Origin: Candidatus Omnitrophota bacterium
Lineage (GTDB): Bacteria > Omnitrophota > Gorgyraeia > Gorgyraeales > Gorgyraeaceae
Length of the DNA: 64,000 nucleotides
Reading direction: 5' to 3'
NCBI GenBank assembly: GCA_030649895.1
Contig: JAUSEX010000052.1
Span: forward strand, 16,988 to 80,987
Shown: positions 1 through 64,000 of the stretch, piece by piece
Position numbering within the stretch: position 1 is the stretch's first letter
Layout of the letters: every line of letters starts with the position of its first letter
The notes under the pieces: model-generated
Database searches by the model: none
What the model saw: only the letters and a program-made list of their open reading frames with translations
Told to the model about the DNA's origin: nothing
Program-made: the position numbers and the translations under genes

Positions 1-344
1 AGAATCTTTTTGTGATACCTGTGCACCATATCAAGAACAATTTCGCTTCCCTTTATGTTAGTAACTAAAGATTCCAGCGGCTTCTTTACTACAAGATCCA
101 CTCCTACTGCCGCGGCTAAATGATATACCACATCGCATCTTTCAACTAATTTATCTACAAGCATTTCATTAAGTATAGTGCCTTCTATAAATTGGAATGA
201 CTTATTTCCGTCCAGATGGGCAATATTCTCAAATCTTCCCGTAGAAAGGTCATCCAATATAACTACTTCATTCCCGCCTGCTATCAATTCATCGCTTAAG
301 TGCGACCCTATAAATCCCGCTCCGCCTGTAATAAGAACTTTCAT
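1..344 (-). CDS. NAD-dependent epimerase/dehydratase (GalE/UDP-sugar epimerase-like), N-terminal part. The gene continues beyond the window start.
   Basis: Reverse-complement translation begins MKVLITGGAGFIGSHLSDELIAGGNEVVILDDLSTGRFENI, a Rossmann GxxGxxG motif typical of SDR-type sugar epimerases. The ATG is the complement of 342-344. Confidence 0.8.
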   Translation of the reverse strand, partial: MKVLITGGAGFIGSHLSDELIAGGNEVVILDDLSTGRFENIAHLDGNKSFQFIEGTILNEMLVDKLVERCDVVYHLAAAVGVDLVVKKPLESLVTNIKGSEIVLDMVHRYHKKI

Positions 345-358
345 TTTGTCTCCCTTAA

Positions 359-484
359 CTTCTCGACTTTGCTCTCTTGGCTTGCTCTCGTGACCGCTCG
401 AAGAATATTAGCAGGGGAACATGCGCTCCTTACAATAATGTTCGAGCGAACATCCTGACTATACATGTAAGCACAGTCGAGAAC
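359..484. repeat. Nested palindromic element, copy A (intergenic). Module order: CTTCTCGAC ... CGCTCGAAGAATATT ... GTTCGAGCG ... GTCGAGAAC.
   Basis: Outer inverted repeat TTCTCGAC/GTCGAGAA and inner inverted repeat CGCTCGAA/TTCGAGCG. The same four modules recur at 853-952, 1395-1503, 1804-1870, 2128-2187 and 18488-18557. Confidence 0.8.
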
Positions 485-486
485 TA

Positions 487-789
487 TTATTTAGTTAATT
501 CTAGCTTCCTGATTCTTGTTTCGTGATCATCTACTCTGTGGCTAGTGTCAAACAAAGCTGTCTTCATAGCGCTAAACTCTAAATCGATTCTGTCAAATCT
601 CAGATCAACTCTATCAAATCTCCTATCGTGTTCCTCCAGCTTTTTAACAATACTTCCATACTGCTCAGCCACTACCCTGATTTCTGAGCGTAGAGCTTCA
701 ACCATTACGCCTGTGTGCCTTTCTAAACGGCTTTCCAGGCGCCTTTCCAGTTCCGCAAAAGATCCGGTTAATTTCTTTTCCATGGCCAT
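487..789 (-). CDS. Hypothetical small coiled-coil protein (~100 aa).
   Basis: ORF MAMEKKLTGSFAELERRLESRLERHTG... with a GGAGG Shine-Dalgarno 8 nt upstream of the ATG at 787-789. Heptad-like charged repeats (RFDRVDLRFDRIDLEF). Confidence 0.5.
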   Translation of the reverse strand: MAMEKKLTGSFAELERRLESRLERHTGVMVEALRSEIRVVAEQYGSIVKKLEEHDRRFDRVDLRFDRIDLEFSAMKTALFDTSHRVDDHETRIRKLELTK

Positions 790-812
790 AATTAGCCTCC
801 TTTCTACTACAC

Positions 813-850
813 TAGACACATCTGGAGGCTATTTTCTTTCAAATATTTTT
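813..850 (-). promoter_or_regulatory. Conserved ~40-nt upstream motif, copy a (plus strand TAGACACATCTGGAGGCTATTTTCTTTCAAATATTTTT). It lies immediately upstream of the RBS of the 487-789 gene.
   Basis: The same motif (TAAGACACATCT-N8-TTTTCTTTCAAAnATTTT) recurs at 3183-3220, 7518-7557, 9753-9791, 11597-11637, 15709-15748 and 21708-21750, always upstream of minus-strand genes. Confidence 0.6.
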
Positions 851-852
851 AT

Positions 853-952
853 CTTCTCGACTGGGCTTGCGTGAATAGCTTGCTTTTTCCGCTCGAAGAA
901 TAATACTGTTCGAGCGGACATTGCGATCCAATCTGAAAGCCTAGTCGAGAAC
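853..952. repeat. Nested palindromic element, copy B (intergenic). It abuts the stop codon of the GT4 gene.
   Basis: CTTCTCGAC(853-861) ... CCGCTCGAAGAATAAT ... GTTCGAGCG(908-916) ... GTCGAGAAC(944-952). Same module order as copy A. Confidence 0.8.
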
Positions 953-2262
953 TATTTAGACAGGATAGTATTATACAACTTCTCAGTATCTTTTATCAAT
1001 CTTTCTTTTGAGAATCGGTTTTTCACGATATTCCTGCCATTTTCGCCAAATTGTCTTCTTTTTTCAGGTTCTCTTATTAAATCCATGAGTTTTCGACCAA
1101 ACTCTTCCACATCCTCTGACTCTACCAGATATCCACTCTTTCCATCCTGCACCATATCCACTACACCGCCTACTTTAGTAGCAACCACAGGCCTTGCGCC
1201 AGCCATAGCTTCAATAAGCGATACCGGCGTCCCCTCATTCAGTGATGTCAAAACCACTATGTCTAACCCCTCATAAATCGCCTTTAAGTCCTTCTCCCAT
1301 CCTCTAAACTCTACTATATCTTTTATGCCCAATTCCCCTGCATATTTTTCTAATTCTTCCCTTAATTCCCCATCGCCTATAATTATAAATTTAACTTCTC
1401 GACTCTGCGCACATGATATGCTTTCATGCCCGCTCGAAGAATATTTGCTACCAATATCGTTCGAGCGGACATGTTGTTTCAGATTGCAAGCACAGTCGAG
1501 AACCATCTTATGATTTTTTATGGGCACAAGCCTGCCAACTATGCCTATATTTACAATGTCAGCATTTTCCTTCGGCGCTAATTTAAATAACTCCTCTAAT
1601 TCAAATCCTAACTCTATCACAGAAATTTTATTCTCTGGCGCTATTCTATATTTTTCTACAAGTTCTTTTTTTAAATTTTCGCTTACTGTAATAATCTTAT
1701 CCGTAAACAGCGCCAGAAATCTCTCCACCCATATAAAAAATAACGTTTTAATTTTCCCGAAATATCCGCTAAACGCATGGCCATGAAATGTATGGACAAT
1801 AACAATACTGTTCGAGCGAGGCCGAATATCTTCTCGACAAGCTCGAAGAATATTCGGCCAAGTAGAGAACCTTATAACTTCACACAACACTCCCGCCATC
1901 CTACCCAACGCTCCAGCCTTCGCCGTATGTGTGTGAATAATATCCGGTTTTTCCTCGCGAATAATCTTATATATTTTACAAAATGCCGTCCAATCATCTT
2001 TCCATGACAATTCTCTGCCAAGTTCTTTTACAATAACCGGCTTAATGCCCTTCTCGGCCGCCAGGTAAATCATGTCGCCTTCGCTCTCAGCCACCTCGCC
2101 ACACACAAGCACAGTTTCATATTTTATCTTCTCGACTTCGCTCGAAGAATATTGTTCGAGCGAGGCCGAAGGCCGAATCGAGAACCCTTCTGTCAACAAT
2201 ACTGCATTCCTCGCCGGCCCGCCAATATTAAGTCTCGCAATAATCCTGACTATTTTAATCAT
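952..2262 (-). CDS. Glycosyltransferase family 4 (GT-B fold) carrying three in-frame insertions of the palindromic element.
   Basis: GT4 hallmarks are present (N-terminal MIKIVRIIARLNIGGPARN; C-terminal GLDIVVLTSLNEGTPVSLIEAMAGARPVVATKVGG EX7E-like region). Three segments encoded by the repeat copies (FSIRPSASLEQYSSSEVEKIKYETVLVCGEVAESEGD; LCEVIRFSTWPNILRACREDIRPRSNSIVIV; DCACNLKQHVRSNDIGSKYSSSGHESISCAQSREVKF) interrupt otherwise conserved GT4 sequence without breaking the frame. Confidence 0.8.
   Translation of the reverse strand: MIKIVRIIARLNIGGPARNAVLLTEGFSIRPSASLEQYSSSEVEKIKYETVLVCGEVAESEGDMIYLAAEKGIKPVIVKELGRELSWKDDWTAFCKIYKIIREEKPDIIHTHTAKAGALGRMAGVLCEVIRFSTWPNILRACREDIRPRSNSIVIVHTFHGHAFSGYFGKIKTLFFIWVERFLALFTDKIITVSENLKKELVEKYRIAPENKISVIELGFELEELFKLAPKENADIVNIGIVGRLVPIKNHKMVLDCACNLKQHVRSNDIGSKYSSSGHESISCAQSREVKFIIIGDGELREELEKYAGELGIKDIVEFRGWEKDLKAIYEGLDIVVLTSLNEGTPVSLIEAMAGARPVVATKVGGVVDMVQDGKSGYLVESEDVEEFGRKLMDLIREPEKRRQFGENGRNIVKNRFSKERLIKDTEKLYNTILSK
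1395..1503. repeat. Nested palindromic element, copy C, inside the GT4 coding sequence and in frame.
   Basis: CTTCTCGAC(1395-1403) ... CCCGCTCGAAGAATATT ... GTTCGAGCG(1459-1467) ... GTCGAGAAC(1495-1503). Confidence 0.8.
1804..1870. repeat. Nested palindromic element, copy D (permuted compact form), inside the GT4 coding sequence and in frame.
   Basis: GTTCGAGCG(1810-1818) aggccgaatat CTTCTCGAC(1830-1838) aa GCTCGAAGAATATTCGGCC(1841-1859) aa GTAGAGAAC. The stem ggccgaatat/atattcggcc is complementary. Confidence 0.75.
2128..2187. repeat. Nested palindromic element, copy E (60-bp compact form), inside the GT4 coding sequence and in frame.
   Basis: CTTCTCGAC ttc GCTCGAAGAATATT GTTCGAGCG aggccgaaggccgaa TCGAGAACC. 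It encodes KYSSSEVEK, the same peptide as the copy in asnB at 18488-18557. Confidence 0.8.
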
Positions 2263-2594
2263 CCGATTATCTTTCTTATATTCTCTTCTACTTTATTTAA
2301 GTCGACTTTCGAAATTTCTCCTATTTTCCTGAAAATCATATTTGACTTTATTGTTCTTATAATTCCAGTAACCAATGAAGGGTAGAGCAACCCTGCTTCT
2401 TTCCATTGAGAAATCTTTGTATCGCCTAAGAGTATCCTATCTACATTACTGGTAATAGCTAAGATAACCACTTCTTGCCTTTCTGTATGATATGCTTCAC
2501 TGCTTATAACCAATGCCGGCCTTTTCTTGAATCCTATCCCTTCAGAAAAACCAAAATTCACCAGCGCGATGTCCCCATGTTTACATTTTATCAT
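2259..2594 (-). CDS. mazF: Type II toxin, MazF/PemK family endoribonuclease.
   Basis: MIKCKHGDIALVNFGFSEGIGFKKRPALVISSEAYHTERQEVVILAITSNV is a canonical PemK/MazF pattern (GDI..V.F...G.E...RPALV.S......VV..ITS). The start overlaps the upstream antitoxin stop (ATGA-type coupling). Confidence 0.8.
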   Translation of the reverse strand: MIKCKHGDIALVNFGFSEGIGFKKRPALVISSEAYHTERQEVVILAITSNVDRILLGDTKISQWKEAGLLYPSLVTGIIRTIKSNMIFRKIGEISKVDLNKVEENIRKIIG

Positions 2595-2832
2595 ACTCAG
2601 CGTCCTTTTTGTTTTCCCACACACTATGCAATATAGGATCCTTATCCGGATATGCGCTTATATTGGATAATTCTTTTCTTTCAGTTTCTTCGTGCAGTTT
2701 TTTTTGCACACATTCTAATACATATTCTCTCATTGTTTTGCCATATAGCGCTGCATAAGCCTTGATTTGCCTATGTTCTTCTGGTAGCACATCAATACTC
2801 AATCTTTCTCTCCCTAAATTTTTCTTTGCCAT
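2581..2832 (-). CDS. Ribbon-helix-helix (CopG/Arc-like) antitoxin, cognate partner of the MazF toxin.
   Basis: MAKKNLGRERLSIDVLPEEHRQIKAYAALYGKTMREYVLECV (RHH beta-strand plus two helices). AGGAGG Shine-Dalgarno 7 nt upstream of the ATG. The 3' end overlaps the mazF start. Confidence 0.7.
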   Translation of the reverse strand: MAKKNLGRERLSIDVLPEEHRQIKAYAALYGKTMREYVLECVQKKLHEETERKELSNISAYPDKDPILHSVWENKKDAEYDKM

Positions 2833-2905
2833 ATAAAACACCTCCTACCAAAACTATACCACATTTACACAAATGTGTCAATACACATGTATATTATTAT
2901 GGGAA

Positions 2906-3160
2906 CTAGGCTTCTATAGCGCACCCAGATAAAGCAATGTGCATTTTTTGCACATTGCTTTTTTCTCCTAACTCTTTTGAGTTAAATATGTTACTAATAT
3001 GTCGCGTTATTACACTTCTATCTATTTGAAATAGTTTCGCTATTTTAGCTTGAGTAAGCCAAACCGTATCCTGCTCAAGCTTAATTTCTAATAAAACTTT
3101 ATTGTGCTTATCACTATAGATAACTATTTCTCCCTTAAAAAACTTATCTTGATCTACCAT
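2906..3160 (-). pseudogene. RhuM-family (Fic/DOC-associated virulence protein) N-terminal fragment, 84 aa, truncated.
   Basis: EIKLEQDTVWLTQAKIAKLFQIDRSVITRHISNIFNSKELGEKSNVQKMHIA matches the conserved N-terminus of RhuM proteins (TVWLTQ..MAELFQ....NISLHIKNIF..EL.E.SV.K). Full-length family members are about 330 aa. Confidence 0.55.
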
Positions 3161-3182
3161 ATTTGACTCCTCCTTTGTATAA

Positions 3183-3220
3183 TAGACACATCTGGAGGCT
3201 GTTTTCTTTCAAATATTTTC
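3183..3220 (-). promoter_or_regulatory. Conserved ~40-nt upstream motif, copy b, followed (minus strand) by TATTATAC, an AGGAGG RBS and the ATG of the RhuM fragment.
   Basis: Plus strand TAGACACATCTGGAGGCTGTTTTCTTTCAAATATTTTC. Confidence 0.6.
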
Positions 3221-3239
3221 ATGGCTTTATTATAACTAT

Positions 3240-4040
3240 TTATTTTCTTATTGTCCAGAAGTCTGCTGAAAGGGTTTCGAGGTATTCATACGGCATGATA
3301 AAGTAGCCATCTTTGCCCCATTTAGTTCCCCAGGAATTTCGCACAAGAAATCTCTTTTCTCGCTGGTCATATCCCACTGCCAGAACAGCGTGTCCGCCAA
3401 GGACTTTTTCCTTCTTCCTGGGCATATTAGCCACGCCTGTACGTGCCACTCTCTGCGACTGGAAACTCTCATAAACAGTAAAGCCAAATACAAATGGATA
3501 TCCTTCAGCAAGGCAGGTAAGCATTTCAGGCAGGCTATTTATGCGGTGATAAGATTCTATACAGCGTTTCTTTGCTTCAGCATAGCATTTTTTAGGAGGT
3601 TTTCTGGTAAATCTTTCTATTACATACGGCCACGTCTTTTCCCAGCACGCGCCTTGTTTTCTCAATGTCTTAATGCCGTCTCTTAAAGATGCTCCTGAGT
3701 CATAATCAACTGTATTTTCCAAAACTCTCTCATTATAATAAATAAAAAGCCTGCTTACATCCGTATATCCCAACAACCTTCCCGTTCGGCGATCGGGATT
3801 ATCTTTATCCCGATCGCCGAACGGGAAGGTTATGCCTTTTCTATCCAAATATTCCAAATTTCCAGCCAATGCATTCGCAGTGCAACTCCCAAGCGCCTCC
3901 TGATTTTCCACGATAGAACAAAATTCCCTCAAATCCACCTTTTTCGGCAATCTCACTACAGGCCTTATCGCCTTATATAAATAATCCCTCTGATCCGGCC
4001 TATCTGGCACCCAGCCATAACTTCTTTTCCCCTTAACCAT
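3240..4040 (-). CDS. Papain-like cysteine peptidase, C1 family.
   Basis: Catalytic Cys context QEALGSCTANALAGNLEY; His context GGHAVLAVGYD; Asn/Trp context NSWGTKWGKDGYF. The gene contains a perfect 18-bp-stem hairpin at 3781-3825 that encodes, in frame, PFGDRDKDNPDRRTG. Confidence 0.8.
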   Translation of the reverse strand: MVKGKRSYGWVPDRPDQRDYLYKAIRPVVRLPKKVDLREFCSIVENQEALGSCTANALAGNLEYLDRKGITFPFGDRDKDNPDRRTGRLLGYTDVSRLFIYYNERVLENTVDYDSGASLRDGIKTLRKQGACWEKTWPYVIERFTRKPPKKCYAEAKKRCIESYHRINSLPEMLTCLAEGYPFVFGFTVYESFQSQRVARTGVANMPRKKEKVLGGHAVLAVGYDQREKRFLVRNSWGTKWGKDGYFIMPYEYLETLSADFWTIRK

Positions 4041-4052
4041 CCCTCCCCTCCT

Positions 4053-4568
4053 CTAAACCTGGTCTACTGTGATTTTCTTAATGCCTAAAACATTGCAGAA
4101 ACGCATGACGGTATATAGCGTGACATTTTTCCTGCCTTCTTCTATCCTGGAAACATCCGGCTGTTTCATACCTATGCGATGCGCCAATTGCTTCTGGCTC
4201 AACCCTTTCCGAATCCTCGCTTCTTTAATAAGCGCCCCAAACTTCCGGAAAAAAACCGGCGTGGCGCTTGCAGGTTTTCTGCGGCCTCGTCCATTCACAT
4301 CTACAAGCTGTTCATAGATTGTTTCCCACCAATCCCTAAAATCTGATTGTCGCGCGCGTTTTATCCATTGAGCCCTGATCCTTGGCCATGCGTCTATAAA
4401 CGTATCCTTGGCAATCAAGGAAAATAGCTCCTTTGACTTATCACAGCGCGACAGAAAAATTACCATTTTAACCGGAAATTGCGGATGTTCTGGATTTTTA
4501 AGTATCTTGGCTGTTTCTTTCAGGGCATTTTCACTTATGTCCCAAAAATATTTTGAAATAATCATCAT
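4053..4568 (-). CDS. Hypothetical protein with a C-terminal XRE-family helix-turn-helix. Overlaps the upstream AbiEii-like gene by 4 nt.
   Basis: C-terminal LSQKQLAHRIGMKQPDVSRIEEGRKNVTLYTVMRFCNVLGI is a classic XRE HTH. The N-terminal ~100 aa are of unknown fold. Confidence 0.6.
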   Translation of the reverse strand: MMIISKYFWDISENALKETAKILKNPEHPQFPVKMVIFLSRCDKSKELFSLIAKDTFIDAWPRIRAQWIKRARQSDFRDWWETIYEQLVDVNGRGRRKPASATPVFFRKFGALIKEARIRKGLSQKQLAHRIGMKQPDVSRIEEGRKNVTLYTVMRFCNVLGIKKITVDQV

Positions 4569-5275
4569 CCTATTGCCTCCATGGCTAATTGCTTGACCTC
4601 GTTTTCCAGGTAAATAACCAATTCCTTAGCATTGAATTCAGTATCGTAAATATCCAGCTCCATTAGCGCAAGCTTGAGTTCCTGCCTGGAAAATGTTCGA
4701 TACCAGTGGACTATCCCCTTTTGGAACCGGGGCGAAAGGCTGCGCAGGAATATGTGCAATGGCTGTATTTTTTTTGAAAGTATGTACACGTCAAATACAT
4801 CTCGCGCCTCTTTGCGGCCTTCGCTGACTTGCCTGCCGACCTCATCTGTTATAACTTGAGTGCCGGAAATAGCGGCTATTTTATGCAGGTATAAATCCTC
4901 TGCACTATACACGCGGACACCGTCAATTTTCCGTATTGCCGGGTGAATGCATACAACATCTTCAACAAAATCAATCTTTAATGGCCTATCCGAACCCTTG
5001 ACCGATATAGTATAAAACCGAACGGCCGCCTTATTGCCGGAAACAAATTCTGATTCCAGATGAATTTTCTGATCCAGATGTTTTTCAAAGGCCTCTGTTA
5101 AGGCAGCTATTTCCGGAATAAGGTATTTCCTTGAAAAAAAATCCAGATCCGAGGAAAACCTATGATGCAGATAATACAATTCAAGAGCTGTGCCACCGGC
5201 AAGCGCAAAATCCCCTGTCTCACGCGAAAAGGCCTTCAGAACAAGTTTTTGCGCCTCTCTTAATTTTAAGTTCAT
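4565..5275 (-). CDS. Nucleotidyltransferase, AbiEii/AbiGii (DUF1814) toxin family, number 1. No upstream AbiEi partner.
   Basis: GDFALAGGTALELYYLHHRFSSDLDFF matches the AbiEii motif (GGTAL...Y...R.S.DLDF). Confidence 0.7.
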   Translation of the reverse strand: MNLKLREAQKLVLKAFSRETGDFALAGGTALELYYLHHRFSSDLDFFSRKYLIPEIAALTEAFEKHLDQKIHLESEFVSGNKAAVRFYTISVKGSDRPLKIDFVEDVVCIHPAIRKIDGVRVYSAEDLYLHKIAAISGTQVITDEVGRQVSEGRKEARDVFDVYILSKKIQPLHIFLRSLSPRFQKGIVHWYRTFSRQELKLALMELDIYDTEFNAKELVIYLENEVKQLAMEAIG

Positions 5276-5340
5276 ATAAATAACCTCTATGCTTATATAT
5301 AGATTATAATCTATCTCTATATAGAGTATAACCTATATTT

Positions 5341-5500
5341 TTATTTTGTCAATAGGCGCTAACGAAATATGCCTGCCCCGTACCCTTGTGGTACGGGGTC
5401 TATTGGGCATGCCTTAAAATCCCAACCGCATATCCAATATTTCTTAAAGGATTATCCGGACGCATGGAGGAGACTTTTTTTGACTGCTTTGGCTACGTTT
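5341..5500. repeat. Repeat and gene-remnant block. It contains a CAATAGGCGCT...GCCT/ATTG hairpin interrupted by a 23-bp mini-hairpin (5376-5398), plus a 3' remnant (last ~30 codons) of the winged-helix 'family A' gene (complement 5400-5490).
   Basis: Reverse-complement translation gives PKQSKKVSSMRPDNPLRNIGYAVGILRHAQ*, matching the C-termini of the genes at 7556-7987, 11687-12061 and 15722-16153. The flanking hairpin sequence recurs at 10748-10790 and 25990-26035. Confidence 0.6.
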
Positions 5501-5626
5501 ACCAGCCATATTCCCAATACGCGAGGGGTATATTGAGATATCCATGGCCTTCTACGCTATTGATACGGGCCTCAAAAGAGCCGCCATAGTTAAATTTTAC
5601 ATCTACCAGGCCATAACCTTTTAATT

Positions 5627-6544
5627 TTACCGATAAAGAATTTTTTCAAGCTTCTCAACCGCTGCCTTCCGGAGAAACGCGCTCATTTGATTTAAGTTAT
5701 ACAACTTCCACTGAACCGCCGGAAGCTTACTTGCGTCATCTAAACCTAAAAGCCCCCAATCAGGATTGCCTTGTTTAAATGATATAAGAAATTTTTTATC
5801 ATCGTTAGTGAGATTTTCAAGCACCGTCCGAAATAATTTCTCGCGGGTTTCTATTAAGTCACTCAATTGCACCGGAATAGTGGGCATTTTCTCAAATTGC
5901 GTTTTAAAGACTTCTGTTAAATCCTTCCTATTCGGCATTAAAAGCTCTGAAATAGGCCGATTGCCACATATTAAATATACCAAAAAAGATTTTTTCAATG
6001 TCTTGGTAATGCCTTCATTCGCAAACAAAACCATAACATCAAAAAAATCTCGGGGATGCTGACGATCTAATGCCGCACATAATTTCCCGGCATACAGTTC
6101 ATCAAAAGACACAACTGGAACTTTTACATATCCAAAAAAATTTTCAACAATACGAGATATCTGCATTTTCGTTGGCGAATACAGCAAGCCCCGCGATACG
6201 GGAGATGCTTCTATTTTAATACTCTCCGAATCATGCCAGACAACTAATTTAGCTATATTCTCGTCATTATTTTTTTGTGCGCTCACAGAAGAACCAACAA
6301 TCGAATGTTTTATTTGAGCTGCCATCGATTGAAAGGCTTGCGTTATCTCGAATAGAGAAACAACCCGTTCCTTGATCGGGGTATACACAAGATCAATATC
6401 AACCGATAATCGCGGCATGTCCCGCACAAAAAGATTGATGGCTGTCCCACCTTTAAGCGCGAAACAATCACAAGCCGCGACATGAGGCAATACTCGCACC
6501 AATAATTGCACCCGTTTAAAATACGGGTTTATTGTATCAAACAT
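5627..6544 (-). CDS. Nucleotidyltransferase, AbiEii toxin family (type IV TA), number 2.
   Basis: CFALKGGTAINLFVRDMPRLSVDIDLVY motif. The start overlaps the upstream AbiEi gene by 8 nt. Confidence 0.8.
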   Translation of the reverse strand: MFDTINPYFKRVQLLVRVLPHVAACDCFALKGGTAINLFVRDMPRLSVDIDLVYTPIKERVVSLFEITQAFQSMAAQIKHSIVGSSVSAQKNNDENIAKLVVWHDSESIKIEASPVSRGLLYSPTKMQISRIVENFFGYVKVPVVSFDELYAGKLCAALDRQHPRDFFDVMVLFANEGITKTLKKSFLVYLICGNRPISELLMPNRKDLTEVFKTQFEKMPTIPVQLSDLIETREKLFRTVLENLTNDDKKFLISFKQGNPDWGLLGLDDASKLPAVQWKLYNLNQMSAFLRKAAVEKLEKILYR

Positions 6545-7313
6545 TAAATTTTTCCGGCACTGTTATTAAATAGGTCTTATTTAATTTGCCTTTATTCACA
6601 ATAAGCCTTTTCCCATTACCTAAATTAACGGCATCCTTGTCTATTGTCTCCAGCCAGGGATGCTTATAGTATTCTGCCAAAAATAAAAACAATCTCTTGA
6701 CTGCGACATGCCTACAAGCGCGCAGTAATTCATTAACTACATTCGGACGTAATGTGGTTAACCCTTCCATAAGCTCTGCGGCAAAGGTAAATGAAAATTC
6801 ATCTTTAACAAATACCAACGCTTCCATTATTGCCATTTCAGGCGATGAAATCTTTAATGGCCAGTCCTTTATAGGACTTTTTATTTCCATAAATCCCACG
6901 TTTTTGGGCACGCCTCTAAATAACTGTTTATGCACAACTCGTAAAGATACATTAAGAGTGACATTCCTAACCCACGAAGGGATTTTTGACAATCCCACAA
7001 GATATATCTGATTTTCTCCCGCTAATCTTAAATAATGAGAAAACCCCTGTAAATTAAGCGCTGTTTCTCCGCTAACATGATAAGCTACCCCCTCTATGTG
7101 TTGCCACGAAGCAACCAAGCCCTGCCAACTCACTTCTGTTGTCGGCCTGCTATACGCTCCTTTACCTACAGATTTAAGCCATCCACCTTTAACATAATTA
7201 TGAGTACGCTGTCTGGAGTATCCTTTATCCTGTAGCCATTTGCTTGGAGCTATGGCACCTTCAGGTAAACATAGATATAATTGGTTTATTTTTTCGTTGT
7301 TTTGTATATTCAT
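6537..7313 (-). CDS. AbiEi-family antitoxin / transcriptional regulator, number 2.
   Basis: N-terminal winged helix ...KWLQDKGYSRQRTHNYVKGGWLKSVGKGAYS (AbiEi_4 pattern L...G.L....RG.Y). Paired immediately upstream of AbiEii. Leaderless-like TATACT 7 nt before the ATG. Confidence 0.75.
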   Translation of the reverse strand: MNIQNNEKINQLYLCLPEGAIAPSKWLQDKGYSRQRTHNYVKGGWLKSVGKGAYSRPTTEVSWQGLVASWQHIEGVAYHVSGETALNLQGFSHYLRLAGENQIYLVGLSKIPSWVRNVTLNVSLRVVHKQLFRGVPKNVGFMEIKSPIKDWPLKISSPEMAIMEALVFVKDEFSFTFAAELMEGLTTLRPNVVNELLRACRHVAVKRLFLFLAEYYKHPWLETIDKDAVNLGNGKRLIVNKGKLNKTYLITVPEKFNV

Positions 7314-7432
7314 ACTTTACAGTATATCATATTTCTAAACTAAAAACAAGCTTATGGTTTAAATTTTATTATTCTTGTATATTGTGGGTTTACTTTTTAA
7401 TATTATTCTAAACATCGTCTCTGTATCTGCCA

Positions 7433-7557
7433 TATCTGTAATATACATCTTACCATCCGTAGCCAGCATTTTTAAACCGTTACATTTTGTAACGGTTTCA
7501 CTACCCTTTCGCTACTATATAAGACACATCTCAAAGGTGTTTTCTTTCAAAAATTTT
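7433..7557. repeat. Composite repeat unit, copy 1: 25-bp perfect palindrome AAACCGTTACATTTTGTAACGGTTT (7474-7498) followed by the conserved 40-nt motif (7518-7557).
   Basis: Near-identical to the unit at 15623-15748. The palindrome also occurs at 11284-11308 with compensatory changes (GTGAC...GTCAC). Confidence 0.8.
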
Positions 7558-7987
7558 AAAATATTTCATTCCTTAAAATCCCGACTACATACCCCACATT
7601 CCTTAATGGATTATCAGTGCGCATTTTGGAGACTTTTTCAACGGCTTTGCGCACATCATTTTCATTGTATTCTTTCATAATCCTTATGAAATTCTCAACC
7701 ACTTTTGGGCTATAGCCTTTATCTATCATGAAGCTAAGCTCTCTGGCCTTCGCGACTTCGTCCTTTCCATAACGCGCCTCTAATCCAAGCCATTTTTTCT
7801 CCATATCTTTTTCTGAATAAAGTATACCCAGAAGATACTCGCTTGGCTCTCTATCCTCATAACCAGCGCCTTTAGCTACTCTGGCTCTTTTTATCTCCAG
7901 AACACCGTATTTTTCAAGCTCTCTCATGCTAGGGGAAATAGTAGTATGATCCACATGAAAATCCTGCGCCAGTAAATTAAGGCTCAC
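7556..7987 (-). CDS. 'Family A' winged-helix / DnaD-like domain protein, copy 1. GTG start; the N-terminus is fused to a remnant of the PLD gene's 5' region.
   Basis: MRELEKYGVLEIKRARVAKGAGYEDREPSEYLLG (wHTH-like) ... IRIMKEYNENDVRKAVEKVSKMRTDNPLRNVGYVVGILRNE (DnaD-domain-like C-terminus). The open frame extends upstream into 7988-8100 without an ATG. Confidence 0.6.
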   Translation of the reverse strand: MSLNLLAQDFHVDHTTISPSMRELEKYGVLEIKRARVAKGAGYEDREPSEYLLGILYSEKDMEKKWLGLEARYGKDEVAKARELSFMIDKGYSPKVVENFIRIMKEYNENDVRKAVEKVSKMRTDNPLRNVGYVVGILRNEIF

Positions 7988-8160
7988 AGACCACCACGGG
8001 CTATCTTTACTAAGAGATTCTTTATAGACATTGATAAAATACGCGAACTTAGCGCTTTGGCTTAGTTTCCTTGACCAGTCATATTCCCAGTAGGCAAAAT
8101 GGAAGGATAAAAAGAAATTTTAGTGAAGAGTGTTTTCAACCTATAAACATCCTATGCTTA
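7988..8160. repeat. Recombination scar. The 5' leader/signal-peptide region of the PLD gene (AATGGAAGGATAAAAAGAAATTTTAGTGAAGAG...) is fused directly to the family A gene. The PLD body has been deleted in this copy.
   Basis: Sequence 8095-8160 matches 12640-12700/12770-12830 and 16670-16740, which flank PLD genes at the other two module copies. Confidence 0.6.
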
Positions 8161-8163
8161 TGA

Positions 8164-8925
8164 TTATCCATTGCCTATTCTTTTCAAGAGCTCATCCGAG
8201 AATTTCTGGATTTCTTCTCTGGTTACCGGCTCACGATAATACAATTCATCCATCTCGTCCCGGAATCTCTCCTGAGATATACGTAAATTTTCGACTATGC
8301 TTTTTTTGTCTAAAGGCCTGAACATTTCTTTCTTTGCCAGCAATGCCAAAGCGTCATCTATATTCAATCCCAATTTTTTCTGTAATATAACCAAATCATA
8401 CGGATCCCTGGGCCTTGCCCTATCGTTAAGCGTGCGTATTTTCTCGGCAAAAATCTCGCTTGTGTCCATAACCGGACAGGAAAGCTTAACCCCGTAATAA
8501 TTCTTGTATTCCATTACTTTTGGCTCAAGCAATACTTTTTGATTAGTGTTTATATCTACCTCGATTGTATCCGGCTGGGCTAATACACCGCGGTATTGCA
8601 CGGAAAACGCTAACCCGAATTTTTTCTCTTCTATATCCTTTAATTTAAATATTTCAAAATCTGAAAATAGACTCTCCACGTCGGATAGCTTTAATTTAGT
8701 CTTCGAAGTAAAATCCAGGTCTTTCGAGAAACGAATCTGGTCCAAATAGCAGTGATAGATGGCTGTCCCGCCTTTAAAGACAAGCGCGTCTTTTAATTCA
8801 GAACCGTAAATAATACTTAAGATTACCGCTAAGAAATAATCCTTTTCAGCATCCTGCAAATTATATTTAAGGCCGCGTTTATTTAAGACCTCTAATCGCG
8901 CCCTATCCAACAAATCTATCTTCAT
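8164..8925 (-). CDS. Nucleotidyltransferase, AbiEii toxin family, number 3.
   Basis: DALVFKGGTAIYHCYLDQIRFSKDLDFTSK motif. Overlaps the upstream AbiEi gene. Confidence 0.8.
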   Translation of the reverse strand: MKIDLLDRARLEVLNKRGLKYNLQDAEKDYFLAVILSIIYGSELKDALVFKGGTAIYHCYLDQIRFSKDLDFTSKTKLKLSDVESLFSDFEIFKLKDIEEKKFGLAFSVQYRGVLAQPDTIEVDINTNQKVLLEPKVMEYKNYYGVKLSCPVMDTSEIFAEKIRTLNDRARPRDPYDLVILQKKLGLNIDDALALLAKKEMFRPLDKKSIVENLRISQERFRDEMDELYYREPVTREEIQKFSDELLKRIGNG

Positions 8926-9676
8926 AATATAACCGCCATTTCGCGTTAAATTTCTTTGAATTAGGCGTAAGTTTACTATAACCTTTGGCTCCTACGGTCT
9001 TGCGCAATTCTTCAGTATCTATTTTTAATATATCTAAAATAAATCCTAATTTTCGTCTGGCCGCCTCAGGAAATTTCCGGGCATAGGTAAACAGCCTCCT
9101 AAAATTTATTCTGTCTTTTGCTTTTTGCAGTTTCTCCAGCAGTAAATCTATGGAATAAGTGTCATTTTTAAAATAGAGATAATCTAGAATCACTTTTTCA
9201 AGCTCCGCGACTTTTACGTAGTAGCCTTCTATGTTTTCAGTCTTAAAGCCAAAATACAGCTTTTTGTTTATCTTCAGATACCGATAGGTGTTTTTTTGAA
9301 ACACGTACTTCTTGGACTTAAGATTGGTTACCGATGATACAGTACGCAACATCTGTTCGAAAAGGCCATAATGATTTAAAGCTGAATCCAGCGAAACATA
9401 AGAATCTTTATTAAAGGCATTCGCTATAATAACAGGCGAAATATTCACAAAGCCGCGCGAGGAGATATCTGAGATAAAATAAAGCCCTCTCCTCAAAGGA
9501 ATGAGCCAGCCGTTTTTTTTGAGCTCATAGACCCGCTTCTTGAGGACAAATTTCGAGTATTTCCTGCCTAATGCCTTATGGATATCGTTGGCAGTTACGA
9601 TCTTACCCGAAGCAACAATAATATCTTCTATATCCACAAGTCGTTTTTCCGTTAAAATAGTATTCTTTGAAACCAC
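8903..9676 (-). CDS. AbiEi-family antitoxin / regulator, number 3 (GTG start).
   Basis: VYELKKNGWLIPLRRGLYFISD is an AbiEi_4 winged-helix signature. AAGGGGG RBS. sigma70-like TTGACA(9730-9735)-N17-TTTAAT(9707-9712) upstream. Confidence 0.7.
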   Translation of the reverse strand: MVSKNTILTEKRLVDIEDIIVASGKIVTANDIHKALGRKYSKFVLKKRVYELKKNGWLIPLRRGLYFISDISSRGFVNISPVIIANAFNKDSYVSLDSALNHYGLFEQMLRTVSSVTNLKSKKYVFQKNTYRYLKINKKLYFGFKTENIEGYYVKVAELEKVILDYLYFKNDTYSIDLLLEKLQKAKDRINFRRLFTYARKFPEAARRKLGFILDILKIDTEELRKTVGAKGYSKLTPNSKKFNAKWRLYYEDRFVG

Positions 9677-9706
9677 TTATACACCCCCTTTACGTATCTA
9701 TCTAGA

Positions 9707-9791
9707 ATTAAACCATACAAATATACTTTTGTCAAGTAGCTTTCTTGCATATATAAGACACATCTCAAAGGTGTTTTCTTTCAAAAATTTT
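9707..9791 (-). promoter_or_regulatory. Promoter of AbiEi#3 (TTGACA-N17-TTTAAT), with the conserved 40-nt motif (9753-9791) just upstream of the -35 element.
   Basis: Minus strand: ...TTGAAAGAAAACACCTTTGAGATGTGTCTTATATATGCAAGAAAGCTACTTGACAAAAGTATATTTGTATGGTTTAATTC... Confidence 0.6.
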
Positions 9792-9866
9792 AGTTAAATA
9801 TAACTAATTTATGTAACACCTTTATTTGTAATTAATTGCAACTACTACTTAAAAGTCAATAAGCAG

Positions 9867-10703
9867 CTAATTCAAGAGTTTTTTGCTTTGAGTCTCCTTT
9901 AGATAATTTTCATGCGTTAATACTTTTTTACCGCTCTTTCTTTCCAATTCTTTTCTCGCATTGCCTGCGACAGCGCCGCCCTCTTGGGCCGCTTGCTTAT
10001 TCTCGATAAATCCCTGAGCATTTTTATTTATGGTGATTTCTTTAGTGGATGCCTCTCCAAGCATTGAGAAGATTAATTCCAAGTCATTCATATGATCCCG
10101 CAGATTTTGCCGCTTTAACCCTTTAAACTTTTTATACGCGGATGGAGTCAGGCCAAAAATTGCTTTTGATATCTCAGCGGTTAGGATTTCATATTCTTTG
10201 GGTTTCTTTACGTCTCTTTTTTGCCACTGATCAGTTAGCTCTTCACGTATAGCTATGCCGCGTATTCTCTTTTCTATCCAATCATCACTATAGCCTTTTG
10301 CCTTATATAGTGCCCGCGTTCTCTTTGTCGCCAATTCAGGGTCTTCGATTTCCTTAATCCGCTCATAGCCGACTCTTGCCAGCCACCTCTTAAATGGTTC
10401 AGCTTTAGGCGAAGGGACAGATTGAATAATACGGAATATACCTTCGGTGTTGGCGCAATCTGTTTCATACTTTTTACCATCCAATGCTTCCAATTTCAGT
10501 CCGTGACAAAATGTCACGACCTCGCATCCTTCCGCTGTCAATCTTTGTTTGAGCTTTCTCCAATATGAACCTGCATCTAAGCTCTCGGTAAGAACACCGC
10601 ATACATCCACAACCGAAAACCACCATTCATTCTTGTGAATGGTTTTCCTGATCTCTTTTTTCCGAAAAATAGCAATTTTAGTAACAGCTGTCTCTTTTGT
10701 CAT
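9867..10703 (-). CDS. DinD-like DNA-damage-inducible protein with an N-terminal Bro-N/KilA-N-like domain, copy 1.
   Basis: The N-terminus IAIFRKKEIRKTIHKNEWWFSVVDVCGVLT resembles Bro-N. The C-terminal half (LTDQWQKRDV...YKKFKGLKRQNLRDHMNDLELIFSMLGEASTKEITINKNAQGF...GGAVAGNARKELE) aligns with E. coli DinD (KGLKKNQKILDHMGSTELAANLFRATQTEE...GRKVRQTIQELGG). Confidence 0.7.
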   Translation of the reverse strand: MTKETAVTKIAIFRKKEIRKTIHKNEWWFSVVDVCGVLTESLDAGSYWRKLKQRLTAEGCEVVTFCHGLKLEALDGKKYETDCANTEGIFRIIQSVPSPKAEPFKRWLARVGYERIKEIEDPELATKRTRALYKAKGYSDDWIEKRIRGIAIREELTDQWQKRDVKKPKEYEILTAEISKAIFGLTPSAYKKFKGLKRQNLRDHMNDLELIFSMLGEASTKEITINKNAQGFIENKQAAQEGGAVAGNARKELERKSGKKVLTHENYLKETQSKKLLN

Positions 10704-10747
10704 TTATCCCTCCAGATTTTTAATTACTATATATAAATCTACCCACT

Positions 10748-10847
10748 TCTAACTTAAAAGTCAATAGGCGCTATCCGAATGTGCCTATTGGGCATGCCTT
10801 AAAATCCCCACTAAATATTCAATATTTCTTAACAAAAGTCTCGTTCA
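10748..10847. repeat. Hairpin repeat CAATAGGCgctatccgaatgtGCCTATTG plus a 3' remnant of a family A gene (...TTAAAATCCCCACTAAATAT...).
   Basis: Same element as 5350-5410 (there carrying the nested mini-hairpin) and 25990-26035. The downstream ~40 nt match the last codons of the family A genes. Confidence 0.55.
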
Positions 10848-11485
10848 TTATCTTAGTAGTTTTTTATCATGGGGTAGCTTTATATAACTGTCTTTAGTTA
10901 TAACCTTTTTGCCTGTCTTCGACTCAATTTCTTTTCTCGCTTTCCCCGCAACATGCCCGCCCTGTCGTGCCACCTTTCGATTTTCCCTGAACGTCTTTGG
11001 TTCTTTTGCATTTGAAATTTCAGCAGTGCTGGCCTCCGCAAGCATATTCAAAACAAGCTCCAAATTCGTCATGTTATCGCGCAAATTTTCCTTTTTAAGT
11101 TCTTTAAACTTTTTATATTGCTTGGTCGTTAGGCCTGCCCAGGCAAATGTAATTTCATCAGTCAAAATAGCAAAGTCACCGGCCTCTTTAACGCCGCGCT
11201 TCTGCCATTCATCAGTTAAAGCCTTACGAAGCTCAATGCTTTTTCTGTAACACGCATCTTGCCATCCGCAGCCAGCATTTTCAAACCGTGACATTTTGTC
11301 ACGGTTTCACTGCCTTCTTTTTTAAGGCGTTCTTTTAGCTTTCTCCAATACGCAAGAGGAGATACGCTATCAGTAAGCACTGATATTATATCCGCTACTA
11401 CAAAAAACCATTTTTCTGTCTTTTCGTCCCAACTACGCCTGATTTTCTTACCTTCGAATAGAGCTATCTGAGATTTTTTCTCCAT
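10848..11485 (-). pseudogene. DinD-like gene, copy 2. It is disrupted: split into two ORFs (11216-11485 N-terminal part, 10848-11294 C-terminal part) by a repeat insertion together with a ~70-aa deletion.
   Basis: N-part MEKKSQIALFEGKKIRRSWDEKTEKWFFVVADIISVLT...TKCHGLKMLAADGK and C-part ...LTDEWQKRGVKEAGDFAILTDEI...YKKFKELKKENLRDNMTNLELVLNMLAEAST both align with DinD copies 1 and 3. The segment between them (CANTEGIFRIIQS...IEKRIRG) is missing and replaced by the palindromic element at 11250-11320. Confidence 0.7.
11250..11320. repeat. Inserted copy of the 25-bp palindrome element (AAACCGTGACATTTTGTCACGGTTT at 11284-11308) with flanking CATCTTGCCATCCGCAGCCAGCATTTTC. It disrupts DinD copy 2.
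   Basis: Matches 7440-7500 and 15640-15700, except for two compensatory substitutions that keep the palindrome perfect. Confidence 0.75.
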
Positions 11486-11596
11486 TTATCCCTCCAAATT
11501 TTCATTACAAAGATTTCTATATTAAACACTTTTATTATACCACGCTTTTCAATTCTTCTCTAAGAAACTGCATCATGCGCCACCTCCTCTCTACCC

Positions 11597-11637
11597 TATA
11601 AGACACATCTGGAGGTAGTTTTCTTTCAACTATTTTT
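11597..11637 (-). promoter_or_regulatory. Conserved 40-nt motif, copy e, upstream of the DinD#2 start.
   Basis: TATAAGACACATCTGGAGGTAGTTTTCTTTCAACTATTTTT. Confidence 0.55.
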
Positions 11638-11686
11638 ACTTTTTTGATTTTTTGTGAAAAAGGCAGGTAAAACCAGATTACAAATA

Positions 11687-12061
11687 TTAATCCCTTGCTT
11701 CTTTCCTTAAAATCCCCACTAAATATCCGATATTCCTTAAAGGATTATCCGGACGCATGGAGGAGACTTTTTTGACTGCATTAGCTACATTTTTCTCACC
11801 ATACTCTCGTATAATCCTTATAAGGTTTTCTACTGCTTTGGGATTATAGCCCCTATCTATCATGAAGCTAAACTCTCTTGCCTTGGCCGCTAAGTCTTTT
11901 CCATAACGCTCTTCCATGCCGCGCCATTTTTCCTCCATGTCTTTTTCTGAATAAAGTATACCCAAAAGATACTCGCTTGGCTCTCTATTCTCATAATCAG
12001 CGCCTTTAGCTATCCTAGTTCTTTTTATCTCCAGGACGCCGTATTTCTCAAGCTCTCTCAT
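11687..12061 (-). CDS. 'Family A' winged-helix / DnaD-like domain protein, copy 2 (124 aa).
   Basis: MRELEKYGVLEIKRTRIAKGADYENREPSEYLL...NPLRNIGYLVGILRKEARD. Paralog of 7556-7987 and 15722-16153. Confidence 0.6.
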   Translation of the reverse strand: MRELEKYGVLEIKRTRIAKGADYENREPSEYLLGILYSEKDMEEKWRGMEERYGKDLAAKAREFSFMIDRGYNPKAVENLIRIIREYGEKNVANAVKKVSSMRPDNPLRNIGYLVGILRKEARD

Positions 12062-12252
12062 GCCAGGGGAATTAAAGCCAATGATTTATCCTTTAAGAAC
12101 CTGGCAGGGCATTTGATCATTACAATCTGCGCTTCATCTATAGATCTCTTATCCACAAAAGGCCGTAACTTAAGAATATTCTTTAATTTTTCCTTAGCAT
12201 ACTCTCTGGATATTATTAAATCCGCATTCTCGCTATTTAACCTGAATGCTGA

Positions 12253-12687
12253 CTATGACCAGTTAGAGCTTCCTGATATTACAATATTTTTATCAATGAC
12301 TATTAATTTATCATGAAGCCTTTTACCAGGCATAATAAATTTAACCGGCACGCCCTCTCTATAAAGCGCTAAAAAGGCAGAATCGTTCTTATCTTCATTA
12401 TAGGGTTTACTCCTATCTAAATAGACCTCTACTTTTACACCTCTAGTATGCGCGTTTACTATATCCTGAACCAGCTTATACGCTTCGCTTTCTGTCTTAT
12501 CCAACTCCATGGATATCTCATACATCGCTATATAAAGAGAGTCCTTTGATTTGGAAAGCGCTTCGTGGGCGGCCTGGAAATATTTATCATCGCTTATGTC
12601 TTTAATATCTACCTGAATCGCGAAACTTTTGATTGGAAATAATAAAAATGGAAGGATGAAAATGAAGCCCACCCAGGTTAAAGCCAT
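12253..12687 (-). pseudogene. Secreted PLD-superfamily (Nuc-like, HKD) nuclease, truncated by a nonsense codon immediately after the HKD motif.
   Basis: Signal peptide MALTWVGFIFILPFLLFPIKSFA|IQ; HKD motif HDKLIVIDKNIVISGSSNWS. The TAG directly after NWS corresponds to TAT (Tyr) in the paralog at 16150-16566, whose frame continues ...YSAFRLNSENADLII... for 60 more codons. Confidence 0.6.
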
Positions 12688-12824
12688 GGGTTCTTGTGGG
12701 CGGAATACTGAGCGGCCTGAACATATTCGCACCCTAAAGGGCGTGGTTTTAGGCCGCGAATGTAGAAATTTTAGGGAAGAGTATTTCAATCTATAAACAT
12801 CCTATCAGGCCTATCCGGCACCCC

Positions 12825-13985
12825 TTATAACACATTGCCTGCCCATAGTTCAGACAAAAAATCTCTCCAAGGTATAATCTGTATTTTACCGCTAACCCTT
12901 TTTTCCTTTTCATTACACACAAGCACAGCTTTTTTTGGAGAATATTCCTCAATAAATGCCTTCAATGATTTCAAATCCCTGCCATCAATCCTGCTCGAAC
13001 CTTTTACTTCTATAGCCACTTCTCCCTTTCCAAGCACAAAATCCACCTCCAGCCCTGATTTGGTCCTCCAAAAATTAATATCAAAATCCGACTCGCTGTA
13101 AGAACGGTAGGCGTTTATCTCCATAAGGATTAAATGTTCGAATGCCTTGCCAAACTCTTCTCCCTTAATATCCTCTAAATGCCGCTTAGTCAATATCCCG
13201 CTGACTCCGACATCGAACAAATAATATTTCGGAGCGCTTATAATAACATTACGGCTTTGCCTTCTTTTAAAAGGCTCCAGCCTTATCGCCAATAACGTAT
13301 CCACCAGTATCTGATAATACTCCCTTACGGTCTTCGCGTTTACCCCGCAGTCCCTGGCAATATTTGAATAATTCGTCAACTCTCCGTGCGAATATCCAAT
13401 AGCGTCAAAAAACCTGGAAAACGCCGGAATATTGCGGACGAGCCCTTCGTTGAAGACCTCTTCCTTTAAATAATCCTGAACATATGCTATTAAAGATTTT
13501 CTGTAATTTTTATCATCCAGATAATGCGAAGGCACCATTCCATGGTTTAATGCTCTCAAGAGGTCTACATTCTTAAGCTCAGCGCTTACGAACGGAAAAA
13601 GCTGGTAACGCCATGCCCTGCCCCCCAGTAAATTAGCATGGCCTCTCTTTAACTTCCTGGCGCTCGAACCGCATAATATAAAACTTAAGCCCTTATTTTC
13701 TATCAGCCAGTGAATCTCATCTAGGATTTGAGGAATTTTTTGAACCTCATCTAATATTATAGGCTTAGTTAGACTTTTTTCTTCTTTCGCGAGCAGTCTT
13801 TCGCGGAATAAGGAAGGATTTTTGGATAGCTCAAAAAATAGATCAGTCTTCAGAAAATCATAATATAGACTGTCAGGAAAATGCTCCTTGAGATAGCTGG
13901 TTTTTCCGGTCTTTCTGGGCCCCCATAAAAACGCGGATTGGCCTTTGGGCAGTTTTATTTTTAAAAGCCTTTTTATGTTTTCCAT
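12825..13985 (-). CDS. AAA+ ATPase (AAA_14-like) with a C-terminal DUF4143 / PD-(D/E)xK-like domain, copy 1.
   Basis: Walker A GPRKTGKTS; Walker B ILDEVQ; CGSSARKL; C-terminal ...EVDFVL...IEVK (D..E.K nuclease-like). Confidence 0.8.
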   Translation of the reverse strand: MENIKRLLKIKLPKGQSAFLWGPRKTGKTSYLKEHFPDSLYYDFLKTDLFFELSKNPSLFRERLLAKEEKSLTKPIILDEVQKIPQILDEIHWLIENKGLSFILCGSSARKLKRGHANLLGGRAWRYQLFPFVSAELKNVDLLRALNHGMVPSHYLDDKNYRKSLIAYVQDYLKEEVFNEGLVRNIPAFSRFFDAIGYSHGELTNYSNIARDCGVNAKTVREYYQILVDTLLAIRLEPFKRRQSRNVIISAPKYYLFDVGVSGILTKRHLEDIKGEEFGKAFEHLILMEINAYRSYSESDFDINFWRTKSGLEVDFVLGKGEVAIEVKGSSRIDGRDLKSLKAFIEEYSPKKAVLVCNEKEKRVSGKIQIIPWRDFLSELWAGNVL

Positions 13986-13996
13986 ATAGAACCTTA

Positions 13997-14050
13997 CTCC
14001 TAATTAGTTCGACTAGTTAGGAGTATATCACACAAACTATAAGCTGTCAA
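13997..14050 (-). promoter_or_regulatory. Promoter of AAA#1: TTGACA(14045-14050)-N17-TATACT(14022-14027), followed by an imperfect palindrome CTCCTAATTAGT-tcg-ACTAGTTAGGAG (13997-14023) that overlaps the RBS.
   Basis: Minus strand: cTTGACAgcttatagtttgtgtgaTATACTcctaactagtcgaactaattaggagtaaggttctatATG. Confidence 0.65.
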
Positions 14051-14082
14051 GCGCCTCCTGATTTTTCACATGATCAAAACTC

Positions 14083-15351
14083 TCATCCCAACAACCACTT
14101 ATAAATAGGCTTAACCATTATAACCTTCCCTTCTAACGCAATCTCTTCCTCGGTATCTTCAGTCAAAATAAGCGCAGTTTTCAACTTAAGTTCATCCATG
14201 GCTTTTATCAGCGCATTGAGCTCTCTCGATCTCGTTTTTTCGTTATCTAAATTATCCGCAACCTGAATAAGCAATAGATCATTTTTGCCAGACTTGACCA
14301 AGAAATCAACTTCCAGATTATTTGTGGTCTTATAATAATAAATCTCTTGGAACTTGCGCCTAAGCTCAAGGAATACCAAGTTTTCTAAAAACTTTCCCTT
14401 ATTCTTGGAAAATTGGAATGCGACCGCTTCTGCCAAACCATTGTCGATACAGTAAATCTTCTTAAAGGAGACAAACTGCTGTTTGAGAGAATAAGAAAAC
14501 CTGCTGATGAGGAATATCAAGTAGCTGTTTTCCAAGAAATCCGCGTAGCTCTTGATGGTATTCATGCTGCCTACTCCAAGAACTTTTTTCAGATTATTAT
14601 AAGAGAATGTCCCTCCGAGATTACTCAAAAGATACAGCCCAAGCTCCCTCAATGGTTTAACCTGCTTGATACCATATCTTGCCACGATGTCCCGGTAAAG
14701 AATGTCTTCATATACCCGCTTCAAAAGGGTTGTATCTTGATACTTCAAATACTCGGGCATGCCTCCATGCTTGAGATATTCAGCAAAATGCTTCTTGATA
14801 GCAGCTCTAACTGAGGTCAAAGACAGGCTGTCCTTGGATAACTGGAAACCCTTGAAAGAGAGAAATTCCATAAAAGAGAACGGGAACAATTCAATGTTAA
14901 CGTTTCTGCCTGTCAGTTTCGCGCCAAGCTCCTTGCTAAGCAATGAGGCATTCGAACCTGTGATAAAAAATTTGCATCCCTTACCTTGCATCCGACGCAC
15001 AAACACTTCCCATTGGGGAACGTTCTGAACCTCATCGAAAAAGAAAACCTTTTTATCTCCATACAACTCCAGAAACACCTCGTAAAGATGATTGAAATCC
15101 TCAACATTGAAGTCCACAAGGCGTTCATCTTCAAAATTAAGATAATAAACACCTTTCTTGTAAAGATTACTGATAATCTGATTGAGCAATGTAGACTTGC
15201 CAGAACGGCGCACTCCTGAAACAACTACCGCATGGGGTAAAGTTGCATGCCGTGAAGCAACACTCAATGCTGCCCTTGGAATACCAATATCTATATCCTG
15301 ACGATCTTTTTCTTGTTCAAGAACGATTTCTTTTAATAATGACTTATGCAT
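14083..15351 (-). CDS. AAA+ ATPase (AAA_14-like) with a C-terminal DUF4143 / PD-(D/E)xK-like domain, copy 2.
   Basis: Walker A GVRRSGKST; Walker B FFDEVQ; ITGSNASLL; C-terminal ...EVDFLV...IQV. Confidence 0.8.
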   Translation of the reverse strand: MHKSLLKEIVLEQEKDRQDIDIGIPRAALSVASRHATLPHAVVVSGVRRSGKSTLLNQIISNLYKKGVYYLNFEDERLVDFNVEDFNHLYEVFLELYGDKKVFFFDEVQNVPQWEVFVRRMQGKGCKFFITGSNASLLSKELGAKLTGRNVNIELFPFSFMEFLSFKGFQLSKDSLSLTSVRAAIKKHFAEYLKHGGMPEYLKYQDTTLLKRVYEDILYRDIVARYGIKQVKPLRELGLYLLSNLGGTFSYNNLKKVLGVGSMNTIKSYADFLENSYLIFLISRFSYSLKQQFVSFKKIYCIDNGLAEAVAFQFSKNKGKFLENLVFLELRRKFQEIYYYKTTNNLEVDFLVKSGKNDLLLIQVADNLDNEKTRSRELNALIKAMDELKLKTALILTEDTEEEIALEGKVIMVKPIYKWLLG

Positions 15352-15366
15352 CCTGTCTCCTTATGT

Positions 15367-15416
15367 TCTCACTGTTAATGAGAGTATATCATATATAGTT
15401 CTCATTGTCAATGAGA
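15367..15416 (-). promoter_or_regulatory. Promoter of AAA#2: TTGACA(15406-15411)-N17-TATACT(15383-15388), flanked by two 17-bp palindromic operators TCTCATTGTCAATGAGA (15400-15416, containing the -35) and TCTCACTGTTAATGAGA (15367-15383, at the transcription start).
   Basis: Minus strand: tctcaTTGACAatgagaactatatatgaTATACTctcattaacagtgagaacatAAGGAGAcaggATG. Confidence 0.7.
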
Positions 15417-15622
15417 ATAAGGATCTAAGTTCTTCAAAAATTCTGCAGCCTCTCTCATGAAATCCTCTATTAAGACCTACTGTATTGCTTTCAGCAATTC
15501 CAGATCGTTTAACATCCGATTCAGGCATCTGCACAGAAAGGGTGGTGGCAATTTGCCTCCACCCTTTAGCCAACTACGAATCCCTTTCTATATTATCACT
15601 CAATTCTCTATTAACAATAGCC

Positions 15623-15748
15623 ATATCTGTAATATGCATCTTGCCATCCGCAGCCAGCATTTTCAAACCGTTACATTTTGTAACGGTTTCACTACCCTCT
15701 CGCTACTATATAAGACACATCTCAAAGGTGTTTTCTTTCAAAAATTTT
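15623..15748. repeat. Composite repeat unit, copy 2: 25-bp palindrome (15665-15689) plus the conserved 40-nt motif (15709-15748).
   Basis: About 95% identical to 7433-7557. Confidence 0.8.
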
Positions 15749-16153
15749 AAAAATAAATAAACCGCGCAGGTGATTCATTAGTCTTTTGCTTCTTTCTTCA
15801 AAATCCCCACTAAATATCCGGATATTCCTTAAAGGATTATCCGGACGCATGGAGGAGACTTTTTCAACGGCTTTGCGCACGTCATTTTCATTGTATTCTT
15901 TCATAATCCTTATGAAATTCTCAACCACCTTTGGGCTATAGCCTTTGTCTATCATAAAGCTGAATTCCCGGGCTTTGGCTACCGTGTCCTTACCGTAAAG
16001 CTTTTCCATGCCAAGCCATTTTTTCTCCATATCTTTTTCTGAATAAAGTATACCCAGAAGATACTCGCTTGGCTCTCTATTCTCATGACCAACGCCTTTG
16101 GCTATCCTAGCTCTTTTTATCTCCAGGACGCCATATTTTTCAAGCTCTCTCAT
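15722..16153 (-). CDS. 'Family A' winged-helix / DnaD-like protein, copy 3. The C-terminus is altered by a +1 frameshift (extra G in ATCCGGATATT), so it reads through into the repeat unit.
   Basis: Identical to the other copies up to RPDNPLRNI, then diverges (RIFSGDFEERSKRL...) instead of GYLVGILRKE. The DNA still encodes the ancestral ending in the -1 frame. Confidence 0.55.
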   Translation of the reverse strand: MRELEKYGVLEIKRARIAKGVGHENREPSEYLLGILYSEKDMEKKWLGMEKLYGKDTVAKAREFSFMIDKGYSPKVVENFIRIMKEYNENDVRKAVEKVSSMRPDNPLRNIRIFSGDFEERSKRLMNHLRGLFIFKIFERKHL

Positions 16154-16566
16154 GCCAGGGAAATTGGAGCCAATGATTTATCCTTTAAGAACCTGGCAGG
16201 GCATTTTATCGTTACAATCTGCGCTTCATCTATAGATCTCTTATCCACAAAAGGCCTAAGCCTTAGGATATTCTTTAATTTTTCCTTGGCATACTCTCTG
16301 GATATTATTAAATCAGCATTCTCGCTATTTAACCTGAATGCTGAATATGACCAGTTAGAGCTTCCTGATATTACAATAAATTTAACCGGCACGCCCTCTC
16401 TATAAAGCGCTAAAAAAGCTGAATCGTTCTTATCTTCATTATAGGGTTTACTCCTATCCAAATAGACCTCTATATTTACGCCTCTAGTATGCGCATCTAT
16501 TATATCCTGAACCAGCTTATACGCTTCGCTTTCAGTTTTATCCAGCTCCATAGATATCTCATACAT
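16150..16566 (-). pseudogene. PLD/Nuc-like nuclease paralog lacking the ATG and signal-peptide start region and carrying a 48-nt in-frame deletion that removes the catalytic HKD His-Lys segment.
   Basis: ...VKFIVISGSSNWSYSAFRLNSENADLIISREYAKEKL... The segment MPGKRLHDKLIVIDKN present at 12290-12337 is absent; the deletion is flanked by an ACAATA direct repeat. The upstream frame has no ATG and hits TAG. Confidence 0.6.
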
Positions 16567-16723
16567 CGCTATATAAATAGAGTCCTTTGATTTGGAAAGC
16601 GCTTCGTGGGCGGCTTGGAAATATTTGTCATCGCTTATATCTTGGATATCTACTTGGACTGCGAAACTTTTGATTGGAAATAATAAAAATGGAAGGATAA
16701 AAAAAATTTTAGGGAAAAGTATT

Positions 16724-18667
16724 TCAATCTATAAATTCCCTATGCCAGAGTTCCAGAAATAGAAGGCTCCAAATTCTGGCACCGTTGTTGGCTTTGCAGG
16801 CCATATGATCATCCAGAAGTTTCTTTACGGTCTCTTTTTTAAAATAACTTCTCTTTATGGCTTTATCGCTCATGAGGATATCATGCGAATAACCTTTTAG
16901 TTCATTGCGGAACCAAGAGTCTAAAGGCACGCCAAAACCCATTTTGCTTCTGGAAAGTATTTCTTTGGGCAATGCCTTGGATAATGCTTTCTTTAATATA
17001 TATTTTAATTTTGTGCCTTTTATTTTCATGCTACTCGGCATGCTGGCGCAGAATTCCATCATTTTATGGTCTAGAAACGGCGAACGGCCTTCCAAGGAAT
17101 TGGCCATTGTAGCAATATCCATTTTTACAAGCAGATCATCCAATAGATTAGTTTTTATATCAGCGCACATTACCTTATCCACCACATCTTCAGAGCCGCA
17201 TTCATTAAACGCTTTATCTAAATAATTAAATGAATTCCTGCCGGATATTTCTTTATTAAATTCATCAGTAAACAGGTTATTCTTTTCGTGATCATTAAAT
17301 ATAGCCGTCCAATTATAATGTCTTTCCCTGTATGGTTTAGGCAATTCCACCAGAAATCTTCTAATCCTAGCTTTAGAATCCTTAACCCCGAGAGATTCAG
17401 GTATCTTCCCTGTAATCAATTTTATAATCTTTTCCTTAAATGGAGCTGGTATTTTATTGATTAATTCCGCGTATCTCGTGGCCATAAACCTCTCGTATCC
17501 TCCAAAACACTCATCTCCCCCATCTCCATTTAGAGCCACTGTGACTTCCTGTCTGGTCATTTTAGCTACATAATAACTCGGAAGCGCTGAAGAATCAGCG
17601 TATGGTTCATTGTAATGCCATACAAGTTTTGGCAAAAGATCTATAGCGTCTGGTTTAACAATATATTCATGATGTTCTGTTTTAAACCGTTCAGCGATAA
17701 TTTTAGCGTATTTTAATTCGCTATACTCTTTATTATCAAAACCTATGGAAAATGTTTTTACAGGCTTTGAACTTAGTTTACTCATCATATATACTACAGC
17801 ACTCGAATCTATACCCCCGCTTAAAAACGCTCCGAGCGGAACATCGCTTATAAGCCGTATCTTTGTGCACTCCTCCAGCATATCCATTGTCCTGTCGCAA
17901 TATTCTTTCTCGGATAATTTTAGTTTCTTAGAAAAATCAAGCTTCCAGTATTTTTCTAATCTTATATTGCCTTTTTCATAGATCATAAAATGAGCAGGCG
18001 GAAGTTTCATAATGCCTTTAAACATAGTTTCAGGCGTAGGCGTATATCCGTAACTTAGGTAATCTGTAATGGCAGGCCTGTTGACCTCTTTAGAAATATC
18101 GGGATCTTGAAGAATGGCCTTGATCTCAGAAGCAAAGGTCAATGTTTGGTTCTTATATGTATAATAAAGCGGCTTTTTACCTATCCTATCCCGCGCCATA
18201 AAAAGCCTTTCTTTTTTATTGTCCCATATAGCAAAAGCAAAAGGCCCTCTTAAATCCTTAAGGCACTCCACGCCTTTTTCTTCATACAGATGTAAAATTA
18301 CCTCTGTATCAGTATGCGACTTAAAAATATGGCCTTTTTTTACAAGCTCGTCTTTTAATTCTATAAAATTATAAATTTCACCGTTCAGAACTATCCAAAT
18401 AGACCCATCTTCGTTACTCATTGGCTGATGGCCTGCGGGCGATAAATCAATAATAGCGAGCCTCCTATGCCCCAAACCAACGTTAGCAATATTGTTCGAG
18501 CGAGGCAAAATATACTTCTCGACTTCGCTCGAAGAATATTTTGCCGAGTCGAGAACCTTTATCCCCTCATTATCCGGCCCTCTATGCGTAAGAACCCCGC
18601 ACATCTTTCTGATGAGCTCTTCCGTCACATTCCCATTCGCACTAATTTTCCCGCATATCCCGCACAT
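16724..18667 (-). CDS. asnB: Asparagine synthetase B-like glutamine amidotransferase, copy 1, carrying an in-frame palindromic-element insertion near the N-terminus.
   Basis: N-terminal MCGICG... (Cys2 Ntn-hydrolase nucleophile), LGHRRLAIIDL, and a synthetase domain SGGIDSS. An extra ~24-aa segment DSAKYSSSEVEKYILPRSNNIAN lies between HRGPDNEG and LGHRR relative to the paralog at 46419-48314, and is encoded by 18488-18557. Confidence 0.9.
   Translation of the reverse strand: MCGICGKISANGNVTEELIRKMCGVLTHRGPDNEGIKVLDSAKYSSSEVEKYILPRSNNIANVGLGHRRLAIIDLSPAGHQPMSNEDGSIWIVLNGEIYNFIELKDELVKKGHIFKSHTDTEVILHLYEEKGVECLKDLRGPFAFAIWDNKKERLFMARDRIGKKPLYYTYKNQTLTFASEIKAILQDPDISKEVNRPAITDYLSYGYTPTPETMFKGIMKLPPAHFMIYEKGNIRLEKYWKLDFSKKLKLSEKEYCDRTMDMLEECTKIRLISDVPLGAFLSGGIDSSAVVYMMSKLSSKPVKTFSIGFDNKEYSELKYAKIIAERFKTEHHEYIVKPDAIDLLPKLVWHYNEPYADSSALPSYYVAKMTRQEVTVALNGDGGDECFGGYERFMATRYAELINKIPAPFKEKIIKLITGKIPESLGVKDSKARIRRFLVELPKPYRERHYNWTAIFNDHEKNNLFTDEFNKEISGRNSFNYLDKAFNECGSEDVVDKVMCADIKTNLLDDLLVKMDIATMANSLEGRSPFLDHKMMEFCASMPSSMKIKGTKLKYILKKALSKALPKEILSRSKMGFGVPLDSWFRNELKGYSHDILMSDKAIKRSYFKKETVKKLLDDHMACKANNGARIWSLLFLELWHREFID
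18488..18557. repeat. Nested palindromic element, copy F (permuted compact form), in frame inside asnB.
   Basis: AATATT GTTCGAGCG(18494-18502) aggcaaaatat A CTTCTCGAC(18515-18523) ttc GCTCGAAGAATATTTTGCC gag TCGAGAACC. Confidence 0.8.
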
Positions 18668-18750
18668 ACTATAATTACTCCTTATTCCGCATAAACGTTT
18701 TTATGGAATTTTAATTGCCGTCGTAGAGATATAATATTTAATGTCGATCA

Positions 18751-19890
18751 TTAATGTTTACAAATATTCTCAAGGTCCGCTAGATTTATAAACTTAATTG
18801 TAAAATCACCATATCTATGACTATAGGAATGGCTCATATTATGAGACACTACATATACTTGCGCTTTATCATAATGCCTTAAAAACACTTTAGCATTTGC
18901 CGGATCAAAATCTTTATCCCGCCATTTACATTCTATCGCGATAAGAGGCTGTCCCTTTTTATTGATCACGAAATCTATCTCGTGCCCCTGCTTATCTCTC
19001 CAATAACCGATGTCTCTAGCTTGCCGATGGGCAAATATCTCATTTAAAACAAAATGCTCCCACAGATAACCCATGTCTTCATTTCTAAGTTCATGCCAGC
19101 CGCGGTAATAACAAACAAACCCTGTATCAAAGCCATAGACTTTCGGAGCGGATATAATCTCATTTTGCCTTTTGGAACTAAAAGGACGAATAACATGCGC
19201 AGTAAAAGTAGCTTCAAGCACTTTCAGATAATTGGAGATAGTAGTCCGACTAGCTTCACATGGCGATGCAAAGCTATTGGCCTCAAATATACCGCCGCTT
19301 TGAGCCATAATAAGCTCAAAGAACTTTTGAAACGAATATCTCCTTTCAAGCCTGAATAACTCCTGGATGTCTTTCGCCCAAAAGGTATCTATCCAATCTT
19401 GAAAATTCCGCTCCGGGTATCGAGCGGTCATAAAGAAAGGCGGTAATCCGCCATAGAGAAACCTGTGTTTCAAATCAGTATTACCAAAAGACTCCGCATC
19501 TAATAGCGTCATGGGGGTAAGCCACAACTCCCGCTTTCTGTCTGTCAATGTATCCTTAAATTTCGCCGAAGCGCTAAGAGTAGACGAGCCAGTAGCAATG
19601 ATTTGTATGTCAGGATAATGATCAGCGGCTATTTTCAGTATTTCCGATGGGTTTGATAACCTGTGAATTTCATCCAACGCAATCCTGCGCCCGCGTAAAT
19701 TTTCTAAAAATAACTCCGGATCTTCCATCGCGCGCCTTATCCGAGGAAGCTCACAGTCAAAATAATCAATACCATCAAAGCTTTTGCACAGAAATGTCTT
19801 ACCTGAGCGACTTACACCCGTCAGCCAGATGATAGACTTTTCTTTAAACAGCCTTTCTATAACATTTTTCCAAAATGGCCTATTTTTCAT
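18751..19890 (-). CDS. AAA+ ATPase (AAA_14-like) with a C-terminal DUF4143 / PD-(D/E)xK-like domain, copy 3.
   Basis: Walker A GVSRSGKTF; Walker B ALDEIH; ATGSSTLSA; C-terminal ...EIDFVI...IAIECK. Confidence 0.8.
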   Translation of the reverse strand: MKNRPFWKNVIERLFKEKSIIWLTGVSRSGKTFLCKSFDGIDYFDCELPRIRRAMEDPELFLENLRGRRIALDEIHRLSNPSEILKIAADHYPDIQIIATGSSTLSASAKFKDTLTDRKRELWLTPMTLLDAESFGNTDLKHRFLYGGLPPFFMTARYPERNFQDWIDTFWAKDIQELFRLERRYSFQKFFELIMAQSGGIFEANSFASPCEASRTTISNYLKVLEATFTAHVIRPFSSKRQNEIISAPKVYGFDTGFVCYYRGWHELRNEDMGYLWEHFVLNEIFAHRQARDIGYWRDKQGHEIDFVINKKGQPLIAIECKWRDKDFDPANAKVFLRHYDKAQVYVVSHNMSHSYSHRYGDFTIKFINLADLENICKH

Positions 19891-20078
19891 AATTAAAGCA
19901 TATCATAAAGTTTAACTATAAGCAATACTAAACTTCTATAGTTATGCCAATATTACTCAGCCTCCTATGCCCCAGGCCCATATCTCCTTTTACATACACT
20001 CCCTTTATTTACAACATTATATCAGTACTATTTTATATTCCTAGTATCTTTTTGAACTTAGAAGTTGCATTTCTTTCC

Positions 20079-20221
20079 GATAGTGTGTCCAGCTTAATTC
20101 GTGACGCAGCGCGTCACGATTCGAATACATCACATAGAAATGCCTTATATTTTAGAACCATAAGGCTCGTAACTTATTATAAGGTAAAATGTTACAGCTC
20201 AGTAAGACGTCCCCGATGCTA
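20079..20221. repeat. 143-bp repeat, copy 1 (orphan). It is a duplicated 5' region, N-terminal coding segment plus promoter-like leader, of the YhcG-like nuclease gene.
   Basis: About 93% identical to 25119-25261. Its reverse complement encodes MMYSNRDALRHELSWTHY..., the N-terminus of the gene at 24445-25173. Contains the imperfect palindrome TCGTGACGCagcGCGTCACGA. Confidence 0.75.
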
Positions 20222-20276
20222 TCTCTTAAAGGCTTCGTGGATGGTGGATTTATTTACAACTCAACATAAGATTGCG

Positions 20277-21608
20277 TTACAGATTCCCTGCTTCACGAAC
20301 CAATCTTTTCATCTGCTCTGCCATATACAACGGCAGCGTTAACACTTTATCATGCAAAGATAGCTTCTCCTGCGAAAAGCGCACACCAAACAATGATTTC
20401 TTTTCTTCAATAAACAGTTTTAGTGATTTAAGCGTGCCGGTTTTTCCTGCCTTGACCTCCACCGGCAATATCAGAGAATCTACCGCCACAACATAATCAA
20501 CTTCAGCTGAGCTGCTTTTTTTATCACGAGCCCAGAAAAATAAGCCGCACTTTAAATAACTGTCAAAATAGGCCCTCAGCTCCTGGCCAATGAGCTGTTC
20601 TGTTACAGCGCCAGCATTAATCAGAAAAAAATTATTCGTTAATGTAAGTTCGGCCTGCAGGCCGCAGGCATTCTGCATTAGGCCTACATCAAGGAAGTTT
20701 AATTTGAATTTCATTTCATTAGCTTGCGCTCCCAAAGGAAGCCCTGAAGCGGCAGTAGCGTATATGGGATAGACGATACCTGCTAATTTCAAAAGGTTAA
20801 GCGCCTGTTTGATATCCCTAGATTTACTATGAGGATCGACATTTGAATACTTGATACGATTACCAACAAGCCGCGGAGCTTCATCCAATACCTTTTGCAA
20901 ATATTTGAGTTCGGAAGATTTTGCGTATTTCCCAAAATCATTCCGATACGCTTGCAGCAAAGAATTTTGAATTCGCTGACAATTTAAAAAGTTTCTATTA
21001 TCAAGGTGCTCTTTAACCACAGCCGGCATCCCTCCCACAATAAGATATATCCGCAACAAATCCATCAGCTTCTGATGTACCGCATCATCAAATACGCTGT
21101 TCAATCGTATTTCCCGCAGATGATCCCGCAACAATTCATTCCCGGATGCCGTCAAAAACTCCCCAAAAGACAAAGGCTCAAGATATATAAACTGGATTCT
21201 CCCCACCGGCATTTTAAAATCTGAACTGTTAAGCGCGAATTCCATTAATGAACCTGCCCCAATAACGGCAAGCCGATCATACTTTTCCTTGAAATACCGC
21301 AAGGCCATTATCGCGTTAGGGCATTCTTGTATCTCATCAAGAAAGAGCAATGTTTTCTCTGCTTCTATGTTTTCGCCCATAAGAAGCTGCAACTTATTAA
21401 TAATCTCGATAGGATCAAGCGTAGTAAAACATTGTTTGAGTTCAGGCCTAAATTCAAAATTAACAATAACTATATTTTTAAATGCTCTTTTTCCAAACTC
21501 TTCCACAATGTAACTTTTACCTACTTGCCGCGCTCCTCGCAACAATAATGGCAGCCTGTCTTTGCATTCTTTCCAGTTAAATAAATCTCTTTCCAAGTCT
21601 CTTTTCAT
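20277..21608 (-). CDS. AAA+ ATPase (AAA_14-like) with a C-terminal DUF4143 / PD-(D/E)xK-like domain, copy 4.
   Basis: Walker A GARQVGKSY; Walker B FLDEIQ; IGAGSLMEF; C-terminal ...EVDYVV...VEVKAGK. Confidence 0.8.
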   Translation of the reverse strand: MKRDLERDLFNWKECKDRLPLLLRGARQVGKSYIVEEFGKRAFKNIVIVNFEFRPELKQCFTTLDPIEIINKLQLLMGENIEAEKTLLFLDEIQECPNAIMALRYFKEKYDRLAVIGAGSLMEFALNSSDFKMPVGRIQFIYLEPLSFGEFLTASGNELLRDHLREIRLNSVFDDAVHQKLMDLLRIYLIVGGMPAVVKEHLDNRNFLNCQRIQNSLLQAYRNDFGKYAKSSELKYLQKVLDEAPRLVGNRIKYSNVDPHSKSRDIKQALNLLKLAGIVYPIYATAASGLPLGAQANEMKFKLNFLDVGLMQNACGLQAELTLTNNFFLINAGAVTEQLIGQELRAYFDSYLKCGLFFWARDKKSSSAEVDYVVAVDSLILPVEVKAGKTGTLKSLKLFIEEKKSLFGVRFSQEKLSLHDKVLTLPLYMAEQMKRLVREAGNL

Positions 21609-21707
21609 GGCAAACTCTTTCTATGTATGGCTAATATACAAGCATATAGTATAACAATATTGGCTATAATACAAGGTATATTATGTGGAACCGATAGCTT
21701 CCTTTTA

Positions 21708-21750
21708 TATATAGACACATCTTAAGGGTGGTTTCTTTCAATTTTTTTTA
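21708..21750 (-). promoter_or_regulatory. Conserved 40-nt motif, copy g, about 100 nt upstream of AAA#4.
   Basis: TATATAGACACATCTTAAGGGTGGTTTCTTTCAATTTTTTTTA. Confidence 0.55.
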
Positions 21751-22794
21751 AGTCATTAAAAGCTTCGTGGAGCTGCTTACTCCATTAATTTGTTCTTCGA
21801 TAACCCGTAGCTTTTCTATGACGCGATCAAATGATGGCGGCTCTTCAAAAAACATTTGTTGCATCTGGCGGTAATCGTTTTTCAGTTGGCTCACTTGATT
21901 ATCACAAGGCACCAAATGCAAGGTACCCGGCTTTGCTTCATCGTAATGCGCCCAATTCGCTTTAAAAAATAGAGATTTATGATCAGACACATCTTTTAGT
22001 AACGAAATACTCTCTAGGGCTCTTTTATATATCGGCGAATCCGCCATCGCGTATATATCGTAATAATGACGCGACATTCGCAATGGCACATTCTTTTCAG
22101 ACGGATAATGATATATCATATGCAAAATAGTCGCTTTCTCCCAAAAAGTCCGTTCCGCGGCTAAAACCCGTACAGAAGCTCCTTCAATGACCTGTTCACC
22201 GGGAACGTTCGCGATGTATGGGAAAATTATTGCGGTTTCAACCGGCCAATGATCAGAGCGAGCGCCAAATTCAACTTTGACCGAAGACCTTAAGTAGCTT
22301 TCCGCATGACTCATCATCGCATGGGGAAAAGTAAATAGAACAGTTTGTCCGTCCGCATCTTCTGTATCCAATTCGATTTTCCATTCACCGCTATCGGAAA
22401 GAACCGTCGCGACCCCTCTCTTTAAATCAGGAAGAATCATTTCATCAATTTTTGTTTTACAAACTAATTGCAATTCTTTAAGCCTTTTCTGATTTTCCTT
22501 ATTGCTTTTTTCTTTATCCGGTTCGATAGCATGAGTCTTAGATAAAAAAGGCCTTTCTATTGAAATGTCAACGTCTTCCGAAAAACGTTTAATAACGTTA
22601 TAACATTTTGAGAGGGATGTCCCCCCTTTAAAGGTTACATGCGTGCCGATCTGGGGTAACGAAAAAAGGATTTTTAGTATCCAGCATACCCAAAAGTCCT
22701 TTTCAACCAGCTGCGGCATTATGTTCAAGTTAGCAGCGGCCACTTCAAAATACGCGCGTTTATCTTTATGCGTCAACAATACGAATTTATTCAT
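21748..22794 (-). CDS. Nucleotidyltransferase, AbiEii toxin family, number 4.
   Basis: HVTFKGGTSLSKCYNVIKRFSEDVDISIERPF motif. Confidence 0.8.
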   Translation of the reverse strand: MNKFVLLTHKDKRAYFEVAAANLNIMPQLVEKDFWVCWILKILFSLPQIGTHVTFKGGTSLSKCYNVIKRFSEDVDISIERPFLSKTHAIEPDKEKSNKENQKRLKELQLVCKTKIDEMILPDLKRGVATVLSDSGEWKIELDTEDADGQTVLFTFPHAMMSHAESYLRSSVKVEFGARSDHWPVETAIIFPYIANVPGEQVIEGASVRVLAAERTFWEKATILHMIYHYPSEKNVPLRMSRHYYDIYAMADSPIYKRALESISLLKDVSDHKSLFFKANWAHYDEAKPGTLHLVPCDNQVSQLKNDYRQMQQMFFEEPPSFDRVIEKLRVIEEQINGVSSSTKLLMT

Positions 22795-22801
22795 AGTCCT
22801 T

Positions 22802-23400
22802 TTATTCCTGCAGTTGTCTAAAGATTGATCCTATCCACGCGGGGGCATAGCGAAGATCGCGCATAAGCCGGCACTTGTCAATCCCGGTTAATCTCTTTTT
22901 GAGTATCCCTATTGTTTTATCATCTACGTGATCTTTTCCTAAATACCTCAAAGCCTGAATAACCAAACCACTAACATCCCCGGTAGCTGCCATATTCTTA
23001 GGTGTTGTTCTTTTTAAAACAATCCGTTGATTTTTTACCTGCACTGTTTTATTGCCGCCATCTGTCAGAAAAATAATTCTCGCCGGTACCTGATCGGTTA
23101 AGCCCAGGAGATTGGCGGCATATGCCCCCGAAGGTTGAATTTTCAAGCTATCCCTTCCTGCTAATGCTTGAGCGATGCGCTCATAATTCGCAGGTAACTC
23201 TCCCAACACAGGGTGTTTCTCCGGGTAATCATACAGGCCACGCGCGAGTCGGCGAATAGTTCCGGAATCTGCTAAACGCTCTAGGGTTTTAGCTACGGCC
23301 GTGCGGCTTCCAAGATCAAGAAAATGAGTCGTGGTGAATACCCAACCCCTCTTCATCCCATATATCCTGCTAACTACTTTACTATCAATGCTTTGTGTCA
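22802..23400 (-). CDS. AbiEi-family antitoxin / regulator, number 4. The start is assigned to the ATG at 23398-23400; the longer ORF reaching 23449 would translate the promoter palindrome itself.
   Basis: MTQSIDSKVVSRIYGMKRGWVFTTTHFL...GTIRRLARGLYDYP (AbiEi_4 signature). GGAGAGG RBS 9 nt upstream of the ATG at 23400. Confidence 0.7.
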
Positions 23401-23416
23401 TAATAATAACCTCTCC

Positions 23417-23457
23417 TATGTCGCAAAAAGTATATACTTTTTGCGACATATTGTCAA
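23417..23457 (-). promoter_or_regulatory. Promoter of AbiEi#4: TTGACA(23452-23457)-N17-TATACT(23429-23434). Spacer and -10 lie within a perfect 34-bp palindrome TATGTCGCAAAAAGTATATACTTTTTGCGACATA (23417-23450), a candidate autoregulatory operator.
   Basis: Minus strand: cTTGACAatatgtcgcaaaaagtaTATACTttttgcgacataGGAGAGGttattattATG. AbiEi antitoxins are known autorepressors that bind inverted repeats. Confidence 0.7.
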
Positions 23458-23486
23458 GATGTTTTTACGTAAATCCACCCTTAAAA

Positions 23487-23518
23487 GCAGTAGCCCAGGT
23501 TTAAACCTGGGCTACTGC
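23487..23518 (-). terminator. Rho-independent terminator hairpin immediately 3' of DinD#3 (GCAGTAGCCCAGG-tttaaa-CCTGGGCTACTGC followed by TTTTAAG on the minus strand).
   Basis: 13-bp perfect stem, 6-nt loop, U-tract. A variant with covarying stem is at 24410-24441. Confidence 0.65.
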
Positions 23519-24351
23519 TAATTCAAGAGTTTCTTGCTTTGAGCTTCTTTTAGATAATTTTCACGCGTTAATACTTTTTTACCACTCTTTCTTTCCAATT
23601 CTTTTCTCGCGTTGCCCGCGACAGCGCCGCCCTTTTGGGCTGCTTGCTTAGTCTCGATAAATCCCTGAGCATTTTTATTTATGGTGATTTCTTTAGTGGA
23701 TGCCTCTCCAAGCATTGAGAAGATCAGCTCCAAGTCATTCATATGATCCCGCAGATTTTGCCGCTTTAACCCTTTAAACTTTTTATACGCGGATGGGGTC
23801 AGGCCAAAAGTTGCTTTTGATATCTCAGCGGTGAGTATTTCGTATTCTTTGGGTTTCTTTACGTCTCTTTTTTGCCACTCGTCAGTTAGTTCTTCACGGA
23901 TAGCTATGCCGCGTAGTCTCTTTTCTATCCAGGCATCGCTATATCCTTTAGCCTTATATAAAGCTCTCGTTCTCTTTGTAGCTAGTTCAGGGTCTTCGAT
24001 TTCCTTAATCCGCTCATAGCCGATTCTTGCCAGCCACCTCTTAAATGGTTCAGCTTTAGGTGATGAGACTGACTGGATAATGCGAAAAATACCTTCTGTA
24101 TTTGCACAGTTCATCTTCTGTCTCCCACCTTCTGTGCGAATTTCAAGGGTATGTACAATTTGTACCCACCCTTTAGCCAACTCTGGATCCCTTTGTTTCA
24201 TTCTCTGGATATACTGCTTAGGATCACTGGAATCAATCAAAGCCGAGACAACGTCTTCAATAACAAACCACCACTCCTTCTTATGAATGGCTTTCCTGAT
24301 CTCTTTCTTCCGAAAAATAGCAATTTTAGTAACAACTGTCTCTTTTGTCAT
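23518..24351 (-). CDS. DinD-like / Bro-N domain protein, copy 3.
   Basis: About 85% identical to copy 1 over the N- and C-terminal parts, with a divergent middle segment (SSDPKQYIQRMKQRDPELAKGWVQIVHTLEIRTEGGRQKMN). Confidence 0.7.
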   Translation of the reverse strand: MTKETVVTKIAIFRKKEIRKAIHKKEWWFVIEDVVSALIDSSDPKQYIQRMKQRDPELAKGWVQIVHTLEIRTEGGRQKMNCANTEGIFRIIQSVSSPKAEPFKRWLARIGYERIKEIEDPELATKRTRALYKAKGYSDAWIEKRLRGIAIREELTDEWQKRDVKKPKEYEILTAEISKATFGLTPSAYKKFKGLKRQNLRDHMNDLELIFSMLGEASTKEITINKNAQGFIETKQAAQKGGAVAGNARKELERKSGKKVLTRENYLKEAQSKKLLN

Positions 24352-24409
24352 TTATCCCTCCAGATTTTTAATTACCATATATAAATCTACCCGCTTTTAA
24401 CTTATAAAA

Positions 24410-24441
24410 GCAGTAGGGTAGGTTTAAACCTGCCCTACTGC
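24410..24441 (-). terminator. Rho-independent terminator hairpin 3' of the YhcG-like gene (GCAGTAGGGTAGG-tttaaa-CCTGCCCTACTGC followed by TTTTATAAG on the minus strand).
   Basis: Same structure as 23487-23518, with compensatory CCC/GGG to GGT/GCC changes (one G·U wobble). Confidence 0.6.
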
Positions 24442-24444
24442 TAC

Positions 24445-25173
24445 TTAAAATTTATACCGTTGCATTTCTTTCCGAAGCTCCTCTGGGGTAGGAAGATACA
24501 GTTTGTACCGCGAGGCGAATATCTGCTTATTGCGCTCAGGCAATGTATATCGTACTACAGCGTCTTTTTTATCCTCGCATAATAAAAGCCCTACGGTAGG
24601 ATTATCATCATGGCGCCTCAATATCCGATCATAGTAATTAACGTACATCTGCATCTGCCCTATATCCTGATGAGTAATTTTTCCTATTTTTAAATCAATA
24701 AGAACGTAACACTTCAGAATCGCATTATAGAAAACCAGATCTATGTAAAAATGATCTCCCTCTAGCGTTATGCGGTTTTGGCGCGCGACAAACGTAAATC
24801 CTCTGCCAAGTTCCAGGAGAAATTGAGACAGATGGTCAATAAGCGCCTGCTCAAGTTTATTTTCATAAAGTTTAGCCTGAGGAGATAGTCCGGTAAATTC
24901 TAGCACATATGGATCCTTTATCATATCTTCATATGTCTGAACATCCTGGCCTTTGGCGGCAAGCCGTTTCACAGCTTTCTTATCTTTGCTTAACGCAAGT
25001 CTCTCGAACAACATGCTGCCTTTCTGGCGTTCAAGCTCGCGGGATGACCAATTATTCTTCGCGCATTCTACTTCATAAAATGAACGGGCTTCCGGATTTT
25101 CTACCCGTATTAATATCCTATAGTGCGTCCAGCTTAATTCGTGACGCAGCGCGTCACGATTCGAATACATCAC
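24445..25173 (-). CDS. PDDEXK-family nuclease, YhcG/DUF1016-like, N-terminally short relative to canonical family members.
   Basis: LSWTHYRILIRVENPEARSFYEVECAKNNWSSRELERQ matches the YhcG signature (LSWSHY..L....D...R.FY......W..REL.RQ). The C-terminal region GDHFYIDLVFYNAILKCYVLIDLKIGK is consistent with a PD-(D/E)xK core. The first ~18 codons lie inside repeat 25119-25261. Confidence 0.65.
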   Translation of the reverse strand: MMYSNRDALRHELSWTHYRILIRVENPEARSFYEVECAKNNWSSRELERQKGSMLFERLALSKDKKAVKRLAAKGQDVQTYEDMIKDPYVLEFTGLSPQAKLYENKLEQALIDHLSQFLLELGRGFTFVARQNRITLEGDHFYIDLVFYNAILKCYVLIDLKIGKITHQDIGQMQMYVNYYDRILRRHDDNPTVGLLLCEDKKDAVVRYTLPERNKQIFASRYKLYLPTPEELRKEMQRYKF

Positions 25174-25261
25174 ATAGAAATATCTTATATTTTGGAACCA
25201 TAAAGCTCGTAACTTATTATATGGTAAAATGTTACAGTGCAGTAAGACGTCCCCGATGCTA
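25119..25261. repeat. 143-bp repeat, copy 2, forming the 5' end and leader of the YhcG-like gene.
   Basis: Paralogous to 20079-20221. Minus strand contains TTACTG-N18-TATAAT, a promoter-like sequence, upstream of ATGATGTAT. Confidence 0.75.
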
Positions 25262-25280
25262 ATTGGCTGAAAAATTGCAG

Positions 25281-25682
25281 TTATTGCTTTTCTAAAGAGA
25301 ATTTCTTTTGCGGATAATTAACTGTAAGAACAAAATTACTTAAAAAACTTCTTACCCCTAATAGCGGGACATTAAGATTTGGCATGAAATCTATAAGGGT
25401 TTCTTTAATAGTAATATCGAATATCTCGATTCTAACTGTATGAGAATACGCTATAGTTTTCCCATTGCCAGTATTTATTTCCTTAGCTATACCTGCTTGG
25501 AGATTATGTCCTAATATTGCGGCATAAGATGCCGGTAAAGCGCATTCATCCGCTCCTGTGTCAATTAATCCTAATATTTTCATCTTCTTATTGGAATGCG
25601 GGTTAACTATAGTAATAGGCAGCCACGGTCTTGAAATATCTTCAGAGCTTAGCTTTATGAAAGGAATATTAGAAAATTCCAT
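25281..25682 (-). CDS. Retropepsin-like (clan AA) aspartic protease.
   Basis: ILGLIDTGADECALP (DTG active-site motif, single-lobe size of 133 aa). The start abuts the stop of the upstream small gene. Confidence 0.7.
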   Translation of the reverse strand: MEFSNIPFIKLSSEDISRPWLPITIVNPHSNKKMKILGLIDTGADECALPASYAAILGHNLQAGIAKEINTGNGKTIAYSHTVRIEIFDITIKETLIDFMPNLNVPLLGVRSFLSNFVLTVNYPQKKFSLEKQ

Positions 25683-25871
25683 TTAGTATATCTGAACCAT
25701 ATCTTTGGCAGGGATAAAAAATATCACAGGATTAGGGTACCCTTGCTTTACTGCTTTATCATATGCTTCCTTAGGATCCTTACCATCAGCAATAACAGTG
25801 CTATCGTCAAAATCCTTTACTACTACGTAACGACCATTATATTTATTTTCTTTTACAAGGACTTGTTCCAT
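25683..25871 (-). CDS. Small protein (62 aa), DUF5678-like, forming a two-gene unit with the retropepsin-like protease.
   Basis: MEQVLVKENKYNGRYVVVKDFDDSTVIADGKDPKEAYDKAVKQGYPNPVIFFIP resembles the pattern of small proteins (.G.WVA.....V.A.G....E....A...G...P.IF.VP) often encoded next to retropepsin-like proteases. The stop is directly adjacent to the protease ATG. Confidence 0.55.
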   Translation of the reverse strand: MEQVLVKENKYNGRYVVVKDFDDSTVIADGKDPKEAYDKAVKQGYPNPVIFFIPAKDMVQIY

Positions 25872-26059
25872 ACCACACCTCTCTTTTCCTGCAGTCTATT
25901 AGCAATAATGCTAACTATATCTCTTTTAAATTCAGGCAGTTACATAAATATTTCCAATTATCTCCATGTCTTAGGTAATTATACATCAGATCTCAAGTAA
26001 AGTCAATAGCGCTCTGTCAGAATGTGTCTATCAGGCATGTTGCTTCTTTCCTCTAATAC

Positions 26060-27190
26060 CTAATAACTCTTTTTTAAATCATTAAAAGCTTCCTGGATGG
26101 TGGATTCATTTACATTAAACCTCTTAGCTAAATCAGCCTTTGTTATAGAAGAAATATCCTCCCCTTTGCTTTTGAAGAGGGCCTCTATCATAAGAATAAA
26201 TTTCAGGCGCAAGGTTAAATCAGGTGATTGCCTATTCATAATAGAATCGGAGGATATAACAAAAGAATCACCCGGGATATCCGTAAGCTTTATGAAGACG
26301 TCTTTACCATGCAAAAAGTCTACGCTTATAAGATCATAACGATCCTGGAGCCTCTTCAGGCTTCTTATTACCTGTCTCCTTAAGGCGCTATAACTCAATG
26401 CGCTCGGCAGACCCAAACTCAACGCCATGTCTTCCATATTTATGAAAAACTCAACCTCGCCCGTTAATTGGCTATAACCTAAAATTAAGAGATACAGATT
26501 AAAGACGCGTTCATCCTGGCCTGTAACCATGCGGGAAAAGTATTTCTTATTTACCAGGAGCTCTTCAGGGATAGCTATTCCCTCAGGCAGGTTTTCCAAA
26601 TAATCAGGAATGCCGGATATTTCCGTATTTGACTTTACAAACTTCAACACATCTTCAAGACGACTGAGTTTTTCACCGGCATGGCGAGGCGAATCAATCA
26701 GGGTATTGGATTCGAAATTCCTCTTGAGAGCGGAATTAGACCAGTTTGTACTGCCTATTATCACATATCTACTATCAACTATTATGAGTTTATCATGAAG
26801 CTTACGGCTTGACGGTATAAGGTAAATATCACACCCTGAATCTTTCAGCTCCTTAAACACAGGGCTCCCAATAAAAGATCCTTCGGATTTATCAATGTCC
26901 CTAAAACGGGTATTAAGATACATCGTAACGCTGACTCCCCTTTTCCTGGCCTCCAACAAGTCCTTTAATAGTAGCATTACCGGACTTTTTTCTCCAAAAC
27001 CAGGACTAATACCATACATGGAAACAACTATCGATTCTTTCGCGTTATCCAAGAGATCTATAAGAACTTGTTCATATTTACGGTCTGACAGGTCAGTGAC
27101 TTTCTCTGAGGAGTCATTATCCGCAGGATACACGGAAAAAACATTCAAAAAAACTATAGCAAAAACTATAAAAATTATCGAAAGTCTGAT
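26060..27190 (-). CDS. PLD-superfamily (HKD) nuclease fused to a C-terminal tandem winged-helix / HTH DNA-binding region. The start codon is uncertain: TTG at 27148, or non-canonical further upstream giving a hydrophobic N-terminus.
   Basis: HKD motif KLHDKLIIVDSRYVIIGSTNWSNSALKRNFESNTLI. The C-terminus ...ITKADLAKRFNVNESTIQEAFNDL is an HTH. The frame is open from the TAG at 27204-27206, encoding GRINIRLSIIFIVFAIVFLNVFSVYPADND... (possible signal/TM peptide), but there is no ATG in that stretch. Confidence 0.65.
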   Translation of the reverse strand: MRLSIIFIVFAIVFLNVFSVYPADNDSSEKVTDLSDRKYEQVLIDLLDNAKESIVVSMYGISPGFGEKSPVMLLLKDLLEARKRGVSVTMYLNTRFRDIDKSEGSFIGSPVFKELKDSGCDIYLIPSSRKLHDKLIIVDSRYVIIGSTNWSNSALKRNFESNTLIDSPRHAGEKLSRLEDVLKFVKSNTEISGIPDYLENLPEGIAIPEELLVNKKYFSRMVTGQDERVFNLYLLILGYSQLTGEVEFFINMEDMALSLGLPSALSYSALRRQVIRSLKRLQDRYDLISVDFLHGKDVFIKLTDIPGDSFVISSDSIMNRQSPDLTLRLKFILMIEALFKSKGEDISSITKADLAKRFNVNESTIQEAFNDLKKSY

Positions 27191-27191
27191 A

Positions 27192-27359
27192 TTAATCCTC
27201 CCCTATCTCAATCTTTATGGTAGAAATCCCGCTCGCAGGAAATTTCTTCGTCACCTGATTATTCACAGTATACTCCCATGTATCATAATCAAATGAAACC
27301 TTATAACACCTTTCCACCTCGACATCATTAAACTTTACTATCCATCCGCCCTTTGACAT
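27192..27359 (-). CDS. Small ORF (55 aa) with a strong RBS, immediately upstream of the PLD-HTH gene with no intergenic gap.
   Basis: AAGGAGG 7 nt before the ATG (complement 27357-27359). MSKGGWIVKFNDVEVERCYKVSFDYDTWEYTVNNQVTKKFPASGISTIKIEIGED. The stop TAA (27192-27194) lies inside GGGGAGGATTAAT, the putative RBS/start region of the downstream gene. Confidence 0.5.
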   Translation of the reverse strand: MSKGGWIVKFNDVEVERCYKVSFDYDTWEYTVNNQVTKKFPASGISTIKIEIGED

Positions 27360-27423
27360 GAAAGGCCTCCTTTTTTACGCTATGCGATATGCTTGTGTAT
27401 GCGTCCCGCACATCCAGTACATA

Positions 27424-28392
27424 TTAATCTTTCCTTGTGGCAATCATAATAATATTCGGCGCGAAATAACCTATATTTCCAAATCTTAAAACTCTTTCAA
27501 CCTTTGAAATCCAATAAAATAAAACTCTCAAAATATAATTTTTCCAATCTAAGAACCACGGACTTGGATATACGTAATAATGGCCCACATATTTATGCCA
27601 TACTGGTATTTGAATAGGTTTTGCTATCATAGTCTTCATTACCTTAAACCCAGATTCTCTAAGCATGCTGGTCAACGTAGCTTGAGTAAAATGAGTAACA
27701 TGCTCATAAGAATCAAATATATCATAATTTTTTACTTTTCCTACTATCTTTGCCAGCCATAATTTAAGCATATTATATTTTCCATTTGGAACTTTTATAA
27801 ATAGAATACCATCTTTTTTAAGAACTTTCTTTATATCTTCCAGCATCTTTTTCGGATTCGGAATATGCTCAAACACGTCGGTCATAGTAACCACATCGAA
27901 ATATTCTTTCTCAAATCCCGCGTTGTCGAGGTATGCTGTTTTTATATTTAATCCAAAATATTTTCTTGCCATATCAGACAAAACAGGAGACGGTTCCACG
28001 CCAATTACATTCCATTTTCTGCCTCTAGTATGCCTCAAAAAAGAACCCATGTTTGTACCAATATCTAAAAAATTTCCAGCAGATTTCATCTTTTCTATCA
28101 TTTTTAAATCTTTTAAATAATTTGGATCTCTATGATGTCTTGCCGCGCCATTGAATATCAGTCTGGCCTCTTCAAAATATTTCTTTTCATCTCCCCAGTA
28201 ATTCTTTTCCGGCTCCTTTACCATAGGATTTATATAAATAAGCCTACAATTATTACATCTCACAATGCCAATAGAACCCCTTTCCTTGTAAATCTCTAAA
28301 TAATCGCTAGTATCGCATAAAGGGCAGTTTCTCTTTACGACTTCATCCTCATTGTAATGGGCTTTTTGAGTTCCGCCTCTTTCATAATCCAT
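27424..28392 (-). CDS. Class I SAM-dependent methyltransferase with an N-terminal zinc-ribbon.
   Basis: CPLCDTSDY...CNNCRLIY (C4 ribbon). FLDIGTNMGSF (motif I) ... DVVTMTDVFEHIPNP (Methyltransf_11-like). Confidence 0.8.
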   Translation of the reverse strand: MDYERGGTQKAHYNEDEVVKRNCPLCDTSDYLEIYKERGSIGIVRCNNCRLIYINPMVKEPEKNYWGDEKKYFEEARLIFNGAARHHRDPNYLKDLKMIEKMKSAGNFLDIGTNMGSFLRHTRGRKWNVIGVEPSPVLSDMARKYFGLNIKTAYLDNAGFEKEYFDVVTMTDVFEHIPNPKKMLEDIKKVLKKDGILFIKVPNGKYNMLKLWLAKIVGKVKNYDIFDSYEHVTHFTQATLTSMLRESGFKVMKTMIAKPIQIPVWHKYVGHYYVYPSPWFLDWKNYILRVLFYWISKVERVLRFGNIGYFAPNIIMIATRKD

Positions 28393-28395
28393 AAG

Positions 28396-29247
28396 TTACC
28401 TCTCAATATTTGAAAACAGCACTTCTTTTACAGGCGCAAACTTAAAATCTTCTAAAAGCTGTTTTAATTTCTTAAGATTATTATTTATCCCTACATATAT
28501 CCTGAATTTATTTATCGGATCTATCTTTATCTTAGGCTGATTTGTGTCAAATTCAGGAGGGTGCAAATATACCATCGCAGGATAGCCATCCTGATTCAGT
28601 TTGTTAATACACAAGCGAGTAAAGCTATATGGGTAAAGCCTGAAATATCCTCCGCCGGCTACCGGGATATTTATTTTCAGAAATTTATAAGTAGCTAATG
28701 GAAATTCTAAAAGCCTTTGGCCTTTTTCCTGGCGCAGGACATATGGAAATCTCGGGCTTCCTATCATTCCATATTTATCGTGCATTACAGGATATATCGA
28801 AGAATCATACATAATCCCGTTTCTCAATAAAACATCTATTACCCACTGGGAATCAGGTGTTATTGAAAAACAGGCAGCCCTGTGGCCTAATACAGATTGG
28901 CCAGTGATGTTCTTAAGCGTATTTATAGACTTCTTGAGCTCGGCTTCAAACTCATCCGGAGATTGTTGATAAGCGCGCATATGCGACCATCCATGCGTCG
29001 CTATCTCATGGCCCTTTTCCGCTATCCTCTTTACCATGTCAGGATGCCTTTGTGCAACCCATCCCAGGATAAAAAATGTAGCAAGAGTCTTTTTGGTTTC
29101 AAGAAGACTAAGTATGGGTTCTATATTCCTTTCAATCCTAGATTCGTACCCGTCCCATTCGGAACGTTTAACATACTTTTCCATATTGGTGTTATGAAAC
29201 CACTCCTCTACATCAAAACTTAGCGCATTTATAATTTTATTTTTCAT
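28396..29247 (-). CDS. Polysaccharide deacetylase family protein (CE4 with a DUF3473-type C-terminus).
   Basis: ALSFDVEEWFH ... GHEIATHGWSH are NodB-homology motifs. Confidence 0.75.
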   Translation of the reverse strand: MKNKIINALSFDVEEWFHNTNMEKYVKRSEWDGYESRIERNIEPILSLLETKKTLATFFILGWVAQRHPDMVKRIAEKGHEIATHGWSHMRAYQQSPDEFEAELKKSINTLKNITGQSVLGHRAACFSITPDSQWVIDVLLRNGIMYDSSIYPVMHDKYGMIGSPRFPYVLRQEKGQRLLEFPLATYKFLKINIPVAGGGYFRLYPYSFTRLCINKLNQDGYPAMVYLHPPEFDTNQPKIKIDPINKFRIYVGINNNLKKLKQLLEDFKFAPVKEVLFSNIER

Positions 29248-29253
29248 TTTAAT

Positions 29254-30354
29254 TTAAAAGGTATCCCAGTCGCCAAAGCTAAGAAACCAGTTTTTGCCAT
29301 TAAGAAATACCGTTTTATCAGCAACGTCCTGATTGGCCCTGCCGACTAAAATAAGTTTTCTGGGATTCAGTCTTTCAGGCGCCTTTACAAAACCTGTATT
29401 TTTTAATGAGCTATAATATTTATTATTTTTAAGGCATCCGGTAATGCACAAATCTACGCCATCTTTTTTGAAATTATCAATGGCCTTTGTAACTAGTGCT
29501 TCGATAATATTATCTTTTCCAGGTAATACAAAATAATCCATGATAATTCCTATTTTCAGAGAAAACACATCAGCTGTCCTTGTTACTATATAACCTGCCA
29601 ACTCTCCGTTCTTTAAAGCGCCAAAAACATGATATCTCTGATTCGGCCTTAACATAAACCTCCAGTTTAAAAACGCGCTATCCCTTGGTACCATTACCTT
29701 CGCCTGAGCCATAGCCTTTTTCCATAAAAAATCAAATTCCGGGCCAAAAGAATTCTTTGTTTCTATCTTTACGCTATTGGATTTTCTCTGCATACCAAAA
29801 TGGTAGAACCACATATAATACAAAGGACTTAAAATAAAATAAAACAACAATGCCAGCAAAGGATTTTTAACAATCTTTTTTATCGTATTTTTTATATTCA
29901 CTGGCCTTACTAACAAAGAAATTGTCGCAATAGACGAAAATCCCAATTTATTAATAAAACCTGGCCTGGATTTGTCATTAGGAAATGCGAAAGAAAATGT
30001 AATGCCCTGTTTTTTAAGTTCCTCTATAGAAACCCTGCCTAAGTTCTTAAATATGCCTCTATTTCTATAGTCAGCATGGGTTGTAAGGTGAAGCACAATG
30101 CCTGTCTTATAGATATTCTCGTTTACCTTAAGCCGCTCTAAAACATTTGGAAAATGCCCTATTACTTTTTCCTTATCTTCAGCTATAAAATTAACAGAAC
30201 CTCCTCCTGTATTATCGCGATATAACCAGTTCCAGAAATCCGAAGTATAGATATCTTGCGACGCTGTCCAGTAGCCGCTAAAACTCTCCTTCAAGAGCTG
30301 AAGTATCTTATCCCTGTCTTCTTCTATGCCGGCTTTCTTTATATCCCAGCCCAT
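29254..30354 (-). CDS. GNAT / FemAB-like acyltransferase.
   Basis: ...VIGHFPNVLERLKVNENIYKTGIVLHLTTHADYRNRGIFKNLG... is an acetyl-CoA-binding-like core. About 366 aa, typical of FemAB-related glycan-modifying acyltransferases. Confidence 0.5.
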   Translation of the reverse strand: MGWDIKKAGIEEDRDKILQLLKESFSGYWTASQDIYTSDFWNWLYRDNTGGGSVNFIAEDKEKVIGHFPNVLERLKVNENIYKTGIVLHLTTHADYRNRGIFKNLGRVSIEELKKQGITFSFAFPNDKSRPGFINKLGFSSIATISLLVRPVNIKNTIKKIVKNPLLALLFYFILSPLYYMWFYHFGMQRKSNSVKIETKNSFGPEFDFLWKKAMAQAKVMVPRDSAFLNWRFMLRPNQRYHVFGALKNGELAGYIVTRTADVFSLKIGIIMDYFVLPGKDNIIEALVTKAIDNFKKDGVDLCITGCLKNNKYYSSLKNTGFVKAPERLNPRKLILVGRANQDVADKTVFLNGKNWFLSFGDWDTF

Positions 30355-30549
30355 AACATCCTCTCTATGCTATAACCCAACTCCAATCCCTCGCCCCTTA
30401 TCTCTATATGCCTCATCATTATCCAGTCTCCCTTGTGCGTTAATGCGCCTCACATCTTGCGCATATCGAGCTTTCTCATCCATATTACCGTTCAAACTAA
30501 TCTTCCCCCAGATATGCCACACATCTCTAATCCTATAAAATATTATACT

Positions 30550-31323
30550 TTACCTGATTCCGTAATAAATTCTATACCAAATATATTCAAATAATGTAGG
30601 ATGACTCCATAATTTGGACAAGCCTTCAGGATATGGTTTAACATCGATCTGATTTTTTAATATATCATTTATTGCCTTTTTTAGTAACTCTATTCCCTCT
30701 GCCAGTTGAAGATATGGGTATGTGACAAAATTATCCTCATTAGAAAGAGAGATTGTTCCCTGTTCAAGTATATCGCCGGTATCAATGCCCGCATCGACAA
30801 AATGCACTGTAACCCCGCAATCTTTTTTATTACTTTCAATCAACGCCCAGTAAGCTCCATGCACGCCCCTGTACAAAGGAGTAATCCCGGCATGCAAATT
30901 GATAAACTTGGCAGGGATGCTTATCAATATCCTGTCCAAGATGATCCTGGTCCCGTTAATCACAACCACGGCAGGATTTATCTTTTGCAGGATAGCCTTT
31001 GTCTCATCAGAATTCGCGGACGCTACCCTGATTACCCTGGCGCTATCGATAGGAGAGTTTTCCATACCTGATTCCTGTTTCAATCGCATAATGCGTTTTC
31101 GTGAAACTAACCTGAGGTACGGAACCGCTATCAGCTGAAAAAGCGCCTGGCCGAATACCTTAAAGAAACCAATCTTTTTAATCCTATTTTTTAAAAATAA
31201 TACTTTTGATATGCGGCGCTCTATTATGACTTTTTCTATCTTAAAACTGCTTTTCAGGGCATTATAGATAATATTTGTGGATTCTCCGTCCCCTGCCAGT
31301 ATAACAACAGTTTTATCTTCCAT
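30550..31323 (-). CDS. Formyltransferase family protein (Fmt / ArnA N-terminal domain-like).
   Basis: FINLHAGITPLYRGVHGAYWALIE matches the formyl-transferase catalytic motif (H.S.LP.YRG). Confidence 0.7.
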   Translation of the reverse strand: MEDKTVVILAGDGESTNIIYNALKSSFKIEKVIIERRISKVLFLKNRIKKIGFFKVFGQALFQLIAVPYLRLVSRKRIMRLKQESGMENSPIDSARVIRVASANSDETKAILQKINPAVVVINGTRIILDRILISIPAKFINLHAGITPLYRGVHGAYWALIESNKKDCGVTVHFVDAGIDTGDILEQGTISLSNEDNFVTYPYLQLAEGIELLKKAINDILKNQIDVKPYPEGLSKLWSHPTLFEYIWYRIYYGIR

Positions 31324-32314
31324 GATTTATTTCCCTGATTACCTTATCCGAGAGCTCTCTCATATTAAGGCTCTCTATCCCATAAAGCTTTTTCATCTTC
31401 AGATAGTGGTCCAGTATCTTCTTCAGGAACATGATATTTTTATCCATATTGATTCCAAAATTATGAGGATGCCACCAGAGATGATAAACTTCCCCTCTTT
31501 TGGCCGCATGTGCAATGCCAGATAAGATGCGCTTTAAACGCAATGGTTCCAGTATTTTCAATGAATCGGAATAAGGCCGGAGAAACCTACTCGAGGGTAT
31601 ATTGCATGGAAATTCAGAAACGACCCTATCTACAGGATAACAATTATGCCCGGAGATGTTAATATAGGCATCCATCAACCTCAGCGCCTTTCTGAATAAC
31701 GGCTTATTTTCCTCGTTTTTTGCCTCATAAATCCAAAAGGCCTCATTGCCCCTGTAAGCCCTTATGCCCATCTCTCTGCATATCGATATATAATCCCTGT
31801 TAAACTGATTTCTAGGGAAAACCAGGCTCGTAATATTCAGGTTATATTTCTTCGCGGCCCTTACCGCGGCATCCAAATCATCCCTGAACGTATCGATATC
31901 CTGGCCTTTCTCCAAGCAATAATAATGCGAAAACGTATGACTCCCTATTTCCTGAGACGGGGCATGAGAAGCTATCATCTTTATCAAAGAAGGCGCGTAA
32001 TGAAACGGGTCTTCTTTTTCATCAGCGCCGATACTATCGATATGGCTGTAAGGAGAAAGTCCCGCGTTAAGATAACCCGGCTTCCGGCTTGGCAAACCCT
32101 TGATTAATTCATCGCGTGTCTCGAAAAATAAAAAACCTACAACCGCCCATGTCGCGTGAATGCCATATTCCTCAAATAATCTTAAAAGCGCGGGCACAAC
32201 AGAACGCACCCCTAAGATATTTTCTTTATAACTTCCCAGCGTCCTTTTATCGCGCACGCCCCAGTAAAGCTCAAAATCCAGGGAAACGACAAAAACACCT
32301 TTTTGTTTTATCAT
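31313..32314 (-). CDS. Polysaccharide deacetylase family protein (NodB / ArnD-like).
   Basis: VVSLDFELYWG ... GSHTFSHYY are NodB motifs. Confidence 0.7.
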   Translation of the reverse strand: MIKQKGVFVVSLDFELYWGVRDKRTLGSYKENILGVRSVVPALLRLFEEYGIHATWAVVGFLFFETRDELIKGLPSRKPGYLNAGLSPYSHIDSIGADEKEDPFHYAPSLIKMIASHAPSQEIGSHTFSHYYCLEKGQDIDTFRDDLDAAVRAAKKYNLNITSLVFPRNQFNRDYISICREMGIRAYRGNEAFWIYEAKNEENKPLFRKALRLMDAYINISGHNCYPVDRVVSEFPCNIPSSRFLRPYSDSLKILEPLRLKRILSGIAHAAKRGEVYHLWWHPHNFGINMDKNIMFLKKILDHYLKMKKLYGIESLNMRELSDKVIREINHGR

Positions 32315-32348
32315 ATATGATTTTGTTAGATTATGCTTTTGGGATTTA

Positions 32349-33044
32349 TTAAAAAAATTTGACCTTAAAAATAGCTATGAGCGCGGGAATAATATCCATG
32401 GCTTTTACCTTCTTCCCTTCCCTGGCGCTTCTGGCCTTATAGCATACAGGCACCTCTTTGATGCTAAACCTCTTCTTACACAGCTTGCTCACTACCTCAA
32501 AATCGAACGCTATTCCGGTGGATTCTATGTCTATTTTCCTGAAACTTGATGCCCTATACAGCCTGGTGCCTATAATATCCGTAAACCTTCTTCCATAAAA
32601 AAGATTTATTAAAAAAGTGGTGGCAAGCGTGCCCAGATAATAAGGCCTTTCTTTTACAAGCCTGCATACCGATATCAGATTTTTTTTAATACCATAAAGC
32701 CTTGAACCAAACACGGCATCCAGATTATCTTTTTCTGCCAAATTCAGCATCTCATGCACCGATCCTATATCATATTCAAGATCAGAATACTGCACATAGG
32801 CAAATTCCCCTTTAGCAAGCGATATGCCTGTCTTAACAGACCTGCCATATCCATAATTCTGCGGTTGAAACACAATCTTGATAGAATTGTCATTTAAAGC
32901 CTTTAGTATCTCCCTGCTGCCATCCGTAGAACAGTTATCAATAACAATTATCTCTTTTTCTATATTTAAATTCTTCGCCTCTTCTATAGCCTTCAGAATA
33001 GTGACTTTCTCATTAAAACAGGTAACAATAATAGTTAATTTCAT
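32349..33044 (-). CDS. Glycosyltransferase family 2 (polyprenyl-phosphate sugar transferase-like, DPM1/ArnC-type catalytic domain).
   Basis: LTIIVTCFNEKVTILKAIEEAK...IIVIDNCSTDGSREIL...DADLEYD-like (YSDLEYD). Confidence 0.8.
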   Translation of the reverse strand: MKLTIIVTCFNEKVTILKAIEEAKNLNIEKEIIVIDNCSTDGSREILKALNDNSIKIVFQPQNYGYGRSVKTGISLAKGEFAYVQYSDLEYDIGSVHEMLNLAEKDNLDAVFGSRLYGIKKNLISVCRLVKERPYYLGTLATTFLINLFYGRRFTDIIGTRLYRASSFRKIDIESTGIAFDFEVVSKLCKKRFSIKEVPVCYKARSAREGKKVKAMDIIPALIAIFKVKFF

Positions 33045-34354
33045 ATTTTATTTTTGAAAAAAGTATTAACAGTTTTTTCTATGTAATCTAACATTGGCTT
33101 CGTAAGTCCGGGATAAACCCCTATCCAGAAAAGATTGTTCATAACTAAATCTGTATTTTTTAAACCTCCGGATATCCTGTATTTTGCATTTTTATATGCC
33201 GGCTGTTTTGTTAAATTTCCGCCAAATAACATTCTTGTGGCAATCTTATTCTCTTCCAGATAATTTACAATATCCGCTCTATTAAACGGCGCTGTATTTT
33301 TTACAAGAACAGGGAATCCAAACCAGCTTGGCTCAGAATACTTCTCTGCCTTTGGAAGCATAAAATATTTCTCATATTTTTTAAAAACCGAATGAAGAAA
33401 TTTAAAGTTTTTCTTCCTCGCTTCAATAAACCCGGATAATTTTTCTAACTGAGCAACCCCTACAGCCGCCTGCATATCAGTGACTTTAAGATTATATCCT
33501 ATATGAGAATAGACGTATTTATGATCATAACCTAAAGGCAAATCTCCAAATTTCTGAGAAAATCTCTTTCCACAAGTATTATCTCTTCCCGTCTCGCAGT
33601 AGCATTCTCTTCCCCAGTCACGAAAAGATATTATTATCTTTCGCAGCAAAGGATCATTTGTTAAAACAGCTCCGCCCTCTCCCATAGTTATCATGTGAGG
33701 AGGATAAAAACTTGAAGTAGAGATATCTCCGAATGTTCCGGTATATTGTCCTTTATATTTCGAACCCAATGAATCGCAATTATCTTCTAACCACAGTAAA
33801 TTATATTTCTTAACGATCTTCCTTACACTATCTATGTCTACAGGATTCCCAAGCGTATGAGCTGTAAAAATTGCTTTTGTTTTTCTTGTAATGGCTTTTT
33901 CTATTTTCTCTGCCTGAATGTTATACGTTCCAAGCTCCACATCAATAAACACAGGCACAAGACTATTTTGCAATATAGGATTTAAAGTAGTAGGAAAACC
34001 ACAAGCAGTAGTAATAACTTCGTCTCCGGGCTTTAATTGTCTTTTTTTTAATAAAGGTGATGTCAAAGCCGTCACTGCCAGAAGATTTGCGGACGAACCT
34101 GAATTAGTAAGCAAGCAATGTTTTATTCCTAAAAACCCTGCCAAATTTCTTTCGAATTTCTCGGCATACTTTCCTGCTGTCAGCCAGAAATCAAGAGATG
34201 CGTCTATCAGATTTACGATTTCTTTTTCGTCATATACACGTCCAGCATAGCTAATCCTTGATTTGCCCGGTATAAACTTCTCATGTTTCTTTGATCTATA
34301 GAATCTTACAACTTTATTTAATATATCTTTTCTTATAAGTTTCTCTGTATTCAT
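33041..34354 (-). CDS. rfbH: CDP-6-deoxy-D-xylo-4-hexulose 3-dehydrase (E1, RfbH/DdhC-like, DegT family, PMP-dependent).
   Basis: LIDASLDFWLTAGKYAEKFERNLAGFLGIKHCLLTNSGSSANLLA ... FYPPHMITMGEGGA (His in place of the PLP-Lys, as in RfbH) ... DWGRECYCETGRDNTCGKRF (FeS Cys cluster) ... FWIGVYPGL. Confidence 0.85.
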   Translation of the reverse strand: MNTEKLIRKDILNKVVRFYRSKKHEKFIPGKSRISYAGRVYDEKEIVNLIDASLDFWLTAGKYAEKFERNLAGFLGIKHCLLTNSGSSANLLAVTALTSPLLKKRQLKPGDEVITTACGFPTTLNPILQNSLVPVFIDVELGTYNIQAEKIEKAITRKTKAIFTAHTLGNPVDIDSVRKIVKKYNLLWLEDNCDSLGSKYKGQYTGTFGDISTSSFYPPHMITMGEGGAVLTNDPLLRKIIISFRDWGRECYCETGRDNTCGKRFSQKFGDLPLGYDHKYVYSHIGYNLKVTDMQAAVGVAQLEKLSGFIEARKKNFKFLHSVFKKYEKYFMLPKAEKYSEPSWFGFPVLVKNTAPFNRADIVNYLEENKIATRMLFGGNLTKQPAYKNAKYRISGGLKNTDLVMNNLFWIGVYPGLTKPMLDYIEKTVNTFFKNKI

Positions 34355-36120
34355 TTTTTATCCTCTGGCAAGATGTCTATAAACATATTTGACTTAAGTT
34401 CTTCACGCGATAAATAAGGCTCCTGGTCTTCTACAGGCCTATTGACAGATAATTTAGGAACAACTTTCATATTTGAACTTATATTTATTTCTAAAAATCC
34501 TGAACGCTTATTATTAAAAAGCTTCTTAAGCGTTCCATCGATTTTATTTGCCTGATTAATTTTCCAAACAGGTATCCTGTAAGCGGAAACTACGCTCTGA
34601 AAATCAGGGCAGCTATACCCGAGAACAGTTGATTGAAACCTGGAATTAAAATATTGTTCCTGAAACTGTTTAACCATCCCGTAACAACGATTATTCAATA
34701 ATATTATTTTAACCGGCAGTTTATAGTGATAAATCGTCTGAAGCTCTTGTATATTCAACTGGAATCCGCCGTCTCCGCTTATGGCTATAATAACCTTGCC
34801 AGGGTTAGCAAAGGAAGCGCCTATTGCCATAGCTAAGCTGGACCCCATTGCGCCTGCGCCTCCCTGGGTAAGAAATCTCTGGGTTTTCTTTATCTCCAAT
34901 GTTTGAGCGGCCCACATCTGATTCTGGCCCACATCCACACAAACTACACTAGACTTCGGCAAAAATTCTGACAGCCTGCTCATAAAAAAATTAGGTTCTA
35001 TCTTGCTGCCAGAGGAGACACTGTACGAAGGATATTTCTTTTTATACCCTTTGACTAATTTTCTCCAGGACTCTATTTTATTTCTATCATAACCACTTAT
35101 TTTCTTATTTATTAAAGTTAAAAAATAATTTATATCGCAATTTATAGGAATATCTGCTTTTCTCTTATTGTTTAATTCATGTTCGTCTATATCTACATGA
35201 ATAATTTTCGCTCCTCTTGCAAAAGTTTCTGGTTTCGTCCCTGTCTGCCTGGTATCTAACCTTGTGCCTAAAGCCAGCACTAGATCAGCGTTCGCTACTG
35301 TCAGATTAGCGTAACGATTCCCATAAGTGCCTATCATGCCTAAAAACGCATCGCTATCATGCGTAAAGCCGTCAATGCCCATTAAAGAAGAAACAACAGG
35401 TATTTCTGTATGCTTTATAAATTTTAAAAGCTCGCTTTGCGCATTTGACAACCTGAGACCTCCACCTATAAGGACAACAGGCCTTGATGAAAATTTTATT
35501 GAATTAATAACCTTTTTGATTATATTGCTATCTGTTTTCTTGTATAATTCATCAAAAGTATCTGCGCGAAAAGACTTTAACGATTTTGGTTTTATCTCGG
35601 CTCGCTGTATGTTCATAGGCATATCTAGCAATACAGGGCCTGGCCTGCCGGATTTAGCAATATAAAATGCCTTTTCAAGATAATATCTGATTTTATCCGG
35701 TTCAGTAATAAGCACAGCGTACTTTGTAATCGGTTTTACCAAATTCACAATATCTGTTTCCTGAAATCCTACCTGTCTTACAGGTTTCTTAAATTTGAAT
35801 TCATAAGTATTGACTTGTCCCGTTATAAATACGCAGGGAATAGAATCAAAAAAACAACTGGCAATACCTGTTATCAAATTGGTAGCCCCTGGCCCGCTAG
35901 TTGCCATTGCCACGCCTATATTGCCGCCAGAGCGCGAATAACCTTCTGCGGCAAACGCAGCTGCCTGCTCATGATGCATAGATATGGCCTGAATATCTCT
36001 TCTTTTATACAAAGAATCCAAAAGATGCGTAATAGAGCCCCCGCAAACCTCAAAGACATGAGTTACGTCTTTTGAAACAAGAAAATTAATTACATAGTCT
36101 GATAATTTCATAGCCGTCAT
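34351..36120 (-). CDS. Thiamine pyrophosphate-dependent enzyme (acetolactate synthase large-subunit fold), candidate YerE-like branched-chain sugar synthase.
   Basis: N-terminal TPP-PYR domain ...HEQAAAFAAEGYSRSGGNIGVAMATSGPGATNLITGIA... and C-terminal TPP-binding domain GDGGFQLNIQEL... Located in an operon with the CDP-dideoxyhexose genes. Confidence 0.75.
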   Translation of the reverse strand: MTAMKLSDYVINFLVSKDVTHVFEVCGGSITHLLDSLYKRRDIQAISMHHEQAAAFAAEGYSRSGGNIGVAMATSGPGATNLITGIASCFFDSIPCVFITGQVNTYEFKFKKPVRQVGFQETDIVNLVKPITKYAVLITEPDKIRYYLEKAFYIAKSGRPGPVLLDMPMNIQRAEIKPKSLKSFRADTFDELYKKTDSNIIKKVINSIKFSSRPVVLIGGGLRLSNAQSELLKFIKHTEIPVVSSLMGIDGFTHDSDAFLGMIGTYGNRYANLTVANADLVLALGTRLDTRQTGTKPETFARGAKIIHVDIDEHELNNKRKADIPINCDINYFLTLINKKISGYDRNKIESWRKLVKGYKKKYPSYSVSSGSKIEPNFFMSRLSEFLPKSSVVCVDVGQNQMWAAQTLEIKKTQRFLTQGGAGAMGSSLAMAIGASFANPGKVIIAISGDGGFQLNIQELQTIYHYKLPVKIILLNNRCYGMVKQFQEQYFNSRFQSTVLGYSCPDFQSVVSAYRIPVWKINQANKIDGTLKKLFNNKRSGFLEINISSNMKVVPKLSVNRPVEDQEPYLSREELKSNMFIDILPEDKK

Positions 36121-37067
36121 TATTTATACAACGCAATATTTTTCTTAAACCAGTTAATATCTTTTTCCAGCCCCTGCCTTAAGCTATGTTTCGGCTCCCA
36201 GTTCAATAATCTCTTGGCCTTGGATATATCTGCCTGCCAGCATAATGGTTCTATCCTGGGATTATCTGTCTTTCCCCATTCCGGCTTAACCTTGCCGCCT
36301 GTCAATTTGATTGCAATATCTACAACATCTTTTACCGTATGCTGTTTCCCCGAGCCTATATTAAATACTTCGCCTTTAACCTTATTTTTATTATCAATAA
36401 CCTTTTCATAAGCGCTGGTAACATCTTCTATAAAAATAAAATCCCTGACAGAATCGGACGACGACAGTTTTGGATTTGTAAATTTTAAGCATGACAATAT
36501 CAAAAAGGAAACCAACCGGCTTTTCTCTTCATAATATCCATAAGGAGAAAATAGCCTGAGAGTTACCATGGGTATGTGTTCTTTTTTAGCAGCCGCATGG
36601 CAATAAGAAAAAGCAGCAGCTTTAGTAACCCCATATTCATTAACCGGCTCCAATACATCTGTCTCTTTCATCGGCTTTGACTTTATGCCATATTCTGAAG
36701 ATGAACCGGTATTTATAAACAATTCTAATCCTACGCCTTTCGAGGCATTAACTAGATTTACTGTCCCTGCAAAATTTGCCTCTGTTATTTTCAGCGCATC
36801 ATTTTGAAAAGAATAACCGCCATATACAGCAGTATGTATTACAATCTGCGGCTTAATTTTTTTTATTATCTTTTTTAATCTGGCTGAATCCTTTAGATCA
36901 GCCGAGTATTCAGAAACATCTTTTAATATATCCCGAATTCTCCATTTATTAGACCCTGCCCGCGTAAATATGGATATCCTGGAGCCTTTTTTTAAAAAAT
37001 GTCTTGTCAGATTCGCGCCTATAAAACCAGTCGCGCCTGTAATTAATATCTTTTTATTTTTTAACAT
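36120..37067 (-). CDS. NAD(P)-dependent sugar epimerase/reductase (SDR-extended; CDP-abequose/paratose synthase-like).
   Basis: KKILITGATGFIGANLTRHFLKKG ... YGVTKAAAFSYCH (YxxxK). Confidence 0.8.
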   Translation of the reverse strand: MLKNKKILITGATGFIGANLTRHFLKKGSRISIFTRAGSNKWRIRDILKDVSEYSADLKDSARLKKIIKKIKPQIVIHTAVYGGYSFQNDALKITEANFAGTVNLVNASKGVGLELFINTGSSSEYGIKSKPMKETDVLEPVNEYGVTKAAAFSYCHAAAKKEHIPMVTLRLFSPYGYYEEKSRLVSFLILSCLKFTNPKLSSSDSVRDFIFIEDVTSAYEKVIDNKNKVKGEVFNIGSGKQHTVKDVVDIAIKLTGGKVKPEWGKTDNPRIEPLCWQADISKAKRLLNWEPKHSLRQGLEKDINWFKKNIALYK

Positions 37068-38047
37068 CCTAATCTTTTACTGTACCAATCTATGGCTTTT
37101 TTTAAGCCTTCCTCCAGAGTATATCCTGGCGCCCATCCTAAAACTCTTCTGGCTTTAGCGGAACATAGATACTGATGTTTTATCTCATACCGTGCTTGAT
37201 TTAAAATCTTATAATCCGGCTTTCCGCCTATTAAATCATATATCTTTTTCACCATCTCAATTACCGTGATCGGGTTTTCATCGCTAAAATTAAACGCTTC
37301 GCCGCATAGTTTTAACTTCTTCATTTTTTCAGCCAGCGTTATATAGCCATTGACAATATCTTCCACATATACATAATCTCTGGTAAATTTTCCATCGCTT
37401 CTTATAATAAACTGTTTATCGCTAAGAGCACAGCGCATAGCGTCAGGGATAAGTCTTGAAAAATTAGTATCTCCCGGGCCAAAGATATTGCCGCAGCGCG
37501 TTACGCATACAGGAACCTTGTAAGTATTCCAGTAAGTATAACATATAAGATCCGCGCAGCTTTTAGAAACATCATAAGGATGATTGCCTTTTAAAGACGC
37601 GTCTTCTTTATAAGGTAGAACTTTATGACTGCCATACGCTTTATCGCTGGATGCCGCTACTATCGCTTCTATAAATTTTTTATCTCTTGAAGCTTCTAAT
37701 ATATTCCAAGTACCTTCTATATTAGACTTAAATGTTATGACAGGTTTTTTATTTGCCTCGCCTACTATCGCCTCAGCAGCTAAGTGAAAAATAACCTGAG
37801 GCTTATATTTATCAATGAGACTTTTTACCAAGCCAAGGTTAGATATATCGCCTTTTACGCATACTATCCGACTCCTCAATCCAGTTAATAAAGAATCCGG
37901 TCTATTTTTTACCTTATCTATGCCAATAATATCCGCGCCGCAATCCAATAAGGTTTTTGTAAGATTAGAGCCCAGAAAACCTTCGAAACCTGTAACAAGA
38001 ACTTTTTTATTTTTCCAATATTTATTCGTCATTTCCAGACCTTCCAT
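37061..38047 (-). CDS. rfbG: CDP-glucose 4,6-dehydratase-like (RfbG).
   Basis: YWKNKKVLVTGFEGFLGSNLTKTLLDCGADIIGI ... YDVSKSCADLI (YxxxK). Confidence 0.75.
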   Translation of the reverse strand: MEGLEMTNKYWKNKKVLVTGFEGFLGSNLTKTLLDCGADIIGIDKVKNRPDSLLTGLRSRIVCVKGDISNLGLVKSLIDKYKPQVIFHLAAEAIVGEANKKPVITFKSNIEGTWNILEASRDKKFIEAIVAASSDKAYGSHKVLPYKEDASLKGNHPYDVSKSCADLICYTYWNTYKVPVCVTRCGNIFGPGDTNFSRLIPDAMRCALSDKQFIIRSDGKFTRDYVYVEDIVNGYITLAEKMKKLKLCGEAFNFSDENPITVIEMVKKIYDLIGGKPDYKILNQARYEIKHQYLCSAKARRVLGWAPGYTLEEGLKKAIDWYSKRLGC

Positions 38048-38823
38048 ATAGCTTTATCACTATCCCACATATGATTTAATATCCCATATTCCCTGGGGGT
38101 ATCCAAGCATTGCCAGAAACCGTTATGCTCATACACGCCAAGCTGTTTATCCTTGACCATCTTAGGCAATACTTCGGTTTCTAATATAAGATCACCGCCC
38201 GGCTTGAAATATTTCTCGATTACACCCTTGTCAAAAAGCATAAATCCGCCATTTATCAGCCCCATTCCCACGTTAGGCTTTTCACTAAATTCCGTAACTA
38301 TATTACCTGATATTTCCATTTCGCCAAATCTACCAGACGGATGAACTCCGGATACTGTCCCTAAAACCTCCGCATCCTTATGTTTTTTTATCAAAGCTTT
38401 TATATCTATATCCGCTACGCCGTCTCCATAGGTAACACTGAACATGTCGCAGTCTTCAAGGTATTTTCTTGCGTTCCATATCCTTGCGCCTGTATAAGCG
38501 TTTTCGCCTGTCTCAACAAGTGTAATATTCCAATCTGATTCGTCATGCATATCATGATACTTTACAGAAGCCGGATCATCCAGTTTTATAGTTATATTCG
38601 AAACCTTGGCTTTATAGTTCAGAAAAAATTCTTTTATGACCCACCCTTTATACCCCAGACATAATACAAAGTCTTTTATGCCATAATGCGCATAAATTTT
38701 CATAATATGCCATACAACAGGCATATTGCCTATGGTCAGCATGGGTTTTGGCAGTACCTCAGAAACATCCCGTATCCTGGTACCTTGTCCGCCGCACAGT
38801 ATAAGCGCTTTTATTTTTGACAT
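38029..38823 (-). CDS. rfbF: Glucose-1-phosphate cytidylyltransferase (RfbF).
   Basis: MSKIKALILCGGQGTRIRDVSEVLPKPMLTIGNMPVVWHIMKIYAHYGIKDFVLCLGYKGWVIKEFF is a near-canonical RfbF N-terminus. Confidence 0.85.
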   Translation of the reverse strand: MSKIKALILCGGQGTRIRDVSEVLPKPMLTIGNMPVVWHIMKIYAHYGIKDFVLCLGYKGWVIKEFFLNYKAKVSNITIKLDDPASVKYHDMHDESDWNITLVETGENAYTGARIWNARKYLEDCDMFSVTYGDGVADIDIKALIKKHKDAEVLGTVSGVHPSGRFGEMEISGNIVTEFSEKPNVGMGLINGGFMLFDKGVIEKYFKPGGDLILETEVLPKMVKDKQLGVYEHNGFWQCLDTPREYGILNHMWDSDKAIWKVWK

Positions 38824-40145
38824 TTTATCATTCCTTTCATCTTTTCTTCTACCGCCACAATCATAGGCGCTGATAATATTATATAGTAGGGTATGAGCGG
38901 AACGCCATACCGCCCATAACCATATATAAGGCTATATATCAGATTAGTATAGCATATTAATAAAAATAAAAAAATCCATTTCCTCCACATATCTTTCTTG
39001 ATTAACATCCCGCATATAGAGAGTAAAATCAATATATACGCCAAAGACCTGAAAACACCCCTTATCAGGGAAAGCAGGGAGTTGCCATAAGAAAGATTGG
39101 TTATCTTGTCTATAAGATACCTCTGGTCTATCAATATCGACAGGTAGGTAAACTGCGTCATCTTCAGCAGATCAAGAAACGAGACAGCTATGAATTTGAC
39201 GGGCCTTTTCATTATTTTAGATATCATGATATTTTTTATTTCTTCCGGGCTATATCCTTTGCCCTCCAGTTCCGGCAATATCTTTTCTCTGGCAATATCG
39301 TCTTCTTTATGCAAAAAATCCCTCGGGTTATCAACTATATCAGGGAATACCCGCTTTCCCAGATTTTCGGACATAATAAAAACCAGGTTCTGTTTAAAAT
39401 CATTAAAACCATAATCGAGCTTCTGGACCTTGACGCATAAAGGTGTTTCGCTGCCTCCTCTTAACGAAAAACTCCCGCATTTTAAATAATTCCTGGCCAT
39501 CCACGGTATTGTTAAAATCACAAAAGCCATGGTCATAACAGCTATTTTTATAATAAAACCTGCGCGGAATCCTGATTTAAATCTTAAAAATATAAGCCAT
39601 AAAATCAAAATAAAGATGAATGGCAGCATCACTGCCTTACAAAGCGCTGTTATGCCTAACATGCCTCCTGCCAGAAGATAATAAGCTGTCCTATTTGTAA
39701 AATAAATCTTAATACAGCTAAACACTAATACGGAAAGCAGGAACGTAAACAGCGTTTCTGACAATATATAAGCCGGGTAATTGGCGAGCGTGGGGAATAA
39801 AGCCGTTATAGCCATGGAATACACGGCTATCTTTTCACAAAAAATAAGCCTGGCTGTTTTATATACAAAAATAGCGGTTAATAAGAATAATATTATCTGG
39901 GCAAGCTGGACAAAAAAATAGTCGTGATCGAATAACAAGTATATAAGCGCTAAAAAAGCCGGATACGCGGGCTCCCTTCCCATCGCTGGCACGCGGCTAT
40001 CATCCACATATCCATGGCCTTTCGCGAGATTAAAACCTATTGAATCATATCCATAAGAATCAGGCTGCATCGGCTCCCTGGTTAATAATAATAACGCGAA
40101 GCTGAAAACAAAAGACACGCCTAAAATATAAAGAAATTTTTTCAT
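38811..40145 (-). CDS. Integral-membrane glycosyltransferase, GT39/GT83 (ArnT / PMT-like).
   Basis: More than 10 predicted TM segments. N-terminal loop ...DSIGFNLAKGHGYV...REPAYPAFLALIYLLF is typical of ArnT/PMT-family lipid-linked sugar transferases. Confidence 0.6.
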   Translation of the reverse strand: MKKFLYILGVSFVFSFALLLLTREPMQPDSYGYDSIGFNLAKGHGYVDDSRVPAMGREPAYPAFLALIYLLFDHDYFFVQLAQIILFLLTAIFVYKTARLIFCEKIAVYSMAITALFPTLANYPAYILSETLFTFLLSVLVFSCIKIYFTNRTAYYLLAGGMLGITALCKAVMLPFIFILILWLIFLRFKSGFRAGFIIKIAVMTMAFVILTIPWMARNYLKCGSFSLRGGSETPLCVKVQKLDYGFNDFKQNLVFIMSENLGKRVFPDIVDNPRDFLHKEDDIAREKILPELEGKGYSPEEIKNIMISKIMKRPVKFIAVSFLDLLKMTQFTYLSILIDQRYLIDKITNLSYGNSLLSLIRGVFRSLAYILILLSICGMLIKKDMWRKWIFLFLLICYTNLIYSLIYGYGRYGVPLIPYYIILSAPMIVAVEEKMKGMIKCQK

Positions 40146-40167
40146 ATGCGCCTCTTATCAGAACCAG

Positions 40168-41301
40168 TCAATTCAAGGCCTTGTTGTATATCCCTTCCAG
40201 CCGGTTTATATAAAATCCTGGCGTAAAAATTTCCTTGACCTTTACCTCGGCATACGCGGCTTTTGCGGATTTTGCTTTGTTCTCTATTTTATTTATAATC
40301 GCGCCTGCCAGGGCGTAGGCATTATTGGGTTTTACAAGAGTTATGCCGTCCAATTCTTCCGCTATCTCATTTATGCCGCCTACCTCGCTTGCTACGCAAG
40401 GCACCCTCAAAGACGCAGCTTCTAATAACGCTATGCCAAGGCCTTCGCTCAGCGAAGGCATCACAAACAGGTCCAGCGCGCTCAGGAATCCCAATATGCC
40501 TAAGCGCCTCCCGAGAAAAATAACATTTTTTTCGATTGATAGCATCCTTGATTTTTCTGTCAGGCGCCTGTATAGATACCCGTCTCCGACAATAAATAGC
40601 ATCGCGCTCTTACATTCCGCAAGGACTATTTTAAAAGCATCCAGCAGAATATCATGGCCTTTTTCCTTCCTGAGGGTGCCTACAGCTCCTACTACAAAAA
40701 CATCTTCCCTTGCGCCCAGTCTTCTCCTCTCATCCTCCCTGACAGGTTTTGATTTCATTAAATCCAAATCCACGCAATTATAAAGCACCTCTATCTTATC
40801 GCTACTAAGGGCTTCCTGAGCCATTAAAAAATCCTTGACGCTTTTTGATGGAACGATGATCTTATATGTAAAACCGGATAATATCCTGTCGATCAATATG
40901 TGATACCACCTCTTCCACGCGTACATACCATGCTCTTCTATTATAACCGGCGTACTGACCAGCATACCTACTATGCGGGCATGAAAATTCGCGTTAAACA
41001 GCGCGCTCTGGATCAAATCCGGCTTTATCTTCCTGACCAGCTTGTATAATTTGTAAGTGGCCGCCAAGTTATAAAATTTGTCATTAATATTCAGGCAGAT
41101 GACATTCCCGCCATTTTTTATTACTTCTTCTCCGATAATCCCTATTCTATTTATGCAGCAATATGTTATACGGTATTTCTCCTTATTTATATATTTTTGT
41201 ATGCAAAGCTTGAGCTGTTCAGCCCCGCCCATTTCTAAATCCTGCATAATAAATAATATATTCTTTCTAGAATCTGTCATTGCCTGCATAGCCTTATGCA
41301 T
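40168..41301 (-). CDS. Glycosyltransferase family 4.
   Basis: ...FVMPSLSEGLGIALLEAASLRVPCVASEVGG... (EX7E motif region). Confidence 0.85.
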   Translation of the reverse strand: MHKAMQAMTDSRKNILFIMQDLEMGGAEQLKLCIQKYINKEKYRITYCCINRIGIIGEEVIKNGGNVICLNINDKFYNLAATYKLYKLVRKIKPDLIQSALFNANFHARIVGMLVSTPVIIEEHGMYAWKRWYHILIDRILSGFTYKIIVPSKSVKDFLMAQEALSSDKIEVLYNCVDLDLMKSKPVREDERRRLGAREDVFVVGAVGTLRKEKGHDILLDAFKIVLAECKSAMLFIVGDGYLYRRLTEKSRMLSIEKNVIFLGRRLGILGFLSALDLFVMPSLSEGLGIALLEAASLRVPCVASEVGGINEIAEELDGITLVKPNNAYALAGAIINKIENKAKSAKAAYAEVKVKEIFTPGFYINRLEGIYNKALN

Positions 41302-42202
41302 ATAGGCCTCTTATATGAGAAAGCTTGCAGAATGTCACGCCGATCTCACGGCAATATCCTATTATGGATTCAAGATCGCCAATAAGCCTGTTGCAATCTT
41401 CCTGATTTCTGGAATAGGGACTCGCTCCTGGATAAAACTCCATACTGTGGAACATCATGTTCAGTACAATAACGTCAGATGAAGAATACTTACTGATAAA
41501 TTTATGGACAAGCCTTTTCATATCATGCGGACTATTAAAAGACGGCCTGAGCCAGACAGGCCTGTTGAAAAATTTGTATACGCTATTCAGAAAAATTATC
41601 GAAACCGGTACCTCCAGTAAAATCTTATCCCCGCTTTTATTCTTTATAAAATACGGCTGGTCAGAGAATTTTGTAAAATTCGGGCCTCCTATATTACGCC
41701 AGGAAACGCCAGGCGTAACGCTTGTATCCACTAGATATCCCAGGGACGCGAGAGACGACGCGGTATTATCGCCAAACCCGAATTTACCGCCCCTGTAAAC
41801 CTTGGAGCTACAGCCTATCTTTTCCTCAAACAATCTTGTAAGATTAGACAGCTTTTCCTTTTCTACGCTGATATCCAGATTATTGGAAAATTCCGTGGAA
41901 TATGTCCCGGCGTATTTTAAATATTTCTTTTCAGGCCCTATGTATTCCGGATGCAGATGAGTCCCTAATTCGCTCTCATCACGGATAGGTTTCAGGATCC
42001 TTACTGATTCATCATCTTCGAGAACTTCGGTTGTCAGAAGATATGTCCCGATGGCTCCGTATTTTTTAAATACAGGCTGTAATACATTTGGGATACTTTC
42101 GGTTACGGATTTAAAAGCCAGAGGAGATGACTTTGTCCAATCAGTAGAGTGGTCGGCTTCTGTATCTATAGTAATCACTAAATATACGGCTGGTTTGTTC
42201 AT
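41294..42202 (-). CDS. Hypothetical protein, possibly carbohydrate deacetylase-like.
   Basis: ORF of 302 aa in operon context. VITIDTEADHS...ELGTHLHPEY are weak NodB-like features. Confidence 0.4.
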   Translation of the reverse strand: MNKPAVYLVITIDTEADHSTDWTKSSPLAFKSVTESIPNVLQPVFKKYGAIGTYLLTTEVLEDDESVRILKPIRDESELGTHLHPEYIGPEKKYLKYAGTYSTEFSNNLDISVEKEKLSNLTRLFEEKIGCSSKVYRGGKFGFGDNTASSLASLGYLVDTSVTPGVSWRNIGGPNFTKFSDQPYFIKNKSGDKILLEVPVSIIFLNSVYKFFNRPVWLRPSFNSPHDMKRLVHKFISKYSSSDVIVLNMMFHSMEFYPGASPYSRNQEDCNRLIGDLESIIGYCREIGVTFCKLSHIRGLYA

Positions 42203-43101
42203 TTTTTCAGTATAGCGCAGTAATTATACCCTAAATACTTTATAAACCGCTTGTCGCCTAAAAATCTGGCAAGAGGTTCAAATATTTTTGAAATAACAAC
42301 TGTTAGCTTCAAAGACACGGTAAGTAATAGCGGATACGGCGCGAATACGGTAGTAAAAGACCGCTGAATAATAAAACCGGCATTTTGAAATTCCCTATTC
42401 CACCTGCATGGCGTATGGCTTATCATTTCTATAAAAGAATTCCTGTAAGCCCCATGAGGCCCGGGAAACGGGAAATACTTATAATTCTCTTTCAATTTGG
42501 AAAAACTCTGGACAGTTATTTTGCCGACATCATGACAAGCGTTGTTTCGTCTGAATATCCTCTCTTTTACCAGTCCAAAAAATTTCACGGCGAAATAAAG
42601 ATAAAATTGAAAGAACGCGTAAATGCGCTCCATAAAATTAGGGACCACCAATATGACCATGCCCTCCTTTTTGACAACCCTCTTCAGCTCGCTTAACGCC
42701 TGGGCCTTACTCTTAAGATAATGCATGACATATGAAGAAAAGATTATATCAAACGTTTCATTCTTAAACGGCAGGCACTCTATCGAACATGCGGAAATAG
42801 AGATATTAGCCGCGCTCATTTTTGAAACAAGCCTCCTGGCGCTGTCAAGGCCTACGGTATGTGTTTTAGCGTCTTTCGAATACAAATCCGAGGCCACGAC
42901 CCTTTTTGAGATATTGGATATCAAGTAAGATGCGAATCCATTGCCGCAGCCTATATCCAAAACCACGCCCGGTTCATTCAGCCCGGCGTATCTTAAAAGA
43001 TTTCCTACCTCAAGGCCTCTCATAAGATAATAACCGTTCCATGGCTGCTCTCCGGCCGCGGCCTTAATACTTTTACCTACGATTGAATTTATATCAAGCA
43101 T
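42199..43101 (-). CDS. Class I SAM-dependent methyltransferase.
   Basis: VLDIGCGNGFASYLIS (motif I) ... FDIIFSSYVMHYL. Confidence 0.75.
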   Translation of the reverse strand: MLDINSIVGKSIKAAAGEQPWNGYYLMRGLEVGNLLRYAGLNEPGVVLDIGCGNGFASYLISNISKRVVASDLYSKDAKTHTVGLDSARRLVSKMSAANISISACSIECLPFKNETFDIIFSSYVMHYLKSKAQALSELKRVVKKEGMVILVVPNFMERIYAFFQFYLYFAVKFFGLVKERIFRRNNACHDVGKITVQSFSKLKENYKYFPFPGPHGAYRNSFIEMISHTPCRWNREFQNAGFIIQRSFTTVFAPYPLLLTVSLKLTVVISKIFEPLARFLGDKRFIKYLGYNYCAILKK

Positions 43102-43112
43102 GCTTTAAATAC

Positions 43113-44585
43113 CTATTTAATTTTGCAATCCGGGTTATAATACCTGTTAAATCTAAGCAGAATAAATATCTCAAACGGGAAGGCAAAAAATCTATTTTTA
43201 AGCCTGAATTTTGCCAAATTATAAAAAAACTTTTTTCCAAAAGTCCGCAATAATGACGTGCTTTTTGAATGAGTCAGAAGCTTCCCGTATTTATCTATCC
43301 TGTAAAAAAGCTCGCTCGTGTTCTTATCCGCCCACGGCAGCCAGGTAATCGGAATAGACCTTCCAAACGCGTCATAGATCTCATAATCCTCTGTCTTTTG
43401 AGGCAGTTTAAATCCCTCTTTTATGGCAAGCTTATAACCGTCTGTGCCGGGAAAAGGCAGAAATGTCTGATGCGTTACAACTATATCCGGTATTATTCTT
43501 GCCAGTTCTAAGCCAAGATTTATAGTGTCCTTTATCTCCGCAAGTGTTTCCGTAGGATAGCCTAATATAAAAGAACTACCTACCGCTATATTTCTATATT
43601 TTGAAAGAATCTTGAACTTTTCCAATATCATTTTTTTATTTGTATTTTTATTCATAAGAGAAAGTACTCTGTCATTGCCGGATTCCACGCCCGCATAGAC
43701 CTTCCTAACGCCTAACTCATTTATTTTTTTCATGGAATCTTCTGTAATCTCGTCTACTCTGAGTTGAAATTCCGCGCAAGTAATGCCTATTTCTTTTAAC
43801 CTGGAGAGTATTTCAAATGACCTGTTTCTATCTACAAAAAAATGATCGTCTGTAAACGCTATAGCTTCTATGCGGCACGTTTCCTTAATTCGCTGTATAT
43901 CGGAAATAACCCTTTTTATGGAATGCGCCCGCCATCTTCTCTTATTAAAAACTTTATTATAGCAAAAAGAACAATCATGAGGGCATCCTCTTGATGTTAT
44001 GTATATAAAACCTTTTGTGTTTCTGCCAGGAAACTCAATCAAACATTTTTGCATATCCACAAGCGACCAGTCTACCCGAATCTCATCCAGATCTTTAATA
44101 AAATCACGTTCTTTATTGAATATGAGCTTCCCGTCTTTTTTATATCCTATGCCATCTATGAGCTCAAGGGGCTTACCCTGCGATAAGGCATCAGCGAGTT
44201 CCAGCGCAGTTTTCTCACCCTCACCTATGGCTATAATGTCTACATAACTCTCTCTCAGAGTTCCTTCCTGTATAAGCGATGGGTGACATCCACCCCAGAT
44301 TATTAACATTCCCTCATTTAACTCTTTAATCTTCCTTGATAAAATCGCTGAAAATTTTGTCTGCGGCCCTGTCAAAACCGAGAATCCTATAAAAAGATAA
44401 TCCTCCTTCAATATCTCTTTTGCTTTTTCGTCCGCGAATGACCTGTCTTCGAATAACTTCGATGAAATTATCTCTAATTTCACGTCATAACCGTTGTCTT
44501 TTAAATAAGAGCCTATGTAAAGCAGGCCAAGAGGATTATAGACAGATTCATTTTCAATTTTTAATAGAAGTATTTTCTTTTTCAT
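43113..44585 (-). CDS. B12-binding radical SAM protein (class B radical SAM, methyltransferase-like).
   Basis: N-terminal cobalamin-binding-like domain. SRGCPHDCSFCYN is the CxxxCxxC radical SAM cluster motif. Confidence 0.8.
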   Translation of the reverse strand: MKKKILLLKIENESVYNPLGLLYIGSYLKDNGYDVKLEIISSKLFEDRSFADEKAKEILKEDYLFIGFSVLTGPQTKFSAILSRKIKELNEGMLIIWGGCHPSLIQEGTLRESYVDIIAIGEGEKTALELADALSQGKPLELIDGIGYKKDGKLIFNKERDFIKDLDEIRVDWSLVDMQKCLIEFPGRNTKGFIYITSRGCPHDCSFCYNKVFNKRRWRAHSIKRVISDIQRIKETCRIEAIAFTDDHFFVDRNRSFEILSRLKEIGITCAEFQLRVDEITEDSMKKINELGVRKVYAGVESGNDRVLSLMNKNTNKKMILEKFKILSKYRNIAVGSSFILGYPTETLAEIKDTINLGLELARIIPDIVVTHQTFLPFPGTDGYKLAIKEGFKLPQKTEDYEIYDAFGRSIPITWLPWADKNTSELFYRIDKYGKLLTHSKSTSLLRTFGKKFFYNLAKFRLKNRFFAFPFEIFILLRFNRYYNPDCKIK

Positions 44586-46426
44586 ATATACCCCTTAAAC
44601 CAATAATACGCTATGCCGAGATATTCATGGGTAATAGCTTTTATCTGTTCCATCCTTGCCCCTTCTTTATTGTCATAAAACTGGCTATATTCAACAGGCG
44701 TATAAATAACATCCAAACCTCTGTCCCATTTATTAAACACCAAAGCTGCGCGGCGCATGTTATATGGCGAAGAAACCAGCAATACGGAACGCCAGTTATT
44801 CCTGTCCAATATTTCCTTTGAAAATATTACGTTCTCGTAAGCGCTGTTTGCCTTTTGTTCCAAAATAATATTCCTTTCCGGGATGCCCATGGAAACCGCG
44901 AAAAGTTTCATATTTTCAGCGTCATTATAGTTATAGATATACCCGGACGAGAATATTATCTTATCCGCATATCCTCCTTTGTACAGCTTGACGGCATACC
45001 TTGCCCTCTCGATAGTACTCTTGCCCGGGCTGCCTGTCTCGCCTACGCCTCCGCCAAAAACCAGGATAGCATCCGCTTTTCTTGGGGCATCGGCTATCCT
45101 CAGGGGATCAGCCAAGAACCATAAAAGAGGGGTTTTAAACAACACTACATAAATAAGGAAGCATACCGCTACAGCGCAAAACAGTTTTCTCCTGGCGATT
45201 CTATAGAAATTCACGAGGTTTTCCTTCCACATCGCTTCCGCATCTATTCTTTTTCTTTTAATTTCACGCTCGATTAAGTCACTCATTTTCTCAATGCGTT
45301 TTTCCCAGTTATTTTGCCTGGCTATATCAATCCTTTTATTCTTCAGCACAGGCTCTTCTTCTCTTAGGGCCTTGTCAACGCATGATATGAATTCCTTCTC
45401 ATCCCCGGCTGTATAAATAGCGCCTTTGTTTTCGGCACAAAATAGCCGGATTTCCGGCAAATCCGTTGAAATGACAGGCTTGCCCATCGCAAGATACTCG
45501 TTTAATTTTGTAGGGTAGACATTTATCGTATAATCATTGATAAGGTACGGGATAATACACGCGTCAAAATATTTTATAAAAAGAGGCACCTCTTCATGTT
45601 TCTTCTTGCCTAAAAAATAAACATTCTTAAGGCCTAATATCAAAGATATATCTGTCTGCACTGGCCCTATAAAAACAAAAGAATAATCCGAATAGATATT
45701 CGCTGTTTTCTTTATCAAGGGCAGATCGATACACTTGTGCACCCCTCCCACATACCCTATTACAGGGTGTTTAATATTTTTTAACTCTTCCGGCATAGTA
45801 GTATTTTTATCCCTCAGCCCTTCGAACTTTTTGAAATTCACGGCGAACGGAAAATTATACACCTGTTTATTGTACCTGGCGCTATGATTGTATAACTCTT
45901 TCGAGGTTACAAAGACCATGTCCGCTTTTTTTAATAATTTCTCTTCTGATTTCCTTATATTCCTTGCCGATGAGGAAGTAGCCGCGAAGTTATCAATGCA
46001 ATAATAGACCATGATCTTTTTGAGTAAATTATCCGTTATATCCAGACTTAAAGGCGTCGGCAAAAATGTCCATACAACAGGGTCCACAAAATCCATTACC
46101 TTCATCCATTTATCTAAAACAGATGATATCAAAAAATAGTTTACCCATCTCGCGATACGGGAATAAGGAAAAGGCAGTACTATGGGAGAGAATATATAAA
46201 GGTTTTCGGCTTCTTTTCTTATCCCTTTGACTCCCCTGATCCAGTTCCTGATCCTGCTCTTGATGCGCGAGATGTCTCTCATGCCCGGAGCCCTGACTCC
46301 TGTATTCTCTATAAAAAGCACCCTGTTGCCGTTTTCTGCCAAAACGCTCATTATCTCCTGATGGCCCTGCCATATAAAGTCCCAATCGATGCTGGATATG
46401 CAGATTATATTTTCGCCTTTAAGCAT
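44582..46426 (-). CDS. Fusion protein: GT-B glycosyltransferase domain plus a C-terminal DUF218 (YdcF/ElyC/SanA-like) domain, with a TM segment between them.
   Basis: GT4-like C-terminal segment ...IIPYLINDYTINVYPTKLNEYLAMGKPVISTDL. TM LFCAVAVCFLIYVVLF. DUF218 ADAILVFGGGVGETGSPGKSTIERARYAVKLYKGGYADKIIFSSG...LLVSSPYNMRRA. Confidence 0.7.
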   Translation of the reverse strand: MLKGENIICISSIDWDFIWQGHQEIMSVLAENGNRVLFIENTGVRAPGMRDISRIKSRIRNWIRGVKGIRKEAENLYIFSPIVLPFPYSRIARWVNYFLISSVLDKWMKVMDFVDPVVWTFLPTPLSLDITDNLLKKIMVYYCIDNFAATSSSARNIRKSEEKLLKKADMVFVTSKELYNHSARYNKQVYNFPFAVNFKKFEGLRDKNTTMPEELKNIKHPVIGYVGGVHKCIDLPLIKKTANIYSDYSFVFIGPVQTDISLILGLKNVYFLGKKKHEEVPLFIKYFDACIIPYLINDYTINVYPTKLNEYLAMGKPVISTDLPEIRLFCAENKGAIYTAGDEKEFISCVDKALREEEPVLKNKRIDIARQNNWEKRIEKMSDLIEREIKRKRIDAEAMWKENLVNFYRIARRKLFCAVAVCFLIYVVLFKTPLLWFLADPLRIADAPRKADAILVFGGGVGETGSPGKSTIERARYAVKLYKGGYADKIIFSSGYIYNYNDAENMKLFAVSMGIPERNIILEQKANSAYENVIFSKEILDRNNWRSVLLVSSPYNMRRAALVFNKWDRGLDVIYTPVEYSQFYDNKEGARMEQIKAITHEYLGIAYYWFKGYI

Positions 46427-48314
46427 CTATAAATCTCCTATGCCATAATTCCAGCATTAACAATCCCCACAAATGCTGTCCGTAGTTTTCTTTACCTTCC
46501 ATATGAAGATGTGCGATTCTATTTAATTTATCCGGATTAAAATACCCGCGATCAAACGCCCTGTCGGATAAAATAATATCGACAAGATAATCCTTGAGGC
46601 AGCCCCTGAACCACTCATCTACTGGCACAGCAAAACCTTTTTTCGGCCTTTTCAATATCCTGTCAGACACTAAGCCGTTTAGCGACTTCTTAAATATATA
46701 TTTCAAAGAATTATTGCGAACCTTAAATTTTGACGCAAGCGAGGCTGAAAACTCTACAAGACGGTGATCCAGCAGCGGAGACCGTGTTTCCAGCGAATTA
46801 GCCATGCTAGCTATATCCATCTTCACCACCAAATCATTTTGCAAGCCGAACATGGTATCTACATATAGCGCCGCATCTATAGCGTCTAATCCCTCTGCCT
46901 TTAAAAATAAATCTTTCAATAAAATATTGGAATCAAAGTCGTTGGTTTTATTATTAAAATCCTTAGTATATATTTCCCGTTTAAAATCCTCTGAAAAAAA
47001 ACCGATCCAGCGCATATAGCGGCAGGGCCTGTCAAGCTTTGCCGCATCTAAAAAACGGCGTATGTTACAAGTAGAATTTGGACCGGAAGGTTTATCCGGA
47101 AAAATATTCACCAACATTCTCATTGGGGACCTATTTATAAAATTAGCTAGGGGCATAAAATTTTCAGCCAGATAGTTTGCCCAATATCTTCTGTAGCCTC
47201 CAAAAACCTCATCGCCGCCATCTCCATTTAATGCCACCTTAACACTCTGGCCGGCTAACTTACATATATAATAAGTAGGCAAAGCTGAAGAATCGCCAAA
47301 TGGTTCGCCATAATGCTCAACCAATTTAGGCAAAACCTCGATATCATTTGCCTCTACGTAATCCTGAGTGTGGTTAGTAGCAAAATCACGGGCCGTTAAA
47401 CCCGCATACGGCAACTCATTAAATTCATCTTCTTTAAATCCGGCGGAAAACGTCCTGACGCCTTTTCCTTTTAATCGGCTCGCGAACGCTGTTACGCAGG
47501 CCGAATCAATGCCTCCGCTTAAAAGAACGCCTAAAGGGACATCGCTAGTCAGCCTTATTTTTACAGCATCTTCCAAAAGCGCGTTTAACTGCGTGACAGC
47601 TTCATCTTCGGTTATCTTAATCTTTTTAAAAAAATCCGGCTCCCAGTATTTTTTTAACTCCAGTTTTCCGTTTTGACAGACAATTATCGAAGCAGGCGGA
47701 AGCTTTTTTATATTACGAAAAGCTGTCAATGGAGCCGGTATACATAAATAAGTAAGATAATGATGCAGCGCCTGGAAATCTATATCTCTATTAATATCAG
47801 GATGCTTAAGCAATGCCTTGAATTCTGAGGCAAATACTATCTTATTATTTGCCCAGGAATATAACAGGGGCTTCTTCCCTATCCTGTCACGGCCTAAGAT
47901 TAATTTCTGCCTATTTTCATCCCATATGGCAAAGGCAAACATCCCCCAAAGATCTCTAATCGCATCCTCGCCTTTATCTTCGTAAAGATGTAATACAACC
48001 TCAACGTCGGTATACGATTTAAACCTATGGCCTTTTTTTTCTAATGCTGCCCGCAACGCCTGAAAATTATAAATTTCGCCACTCAGCGTAATCCAGATCT
48101 TCCCATCTTCATTGCTCATAGGCTGGTGTCCGGCTTCTGATAAATCAATAATACTCAATCTACGATGCCCTAGCCCAGCCTTGACCTTTGACCCTGATAG
48201 ATATATTCCTTCGTTATCAGGGCCGCGGTGAGACATAGTATCGCACATTGCCTTAAGCTGCAATTTTTTGACTTCGTTTCCTGAAAAATCTACAATACCT
48301 GCTATTCCACACAT
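46419..48314 (-). CDS. asnB: Asparagine synthetase B-like glutamine amidotransferase, copy 2 (no repeat insertion).
   Basis: MCGIAGIVDF...RGPDNEGIYLSGSKVKAGLGHRRLSIIDL ... SGGIDSA. Confidence 0.9.
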   Translation of the reverse strand: MCGIAGIVDFSGNEVKKLQLKAMCDTMSHRGPDNEGIYLSGSKVKAGLGHRRLSIIDLSEAGHQPMSNEDGKIWITLSGEIYNFQALRAALEKKGHRFKSYTDVEVVLHLYEDKGEDAIRDLWGMFAFAIWDENRQKLILGRDRIGKKPLLYSWANNKIVFASEFKALLKHPDINRDIDFQALHHYLTYLCIPAPLTAFRNIKKLPPASIIVCQNGKLELKKYWEPDFFKKIKITEDEAVTQLNALLEDAVKIRLTSDVPLGVLLSGGIDSACVTAFASRLKGKGVRTFSAGFKEDEFNELPYAGLTARDFATNHTQDYVEANDIEVLPKLVEHYGEPFGDSSALPTYYICKLAGQSVKVALNGDGGDEVFGGYRRYWANYLAENFMPLANFINRSPMRMLVNIFPDKPSGPNSTCNIRRFLDAAKLDRPCRYMRWIGFFSEDFKREIYTKDFNNKTNDFDSNILLKDLFLKAEGLDAIDAALYVDTMFGLQNDLVVKMDIASMANSLETRSPLLDHRLVEFSASLASKFKVRNNSLKYIFKKSLNGLVSDRILKRPKKGFAVPVDEWFRGCLKDYLVDIILSDRAFDRGYFNPDKLNRIAHLHMEGKENYGQHLWGLLMLELWHRRFIDA

Positions 48315-48320
48315 AATAGT

Positions 48321-49298
48321 TTATCCTAAGATAGCTTTGCCCCTAGCCACAATTGCCGGCGAAGTTGTTATTATATCCGATAAACCAGCCTCCGTCAACC
48401 AACCCCTTATTTGCCATGGGCTATACTCATAAAGATATTTTGGAGAAAGCAGGTCAAATGTATCCAAAATACTCCACTCCAGAAGCTGACTTTCGATTAA
48501 AGGCAGTTTGCCCTTATAGTCGCACACAGGAATAACCCACCCTTTTAAAGAACGGCCTATTACCGGAACCCTAACTAAAGGCAAAACTTTTGGCACAACG
48601 CTCTCTATAATATTTAATAACCTTTCTTTTCGCATTCGCGTAGTAAAAATTCTGGCAATACTCGTAGCCTTTGGTAAAAATGGAAAACGCGACTTAGGCG
48701 ACATCCAGATAGCTATGGCCCCTTTGTCGCGCAAAAGCTGCGCAATGCGTAAAAAAGCAGCCTTAGGATCAGGCGTATGGTGCAACACACCTATGCTATA
48801 AATCAGATCGAAACTTTTAAGCGGTAAAGGCAGGTTGTATATATCCGCCTGTATCAAATGAACATTTGGAAACTTGCGCAAATTCACCATAGCGGCATCA
48901 ACAGAAAAACTTAAATCAATACCTATTACCTGATCAGCAGTTTTAGAAGCTGCCTCTAAAAACCGGCCCATACCGCAACCCGCTTCTAAAACAAATTTGC
49001 CCTTTAACTGCTCCGGCCCAAAACCAGTTACTTCTCTGAATCTAACTTGCGAAATCTCTGTCCGATTAAAAGAATCCAGCTGCGTCTTATTAAATCGATT
49101 CCATTCAAAGCTAAAATTTTCTACATAGCCGTCATTGGCTACAAAACGCGGGATACCATTGGTAACAGGATATTCCCTGCCGCAACCACAAACCAATTTC
49201 GCATATTCAATTTCGCCATTTATATATTCTGCATTATAAAGCTTTAATTTCGCTTTGCAGGATGGACAAATTAACAGCTCACTTAAAAAATCTTTCAT
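48321..49298 (-). CDS. Class I SAM-dependent methyltransferase with an N-terminal Trm112-like zinc ribbon.
   Basis: LICPSCKAKLKL...CGCGREYPVTNGIPRF. VLEAGCGMGRF (motif I). Confidence 0.75.
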   Translation of the reverse strand: MKDFLSELLICPSCKAKLKLYNAEYINGEIEYAKLVCGCGREYPVTNGIPRFVANDGYVENFSFEWNRFNKTQLDSFNRTEISQVRFREVTGFGPEQLKGKFVLEAGCGMGRFLEAASKTADQVIGIDLSFSVDAAMVNLRKFPNVHLIQADIYNLPLPLKSFDLIYSIGVLHHTPDPKAAFLRIAQLLRDKGAIAIWMSPKSRFPFLPKATSIARIFTTRMRKERLLNIIESVVPKVLPLVRVPVIGRSLKGWVIPVCDYKGKLPLIESQLLEWSILDTFDLLSPKYLYEYSPWQIRGWLTEAGLSDIITTSPAIVARGKAILG

Positions 49299-49301
49299 AT
49301 C

Positions 49302-50501
49302 TTATAGCCTTTTTTTAACTGGTAAGAGCTCTTCGTAAGCATCTAGATATCTCCTAGATAACTTCTCCAAGGAAAATTTATCGCTTATTTCAGCGCTTGC
49401 CCTGATTCCGATTTGCCTGCAATAAGCATCTTGTTTAAGAAGCCGGGTTAGTTTATCAGTAAGGGCTTTGGCATTGCCTGACTCAAAAAGAAGCCCGTTT
49501 TCTCCATCATTAATAAGATAATCAGTCACGCCTTTTAGGTACGCAGCTATACAAGCCAAACCGCAAGACATGGCCTCAAGCAGCGCATTAGGCAGGCCCT
49601 CCCTGCGTGAAGGCAAAACAAATATATCTGCCGCCTGATAACATTTCTCAATATCTAAAATTTTCTCAATAAATTTAACCGATTCTTTATTTTCTAAACC
49701 GGATGATCGGAATTTCATACCTTTTACTAAATTTTCTGAGATTTCATAATAACCGGTAGATGTTGCGCCGACAAACAGCAGTTGTGTTTTTTCCCTTATC
49801 TCGGGATCCATGTCTAACCAACTATTTAACAATAAATCAGGCGCTTTATCATAGGAAAAAAATCCTACAAAAAGAATTAACTTTGTATCCGATTTTAACC
49901 CTAACTCTTTTCGAAGCTCTATCTTTCTGGCATTATCGTTTAAAGGATAAAAACGTCTTGTATTTACACCGTTTGGAATAAAATATAGCCTTTTATGCCG
50001 CAGGCAAGAGCCCAGAAATCTATCTGTTAACCCAGGACTAACACTGACAAAACCATCAGCGCGGGAAAAGAAAAATAATTTAATCTTGCCCCACCGCTGC
50101 ATACTAATAGCCAAAGGATCATCGCATCCGACAGATGTTAATTTCTGAAGGATTCTCTTGCGGAATAATTTTGCCAGCAATATAATCGGTATGTTCTTTT
50201 GCGTAAAACCATTCAATTGAATTATATCAATCCGTGACTGAATTTTTAAAAAATCTAATAACAAATTAAAAAACGCGCGAAATTTAGAAATAAAACTTCT
50301 CGGATCAAGATATATCCGGAAAACCTCTATGCCGTCTATGCGCCCCCTGCGCAAAGATTTTCTAATAGCGGAAGTGGTAATAACGTAAGGGCGTATATTT
50401 TCTCTCAATGCTTCAATTAAGGTTTTACACTGAAGCCCGCCACCGCTGACTTCCGGGAAAAAGGCTCCAGTTACCATACAAACACCTGGATTTTTTTTCA
50501 T
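49302..50501 (-). CDS. Glycosyltransferase family 4.
   Basis: ...ADIFVLPSRREGLPNALLEAMSCGLACIAAYLKGVTDYL... Confidence 0.85.
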   Translation of the reverse strand: MKKNPGVCMVTGAFFPEVSGGGLQCKTLIEALRENIRPYVITTSAIRKSLRRGRIDGIEVFRIYLDPRSFISKFRAFFNLLLDFLKIQSRIDIIQLNGFTQKNIPIILLAKLFRKRILQKLTSVGCDDPLAISMQRWGKIKLFFFSRADGFVSVSPGLTDRFLGSCLRHKRLYFIPNGVNTRRFYPLNDNARKIELRKELGLKSDTKLILFVGFFSYDKAPDLLLNSWLDMDPEIREKTQLLFVGATSTGYYEISENLVKGMKFRSSGLENKESVKFIEKILDIEKCYQAADIFVLPSRREGLPNALLEAMSCGLACIAAYLKGVTDYLINDGENGLLFESGNAKALTDKLTRLLKQDAYCRQIGIRASAEISDKFSLEKLSRRYLDAYEELLPVKKRL

Positions 50502-50504
50502 AAA

Positions 50505-51632
50505 TCAAACACTTGTAAATTTACGCTTAAGGCGCCCTAAAAATGCGACCTTGGCTAATTTTTGGCGCTGTTGCCTGTAAAGACGCCGTAGCTGCGAAGA
50601 TGCTGATTTTTTAAAAAACAATATTGTATGCAAATTTATTACTTTGTCTGCCCAGGAAAATTTATAACTTTCAGCTCCCAGCAATAGATCAAATTCATCA
50701 ATGCCGCGCCCATACGAATTCTTAATCAAATTTACCAAAAGAAGCTTACCGGGTGAAAACGCGCTTAATGCAGGATTGAAAGCCGGCGCATAATAATAGT
50801 AACGGTTGTCGTAAGTAAAGCCAAGATGCATGGCTGCAATTTTCTGGCCAACCTTTAAACATGAAAGCTCTATCCTGCCTGAGCCAGACAAATCTTTAGC
50901 AAGAGCAACATATCTTGCCTTTGCGTTATCCTCATTAAATTGGCTCTTAAACCCTTTTTCTATTGATCTATGCTGATGAAATTCAAAAAATTTAGGAATA
51001 GCTGACTTAATTTGATCATAACTGACAAGGGTTTCTAGCGACACCTTTCCAAAATTTCTGAGTCTCTTCTCTTGCCATCTTAAATTGTTTTTTAGTTTTT
51101 TACTCAATTTTTTTTGAAAATATTCTTCCCATGTTGAATATTGCTTAAGATCCAAAATAACTGAGACGCCCCGCTTTTCTTTGACGTTTATCCATTGATA
51201 ACCCTGGCAATTAAACCACTGCATGTGATTTGGAGAATTTTCAGGGATATTGATAAATTCCGCCCAATCCCATGTGTGCGAATACCTGTTGATTTCATCA
51301 AAAATCATGGTAAAGCATTCATCTGCCTTCTTTACAATCAAAAAATCCATATAATCGGAAACACCGGTTGCTATAAACTGCAATTTTCTATTCTTTGTAA
51401 AATTACCAAACCTGCTATTTTTAATCATTATAGGAGCTGCGGCAATCAATTTTCCGCTGTCCCTAATTAATATTACAAATAACTTATGGCCCTGACCGAA
51501 ATATTCCCACCAGGTTGCAAGCCATTCAAAAGTCAAATAAAATGTATTAAAAGAACTTTCTTCCAGGGCTTCGTTCCATTCTTTCTTTAAGGCTTTAAAT
51601 TTTTCAAAATTATCAACTATTTTAACTTCCAT
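50505..51632 (-). CDS. GNAT / FemAB-like (BioF2-like) acyltransferase.
   Basis: 375 aa with an Acetyltransf_6-like C-terminal half (...IAAMHLGFTYDNRYYYYAPAFNP...GKLLLVNLIKNSYGRGIDEFDLLLG). Confidence 0.5.
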   Translation of the reverse strand: MEVKIVDNFEKFKALKKEWNEALEESSFNTFYLTFEWLATWWEYFGQGHKLFVILIRDSGKLIAAAPIMIKNSRFGNFTKNRKLQFIATGVSDYMDFLIVKKADECFTMIFDEINRYSHTWDWAEFINIPENSPNHMQWFNCQGYQWINVKEKRGVSVILDLKQYSTWEEYFQKKLSKKLKNNLRWQEKRLRNFGKVSLETLVSYDQIKSAIPKFFEFHQHRSIEKGFKSQFNEDNAKARYVALAKDLSGSGRIELSCLKVGQKIAAMHLGFTYDNRYYYYAPAFNPALSAFSPGKLLLVNLIKNSYGRGIDEFDLLLGAESYKFSWADKVINLHTILFFKKSASSQLRRLYRQQRQKLAKVAFLGRLKRKFTSV

Positions 51633-52662
51633 AATTACTCCAAAGCGGAATAGTCACAATTTGTCCGTAGAATTCCGGATATCCTTTAAGGCATGCCGGC
51701 AAAACCGGCCATGGATAGCATTCGATCCTGTTTAGCAACATGCGCCTGCAAAAACCATCAGGATCAGCTGTCCTGACAGGAAAGACATATGGGACTATGC
51801 CCTCAGTTAGCTTTGTAAAAACAGGCTCTCCTTCAGGCAAATGTTTAAGCCAGTAGTTAAAACCATTTCTGCGCCTTGCGGCTACATTTTGAATCTTAAC
51901 ACGCCTCATTAATAGCTTAGTCAACCCCGACTGCTTCACAAGATACTCTTTAATACTATACTCTTCTTTGCTATTTTCTTTTGCAGGTATAAAACGCTTT
52001 ATTCCAAAAAGCCTCTTTAAGGCATTGCGCAGATCAATCCCTGTAAAAAACGCAAGATACTGATTTACCTGCCTTAAAGAATAAAGAAAATCGCATGATT
52101 TACTAAGATTTAAATCAGTATTATCAAGGTTTAATTTATCATTATTTATTACCAATGCAGCGCCGTTAGGAGTGCCCAGCATCTTACGCATGCTAAAAAT
52201 AGAAATATCCCCGGATGTCCCGAGAGGCTGATTGCCATCCGAGCTTAAGAAACCATGCGCATTGTCTTCTATAAAAAATAAATTATGTTTCTGACATATC
52301 TTCTTTATTTCTTCGCTGCAAGTCGAAAACCCGAAATAATTAACCGCCAAGACAGCCCTGGTATTCTTATCTATTCCAGCCTCGATTTGCTCTAAACGAG
52401 GATTAAGCTGCGTATCGACTTGGAAATATTTTATTTCAATGTCAAGATGATTAAACGGCGCTAAAACAACATTACAAATATAAGACGGCAAAAGGACATT
52501 TTCGCCTTTTTTAATATTTAAAACTTTCAAAGCCTGCAGTAATGCCGTTCTTCCATATGCAAAAAATAAAGTTTTTTCTTTAGCAAAAGGACAGGACATA
52601 CTATTGGCCGCTAAAGAAAAATCTTTAACATTTAAAATAGGTTCCCAATTAATTAATCGCAT
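51622..52662 (-). CDS. DegT/DnrJ/EryC1/StrS-family PLP-dependent aminotransferase (divergent).
   Basis: FFIEDNAHGF ... ISIFSMRKMLGTPNG (PLP-Lys context). Confidence 0.65.
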   Translation of the reverse strand: MRLINWEPILNVKDFSLAANSMSCPFAKEKTLFFAYGRTALLQALKVLNIKKGENVLLPSYICNVVLAPFNHLDIEIKYFQVDTQLNPRLEQIEAGIDKNTRAVLAVNYFGFSTCSEEIKKICQKHNLFFIEDNAHGFLSSDGNQPLGTSGDISIFSMRKMLGTPNGAALVINNDKLNLDNTDLNLSKSCDFLYSLRQVNQYLAFFTGIDLRNALKRLFGIKRFIPAKENSKEEYSIKEYLVKQSGLTKLLMRRVKIQNVAARRRNGFNYWLKHLPEGEPVFTKLTEGIVPYVFPVRTADPDGFCRRMLLNRIECYPWPVLPACLKGYPEFYGQIVTIPLWSNYGS

Positions 52663-53587
52663 TTGAAGTTAAAGCCGCTAATTTTGTTTTAAAACGACTC
52701 CCTGTAATCACCTTTGTTTTAAAGGTATTAAAATTATCCCTGCCGGAAATAGTTATGCGTCCAATCTGCATAGGATTTTTGCCTTTAAGCGACGACTCCC
52801 ATACAGCTGTAAAGGCAACTTTAAATCCTAATTCCTTTAATATCTGTTCGTGAATTTTATTAAAATTATCGCGCCTGCCATAAGGGTACGCAAATACCTT
52901 CGGCGCAATTCCAAGTTTATCCTCAATAATCGTCTTAGATAAAGCAATTTCATTACGTGCCTCCTCAGGATCCATGTTCGCCAAATTAACATGATTATGC
53001 GTATGGGCGCCAAAGGTAATACCGTCTTCTGACATCTTTTTAATTTCTTGCCAATCCAGAATTGAACGCCCGCCTTCATTTGTATTCACCTTAAGGCCGC
53101 TGCGCAACGCATCTAAAGCTAAACTTAATTCCGGCAAAGTAAGTCCCTCCAGGATAGATGCCAATCTTTGGAATGCCTGGACTTGATTTTTTAGATTGAC
53201 TGCCTGTCCGTTGAATTTAAAATTTTCAAGTTTGGTTTCCGAAAGATATCGGTACAATTCTTCCCACCAAAATGCCTTATCTTTTCCTATAAAAGCAGTT
53301 GACAGAAAAACCGTTGCGCTGATATGGTATTTTTTTAGAACCGGGAAAACTATATCATAAAAACTTGCCATTCCATCGTCAAATGTCAAAAGGATACATC
53401 GAGACTTAAAAGACTGCCTGTTTTCAACGTGGATTAAAAACTCATCGAGTGAAATAACCTTAAATCTTTCTGTTAGATATTTTATTTGCCGTTCGAAATC
53501 ATCGGCGGAAATAACTTTCTCGAATCGTCCGCTAACCAAAGACGCCGCCTCAACCCTGTGATACATCAAGACTTTACAGTTATACAT
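52649..53587 (-). CDS. Polysaccharide deacetylase family protein.
   Basis: ILLTFDDGMASFYD ... GAHTHNHVNL are NodB motifs. Confidence 0.8.
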   Translation of the reverse strand: MYNCKVLMYHRVEAASLVSGRFEKVISADDFERQIKYLTERFKVISLDEFLIHVENRQSFKSRCILLTFDDGMASFYDIVFPVLKKYHISATVFLSTAFIGKDKAFWWEELYRYLSETKLENFKFNGQAVNLKNQVQAFQRLASILEGLTLPELSLALDALRSGLKVNTNEGGRSILDWQEIKKMSEDGITFGAHTHNHVNLANMDPEEARNEIALSKTIIEDKLGIAPKVFAYPYGRRDNFNKIHEQILKELGFKVAFTAVWESSLKGKNPMQIGRITISGRDNFNTFKTKVITGSRFKTKLAALTSNAIN

Positions 53588-53591
53588 TTCA

Positions 53592-54395
53592 TCAAAGTAT
53601 ATTTTTAAATAAAAGCTTTGCCATGTTAATATAAATTTTTACTAACCGAATAATAATCTGTAAAAAATCAAAAAAACTCTTTTTTCTATATTCTTTGAAA
53701 TTCTGCTTTACTACCCTGATTTCGCTGTTTCGCTGATTCCAGATATCCGAACTTATATTCTTGGAATGCAATGTATACTCACCCAGCATTTCATTAAGAA
53801 AATAAAAATTATATTTCTGTGAAAGCCTAAGCCAAAGATCATAATCTTCTACCGCAAAAAAATCCCTGCGTTCATTAAATAAACCCACGTCAAACAAGGC
53901 GTTGCGCTTGACCACTGTTGCCGAAGGCGACAGGCAATTACCTTTATACAATAATCTTCTGAACATTTCAGAAGTATACGGGCCATAAGATGAATATCCC
54001 TTATCTCCTGACTTATCCCTTATTAATTCATTATGACATACTAAACAGACTTCAGGATGCTGCTCAAATATTTCATAACATTTTTTTAATTTTTCAGGGT
54101 ACCATATATCATCACCATCCAAAAAAGCAACATATCTTCCTTTAGAATATTTTATCCCATTATTCCTGGCAATCGCTGGCAACCCGCTATTATCCTGGAA
54201 ATAGTATCTAAGCCTTGAGTCTTTGAAGCTTTCCACAACTCGCTTTGTGCCATCAGTAGAGCCATCATCTATGACAATTACTTCATAATCTCCAAAATTC
54301 TGGCATAGCGCAGATTCAAGCGATGACTTAAACAGCTCGCCATTATTATATGTCGGCATAATTACAGAAAAAGTTGGGCTTCTATCGACTGCCAT
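53592..54395 (-). CDS. Glycosyltransferase family 2.
   Basis: FSVIMPTYNNGELFKSSLESALCQNFGDYEVIVIDDGSTDGT ... LDGDD. Confidence 0.9.
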   Translation of the reverse strand: MAVDRSPTFSVIMPTYNNGELFKSSLESALCQNFGDYEVIVIDDGSTDGTKRVVESFKDSRLRYYFQDNSGLPAIARNNGIKYSKGRYVAFLDGDDIWYPEKLKKCYEIFEQHPEVCLVCHNELIRDKSGDKGYSSYGPYTSEMFRRLLYKGNCLSPSATVVKRNALFDVGLFNERRDFFAVEDYDLWLRLSQKYNFYFLNEMLGEYTLHSKNISSDIWNQRNSEIRVVKQNFKEYRKKSFFDFLQIIIRLVKIYINMAKLLFKNIL

Positions 54396-54409
54396 TTAAG
54401 ATATAAATT

Positions 54410-55303
54410 CTACTCTTTTTTAGAATGCGAAAAATCATTATAAACCATGCCCAGTAAGTTGAGTATCCCTTGCCCAAGATCAAAATAAGAACCGCTGACA
54501 ATTTTCCTTGCGATTTTATGTTTAAATGTATAAGGTGTGATCTCGTAATGCTCTTCAAGTCGGGATGCGACATACTCTATATCTATCTTATTACTCATCA
54601 TCTCCCTAATCATTACCAGCAGGTCTTTTATCTTAATTGGCTGATTTCCAGATATAACAACGTAGTCGTTATTATATTGTTCGTCCAACACCTCTACGCT
54701 TATCCTGGCTGCATCGTGCACATGTATATATTCCCGGATTTCCTCCCCATCACCCTTCCTGGTAATCTTATTATCTCTTACTGCCTGTTTTAATATACTG
54801 AATATCCAGTTCCTGTCGTCCGACCTTGGGCCGTATAGCGACCCATAACGCATAATAGTAAAATTTACTCCATAGGCCTTTTGATAATCTTCTATGATTA
54901 ATTCAGAGGCCTGCTTACAGGTGCGGTAGAAAGAACCGGATTTGCTATATACATATATAGACGAGGCAAATAGAAAACGTTTCACGCCGTTTTTCCGACA
55001 GGCGTCAACTATTATAGAATTTCCCAGTATATTCTGTCTAATCGTCTCTATGGGATTAACCTTTGCCTCGTCAATATCTGATATGCCGGCAAAGTTATAA
55101 ACGGCATCAGCGCCTTCTACAACAGCTCCGACTCCTCGAGGATCTAAAATATTCCCTAGCACCATTTCCTGCGACTTCTGTAGGTACGGAGACGGATTTA
55201 AATCATATATAGTAACCTTATATCCTTTTTTAGTAAGCTCGTCGGAAACATGACTACCCAAAAAACCTGAACCACCAAAAACTATAACTTTCATCTTAAT
55301 CAC
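54410..55303 (-). CDS. NAD-dependent epimerase/dehydratase.
   Basis: MKVIVFGGSGFLGSHVSDELTKKGYKVTIYD ... YRTCKQASE (YxxxK). Confidence 0.85.
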   Translation of the reverse strand: MIKMKVIVFGGSGFLGSHVSDELTKKGYKVTIYDLNPSPYLQKSQEMVLGNILDPRGVGAVVEGADAVYNFAGISDIDEAKVNPIETIRQNILGNSIIVDACRKNGVKRFLFASSIYVYSKSGSFYRTCKQASELIIEDYQKAYGVNFTIMRYGSLYGPRSDDRNWIFSILKQAVRDNKITRKGDGEEIREYIHVHDAARISVEVLDEQYNNDYVVISGNQPIKIKDLLVMIREMMSNKIDIEYVASRLEEHYEITPYTFKHKIARKIVSGSYFDLGQGILNLLGMVYNDFSHSKKE

Positions 55304-55959
55304 CTCCTATGTTTTTTGTCTGACTCTATCTCTTGCAGAATATCATGAAGAGAAGTTAAATCCTTTATTATCCAAGGACGATTCTCTAATCTTGAATTTA
55401 AATTTGCCCTCCGTTCAATAAAAACTATACCTGCCTTTTTTGCAGCAATTCGGTCACTCTGCGCATCTCCTATATAAACAACCTCTTCTTTTGCAAAATT
55501 ATAATTTTTTATTATACTAATAACAATATCTACTTTTCCTTTGGGGCTGCCTTGCATCTCTTTAAAGTAACCTTGCAGTCCTTTTTCATTAATAATCTTG
55601 CACAGTTCTTCTTCTGGCGTACCTGAAGCAATGAAAAATTGATATCTGTTTTTATAAACATCCAGAAATTCCCTTGTTCCAGCTACAAAATGGGCATCAA
55701 CAACCTTTTGGAATACAATTTGGGAAAAATGCTTCCCTAATTCTACCTCTGCATCTTTTGAAAGATCTGTTTGCAGAATATGTTCATAGATATGCCTGAA
55801 TTTAATATAACGCGAAATGCCTGCATTTATTAGATGATAATTAATAATTTCTTTGGCCTTTTCTGGATAATCAGAAAAAAGTTCTCTAAAGGCCCCCGTC
55901 TTAATATCAGCTGATTCAATAATTACACCGTCAAAATCAAAAATAATTGCCTTAATCAA
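55300..55959 (-). CDS. HAD-family hydrolase (phosphatase).
   Basis: MIKAIIFDFDGVIIES (DxD motif I) ... IGDAQSDRIAAKKAG (motif IV). Confidence 0.85.
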   Translation of the reverse strand: MIKAIIFDFDGVIIESADIKTGAFRELFSDYPEKAKEIINYHLINAGISRYIKFRHIYEHILQTDLSKDAEVELGKHFSQIVFQKVVDAHFVAGTREFLDVYKNRYQFFIASGTPEEELCKIINEKGLQGYFKEMQGSPKGKVDIVISIIKNYNFAKEEVVYIGDAQSDRIAAKKAGIVFIERRANLNSRLENRPWIIKDLTSLHDILQEIESDKKHRR

Positions 55960-56888
55960 CGCAATACTCCAAATCCTTTCAAAAGATTACTTACTGCTTC
56001 GGTCTCCATCTCGATCCTTGTTTCTTTGGCATAGGAGCCTACATGAGGGGTAAGGATAATATTATCCAAAGCCCTTAACGGCCCTTCATAAGGCTCGTGT
56101 TCAAATACATCTAGCGCAGCTCCTGAAATATGGCCATTCTTAAGGGCATTATAAAGCGCCTGCTCGTCAACCATGCCTCCTCTTGAAAGATTGATAATCA
56201 AGATTCCTTTTTTCATCAATTCTATCTCTGCGTTTCCTATAATGCACTTGCAATTTTTCGAAAGAGACAGGTGTAAGGTAACAATATCAGCCCATTTAAG
56301 AATTTCTTCGAATGTTTTATGGGCACAAGTAAACGAGCAATCTTTCGGCTCTATATCGCAATAAGAAAGCTCTGCGCCGAAAGCAGAAAGCAGCTCGCAA
56401 ACCTTCTGCCCTACAGAACCGAATCCTATTATCCCAACTTTTTTCCCGTAAAGCAAAGCCCCCATCTTTTTTTCCCACTTTCCTTCCCGAACAAGGCGAT
56501 CCATCTGCGTAATTTTTCTAAGTAAATTTAACAGAACGCCTACTGTCAATTCCGCAACAGCCCTTGACGGGATACCCCTGGTATTGTAGACCTTGATTCC
56601 TTTCTTATCTGCGCTTTCCAAATCTATATTGTCTGTGCCGGAACCGCAACGAGAAATCACTCTTAACTTAGGCAAATGCAAGAGCACGTCATTAGTAAAG
56701 GGTTCTGTGCCCGCCACAATGCCTATGGCATTCTTACCCAATTCAATTACTTCTCCAGCATTTAACTTTCTCCCGTATGGATTTAATTTATAACTCAATC
56801 CCTTCTTTTCCATACAATCAAGCGGCGTTCTATCAAATTCCGCAAAAGTGGTTGTGCTGATCAAGACCTCTTTAATATCGCTTTCCAT
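55956..56888 (-). CDS. D-isomer-specific 2-hydroxyacid dehydrogenase (phosphoglycerate dehydrogenase-like).
   Basis: GKKVGIIGFGSVGQKV (NAD-binding) ... catalytic His context ILTPHVGS. Confidence 0.85.
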   Translation of the reverse strand: MESDIKEVLISTTTFAEFDRTPLDCMEKKGLSYKLNPYGRKLNAGEVIELGKNAIGIVAGTEPFTNDVLLHLPKLRVISRCGSGTDNIDLESADKKGIKVYNTRGIPSRAVAELTVGVLLNLLRKITQMDRLVREGKWEKKMGALLYGKKVGIIGFGSVGQKVCELLSAFGAELSYCDIEPKDCSFTCAHKTFEEILKWADIVTLHLSLSKNCKCIIGNAEIELMKKGILIINLSRGGMVDEQALYNALKNGHISGAALDVFEHEPYEGPLRALDNIILTPHVGSYAKETRIEMETEAVSNLLKGFGVLR

Positions 56889-56891
56889 CTT

Positions 56892-58550
56892 TTATCCGCC
56901 TTTCAATAAAAATTTCTTCATCATATCCAAAACCCTCTGATGCGCCTTCCCATCCAATTTATAGAAAGTGGCTTCTATTAAATCCGGCCATTTTTCTTTA
57001 AACCTCCTGAATGCCTCTGGGTGATAAAAAATCATATCTATCGCAGAGTTTAATTCATCGGCATTATAAACTACAGGTCCTGCTTCGATTTCAAAAAATG
57101 TGCTCATGTTAACCGCAACTCCAGTATCAATGCAAATAGACGGGCAGTTCAATGCGATCGCCTCGTCTGCAGTCGTAGAATATGAAGTTACTAGAACATC
57201 CGAACTCAAGATTAACTGGTGGACATCGCCGTTCACAATGCTATAATTCTGAAAACCATATTCAAGAAGTATCGGCTCCAGGGGGCAATTAGAATGGGCC
57301 TTAAAAATAAAAAAGCTGTCGTTTCTGGCTTTAGCCGCCGCAGAAACTATCCTGACTATTTCTATGGTATCTTCTTCTGAATAAGTCGTGGCGACAAGTA
57401 TAATTTTTTTATCCAAAGGGAGTTTTAACTTTATTTCTTCCTTCTTTGCCACGGACAAACTATCAAAGCGCGGGGAACCTGTCAAAAAACACCTCTCTTC
57501 GGGATAGCCGCTTTTAACCAGCAAATCCCTCCCCATCCTTCCCTGGAATACAAAATAATCTGGTATTGGCATGCTGTTTATATAATCATCGCCCTGAAGC
57601 AGTTCTGCCGGATGATAAATATACCAAAGCTTCATAGGAGTAACATTGGCATGCTGATAAGCAATGCTTTTAGCCATGGGATTTCCCCTTTTTAGGCCAT
57701 AATAAATAGCTCGGGACGCAGGATACATCTCCAGAAAAGTTACAATGGCTTTAATTTCATATCTCTTAGCTAATCTTTCAATTGCTTTTGAAAGCAGGAT
57801 ACATTCGCTTATACCAGGCCCTATAAAAGACTGCCTTAACTCGCGCCTAAACAAACCAAATACATTCGTATCTTCAAAACTAAAGCTTTCTTTAAATCCG
57901 CGCCTCGCCTCTATAAAAATATATCTTAAAACATGCCTTATATCAAAAGCCCCAAGGATGTCCTTTATGGTCAAATATCTTTCATAGAAAATAATCCTTT
58001 TATCTTTGAGCTTTCCAATCTCTTTTATCAACTGATAGGCAGAGTTACAATAAAAAGAAATATATTTTGTCTTAAACCCCAACTGGTTTTCTATCTTTTC
58101 GGGTAAGTCCAGATAGTATCTATCGCACAAACGGCCATCTTTATATTTAAGCGTATTGGAATATATGGAAACGAACAATACATATTCATTCCACTGCTTA
58201 TCGGCATCCTCTCTCCTGATAAACAGCCTAAAAACCAGCATTTTCAAAAATATAGATGCCAAAAACCTCACCTTTAATAAAAAGTAATATAAAACATACC
58301 CTTTATAAGAACCATCGCCTGTCCTTGCTGTTATTCCTGCTTTCGAACAATACAGATTTTTAAAAACATCGCTGCTCTCAGAATCCTTTTTCTGCATCTC
58401 GCTTAACCACCAATAAGAAAGGTCATTGTTCAAAACAAACAATTCCCTGAAATTTCTGCCGTTGTATTTAAATCTACCTGACCAGTCAGATATAAAATTT
58501 ATGTATCTTTCCCTGGTTTTTAAAATTATTCCTCTGTCGCGCATTAACAC
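56892..58550 (-). CDS. Putative GT-B-fold polymer-forming transferase (TagF/CDP-glycerol glycerophosphotransferase-like or capsule-synthesis-like).
   Basis: 552 aa. C-terminal ...ILVATTYSEEDTIEIVRIVSAAAKARNDSFFIFKAHSNCPL...VLVTSYSTTADEAIALNCPSICIDTG resembles the TagF/KpsS-type GT-B C-terminal domain. The match is weak. Confidence 0.4.
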   Translation of the reverse strand: MLMRDRGIILKTRERYINFISDWSGRFKYNGRNFRELFVLNNDLSYWWLSEMQKKDSESSDVFKNLYCSKAGITARTGDGSYKGYVLYYFLLKVRFLASIFLKMLVFRLFIRREDADKQWNEYVLFVSIYSNTLKYKDGRLCDRYYLDLPEKIENQLGFKTKYISFYCNSAYQLIKEIGKLKDKRIIFYERYLTIKDILGAFDIRHVLRYIFIEARRGFKESFSFEDTNVFGLFRRELRQSFIGPGISECILLSKAIERLAKRYEIKAIVTFLEMYPASRAIYYGLKRGNPMAKSIAYQHANVTPMKLWYIYHPAELLQGDDYINSMPIPDYFVFQGRMGRDLLVKSGYPEERCFLTGSPRFDSLSVAKKEEIKLKLPLDKKIILVATTYSEEDTIEIVRIVSAAAKARNDSFFIFKAHSNCPLEPILLEYGFQNYSIVNGDVHQLILSSDVLVTSYSTTADEAIALNCPSICIDTGVAVNMSTFFEIEAGPVVYNADELNSAIDMIFYHPEAFRRFKEKWPDLIEATFYKLDGKAHQRVLDMMKKFLLKGG

Positions 58551-58556
58551 ACCTAG

Positions 58557-59408
58557 CTAGGTTTTCCCCTTCAATAACCCCTTCCAATCCATATATCTAG
58601 ACGACCAACGGTTATTCCTTTTAAGGATAAAACCATAAAAACCTTCATAGTCAAATCTCTTCCAGATAGGTTTTGTTATTCTAAAAAAACTTCTTTTCGG
58701 ATATTGCAGATAAATCTTTTCTTCCACAATACTCCATCCGCTATGTTTCAGAATCAGTCTCCAATCCTCCGGGCTGAATTCAAAGATATGCGTATTTTCA
58801 GCGCATACATCTTCCTGGCGGTCTTCTCTAATATGATGCAAGCCAACGCGGCTGGTTTTTAGATATGGGACAGTAACTATTAAATATTCCGCGCCTGTTT
58901 TCAATGACAGCTGATACAGAAAGCTGCAGGGGTCCATTAAATGCTCGAGTGTTTCAAAGCACATGATTATATCAGCCTTTACGCTATACTCATCCAGATC
59001 CTCTATCCTCGCATTAATAGCATCCAGCCCTTTTGCCTTTATCCTTTCGACTGCTTTTGCGTCCAGATTAACACTAAGACATTTTATATCCTTATTCTGC
59101 GCGTTAAGCCCGATAATATACTGCAGATGCGTCCCGCTGGAATCGCCTAAATCAACAATGGTGCAGGCCTGAAATTTTTCTACAATCCTGTTGAAAAGCG
59201 CTATTTGAAACGCGTGCATATTCCGAACCTTGGCCCGCATATATGCGCTATTAAGTTTAAATGTTGAATACTGGCCGCTTATATCAGGCACAACATCCTC
59301 AAGCCTGACCACTAGTTTATCTAAGCCCTGTTCCCTAGCAGCCTTTTTGAGTGAATTCACTAATATAAAAAAGAAAAACTTTCTAAAATAAGCCTTGATC
59401 CGTTTCAT
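58557..59408 (-). CDS. Class I SAM-dependent methyltransferase (putative).
   Basis: TIVDLGDSSGTHLQYI (motif I-like) ... DIIMCFETLEHL. Confidence 0.6.
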   Translation of the reverse strand: MKRIKAYFRKFFFFILVNSLKKAAREQGLDKLVVRLEDVVPDISGQYSTFKLNSAYMRAKVRNMHAFQIALFNRIVEKFQACTIVDLGDSSGTHLQYIIGLNAQNKDIKCLSVNLDAKAVERIKAKGLDAINARIEDLDEYSVKADIIMCFETLEHLMDPCSFLYQLSLKTGAEYLIVTVPYLKTSRVGLHHIREDRQEDVCAENTHIFEFSPEDWRLILKHSGWSIVEEKIYLQYPKRSFFRITKPIWKRFDYEGFYGFILKRNNRWSSRYMDWKGLLKGKT

Positions 59409-60145
59409 TCTCCACCTGAAATTGTTATTATTTCATTTGTTATGAAATTATTCTTGTCTCCACCCAAATGATAGGCCATGTCAGCTATATCTTCAGGCAC
59501 ACCCATCTTTTTTAAAGGTATCATTGCAATGCGTTTTTTCATATCTTTTGGAAATTTTTTATGAAAACTGGTTTTGATTACGCCCGGCCTAATCGTATTA
59601 ACCAGTATATTGTATCTAGCACCTTCTCTGGCAAGATTCTTTGTTAAACCCTCAAGCGCAAGTTTAGAGCTCGCATAATGCATAGAATTGCATGAGCCGC
59701 CATACTTGGCAGAGATAGAGCTTATGCTGACAATCCTTCCAAAGTATTTTTCTTTCATGCGGTCAAATATATTTATAGCTATTAACATGGGGGCAAATAC
59801 ATTTACCATAAACGTATTCTCAATATCAGAGATTGTCAATTTACTAAAATGCCTGCTCGCTGTATAGGTTCCGGCGTTATTGACAAGAGTATCTATATCA
59901 ATTTTCTTAATCCTTTCTATAAAATTCATTAACTGAGCTCTCGATAAAAAATCTGCCTTGAGCAGATGACAGCTGATATTATATTTTTTCAGCGCTTGCT
60001 TTAACCGATTGGCTTTTTCTTCCGAAGAAAAATAATGGCATACTATATCCCATCCCTCTCTTGCGAATCGCAACGCTATCTCCCTGCCTATATCGCTTGT
60101 TGCTCCTGTTATTAAAACAGTTCTGTACGAATGTCTTCTGCTCAT
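59405..60145 (-). CDS. SDR-family oxidoreductase.
   Basis: TVLITGATSDIGREIALRFAREGWDIV ... NNAG ... YASSKLALEG (YxxxK). Confidence 0.9.
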   Translation of the reverse strand: MSRRHSYRTVLITGATSDIGREIALRFAREGWDIVCHYFSSEEKANRLKQALKKYNISCHLLKADFLSRAQLMNFIERIKKIDIDTLVNNAGTYTASRHFSKLTISDIENTFMVNVFAPMLIAINIFDRMKEKYFGRIVSISSISAKYGGSCNSMHYASSKLALEGLTKNLAREGARYNILVNTIRPGVIKTSFHKKFPKDMKKRIAMIPLKKMGVPEDIADMAYHLGGDKNNFITNEIITISGGE

Positions 60146-60157
60146 TATATTGCTCCT

Positions 60158-60898
60158 TTATTTTTTTTCAACAGCACCTTGTTCTCTTATCCAATATTCA
60201 ACCTGGCCAATCTGCCATTTAAAATCCACATCCAAACCTCCCCATTGTTTGAGCGGATATATCCTGCGGCCCATCCATCTCTGAGGCAGCAGTCCTTCTT
60301 TTATATTTTCCAAGCATTTGGGGCGAACTACGGAAACTCCCATATCTGCAAACCAAACATCTCCCTGGGAATCCCTGTCGCAATTTAATCTTTTCAGATC
60401 CCCAAATATCTCAAATGGAATAAAAGGCTCCAAAAGTCCATCCTTGTTAATTCTTCTCGCCCGTAATGGACTCCACATATTGTATCCTGATACGCTAACC
60501 GCAGAATCATAATCAGGATTCTCCCTTAATATCTTTATGCCTGCTGAAATTGTTTGCGATGTAATTGTAGCTGCATTACACATAAGTAAAATAACCAGCT
60601 CTATCTCCTGTTTTTTAACTCTATTTTTTATATAATTATACACATAGATATAAACATCCTCTCCGAGAGCTTCGTCAGTGCGTAACTCAGGTGGCCGCTG
60701 GATGACCTCTATGTTGTTTTCTTTTGCAATCCTCATAAGCTCTTCGTCATCCGTAGAAATATACCTCCTATCAATCTCAGGGCAATTATTAGCTGCTTTC
60801 ATTGGATAATAAGCAAGCGGCTTGCCTAATATCTTATAGATATTCTTCCCTGGAAATCCTTTACTCTCTTTTCTGCCAATTAATATAGCGATAATCAT
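60158..60898 (-). CDS. Acylneuraminate (CMP-nonulosonic acid / CMP-sugar) cytidylyltransferase family.
   Basis: MIIAILIGRKESKGFPGKNIYKILGKPLAYYPM is the CTP_transf_3 N-terminal signature. Confidence 0.75.
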   Translation of the reverse strand: MIIAILIGRKESKGFPGKNIYKILGKPLAYYPMKAANNCPEIDRRYISTDDEELMRIAKENNIEVIQRPPELRTDEALGEDVYIYVYNYIKNRVKKQEIELVILLMCNAATITSQTISAGIKILRENPDYDSAVSVSGYNMWSPLRARRINKDGLLEPFIPFEIFGDLKRLNCDRDSQGDVWFADMGVSVVRPKCLENIKEGLLPQRWMGRRIYPLKQWGGLDVDFKWQIGQVEYWIREQGAVEKK

Positions 60899-61896
60899 GT
60901 TTTTCTTTCCCTTCCCATCAGTTTAAGTATCTCGCTATCCCTGAGATAACAGCCGTCACACGCAAGCACATCATCTGCTCTGCCATCTCTATGGGAATTT
61001 CTTATCTCACTCAATTTTTTTGAACGCCATGCTTTTTTAATAGAACCCTTCATAACATTCCCAAGCATAAGCAATCCATCATCATCATGATTGCAGGGTA
61101 ATATTGTCCCATCCCACCAAACAGCCATTCGCTGCCATATCTGTGAACATGCCCATGGATACCTGACTCCCATCTTTTTATCTTTCATATCCTTATAATC
61201 AAGAAAACCCACTTCATCAGCGCGCTTTGACCAGAATTTCTTGTAGCTATCAAAGGACGCTTCTATGTCTGGAAGCATTACAGTCTGGACTCTTATCTTT
61301 GGATGCTTCACACCATACCTCCTCTTCAATGTCTGCATATTCTCAATATTTGACACCACCTTCTCAAACCCTGAACCGACTCTATATCTCTCATAAATTT
61401 CCTTTGTATGCCCTTCAAAGGAAATTGAAATCCTATCAAGCCCTGTATCAATCAGTTTTTTGGAAATCTCCTCGCTAAGAAGGGCTGCATTGGTATTGAA
61501 ATAGACATCTATAAGCCCCTTTTTTTTAGCATATTCCACAAATCTATGTATCTCGGGATGTAAAAGAGGTTCCCCTCTTAAGCTAAATTTTACCCCGTAC
61601 AAATTATTATCTGCGCCTTCATCAATTATCTTTTTTGCAGTATCTAACTGCATAAATCCCTTTTTTATCTGCGACCCTCTGAATGTAGTAGCGCAAAAAG
61701 AACAGCTTAAATTACAAACGCTGGTTGTCTCAATATCTATGAACAAAGGGAAATCTCCCGTGCAGAACTTTTCAGGCCATTCTTTCCATTTTTCCCTGTA
61801 TTCACTAAACAATACATTATTGCTGCTCAACAGATCTTTTCCGGAAATGCGATGGTAGTTTGAATTAGAATTTACTATTATTTTCTTCATCATCAA
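60895..61896 (-). CDS. Radical SAM protein with a C-terminal SPASM-like Cys-rich domain.
   Basis: ETTSVCNLSCSFCAT (CxxxCxxC). C-terminal ...PCNHDDDG...ACDGCYL (auxiliary-cluster cysteines). Confidence 0.8.
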   Translation of the reverse strand: MMMKKIIVNSNSNYHRISGKDLLSSNNVLFSEYREKWKEWPEKFCTGDFPLFIDIETTSVCNLSCSFCATTFRGSQIKKGFMQLDTAKKIIDEGADNNLYGVKFSLRGEPLLHPEIHRFVEYAKKKGLIDVYFNTNAALLSEEISKKLIDTGLDRISISFEGHTKEIYERYRVGSGFEKVVSNIENMQTLKRRYGVKHPKIRVQTVMLPDIEASFDSYKKFWSKRADEVGFLDYKDMKDKKMGVRYPWACSQIWQRMAVWWDGTILPCNHDDDGLLMLGNVMKGSIKKAWRSKKLSEIRNSHRDGRADDVLACDGCYLRDSEILKLMGRERKT

Positions 61897-61977
61897 AAAC
61901 CTTCTATCGTTTAACAGCTATAAAATTTGGCTTCTTATTTAACTGAATCATTCTGCTTTACCTGGTTTCCCATATCT

Positions 61978-63513
61978 TTATCTCTTCAACAGGCCTAAAA
62001 TATTTGTTACCTGTTTTCTTTCCAAGCCGCAAATGTTAGGATATATATATATAATAAACGCAACTGTCAATATATAGAATGTCAAGCAAAATGGTACGTA
62101 AAATAATGGATTAAAAGGGATATTCAAGATATTCGAAAGAATACCAGCCCCATTTTTGATTGCAAAAGATGCTGTCAACAAAAGGCCTATGCTTGCAAAC
62201 TGGTATAGAAAATTAAATTTCCATTTCCATACCTTGCATATAAAATAACCATATATATTAACACCTATGATTTGAAAAATTACCATTTTCAAGGCCAGGC
62301 CTATTGAACCTGACGATAAACCAGGTATTGCTGAAGAGCGGGGCGCCAGAACAAAATAACTTACAAATATACTGACCATCATCAAGATAATCCCAATCCT
62401 GGAATAAAGCTTATTTTGCGCCGTAGCCAGAAGATAGGATACATTAATCTGGCCTAATGACTGATGTATGGGGTATAAAAACATTATTGCCAGACAAAAC
62501 CATCCTGCCACATATTCTCCCCCAAGTAAAAGAACTAATATTTCCCTGCTAAAAGGGATTAAGAAACAAGCCCCCGCTGCGCCAACAAAACATAATCCCC
62601 GTGATATCTTCGAGTATAAATAATAAAGGCGCTCTTTATTCCCTAATTCATTTGCCTCTGCTACCTCTTTCCAGAATACCTTTAATATGGACGTAGTGCC
62701 GATTAAACAAATAGCGCTGAAGCGTAAACCGATCGAAAAATAACCCTGCTGAACTGCTCCTCCAAATTTCTGTAAAAACCAAACATCTGCAAATGAATAT
62801 AAAAAACTAACAACGCCATACATCACGAGAGGAGCGCAGTAAATTTTGAATTCATTAATGGCCTCTGTTAAATTAATGCTCTCCTCTGTCATCAAGTTAT
62901 CTCTCAACCTTCTCGATAACATAAAAGATGACAAAAGATAGGTAAAAATAATTATTATAAACAGATTAGGAATAGTAAGGCGATGCAAAAAAGCCATAGT
63001 AATAACTATACATAAATATAAAACCGCTATAACTATCTGATGGATTTGAACAATTACAGTGTGGCGAATAGATTCTCCCGCATGTACAACCGTCTCCCAC
63101 AGTTTATTCATACTAAAACTTGCCGCAAAAGCTAAGGCAATCATGTTTTTTGAATGGCCTAACCAGACATTATTCCGCCATGTATCCGGAAAGATAAAGA
63201 TAATAAGCGTCATAGCTATTATAAATTCTATCCCTATCCATAAAAGATAATAAAAATAAAACTTTAAACCGCGTCTTCTTTGTGAAAGGAACGTATAAAA
63301 TGCCTCAGACATCCCCATATCAAGAAGAGTTATGATAGAGGCAAAACTGCCTAAAAGAAAACTATAATTTCCATACTCCTTGACTCCCAGTGTCCTAGCT
63401 ATAATAACCCCTGCAATAAATCCCAATCCTATCTTTACAATATTTGCAAACAAGGTGGTAAAAAACCGGATCTTAGTACCTTGATTGTTAACAAATAATT
63501 TTAGATTAATCAT
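61978..63513 (-). CDS. Wzx-like oligosaccharide flippase (MOP/PST superfamily polysaccharide biosynthesis protein).
   Basis: 511 aa with about 12-14 hydrophobic helices. The N-terminal region (...LGVKEYGNYSFLLGSFASIITLLDMGMSEAFYTFLSQ) is typical of the Polysacc_synt family. Confidence 0.7.
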   Translation of the reverse strand: MINLKLFVNNQGTKIRFFTTLFANIVKIGLGFIAGVIIARTLGVKEYGNYSFLLGSFASIITLLDMGMSEAFYTFLSQRRRGLKFYFYYLLWIGIEFIIAMTLIIFIFPDTWRNNVWLGHSKNMIALAFAASFSMNKLWETVVHAGESIRHTVIVQIHQIVIAVLYLCIVITMAFLHRLTIPNLFIIIIFTYLLSSFMLSRRLRDNLMTEESINLTEAINEFKIYCAPLVMYGVVSFLYSFADVWFLQKFGGAVQQGYFSIGLRFSAICLIGTTSILKVFWKEVAEANELGNKERLYYLYSKISRGLCFVGAAGACFLIPFSREILVLLLGGEYVAGWFCLAIMFLYPIHQSLGQINVSYLLATAQNKLYSRIGIILMMVSIFVSYFVLAPRSSAIPGLSSGSIGLALKMVIFQIIGVNIYGYFICKVWKWKFNFLYQFASIGLLLTASFAIKNGAGILSNILNIPFNPLFYVPFCLTFYILTVAFIIYIYPNICGLERKQVTNILGLLKR

Positions 63514-63544
63514 TTCACCACCAAAACAAAAATTACCTAAACAC

Positions 63545-64000
63545 TTATTTTTCTAGATACGGTTCTATGTGTTCTCCAAAAAACTTGATCATGGAACGCA
63601 AACGAATAGTCATTCTTCTTTTTTGCATCTTGGTATTATCCAGATATTTATTAATTGGATTTGAATCTCTGATTATATGGACAAATTCATCAATGCTGTC
63701 TAATTTTATCTTTCTGTCCAATTTTAAAAACTTAAGCCCTTTATAAAAATGCGGCAAAACCATCCCTGCCATAAATCCATAAGTTTCTCTTTTTAATATC
63801 TCTATTGGAGAAAGATAAGCAAGATTTGGTTCAATAGGATACAATAGCCTCAAAAACCTATAGAAATTAGCAGGAGTTAATGTGGTCGCGGGATAGCCAT
63901 GCGTCGTATCAAAATCTCTTAATTTCTTATCCATTATCCTTGCGTATAAACGTCTCTGGATACTGTGAAACCCTTTAAGTGTGTATGGTGTCTCCAGCAT
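63545..64000 (-). CDS. Hypothetical protein, C-terminal part. The gene continues beyond the window end.
   Basis: Open frame on the minus strand to the window edge. Basic aromatic-rich sequence of unknown family. Confidence 0.4.
   Translation of the reverse strand: MLETPYTLKGFHSIQRRLYARIMDKKLRDFDTTHGYPATTLTPANFYRFLRLLYPIEPNLAYLSPIEILKRETYGFMAGMVLPHFYKGLKFLKLDRKIKLDSIDEFVHIIRDSNPINKYLDNTKMQKRRMTIRLRSMIKFFGEHIEPYLEK

Follow-up and report, generated by a model that had tools for sequence, protein, structure and literature searches.

An in-frame modular palindromic repeat in a glutaminase-domain loop of an Omnitrophota asparagine synthase

The asparagine synthase gene AsnB#1 of a Candidatus Omnitrophota MAG contains, in frame, a 69-nt modular palindromic repeat at positions 18488–18556 of the window (the whole 64,000-nt stretch of contig JAUSEX010000052.1 analyzed here). 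The presence of this repeat within the gene is confirmed. It is likely, with a probability of roughly 0.7, that the insert belongs to a family of small palindromic repeats in Omnitrophota that are selfish and non-autonomous and resemble the Rickettsia palindromic elements (RPEs), and that it persists at a permissive loop of the encoded enzyme.

AsnB#1 encodes a glutamine-hydrolysing, asparagine-synthase-like amidotransferase, named asparagine synthase by the NCBI pipeline, which lists the 647-aa product as intact. The protein starts with MCGICG and contains the LSGGIDSS motif, the hallmarks of a class II (Ntn) amidotransferase of the asparagine synthetase B type; the catalytic Cys2 and the SGGIDS PP-loop motif are both unbroken. 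It matches the structures 1CT9 and 7YLZ, and its homologues have GATase_7 and Asn_synthase domains. The location of the gene within a polysaccharide cluster suggests a role in sugar amidation. The parts of the gene and of the insert, and the paralogue used as comparator, are as follows.

16724–18667, minus strand: host gene AsnB#1, 647 aa, NCBI MDO8603516.1, in a polysaccharide gene cluster.
18488–18556, minus strand: the insert, one repeat unit in the gene sense, GTTCTCGAC...CGCTCGAAC AATATT on the minus strand; its variable hairpin holds an inverted compact unit, and the encoded peptide is VLDSAKYSSSEVEKYILPRSNNI.
18488–18503, plus strand: module a with the AATATT tail (AATATTGTTCGAGCGA), partner of module a'.
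18504–18513, plus strand: left arm of the variable hairpin (GGCAAAATAT), partner of 18536–18545 (ATATTTTGCC).
18515–18523, plus strand: module b of the nested compact unit (CTTCTCGAC), partner of module b'.
18526–18540, plus strand: module a' with the AATATT tail, nested compact unit (CGCTCGAAGAATATT); its minus strand encodes YSSS.
18548–18556, plus strand: module b' (GTCGAGAAC); its minus strand, GTTCTCGAC, encodes VLD.
46419–48314, minus strand: paralogue AsnB#2, 631 aa, MDO8603543.1, with a near-empty loop (NEGIYLSGSKVKAGL).

The letters quoted for 18488–18557 in the initial annotation, AATATTGTTCGAGCGAGGCAAAATATACTTCTCGACTTCGCTCGAAGAATATTTTGCCGAGTCGAGAACC, are present in the window, and on the minus strand the insert region translates as ...HRGPDNEGIKVLDSAKYSSSEVEKYILPRSNNIANVGLGHRRL.... 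Three interleaved inverted-repeat pairs run through the insert. Its 64-nt string is unique (0 occurrences are expected in shuffles). An exact second occurrence of the 16-nt core lies at 2130, positions 2128–2153 match a 26-nt stretch letter for letter, and 73 nt of the insert region are 85% identical to 1803–1873.

Alignment of the two paralogues by BLASTP (47% identity) places all N-terminal gaps at this position, 18 residues net, and the indel appears in the DNA alignment of AsnB#1 with AsnB#2 as well. The loop comprises 33 residues in AsnB#1 versus 12 in empty-site orthologues, an excess of 21. The earlier figure of about 24 extra residues fits the peptide encoded by the element, because 69 nt correspond to 23 codons, and not the net length gain of 18 or 21. 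The placement of the insert in a loop of the glutaminase domain agrees with an AlphaFold2 model of AsnB#1 (pLDDT 89, pTM 0.89), which is confident outside the insert and of low confidence only at residues 41–60, between strands 33–40 and 62–69. In the model, the insert is a disordered excursion on the surface, at the tip of a β-hairpin, and mapping onto 1CT9 places the site at about residues 41–43 of E. coli AsnB. Transcribed and translated together with AsnB#1, the insert would add a disordered excursion of roughly 21 residues to the β-hairpin tip of the N-terminal glutaminase domain. The enzyme probably still works with the insert, which would be a tolerated passenger.

The window contains six four-module copies of the repeat. 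The five besides the AsnB#1 copy lie at 359–2185, three of them in frame within a GT4 glycosyltransferase gene.

952–2262, minus strand: GT4 glycosyltransferase, 436 aa, MDO8603497.1, with three in-frame copies.
2128–2185, plus strand: compact convergent pair (b a' a b') at GT4 site 1, encoding (F)SIRPSASLEQYSSSEVEK.
1804–1870, plus strand: nested copy (a b a' b') at GT4 site 2, 85% identical to the AsnB copy, encoding RFSTWPNILRACREDIRPRSNSI.
1395–1503, plus strand: long convergent pair with 27-nt arms at GT4 site 3, encoding VLDCACNLKQHVRSNDIGSKYSSSGHESISCAQSRE.
853–952, plus strand: long copy adjoining the 3' end of the GT4 gene; its final base doubles as the G of the gene's TAG stop.
359–484, plus strand: long intergenic copy with 27-nt arms and a 36-nt central loop.

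GT4 orthologues of 372–374 aa (74–75% identity) lack all three inserts, and the C-terminus of the window's GT4 is 4–5 residues shorter than theirs. The nearest relative of the AsnB copy, at 1804–1870, is partly read in a different frame. The peptide KYSSSEVEK had been described as identical in the AsnB and GT4 copies; YSSSEVEK is indeed common to both, but the GT4 copy encodes QYSSSEVEK.

To characterize the repeat family, we compared 265 units from 114 sources (113 fetched loci and the window), in which the modules are conserved and the inserts variable. A unit consists of (G/C)TTCTCGAC, a T, a variable segment of 2–45 nt that is usually a stable hairpin, CGCTCGAA(G/C) and AATATT. The modules are free of stop codons in all six frames. 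A unit may stand alone, form an inverted pair with another, either convergent or divergent, or be nested (53 of architecture bAaB, 20 of aBbA and 52 single units), and the elements measure 56–129 nt, with compact units down to about 26 nt. In 19 long copies, the terminal repeats TTCTCGACT / AGTCGAGAA are invariant and are followed by GCT/AGC; the interiors of the two 27-nt arms of the long form are distinct conserved sequences that are only about half complementary. Particular variants have been amplified within genomes, such as the 23-nt hairpin CCGTCCCGATACTTCGGGACTC found on many JAHIUV01 contigs. Ordinary copies decay: in the module stems, 77 one-sided mismatches stand against 3 compensated pairs, no excess over shuffles.

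Most units (77%) lie outside genes, and 61 of 262 are within long open frames, in all six combinations of orientation and frame, so that the reuse of one orientation and frame proposed initially does not hold as a rule of the family. Host genes of in-frame copies confirmed by Pfam encode MurE, GatB, LeuRS, AroA, a radical-SAM enzyme and GT4. Copies of the family are plentiful in MAGs of Omnitrophota, and bins labeled as CPR and other phyla have them too. Identical modules occur in bins of 30–64% GC with differing phylum labels, versus 37–49% GC for the Omnitrophota loci, a distribution that is hard to explain by drift alone; the same GC range leaves mis-binned Omnitrophota contigs unsupported as the origin of the cross-phylum matches. 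The 'Lysobacterales' label of the LeuRS locus is doubtful given its GC content of 39%. In the literature searched, we found no account of such repeats in Omnitrophota or Patescibacteria.

Among 110 AsnB homologues, the loop that carries the insert is the sole internal indel region. Extra sequence is present there in 75 homologues, and the loop is empty in 35, including close relatives; some orthologues whose loop has just 12 residues are 88% identical in the remainder of the protein. The element modules are found in 15 of the 110 and the other occupants are recognizable repeats, including a GC-rich hairpin and tandem repeats of heptamers or octamers, with at least six repeat classes in total and no conserved native segment. 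On a tree of the 110 homologues, the loop underwent at least 45 changes of state, and for 56 homologues the nearest neighbor belongs to a different loop class. Small repeats of many kinds have thus been gained and lost repeatedly at this loop across the family. The in-frame insertion of a repeated palindromic element at a tolerant loop of the glutaminase domain, as first proposed, is supported by the paralogue and homologue comparisons alike. That the hot spot is shared by several unrelated repeat families had escaped the initial annotation.

The three insertion sites in GT4 are hot spots as well, occupied in 38, 64 and about 20 of 119 homologues. Since these sites act like the AsnB loop, the pattern is general and not peculiar to AsnB. 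The pattern suggests that these genomes are subject to a high flux of small repeats, both hairpin and tandem, from which purifying selection would clear all insertions but those that are in frame, free of stop codons and located at a few tolerant loops; the loop described here would be the only such site in the AsnB family.

Conservation of the insert is far higher than would be expected of a neutral passenger. In the closest relative, which comes from an independent JGI assembly and is about 90% identical, the same nested insert is present; 65 of its 69 nt are identical, whereas the flanking coding DNA is 82% identical as a whole and 65% identical at third codon positions. The modules are identical at 27–29 of 29 nt where fourfold-degenerate sites, which are saturated, are only 44–60% identical, and the window shares 42 identical nt with locus L002. 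Furthermore, all 15 element-bearing orthologues, down to 60% protein identity, share the junction, orientation and phase of the insert, with VLD (GTTCTCGAC) at the left junction. If the insert is a selfish repeat at a permissive loop, a copy once in place may be passed on vertically over short distances while its variable part is quickly remodeled. The modules would stay near the consensus of the family; the likeliest routes are that they are copied or converted from copies elsewhere in the genome, or that one element replaces another at this site.

The same observations could be read as signs of an element that is maintained or targeted, with the modules serving as recognition sites of a putative RAYT-like, recombinase-like or host-protein machinery and the copy itself under selection at the DNA level. 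Such machinery would insert hairpin repeats site-specifically at the AsnB codon or restore the consensus by templated conversion. Besides the conservation of the insert and its fixed junction, this reading draws on the occurrence of the same modules in bins of 30–64% GC labeled as several phyla and on one compensatory pair in the a':a stem. However, the CACTC/GAGTG variant is also found in locus L086, so that what looks like compensation may have been copied from a variant. Across the family, compensatory changes are not in excess, most of the diverged copies simply break pairing, and RNAalifold applied to the 19 long copies yields only two invariant stems, with a covariation term of −0.07. 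That unrelated repeats use both the AsnB loop and the GT4 loops points to tolerance of the sites and not to targeting. We also found no candidate enzyme near the copies: the roughly 650 kb of element-bearing loci contain no recurrent transposase-like family, 820 ORFs from these loci cluster into housekeeping families only, with no mobilizing enzyme among them, and no RAYT (Y1 transposase) family recurs in the loci sampled. We consider active targeting or maintenance unlikely. Its more specific form, by analogy a putative REPIN-RAYT-like or recombinase-like system that inserts hairpin repeats at defined codons of permissive loops, or maintains them there by templated conversion, in both Omnitrophota and CPR, appears quite unlikely. 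If such a system did exist, loops like the hairpin tip of AsnB and the three sites in GT4 would act as genuine landing pads, and rapid turnover might diversify the enzymes of surface-polysaccharide synthesis.

Flank matches of 2 nt were seen for 8 of 55 elements, of 3 nt for 2 of 55 and of 4 nt for 0 of 55, so that there is no target-site duplication, and comparison of filled with empty sites shows the replacement of a few native codons, with neither clean insertion nor duplication. The missing duplication and unclean junctions speak against a classical MITE. A phage vehicle was rejected, both module variants being absent from 2.9 million viral contigs, as was an integron attC-like site, brought to mind by the cassette-like surroundings and paired modules, the ends of the element being unlike RYYYAAC / GTTRRRY. 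At GT4 sites 1 and 3 the native sequences GGTTTCTCTGA and GTTC, respectively, look like the end of the element, but targeting by microhomology is only a weak lead because the AsnB site shows little resemblance.

A function of the insert itself is improbable. Located about 110–180 nt into the coding region, it might form a hairpin that tunes expression through ribosome pausing or RNase cleavage, or a contingency site that switches a polysaccharide enzyme. Several inserts fold strongly (−27 kcal/mol in the window, −36 in L002 and −27 in L115), and 75 of the 110 homologues have extra sequence at the loop; yet the other 35, close relatives among them, do without it, some inserts are unstructured (−0.6 kcal/mol in L116 and −4.7 in L117), and the predicted fold of the AsnB#1 insert has a z-score of only −2.9. 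As in classical phase-variable loci, the heptamer tandem repeats of L116 and L117 have a unit length that is not a multiple of three, and the gene lies within a polysaccharide cluster. These tandem repeats nevertheless comprise only 3–4 copies, and the same elements are in frame in MurE, LeuRS, GatB and AroA, in which switching would be harmful.

Searches of the whole window found no Rfam 15 match at the gathering threshold and, with ARAGORN, no tRNA or tmRNA; nor was there an Rfam match at E≤1 in 300–2300 or 18400–18680. A hammerhead-like CTGATGAG at 18609, likewise without an Rfam match, was set aside as a chance match in conserved coding sequence. Removal of the insert before the protein functions, by small intron-like RNA or protein splicing, or an assembly artefact is very improbable: the compact interleaved pairing (a-b-a'-b') is pseudoknot-like and the element is absent from AsnB#2, but even at E≤1 Rfam gives no match, 23 residues are far below intein length, the copy number, varied architectures and occurrence in all six frames are in keeping with a DNA repeat, the NCBI product is annotated intact, and the same or related inserts are present at the same codon in independent assemblies from other samples (L002, L003, L001 and L120).

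The selfish-repeat reading invites comparison with known repeat families, and by analogy we regard the Omnitrophota repeat as a putative functional counterpart of RPEs. Omnitrophota and CPR bacteria are, like Rickettsia, small-genome, host-dependent lineages. RPEs are in-frame insertions in Rickettsia genes (Ogata et al. 2000, 2002, as summarized in PMC10969869). Both kinds of repeat are short, palindromic and dispersed, with many in-frame copies in unrelated metabolic and housekeeping genes, and in both the peptide is conserved, is found at positions compatible with the fold and comes without a known transposase of its own; the copies described here are in frame in many unrelated genes and, in AsnB#1, at a fold-compatible surface position. 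The differences are considerable. The family belongs to another phylum, and its likeness to RPEs is one of description, a sequence relationship not being expected. Its elements measure 56–129 nt, versus about 100–150 bp for RPEs, and consist of modular units whose hairpin can be exchanged and which occur singly, in both inverted-pair arrangements or nested. They are read in all six frames and not as one conserved ORF, and the same few loops are used by several unrelated families of repeats.

Like REP/REPIN sequences, which RAYT transposases mobilize, the Omnitrophota repeats are short imperfect palindromes that occur alone and in inverted pairs, mostly outside genes and without target-site duplication, with variants amplified in a genome-specific manner, and some nested hairpins begin with CGTC. 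By the criterion given in PMC3733652, a REP stem is headed by a conserved GTAG or CGTC tetranucleotide. The Omnitrophota unit differs in that it starts with GTTC or CTTC, with CGTC confined to the inside of some variable hairpins, and its ends, (G/C)TTCTCGAC and CGCTCGAA(G/C)AATATT, contain no GTAG- or CGTC-headed stem. Moreover, two conserved modules surround a variable hairpin in place of one stem-loop, and a quarter of the units are in long open frames. With MITE- and ERIC-type repeats (ERIC, BOX, Correia and Coxiella QMITE; PMC10969869, PMC5896051), the family shares a long form that is an imperfect palindrome of about 96–129 bp with terminal inverted repeats, internal insertion/deletion variants, the lack of own coding capacity and occasional intragenic in-frame copies. 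It differs from them by the absence of target-site duplication, and half-elements and divergent pairs are common; no matching autonomous insertion sequence turned up in the roughly 650 kb around the copies.

Peptides derived from these repeats, such as YSSSEVEK, RSNNI, RFRGND and PSPxPRGEG, can create a false appearance of similarity between unrelated proteins, which calls for caution in the annotation and phylogenetics of MAG proteins. That palindromic repeats colonize genes in frame has been viewed as something unusual about Rickettsia; the phenomenon is now seen in Omnitrophota and apparently also in CPR, with one new modular family of repeats and at least three others taking part. Four loops in two neighboring genes behave alike, and public data suffice to measure their dynamics. 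The occupied sites provide a natural map of protein loops that tolerate 10–30 extra residues. The system is also a tractable case of repeat movement with no visible transposase, in which an intragenic copy has stayed nearer to the family consensus than neutral evolution allows.

The palindromic sequence that the initial annotation had described in an asparagine-synthetase-like gene (AsnB#1) was located at 18488-18557, enclosed by an intact open reading frame whose translation around the insert is ...HRGPDNEGIKVLDSAKYSSSEVEKYILPRSNNIANVGLGHRRL... Mapping of four short modules revealed six copies of the element in the window.

Copies of the palindromic element in the window, with host and paralogous genes
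952-2262, minus strand: glycosyltransferase gene GT4 (MDO8603497.1)
16724-18667, minus strand: AsnB#1, 647-aa ORF (MDO8603516.1)
46419-48314, minus strand: paralogue AsnB#2 (MDO8603543.1)
359-484: copy 1, intergenic
853-952: copy 2, abutting the GT4 stop codon
1395-1503: copy 3, in frame in GT4
1804-1870: copy 4, in frame in GT4
2128-2185: copy 5, in frame in GT4
18488-18556: copy 6, in frame in AsnB#1

All three genes are annotated as intact; they lie on a Ca. Omnitrophota MAG contig of 164,166 bp, of which the window is a part. Pairwise alignment of AsnB#1 with AsnB#2 (47% identity) placed the claimed indel at the insert, with 18 residues net, and all N-terminal gaps fall at this position. 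The insert segment contains three interleaved inverted-repeat pairs. The expectation of its 64-nt string in shuffles is zero, its 16-nt core has an exact second occurrence at 2130, the 26 nt at 2128-2153 are identical to it, and the 1803-1873 segment matches it with 85% identity over 73 nt; thus, the insert is not a chance feature. The peptide reported as identical in a GT4 copy is shared in part: that copy encodes QYSSSEVEK, not KYSSSEVEK, so that the common peptide is YSSSEVEK. With this correction, the original observation and its interpretation hold. In the 90% protein clustering (P0241/P0242), full-length AsnB#1 is represented by a 134-aa fragment and therefore was not returned by a homology search with its own sequence, a practical trap when close relatives are sought.

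A 23-base pattern run against 185,579 species-representative genomes yielded at least 111 stretches; the sources among the matches listed are mostly Ca. Omnitrophota MAGs, plus one single-cell genome. The anatomy of the repeat was derived from the window and 113 fetched loci among the matches listed, 114 sources that together hold 265 units. The unit consensus is (G/C)TTCTCGAC-T-[variable, 2-45 nt]-CGCTCGAA(G/C)-AATATT. At the variable position stands a 27-nt sequence of one of two conserved types, a short and stable hairpin that frequently has a TTCG loop, or next to nothing (2 nt). Among the matches listed, units form convergent pairs (53), divergent pairs (20) or singletons (52), and the polarity of complete pairs is fixed, CTTCTCGAC...GTCGAGAAC. 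The AsnB#1 copy is one unit in gene-sense orientation with the hairpin GGCAAAATAT / ATATTTTGCC, which carries an inverted compact unit, at the variable position; the nested a-b-a'-b' module order occurs twice among the matches listed, both times in the window. Particular variants are amplified inside single genomes, a signature of a replicating repeat. Exact module matches were also found outside Omnitrophota-labelled bins (L004, L036, L037, L041, L053, L056, L077, L081, L098-L100 and other loci), in bins of 30-64% GC labelled CPR, Gammaproteobacteria, Actinomycetota and others; the labels include Doudnabacteria, Moraniibacteriota, Uhrbacteria, Saccharibacteria, Levybacteria and Planctomycetia. 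Some of these labels look doubtful, as the 'Lysobacterales' locus has 39% GC.

The element matched no Rfam family, even in a permissive search, and no tRNA-like gene was found. The long form folds through two invariant stems only and showed no covariation. In 111 convergent pairs, 3 compensated pairs stand against 77 mismatches and 26 G-T pairs; 69 of 500 shuffles reach as many compensated pairs, and diverged copies mostly break the pairing. Comparison of filled with empty sites did not show clean insertion, with a few native codons replaced and a short T-rich tail. Across about 650 kb of DNA that carries the element, no family of transposase-like proteins appears repeatedly, and 2.9 million viral contigs do not contain the element. 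The repeat is similar to ERIC-type MITEs in the size of its long form and differs from MITEs, an identity we rejected because the defining target-site duplication is missing. It resembles REP/REPIN sequences in organization (singletons, inverted pairs, no duplication) and differs from REPs in lacking their defining GTAG/CGTC head. Rickettsia palindromic elements insert in frame in many genes (PMC10969869) and are, in behavior, the closest known analogue. No description of the Omnitrophota repeat was found in the literature searched, and we file it with in-frame palindromic repeats, a known kind.

We compared AsnB#1 with its best 120 homologues (54-85% identity; the named ones are from Ca. Omnitrophota), which sit in syntenic polysaccharide clusters. 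The HRGPD...GLGH loop containing the insert ranges from 12 to 42 residues and is the only internal region that varies by at least 3 residues in 110 full-length sequences. A search for relatives with and without the insert recovered both.

States of the AsnB loop in 110 full-length sequences
Empty: 35/110
Palindromic element: 15/110
GGGTGAA-type heptamer repeat: 8/110
PSPxPSP: 5/110
RFRGND: 2/110
LAMT: 2/110
Other: 42/110
Unclassified: 1/110

On a tree for which the loop was masked, at least 45 state changes are required; the nearest neighbor is in a different state for 56 of the 110 sequences, and four different states are represented in the eight sequences closest to AsnB#1. The loop DNA of four orthologues in other states comprises a GC-rich hairpin, (GGGTGAA)x4 (L116:10097-10150, also a G3N4 G-quadruplex-type run), (AAACTCC)x3 (L117:10097-10153) and a hairpin plus AGGTCACA x2; neither of the two empty loops examined (syntenic locus L119 and window AsnB#2) contains any structure. 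Slippage in the tandem 7-nt repeats would shift the frame, as in phase-variable surface genes. In an AlphaFold2 model of AsnB#1 (pLDDT 89, pTM 0.89), the only part predicted to be poorly defined is residues 41-60, between strands 33-40 and 62-69. When AsnB#1 is aligned with E. coli AsnB (1CT9), the insert falls in the turn at about residues 41-43, immediately before the conserved H-x-R-L strand.

Judged from sequence comparison, the insert does not evolve as a neutral passenger. When the window is compared with three homologous loci (L001, L002 and L003), identity at 4-fold synonymous sites is 44-60% and the modules match at 27-29 of 29 nt; window and L002 agree throughout the initial 42 nt of the insert. 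In the closest relative, a JGI fragment about 90% identical to AsnB#1, the insert is conserved at 65 of 69 nt and the flanks at 82% overall and 65% at third positions. Two of the four differences in the JGI insert form a compensatory pair, which may reflect copying and not selection, because the same variant occurs elsewhere. Junction, orientation and phase are identical in 15 of 15 element-bearing orthologues, and the identical modules in bins of 30-64% GC are likewise at odds with a neutral passenger. The favored explanation is concerted evolution with the remaining copies in the genome; less favored are repeated replacement at this site and selection on the module sequence.

In the syntenic loci L116 and L119, peptidase C1 directly follows AsnB, and in the window about 12.7 kb (4053-16566) separate peptidase C1 (3240-4040) from AsnB#1. 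This block encodes three AbiEii/AbiEi type IV toxin-antitoxin pairs, a Bro-N protein and two AAA_14/DUF4143 ATPases, and consists of repeated modules of about 4.1 kb (300-nt repeats at 7595, 11729 and 15821; 92% identity between 12334 and 16375). The block resembles an accessory or defense island of cassette type within the polysaccharide cluster. Another intergenic repeat, TATATAAGACACATCT..GGTGTTTTCTTTCAAAAATTTT (families D4 and D6), is unrelated to the palindromic element and has seven copies of about 54-62 nt at cassette boundaries (808, 3178, 7516, 9750, 11595, 15707 and 21707); it could serve on the minus strand as a shared promoter or as junction sequence. The Bro-N gene (9866-10759 and 23517-24407, 93-95% identity) and a 153-nt segment (20069-20221 and 25109-25261, 92% identity) are duplicated in the window.

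Open frames of 150 codons or more enclose 61 of the family's 262 units (23%), in all six orientation/frame combinations, and the modules read directly as stop-free in every frame. Pfam-confirmed hosts are MurE, GatB, LeuRS, AroA, a radical-SAM enzyme and the window GT4. In MurE of two different MAGs, the element occupies the same site (L062:2853-2933 and L107:5807-5871) with different arrangement, variable hairpin and reading frame, a situation parallel to the AsnB loop. In AroA (EPSP synthase) of L073 (PEUD01000085.1), there are four in-frame inserts: the palindromic element is present as two pairs, and a different repeat of the PSPxRGEG class, which encodes LTLPSP(L/H)RGEGKGEG, as two copies; thus, this peptide class, found in five AsnB loops, is a mobile in-frame repeat in its own right.

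GT4 orthologues with 74-75% identity (372-374 aa) lack all three inserts and provide clean empty sites. The copy at 853-952 supplies the final base of the GT4 stop codon, and the C-terminus is 4-5 residues shorter than in orthologues. Between this copy and that at 359-484, both long, lies a 110-aa coiled-coil-like ORF (487-819, minus strand) whose product has no Pfam match. Among 119 homologues, 6 or more extra residues are present at site 1 in 38, at site 2 in 64 and at site 3 in about 20, and the recurrent occupants of each site are the palindromic element and several other repeat families. The hot spot is therefore not peculiar to AsnB, which favors a simple model where small repeats would arrive at high flux in these genomes and selection would filter them, the survivors being in-frame, stop-free copies at few permissive loops. 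Several repeat families have thus recurrently colonized a small number of permissive loops in proteins of Omnitrophota.

Follow-up and report, generated by a model that had tools for sequence, protein, structure and literature searches.

In a Candidatus Omnitrophota MAG, seven translationally coupled genes (32349-40145, minus strand) within an XrtA/PEP-CTERM-type polysaccharide locus form a module that probably synthesizes a CDP-activated, yersiniose-type 3,6-dideoxy-4-C-branched hexose and installs it. The window analyzed here is the whole 64-kb stretch of DNA that contains this locus. The original prediction had pointed to a branched sugar such as yersiniose; a yersiniose-like branched sugar is upheld by the placement of the ThDP enzyme, the conserved synteny, and the RfbH residues, whereas yersiniose A itself is not established, given that the SDR is not a YerF orthologue, the dehydratase is non-canonical, and pyruvate is a putative donor. 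Genome mining has already turned up YerE-like clusters, and the operon is a diverged variant of this known kind.

Operon Layout and Nucleotide-Sugar Genes

The core operon (33041-38823, minus strand) consists of five ORFs at the expected coordinates with overlapping ends, and the ORFs and family matches agree with the predicted grouping of a cytidylyltransferase, a 4,6-dehydratase, an SDR, a 589-aa ThDP enzyme, and RfbH in one operon. It probably extends beyond these genes to a GT39-like GT-C gene upstream, with a 13-nt overlap at the rfbF start, and a small GT2 gene downstream, with a 4-nt overlap at the rfbH stop.

The RfbF/DdhA-like glucose-1-phosphate cytidylyltransferase (38029..38823, minus strand, 264 aa) scores 295.1 bits against TIGR02623, just under the cut-off of 300.25, with the second-best family at 87 bits, and is 42% identical to Yersinia canariae DdhA (E 6e-66). 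The NDP-hexose 4,6-dehydratase (37061..38047, minus strand) comprises 328 aa as the longest ORF; a start within the ATGA overlap at 38032, yielding 323 aa, is likelier. Among families it scores highest against TIGR02622 (CDP-glucose 4,6-dehydratase) at 217 bits, clearly below the cut-off of 278, compared with 181 bits for TIGR01181; the best PDB match is the CDP-glucose 4,6-dehydratase 1WVG (142 bits), and identity to Yersinia DdhB is only 29%. The protein carries GxxGxxG and an Asp ending beta-2, the Asp-Lys dyad in SSDK, and YDVSK, and it is a non-canonical member of its class. Because both RfbF and the dehydratase score under the NCBI equivalog cut-offs, we can only infer that CDP is the nucleotide.

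The Predicted ThDP-Dependent Carboligase

The 589-aa enzyme encoded at 34351..36120 (minus strand) contains all three ThDP domains (PF02776, PF00205, and PF02775), and its best PDB match is 5AHK (424 bits), ahead of plant AHAS (357) and E. coli IlvB (297). P0121 matches the 5AHK sequence at 100% identity, and a P. protegens protein matches it at 83%; a solved structure of PpYerE exists in the literature, and by this sequence match we identify 5AHK as PpYerE, the nearest solved relative. Overall identities are close (41.7% to PpYerE and 39% to plant AHAS, with 40% to Yersinia YerE). Three features are common to the ThDP enzyme and YerE but absent from AHAS and Gcl: a "QVNT[YH]E.K" insertion after the TGQV motif, a GDGG motif, and Phe at the position that corresponds to Trp574 of AHAS. 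The original prediction had set the grouping of this enzyme beforehand as its own refutation test. In a neighbor-joining (not maximum-likelihood) tree with three AHAS references (IlvB, IlvI, and plant AHAS) and one Gcl, the enzyme grouped with PpYerE (5AHK) and Yersinia YerE in a YerE-lineage clade separated from AHAS with 100% bootstrap, while the specific union of the window family with proteobacterial YerE had 57%. No AHAS small-subunit gene adjoins the ThDP gene, and there is no room for one because both neighbors overlap it. These properties assign the enzyme to the YerE type rather than to the amino-acid acetolactate synthases.

The three-domain DC-superfamily ThDP fold is shared with PpYerE, YpYerE, ErwE, JanthE, and MMAR_2332; the insertion after TGQV, the GDGG...NN signature, and Phe at the AHAS specificity Trp recur in PpYerE and other YerE-like lyases, as does the association of the characterized enzymes with deoxy-keto-sugar genes (PMC12247030, PMC9306805). 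At ~40-42% identity to these lyases, the window enzyme belongs to a separate clade, and its carboligase activity is predicted.

The same set of enzymes could act with a longer or functionalized 2-keto acid, as for ErwE, MMAR_2332, and JanthE, to give an erwiniose- or caryophyllose-type longer branch instead of a C2 unit. Donor preference varies widely among YerE-like enzymes (PMC12247030), identity to the characterized pyruvate-using YerE is just ~40%, and methyltransferases and a B12-radical SAM enzyme are encoded three to five genes upstream. On the other hand, long-branch clusters, including those of the ErwE/MMAR_2332 type, carry aldolase/acetaldehyde dehydrogenase genes (PMC9306805), and a search of the window ORFs of ≥150 aa turned up neither an aldolase nor an acetaldehyde dehydrogenase. 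We therefore regard a longer branch as unlikely; pyruvate, the default donor, is the most likely one because aldolase genes for longer donors are absent from those ORFs.

The Adjacent SDR

The predicted SDR reductase/epimerase beside the ThDP gene proved to be an extended SDR and belongs to the Epimerase family (36120..37067, minus strand, 315 aa; 160 bits against Pfam Epimerase), with a YGVTK motif and, after beta-2, FTRAGS without an acidic residue. In the PDB it comes closest to 4-epimerases and reductases (100-113 bits), and it is not a YerF orthologue, being only 20% identical to YerF of Yersinia (E 0.054). Across related loci, the ThDP gene is flanked by a window-type SDR (≥38% identity) in 41 and by a YerF-type SDR in 8, with both present in none, the pattern expected of alternative enzymes for one step. 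We propose that the SDR is an NADPH-dependent ketoreductase acting on the newly added branch and thus a functional analogue of YerF; it could epimerize instead of reduce, since its closest solved relatives include 4-epimerases.

Those relatives also include GDP-6-deoxy-4-hexulose reductase and CDP-tyvelose 2-epimerase, which, together with the lack of YerF orthology, would fit a C-4 ketoreductase or epimerase for a classical 3,6-dideoxyhexose (paratose-, abequose-, or tyvelose-like), with the ThDP enzyme in a parallel branch and two sugars produced. We consider this quite improbable: The SDR gene is fixed directly upstream of the ThDP gene in the 41 loci and never occurs with YerF, and a 4-reductase would compete for the substrate of the ThDP enzyme.

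RfbH and the Absence of E3

The gene at 33041..34354 (minus strand) encodes a 437-aa RfbH/E1-type PMP- and [2Fe-2S]-dependent CDP-4-keto-6-deoxyglucose 3-dehydrase that scores 712 bits against NF011936 (cut-off 423) and 541 bits against 3BB8 and the Y. pseudotuberculosis E1 structure 3BCX and is 52% identical to Yersinia DdhC. Alignment, the other refutation test named in the original prediction, confirmed the PMP-type His and the FeS cysteines noted earlier: His220, Cys193, Cys251, Cys253, and Cys261 (cluster motif C-X57-C-X1-C-X7-C) are present and invariant in 66/66 orthologues. The earlier remark that the window lacks an RfbI-like E3 likewise held, as tblastn of the 64-kb window with Yersinia and Pseudomonas E3 proteins returned nothing at E≤1e-3 and a scan of its six frames gave no plant-type 2Fe-2S motif. 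No E3 was found in 81 related loci either; the absence is real and clade-wide across the window and these loci, and an E3 gene could lie elsewhere in this genome, beyond the 64 kb searched. Because no dedicated E3 is encoded, the electrons for RfbH would come from a general ferredoxin/flavodoxin pool.

The missing E3 could alternatively mean that RfbH is a ColD-like (hydrolytic, glutamate-driven) enzyme or an aminotransferase, so that the ThDP enzyme would accept another keto or amino sugar; SpnQ without reductase does show aminotransferase activity (PMC8987622). This reading is very doubtful, since ColD has no [2Fe-2S] cluster and the invariance of the four cysteines and His220 points to a cluster that functions. 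The hosts, moreover, are mostly anaerobes, rich in low-potential ferredoxins. SpnQ, from the spinosyn forosamine pathway, offers a precedent for the reductive role: It is an E1-type PMP/[2Fe-2S] 3-dehydrase without a partner reductase gene, and general ferredoxin/flavodoxin systems can replace E3 in supplying its electrons (PMC8987622). It differs in its dTDP-2,6-dideoxy substrate and actinomycete secondary-metabolite cluster, whereas the window RfbH is far closer to the CDP-specific E1 (541 bits).

Conserved Synteny

Species-representative genomes hold at least 565 relatives of the ThDP enzyme; the best 80 of these are 50-70% identical to it, and nearly all adjoin rfbF/G/H. Its very large clade includes Omnitrophota, methanogenic archaea, Elusimicrobiota, Geobacter, Paenibacillus, and Clostridium. 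Adjacency kept in ~80 genomes from many phyla indicates a strong functional link between these genes and the ThDP enzyme. A rival reading takes the latter for a normal acetolactate synthase large subunit of amino-acid biosynthesis (IlvB/IlvG/IlvI) that lies in a sugar operon by chance, with the operon making a plain 3,6-dideoxyhexose. In its favor, TIGR00118 is the top NCBIfam match (516 bits), plant AHAS is 39% identical, and many homologues carry the JGI annotation "acetolactate synthase large subunit." This reading has next to no probability left, because the score is under the curated cut-off of 538 and the 5AHK match, the insertion and Trp-to-Phe change, the tree, the overlapping neighbors, and the synteny across bacterial and archaeal phyla refute it on sequence evidence.

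Comparison with Yersiniose A Clusters

Yersinia pseudotuberculosis O:VI and its relatives have the yersiniose A pathway, for which we took as references the clusters L085 (Y. canariae) and L087 (Pseudomonas protegens), both ordered ddhD(E3)-ddhA-ddhB-ddhC-yerE-yerF. The Omnitrophota operon shares with them the cytidylyltransferase, the 4,6-dehydratase, E1, the YerE-lineage ThDP carboligase, and an adjacent SDR. It differs in having neither E3 nor YerF, in its divergent, sub-cut-off dehydratase, and in its gene order, in which the SDR gene precedes the ThDP gene and rfbH closes the series. In Y. canariae, the genes after the ddh/yer set encode GtrA, a GtrB-like GT2, and a large DUF7024 membrane protein; the latter two are analogous to the window GT2 and GT-C pair, although the window membrane transferase is of the GT39/PMT_2 type. 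The host also differs, being an uncultured Omnitrophota bacterium in which the module sits in an XrtA/PEP-CTERM-type EPS locus.

Proposed Pathway and Flanking Glycosyltransferases

We propose that RfbF would convert glucose-1-phosphate and CTP to CDP-glucose, which the non-canonical SDR dehydratase would turn into CDP-4-keto-6-deoxyglucose. RfbH/E1, with PMP and its [2Fe-2S] cluster, would then remove the C-3 hydroxyl with two electrons from the general ferredoxin/flavodoxin pool. The ThDP enzyme would decarboxylate a 2-keto acid and add the acyl anion to the C-4 ketone of CDP-4-keto-3,6-dideoxyglucose, giving a tertiary alcohol with an acyl branch (probably acetyl, from pyruvate), and the 315-aa SDR, a non-orthologous YerF replacement, would reduce the branch carbonyl, probably with NADPH. 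We infer the product structure from this sequence of steps. GT2 would next load the sugar onto polyprenyl phosphate, from which the GT39-like GT-C protein would transfer it to an acceptor outside the membrane, either a glycan or a protein.

The small soluble GT2 (32349..33044, minus strand, 231 aa) scores 93.9 bits against PF00535 and has no TM segment. Its NCBIfam matches are weak (AglJ 68 bits, PpgS 43, dolichyl-phosphate hexose transferase 39), and a 94-aa stretch shares 34% identity with the GtrB-like GT2 of Yersinia; from these matches and the context, we propose a Dpm1/GtrB/PpgS-like polyprenyl-phosphate sugar synthase. GT2 orthologues (46-69% identity) follow rfbH in L012, L021, L025, L031, and L053, and in the last three a PMT_2 gene also accompanies the cassette. 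The PMT_2/GT39-like membrane protein (38811..40145, minus strand, 444 aa) scores 45.5 bits against PF13231 (cut-off 26.1), bears the NCBI name "glycosyltransferase family 39 protein," and has ~8 TM segments by hydropathy. Its AF2 model (pLDDT 93.1) has the GT-C fold, with ArnT 5F15 and the oligosaccharyltransferases AglB/STT3 as top Foldseek matches (E ~5e-5, TM 0.42-0.53), and we propose that it is a transferase using the polyprenyl-phosphate-linked branched sugar. A small GT2 paired with a polytopic GT-C enzyme is also found in ArnC/ArnT, GtrB/GtrC, and PpgS/Rv3779; the window differs in that no GtrA-like flippase was found in its 64 kb, and its GT2 is a putative member of the polyprenyl-phosphate class. 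Together, the GT2 and GT-C genes suggest that the branched sugar serves in the lipid-carrier-mediated decoration of a surface glycan.

Gene Organization and Setting of the Operon

The five ORFs that the original prediction had located at 33041-38823 were recovered at exactly those coordinates, all on the minus strand and each overlapping the next gene: an RfbF-like cytidylyltransferase (38029-38823), a 4,6-dehydratase (37061-38047, probably starting at 38032 in an ATGA overlap), a 315-aa SDR (36120-37067), a 589-aa ThDP enzyme with all three ThDP domains (34351-36120), and RfbH (33041-34354; MDO8603532.1). Overlapping genes extend the operon beyond both ends; a 444-aa polytopic membrane protein of the PMT_2 type (38811-40145, minus strand) overlaps the start of rfbF, and a soluble 231-aa GT2 (32349-33044, minus strand) overlaps the stop of rfbH. 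Promoter and terminator scans gave counts equal to shuffle expectation and were uninformative about the operon boundaries.

The operon is embedded in a very long polysaccharide-biosynthesis region of a 164,166-bp contig from a Candidatus Omnitrophota MAG, where the window has a GC content of ~39%, carries all of its genes on the minus strand, and encodes proteins MDO8603516 to MDO8603543. This region includes an XrtA-system polysaccharide deacetylase (TIGR03006, 339 bits vs. a cut-off of 276) and, at scores below the respective cut-offs, two XrtA/PEP-CTERM-like amidotransferases and several stp2-like GT4 enzymes; it is also rich in glycosyltransferases, methyltransferases, and radical SAM enzymes.

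The ThDP Enzyme Is YerE-Like

The ThDP enzyme exceeds the cut-offs of PF02776, PF00205, and PF02775. When it was tested for the ThDP cofactor motif GDG-X(24-27)-NN and the catalytic Glu, we found GDGGFQ...LLNN and, as read from the sequence, Glu51 within an MHHEQ motif. Its closest solved relative is 5AHK (424 bits, vs. 357 for plant AHAS and 297 for Escherichia coli IlvB, 6LPI), the structure reported for PpYerE by Hampel et al. 2018. In sequence, 5AHK matches P0121 at 100% identity and a Pseudomonas protegens protein at 83%. A structure of PpYerE exists (PMC12247030). The window enzyme and all YerE proteins have in common an insertion, TGQVNT[YH]E.K...RQ.GFQE, that is absent from IlvB, IlvI, plant AHAS, and Gcl, and they likewise carry GDGG instead of GDGS and a Phe at the AHAS specificity Trp (W574 of the plant enzyme).

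Such an enzyme might otherwise be read as the large subunit of a biosynthetic AHAS. This assignment is rejected, since the protein scores 516 bits against TIGR00118, below the curated cut-off of 538.35, and since both neighboring genes, the SDR gene and rfbH, overlap the ThDP gene, so that a small-subunit gene cannot adjoin it; neither neighbor is itself a small subunit. The phylogeny against YerE and AHAS proposed with the original prediction (neighbor-joining, 45 sequences, 572 columns, 200 bootstraps, and only three AHAS references) groups the enzyme with YerE: the window family, the proteobacterial YerE proteins, and two sugar-cluster paralogues form a clade at 100%, apart from the three AHAS references; within this clade, the specific joining of the window family to proteobacterial YerE has a bootstrap value of only 57%. 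Six lines of evidence thus agree that, on its sequence, this is a YerE-like enzyme, as had been predicted, and not an AHAS. It would join a 2-keto acid donor to a ketone acceptor by carboligation, yielding a tertiary alcohol.

The two paralogues in this tree (2644-4452 of locus L032 and 12707-14494 of locus L049, both loci being surroundings of ThDP-enzyme relatives) are 37-38% identical to the window enzyme and are encoded in the same sugar clusters. Although placed inside the YerE-lineage clade, they do not have the typical insertion, and they may be a second kind of sugar-branching enzyme.

RfbH Retains the E1 Residues in a Cluster Lacking E3

RfbH scores 712 bits against NF011936 (cut-off, 423), the equivalog model for E1 (RfbH/DdhC), a CDP-4-keto-6-deoxyglucose 3-dehydrase, and 541 bits against the Y. 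pseudotuberculosis E1 structures 3BCX and 3BB8. His220, which replaces the PLP-binding Lys, and Cys193, Cys251, Cys253, and Cys261 are all present and are invariant in 66 of 66 orthologues, bearing out the earlier assignment of the protein as an E1 homologue with these features. The [2Fe-2S] motif C-X57-C-X1-C-X7-C, numbered after Agnihotri et al. 2004, is present; the second Cys of the Yersinia "CC" pair and Cys257, which that study reportedly found not to be cluster ligands, are not conserved. E1 has been described as having four Cys plus His (PMC8987622).

Comparison with known yersiniose clusters was made through the Y. canariae and P. protegens loci (L085 and L087), which were found via their YerE proteins and which both encode E3, DdhA, DdhB, DdhC, YerE, and YerF. 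Whereas E3, with a Fer2 + FAD_binding_6 + NAD_binding_1 domain composition, is encoded beside E1 in these Yersinia and Pseudomonas clusters, tblastn with both E3 proteins returned no match at E ≤ 1e-3 in the window or in any of 81 related loci, each taken as the gene with 10 kb on either side. A scan of the window and related loci for the plant-type 2Fe-2S ferredoxin motif gave no genuine hit, in keeping with the original observation that the window lacks an evident E3. No reductase occurs among the ten most recurrent unassigned neighbor families of the related loci, which by Pfam annotation are GT2s, FkbM methyltransferases, GT9, GT10, ManC, GtrA, and an SDR. Because the Fe-S ligands are invariant despite the absent E3, an input of electrons to E1 is still expected. 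General ferredoxin/FNR or flavodoxin/FNR pairs can replace E3 in the case of SpnQ (PMC8987622), and by analogy such a pair would supply the electrons here.

The SDR and Dehydratase Differ from Those of Yersiniose Clusters

Identity between the window proteins and the reference clusters is 52% for RfbH, 42% for the RfbF-like protein (compared with DdhA), and 40% for the ThDP enzyme, falling to only 29% for the dehydratase. Besides the absence of E3, two further differences set the window apart: its SDR is not YerF, and its dehydratase is of another lineage.

The RfbF-like protein is marginally below the equivalog cut-off of TIGR02623, glucose-1-phosphate cytidylyltransferase (295.1 bits vs. 300.25), with full-length coverage and a lead of 208 bits over the next family. 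The dehydratase scores 217 bits against the CDP-glucose 4,6-dehydratase family TIGR02622 (cut-off, 278), which is still its best family, and its top PDB match is 1WVG, a CDP-glucose 4,6-dehydratase. It contains an NAD-type Rossmann motif, YDVSK, and an Asp-Lys dyad (SSDK), the last of which is a feature of CDP-type dehydratases. The DdhB proteins of Paenibacillus- and Geobacter-type clusters are 56-65% identical to that of Yersinia, and, judged by sequence, the far more distant window dehydratase belongs to a lineage different from DdhB.

Identification of the SDR as YerF, the side-chain ketoreductase, is rejected by its 20% identity to the Yersinia protein (E = 0.054). In 8 loci, the gene immediately following the ThDP gene encodes a true YerF orthologue (34-39% identity) (four Paenibacillus and one each from Geobacter, Nitrospirae, Zixibacteria, and an unclassified organism), while an SDR of the window type (≥38% identity) flanks the ThDP gene in 41 loci; none contains both. 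This mutual exclusion is the pattern expected if the two types were alternatives for a single tailoring step. A third class, of ~350 aa, lies next to the ThDP gene in several of the other loci. The window SDR has the YxxxK motif and no acidic residue after beta-2 (FTRAGS), which suggests use of NADPH and a role as a reductase.

Flanking Transferases Point to a Possible Lipid-Carrier Route

The membrane protein upstream of rfbF exceeds the cut-off of PF13231 (PMT_2) and is named GT39 by NCBI. Its AF2 model, built on a 39-sequence alignment, has a pLDDT of 93.1, and the best Foldseek matches are ArnT with undecaprenyl phosphate bound, AglB/PglB/STT3, ALG3/9/12, and PMT; Asp29, a candidate for the conserved acidic residue that GT-C enzymes carry in their first external loop, is invariant in the 39 homologues. 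The modeled fold thus identifies it as a GT-C glycosyltransferase of the GT39/PMT_2, ArnT-like type. GT-C enzymes of the ArnT, AglB, PglB, STT3, ALG, and PMT types take polyprenyl-phosphate-linked donors.

The downstream GT2 gives weak matches to AglJ, PpgS, and a dolichyl-phosphate hexose transferase; from these matches and its context, we infer a putative member of the polyprenyl-phosphate class. A single-sequence AF2 model of the GT2 reached a pLDDT of only 39.7, with no usable fold, and PDB sequence searches with the GT2 and PMT_2 proteins gave nothing useful. Orthologues of this GT2 follow rfbH in related loci L012, L021, L025, L031, and L053. Next to the cassette, L025, L031, and L053 also encode a PMT_2 protein, in place of which L012 has a Wzy_C protein; three further PMT_2 homologues appear to share a contig with ThDP homologues. 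The arrangement has a parallel in Y. canariae, where genes for GtrA, a GtrB-like GT2, and a large membrane protein come after those for yersiniose; no GtrA-like flippase was found in the window. Based on the GT-C fold, the co-occurrence of GT2 and PMT_2 with the cassette, and the Y. canariae parallel, we propose a lipid-carrier route in which the GT2 would make a polyprenyl-phosphate-sugar and the GT-C enzyme would transfer the sugar outside the membrane.

Distribution of the Cassette

A scan of one genome per GTDB species recovered at least 565 relatives of the ThDP enzyme, the best 80 of which are 50-70% identical to it and come from Omnitrophota, Methanoregula/Methanothrix-type archaea, Elusimicrobiota, Geobacter, Nitrospirota, Paenibacillus, Clostridium, Pelotomaculum, and others. 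In nearly all of these best 80 loci, rfbF, the 4,6-dehydratase gene, and rfbH adjoin the ThDP gene, so that there, as in the window, the genes for an NDP-4-keto-3,6-dideoxyhexose acceptor are encoded with it. Methanogenic archaea (MAGs of Methanoregula, Methanotrichaceae, and Methanomicrobia; loci L007, L011, L020, L022-L024, L026-L028, and L032) also carry the YerE-family/RfbH/RfbF cassette, with ThDP enzymes 56-67% identical to that of the window, which implies inter-domain transfer; branched dideoxy sugars are possibly present in archaeal envelopes. This breadth of the clade, methanogenic archaea included, is unusual.

Other Features of the Polysaccharide Locus

B12-binding radical SAM enzymes and SAM methyltransferases are recurrent neighbors of the ThDP cassette in Omnitrophota loci, with 15 copies in 11 loci, and may C- or O-methylate the sugar; they were noted in the window, at 43113-44585 and 42199-43101, and in L002, L013-L015, L018, L019, L025, L031, L032, and L056. 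Downstream of the GT2, 28396-32314 encodes a deacetylase-like protein (333 aa), a formyltransferase-domain protein (257 aa), a GNAT protein (366 aa), and the XrtA-system deacetylase; the formyltransferase and a DegT-like protein (51622-52662) are a hint that another part of the polymer contains an N-formylated amino sugar. A second activation/modification module (55300-61896) comprises a CTP_transf_3 cytidylyltransferase, a classical SDR, a methyltransferase, a CDP-glycerol glycerophosphotransferase-like protein, a D-2-hydroxyacid dehydrogenase, a HAD phosphatase, and a radical SAM/SPASM protein, and may add a glycerate- or glycerol-phosphate-type substituent.

Positions 1-27200 form a defense or mobile-element island inside the polysaccharide locus, containing three AbiEii toxins with AbiEi/DUF6088 partners, four DUF4143/AAA_14 ATPases, two Bro-N proteins, two PLD-like nucleases, a YhcG nuclease, and a C1 peptidase. 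Its DNA carries repeats of ~84% identity (11686-12662/15777-16703, 9866-10768/23517-24417, and 7429-7937/15620-16163), and in an independent Logan assembly this sequence is interrupted at ~27232, the island edge. The two XrtA/PEP-CTERM-like amidotransferases are asparagine-synthase-type paralogues with ~70% DNA identity over short stretches, one on each side of the sugar operon (16724-18667 and 46419-48314), and the 16724-18667 copy is stranded within the island.

Proposed Product and Implications

The YerE-like enzyme, the RfbH residues, and the synteny with rfbF, rfbG, and rfbH support the predicted branched-sugar pathway of yersiniose type. Clusters for longer branches (ErwE and MMAR_2332) carry aldolase genes (PMC9306805). 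No aldolase gene was found among the window ORFs of ≥150 aa that were searched, and therefore pyruvate is most likely the donor and a C2 unit the branch. This core reading is expected chemistry, since YerE-like lyases are a recognized subclass, with more than 200 in deoxysugar clusters from genome mining by Krug et al. 2024, as cited in PMC12247030. With the chemistry expected and similar clusters mined before, the advance is incremental; what is less ordinary is the architecture, with no E3, a non-YerF SDR, a replaced dehydratase, and a GT39-type transferase.

Uncultured anaerobes, archaea included, harbor a large clade of the YerE lineage, and recognizing it corrects the common misannotation of such genes as "acetolactate synthase large subunit." There is interest in YerE-like enzymes as biocatalysts for making chiral tertiary alcohols. 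In addition, genes for E1-type deoxygenation routinely occur without one for the E3 that textbooks pair with it, at least two unrelated SDRs have apparently filled the YerF step, and the branched sugar may reach the surface via a lipid carrier and a GT-C enzyme.

A broader proposal is advanced tentatively, as one that we consider somewhat unlikely: that this is a distinct and very widespread form of the branched-deoxysugar pathway, independent of E3 and YerF, in which the dehydratase is replaced and the SDR partner is new, common (at 50-70% identity) to Omnitrophota, methanogenic archaea (Methanoregula and Methanothrix), Elusimicrobiota, Geobacter, and Firmicutes, whose product would be an undescribed 4-C-branched 3,6-dideoxyhexose installed at the surface via polyprenyl phosphate and a GT-C enzyme. 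To our knowledge, branched-chain 3,6-dideoxy sugars come from only a handful of cultured bacteria. If the proposal is true, branched dideoxy sugars would be common on the surfaces of uncultured anaerobes and archaea, and not a rarity of a few Proteobacteria.
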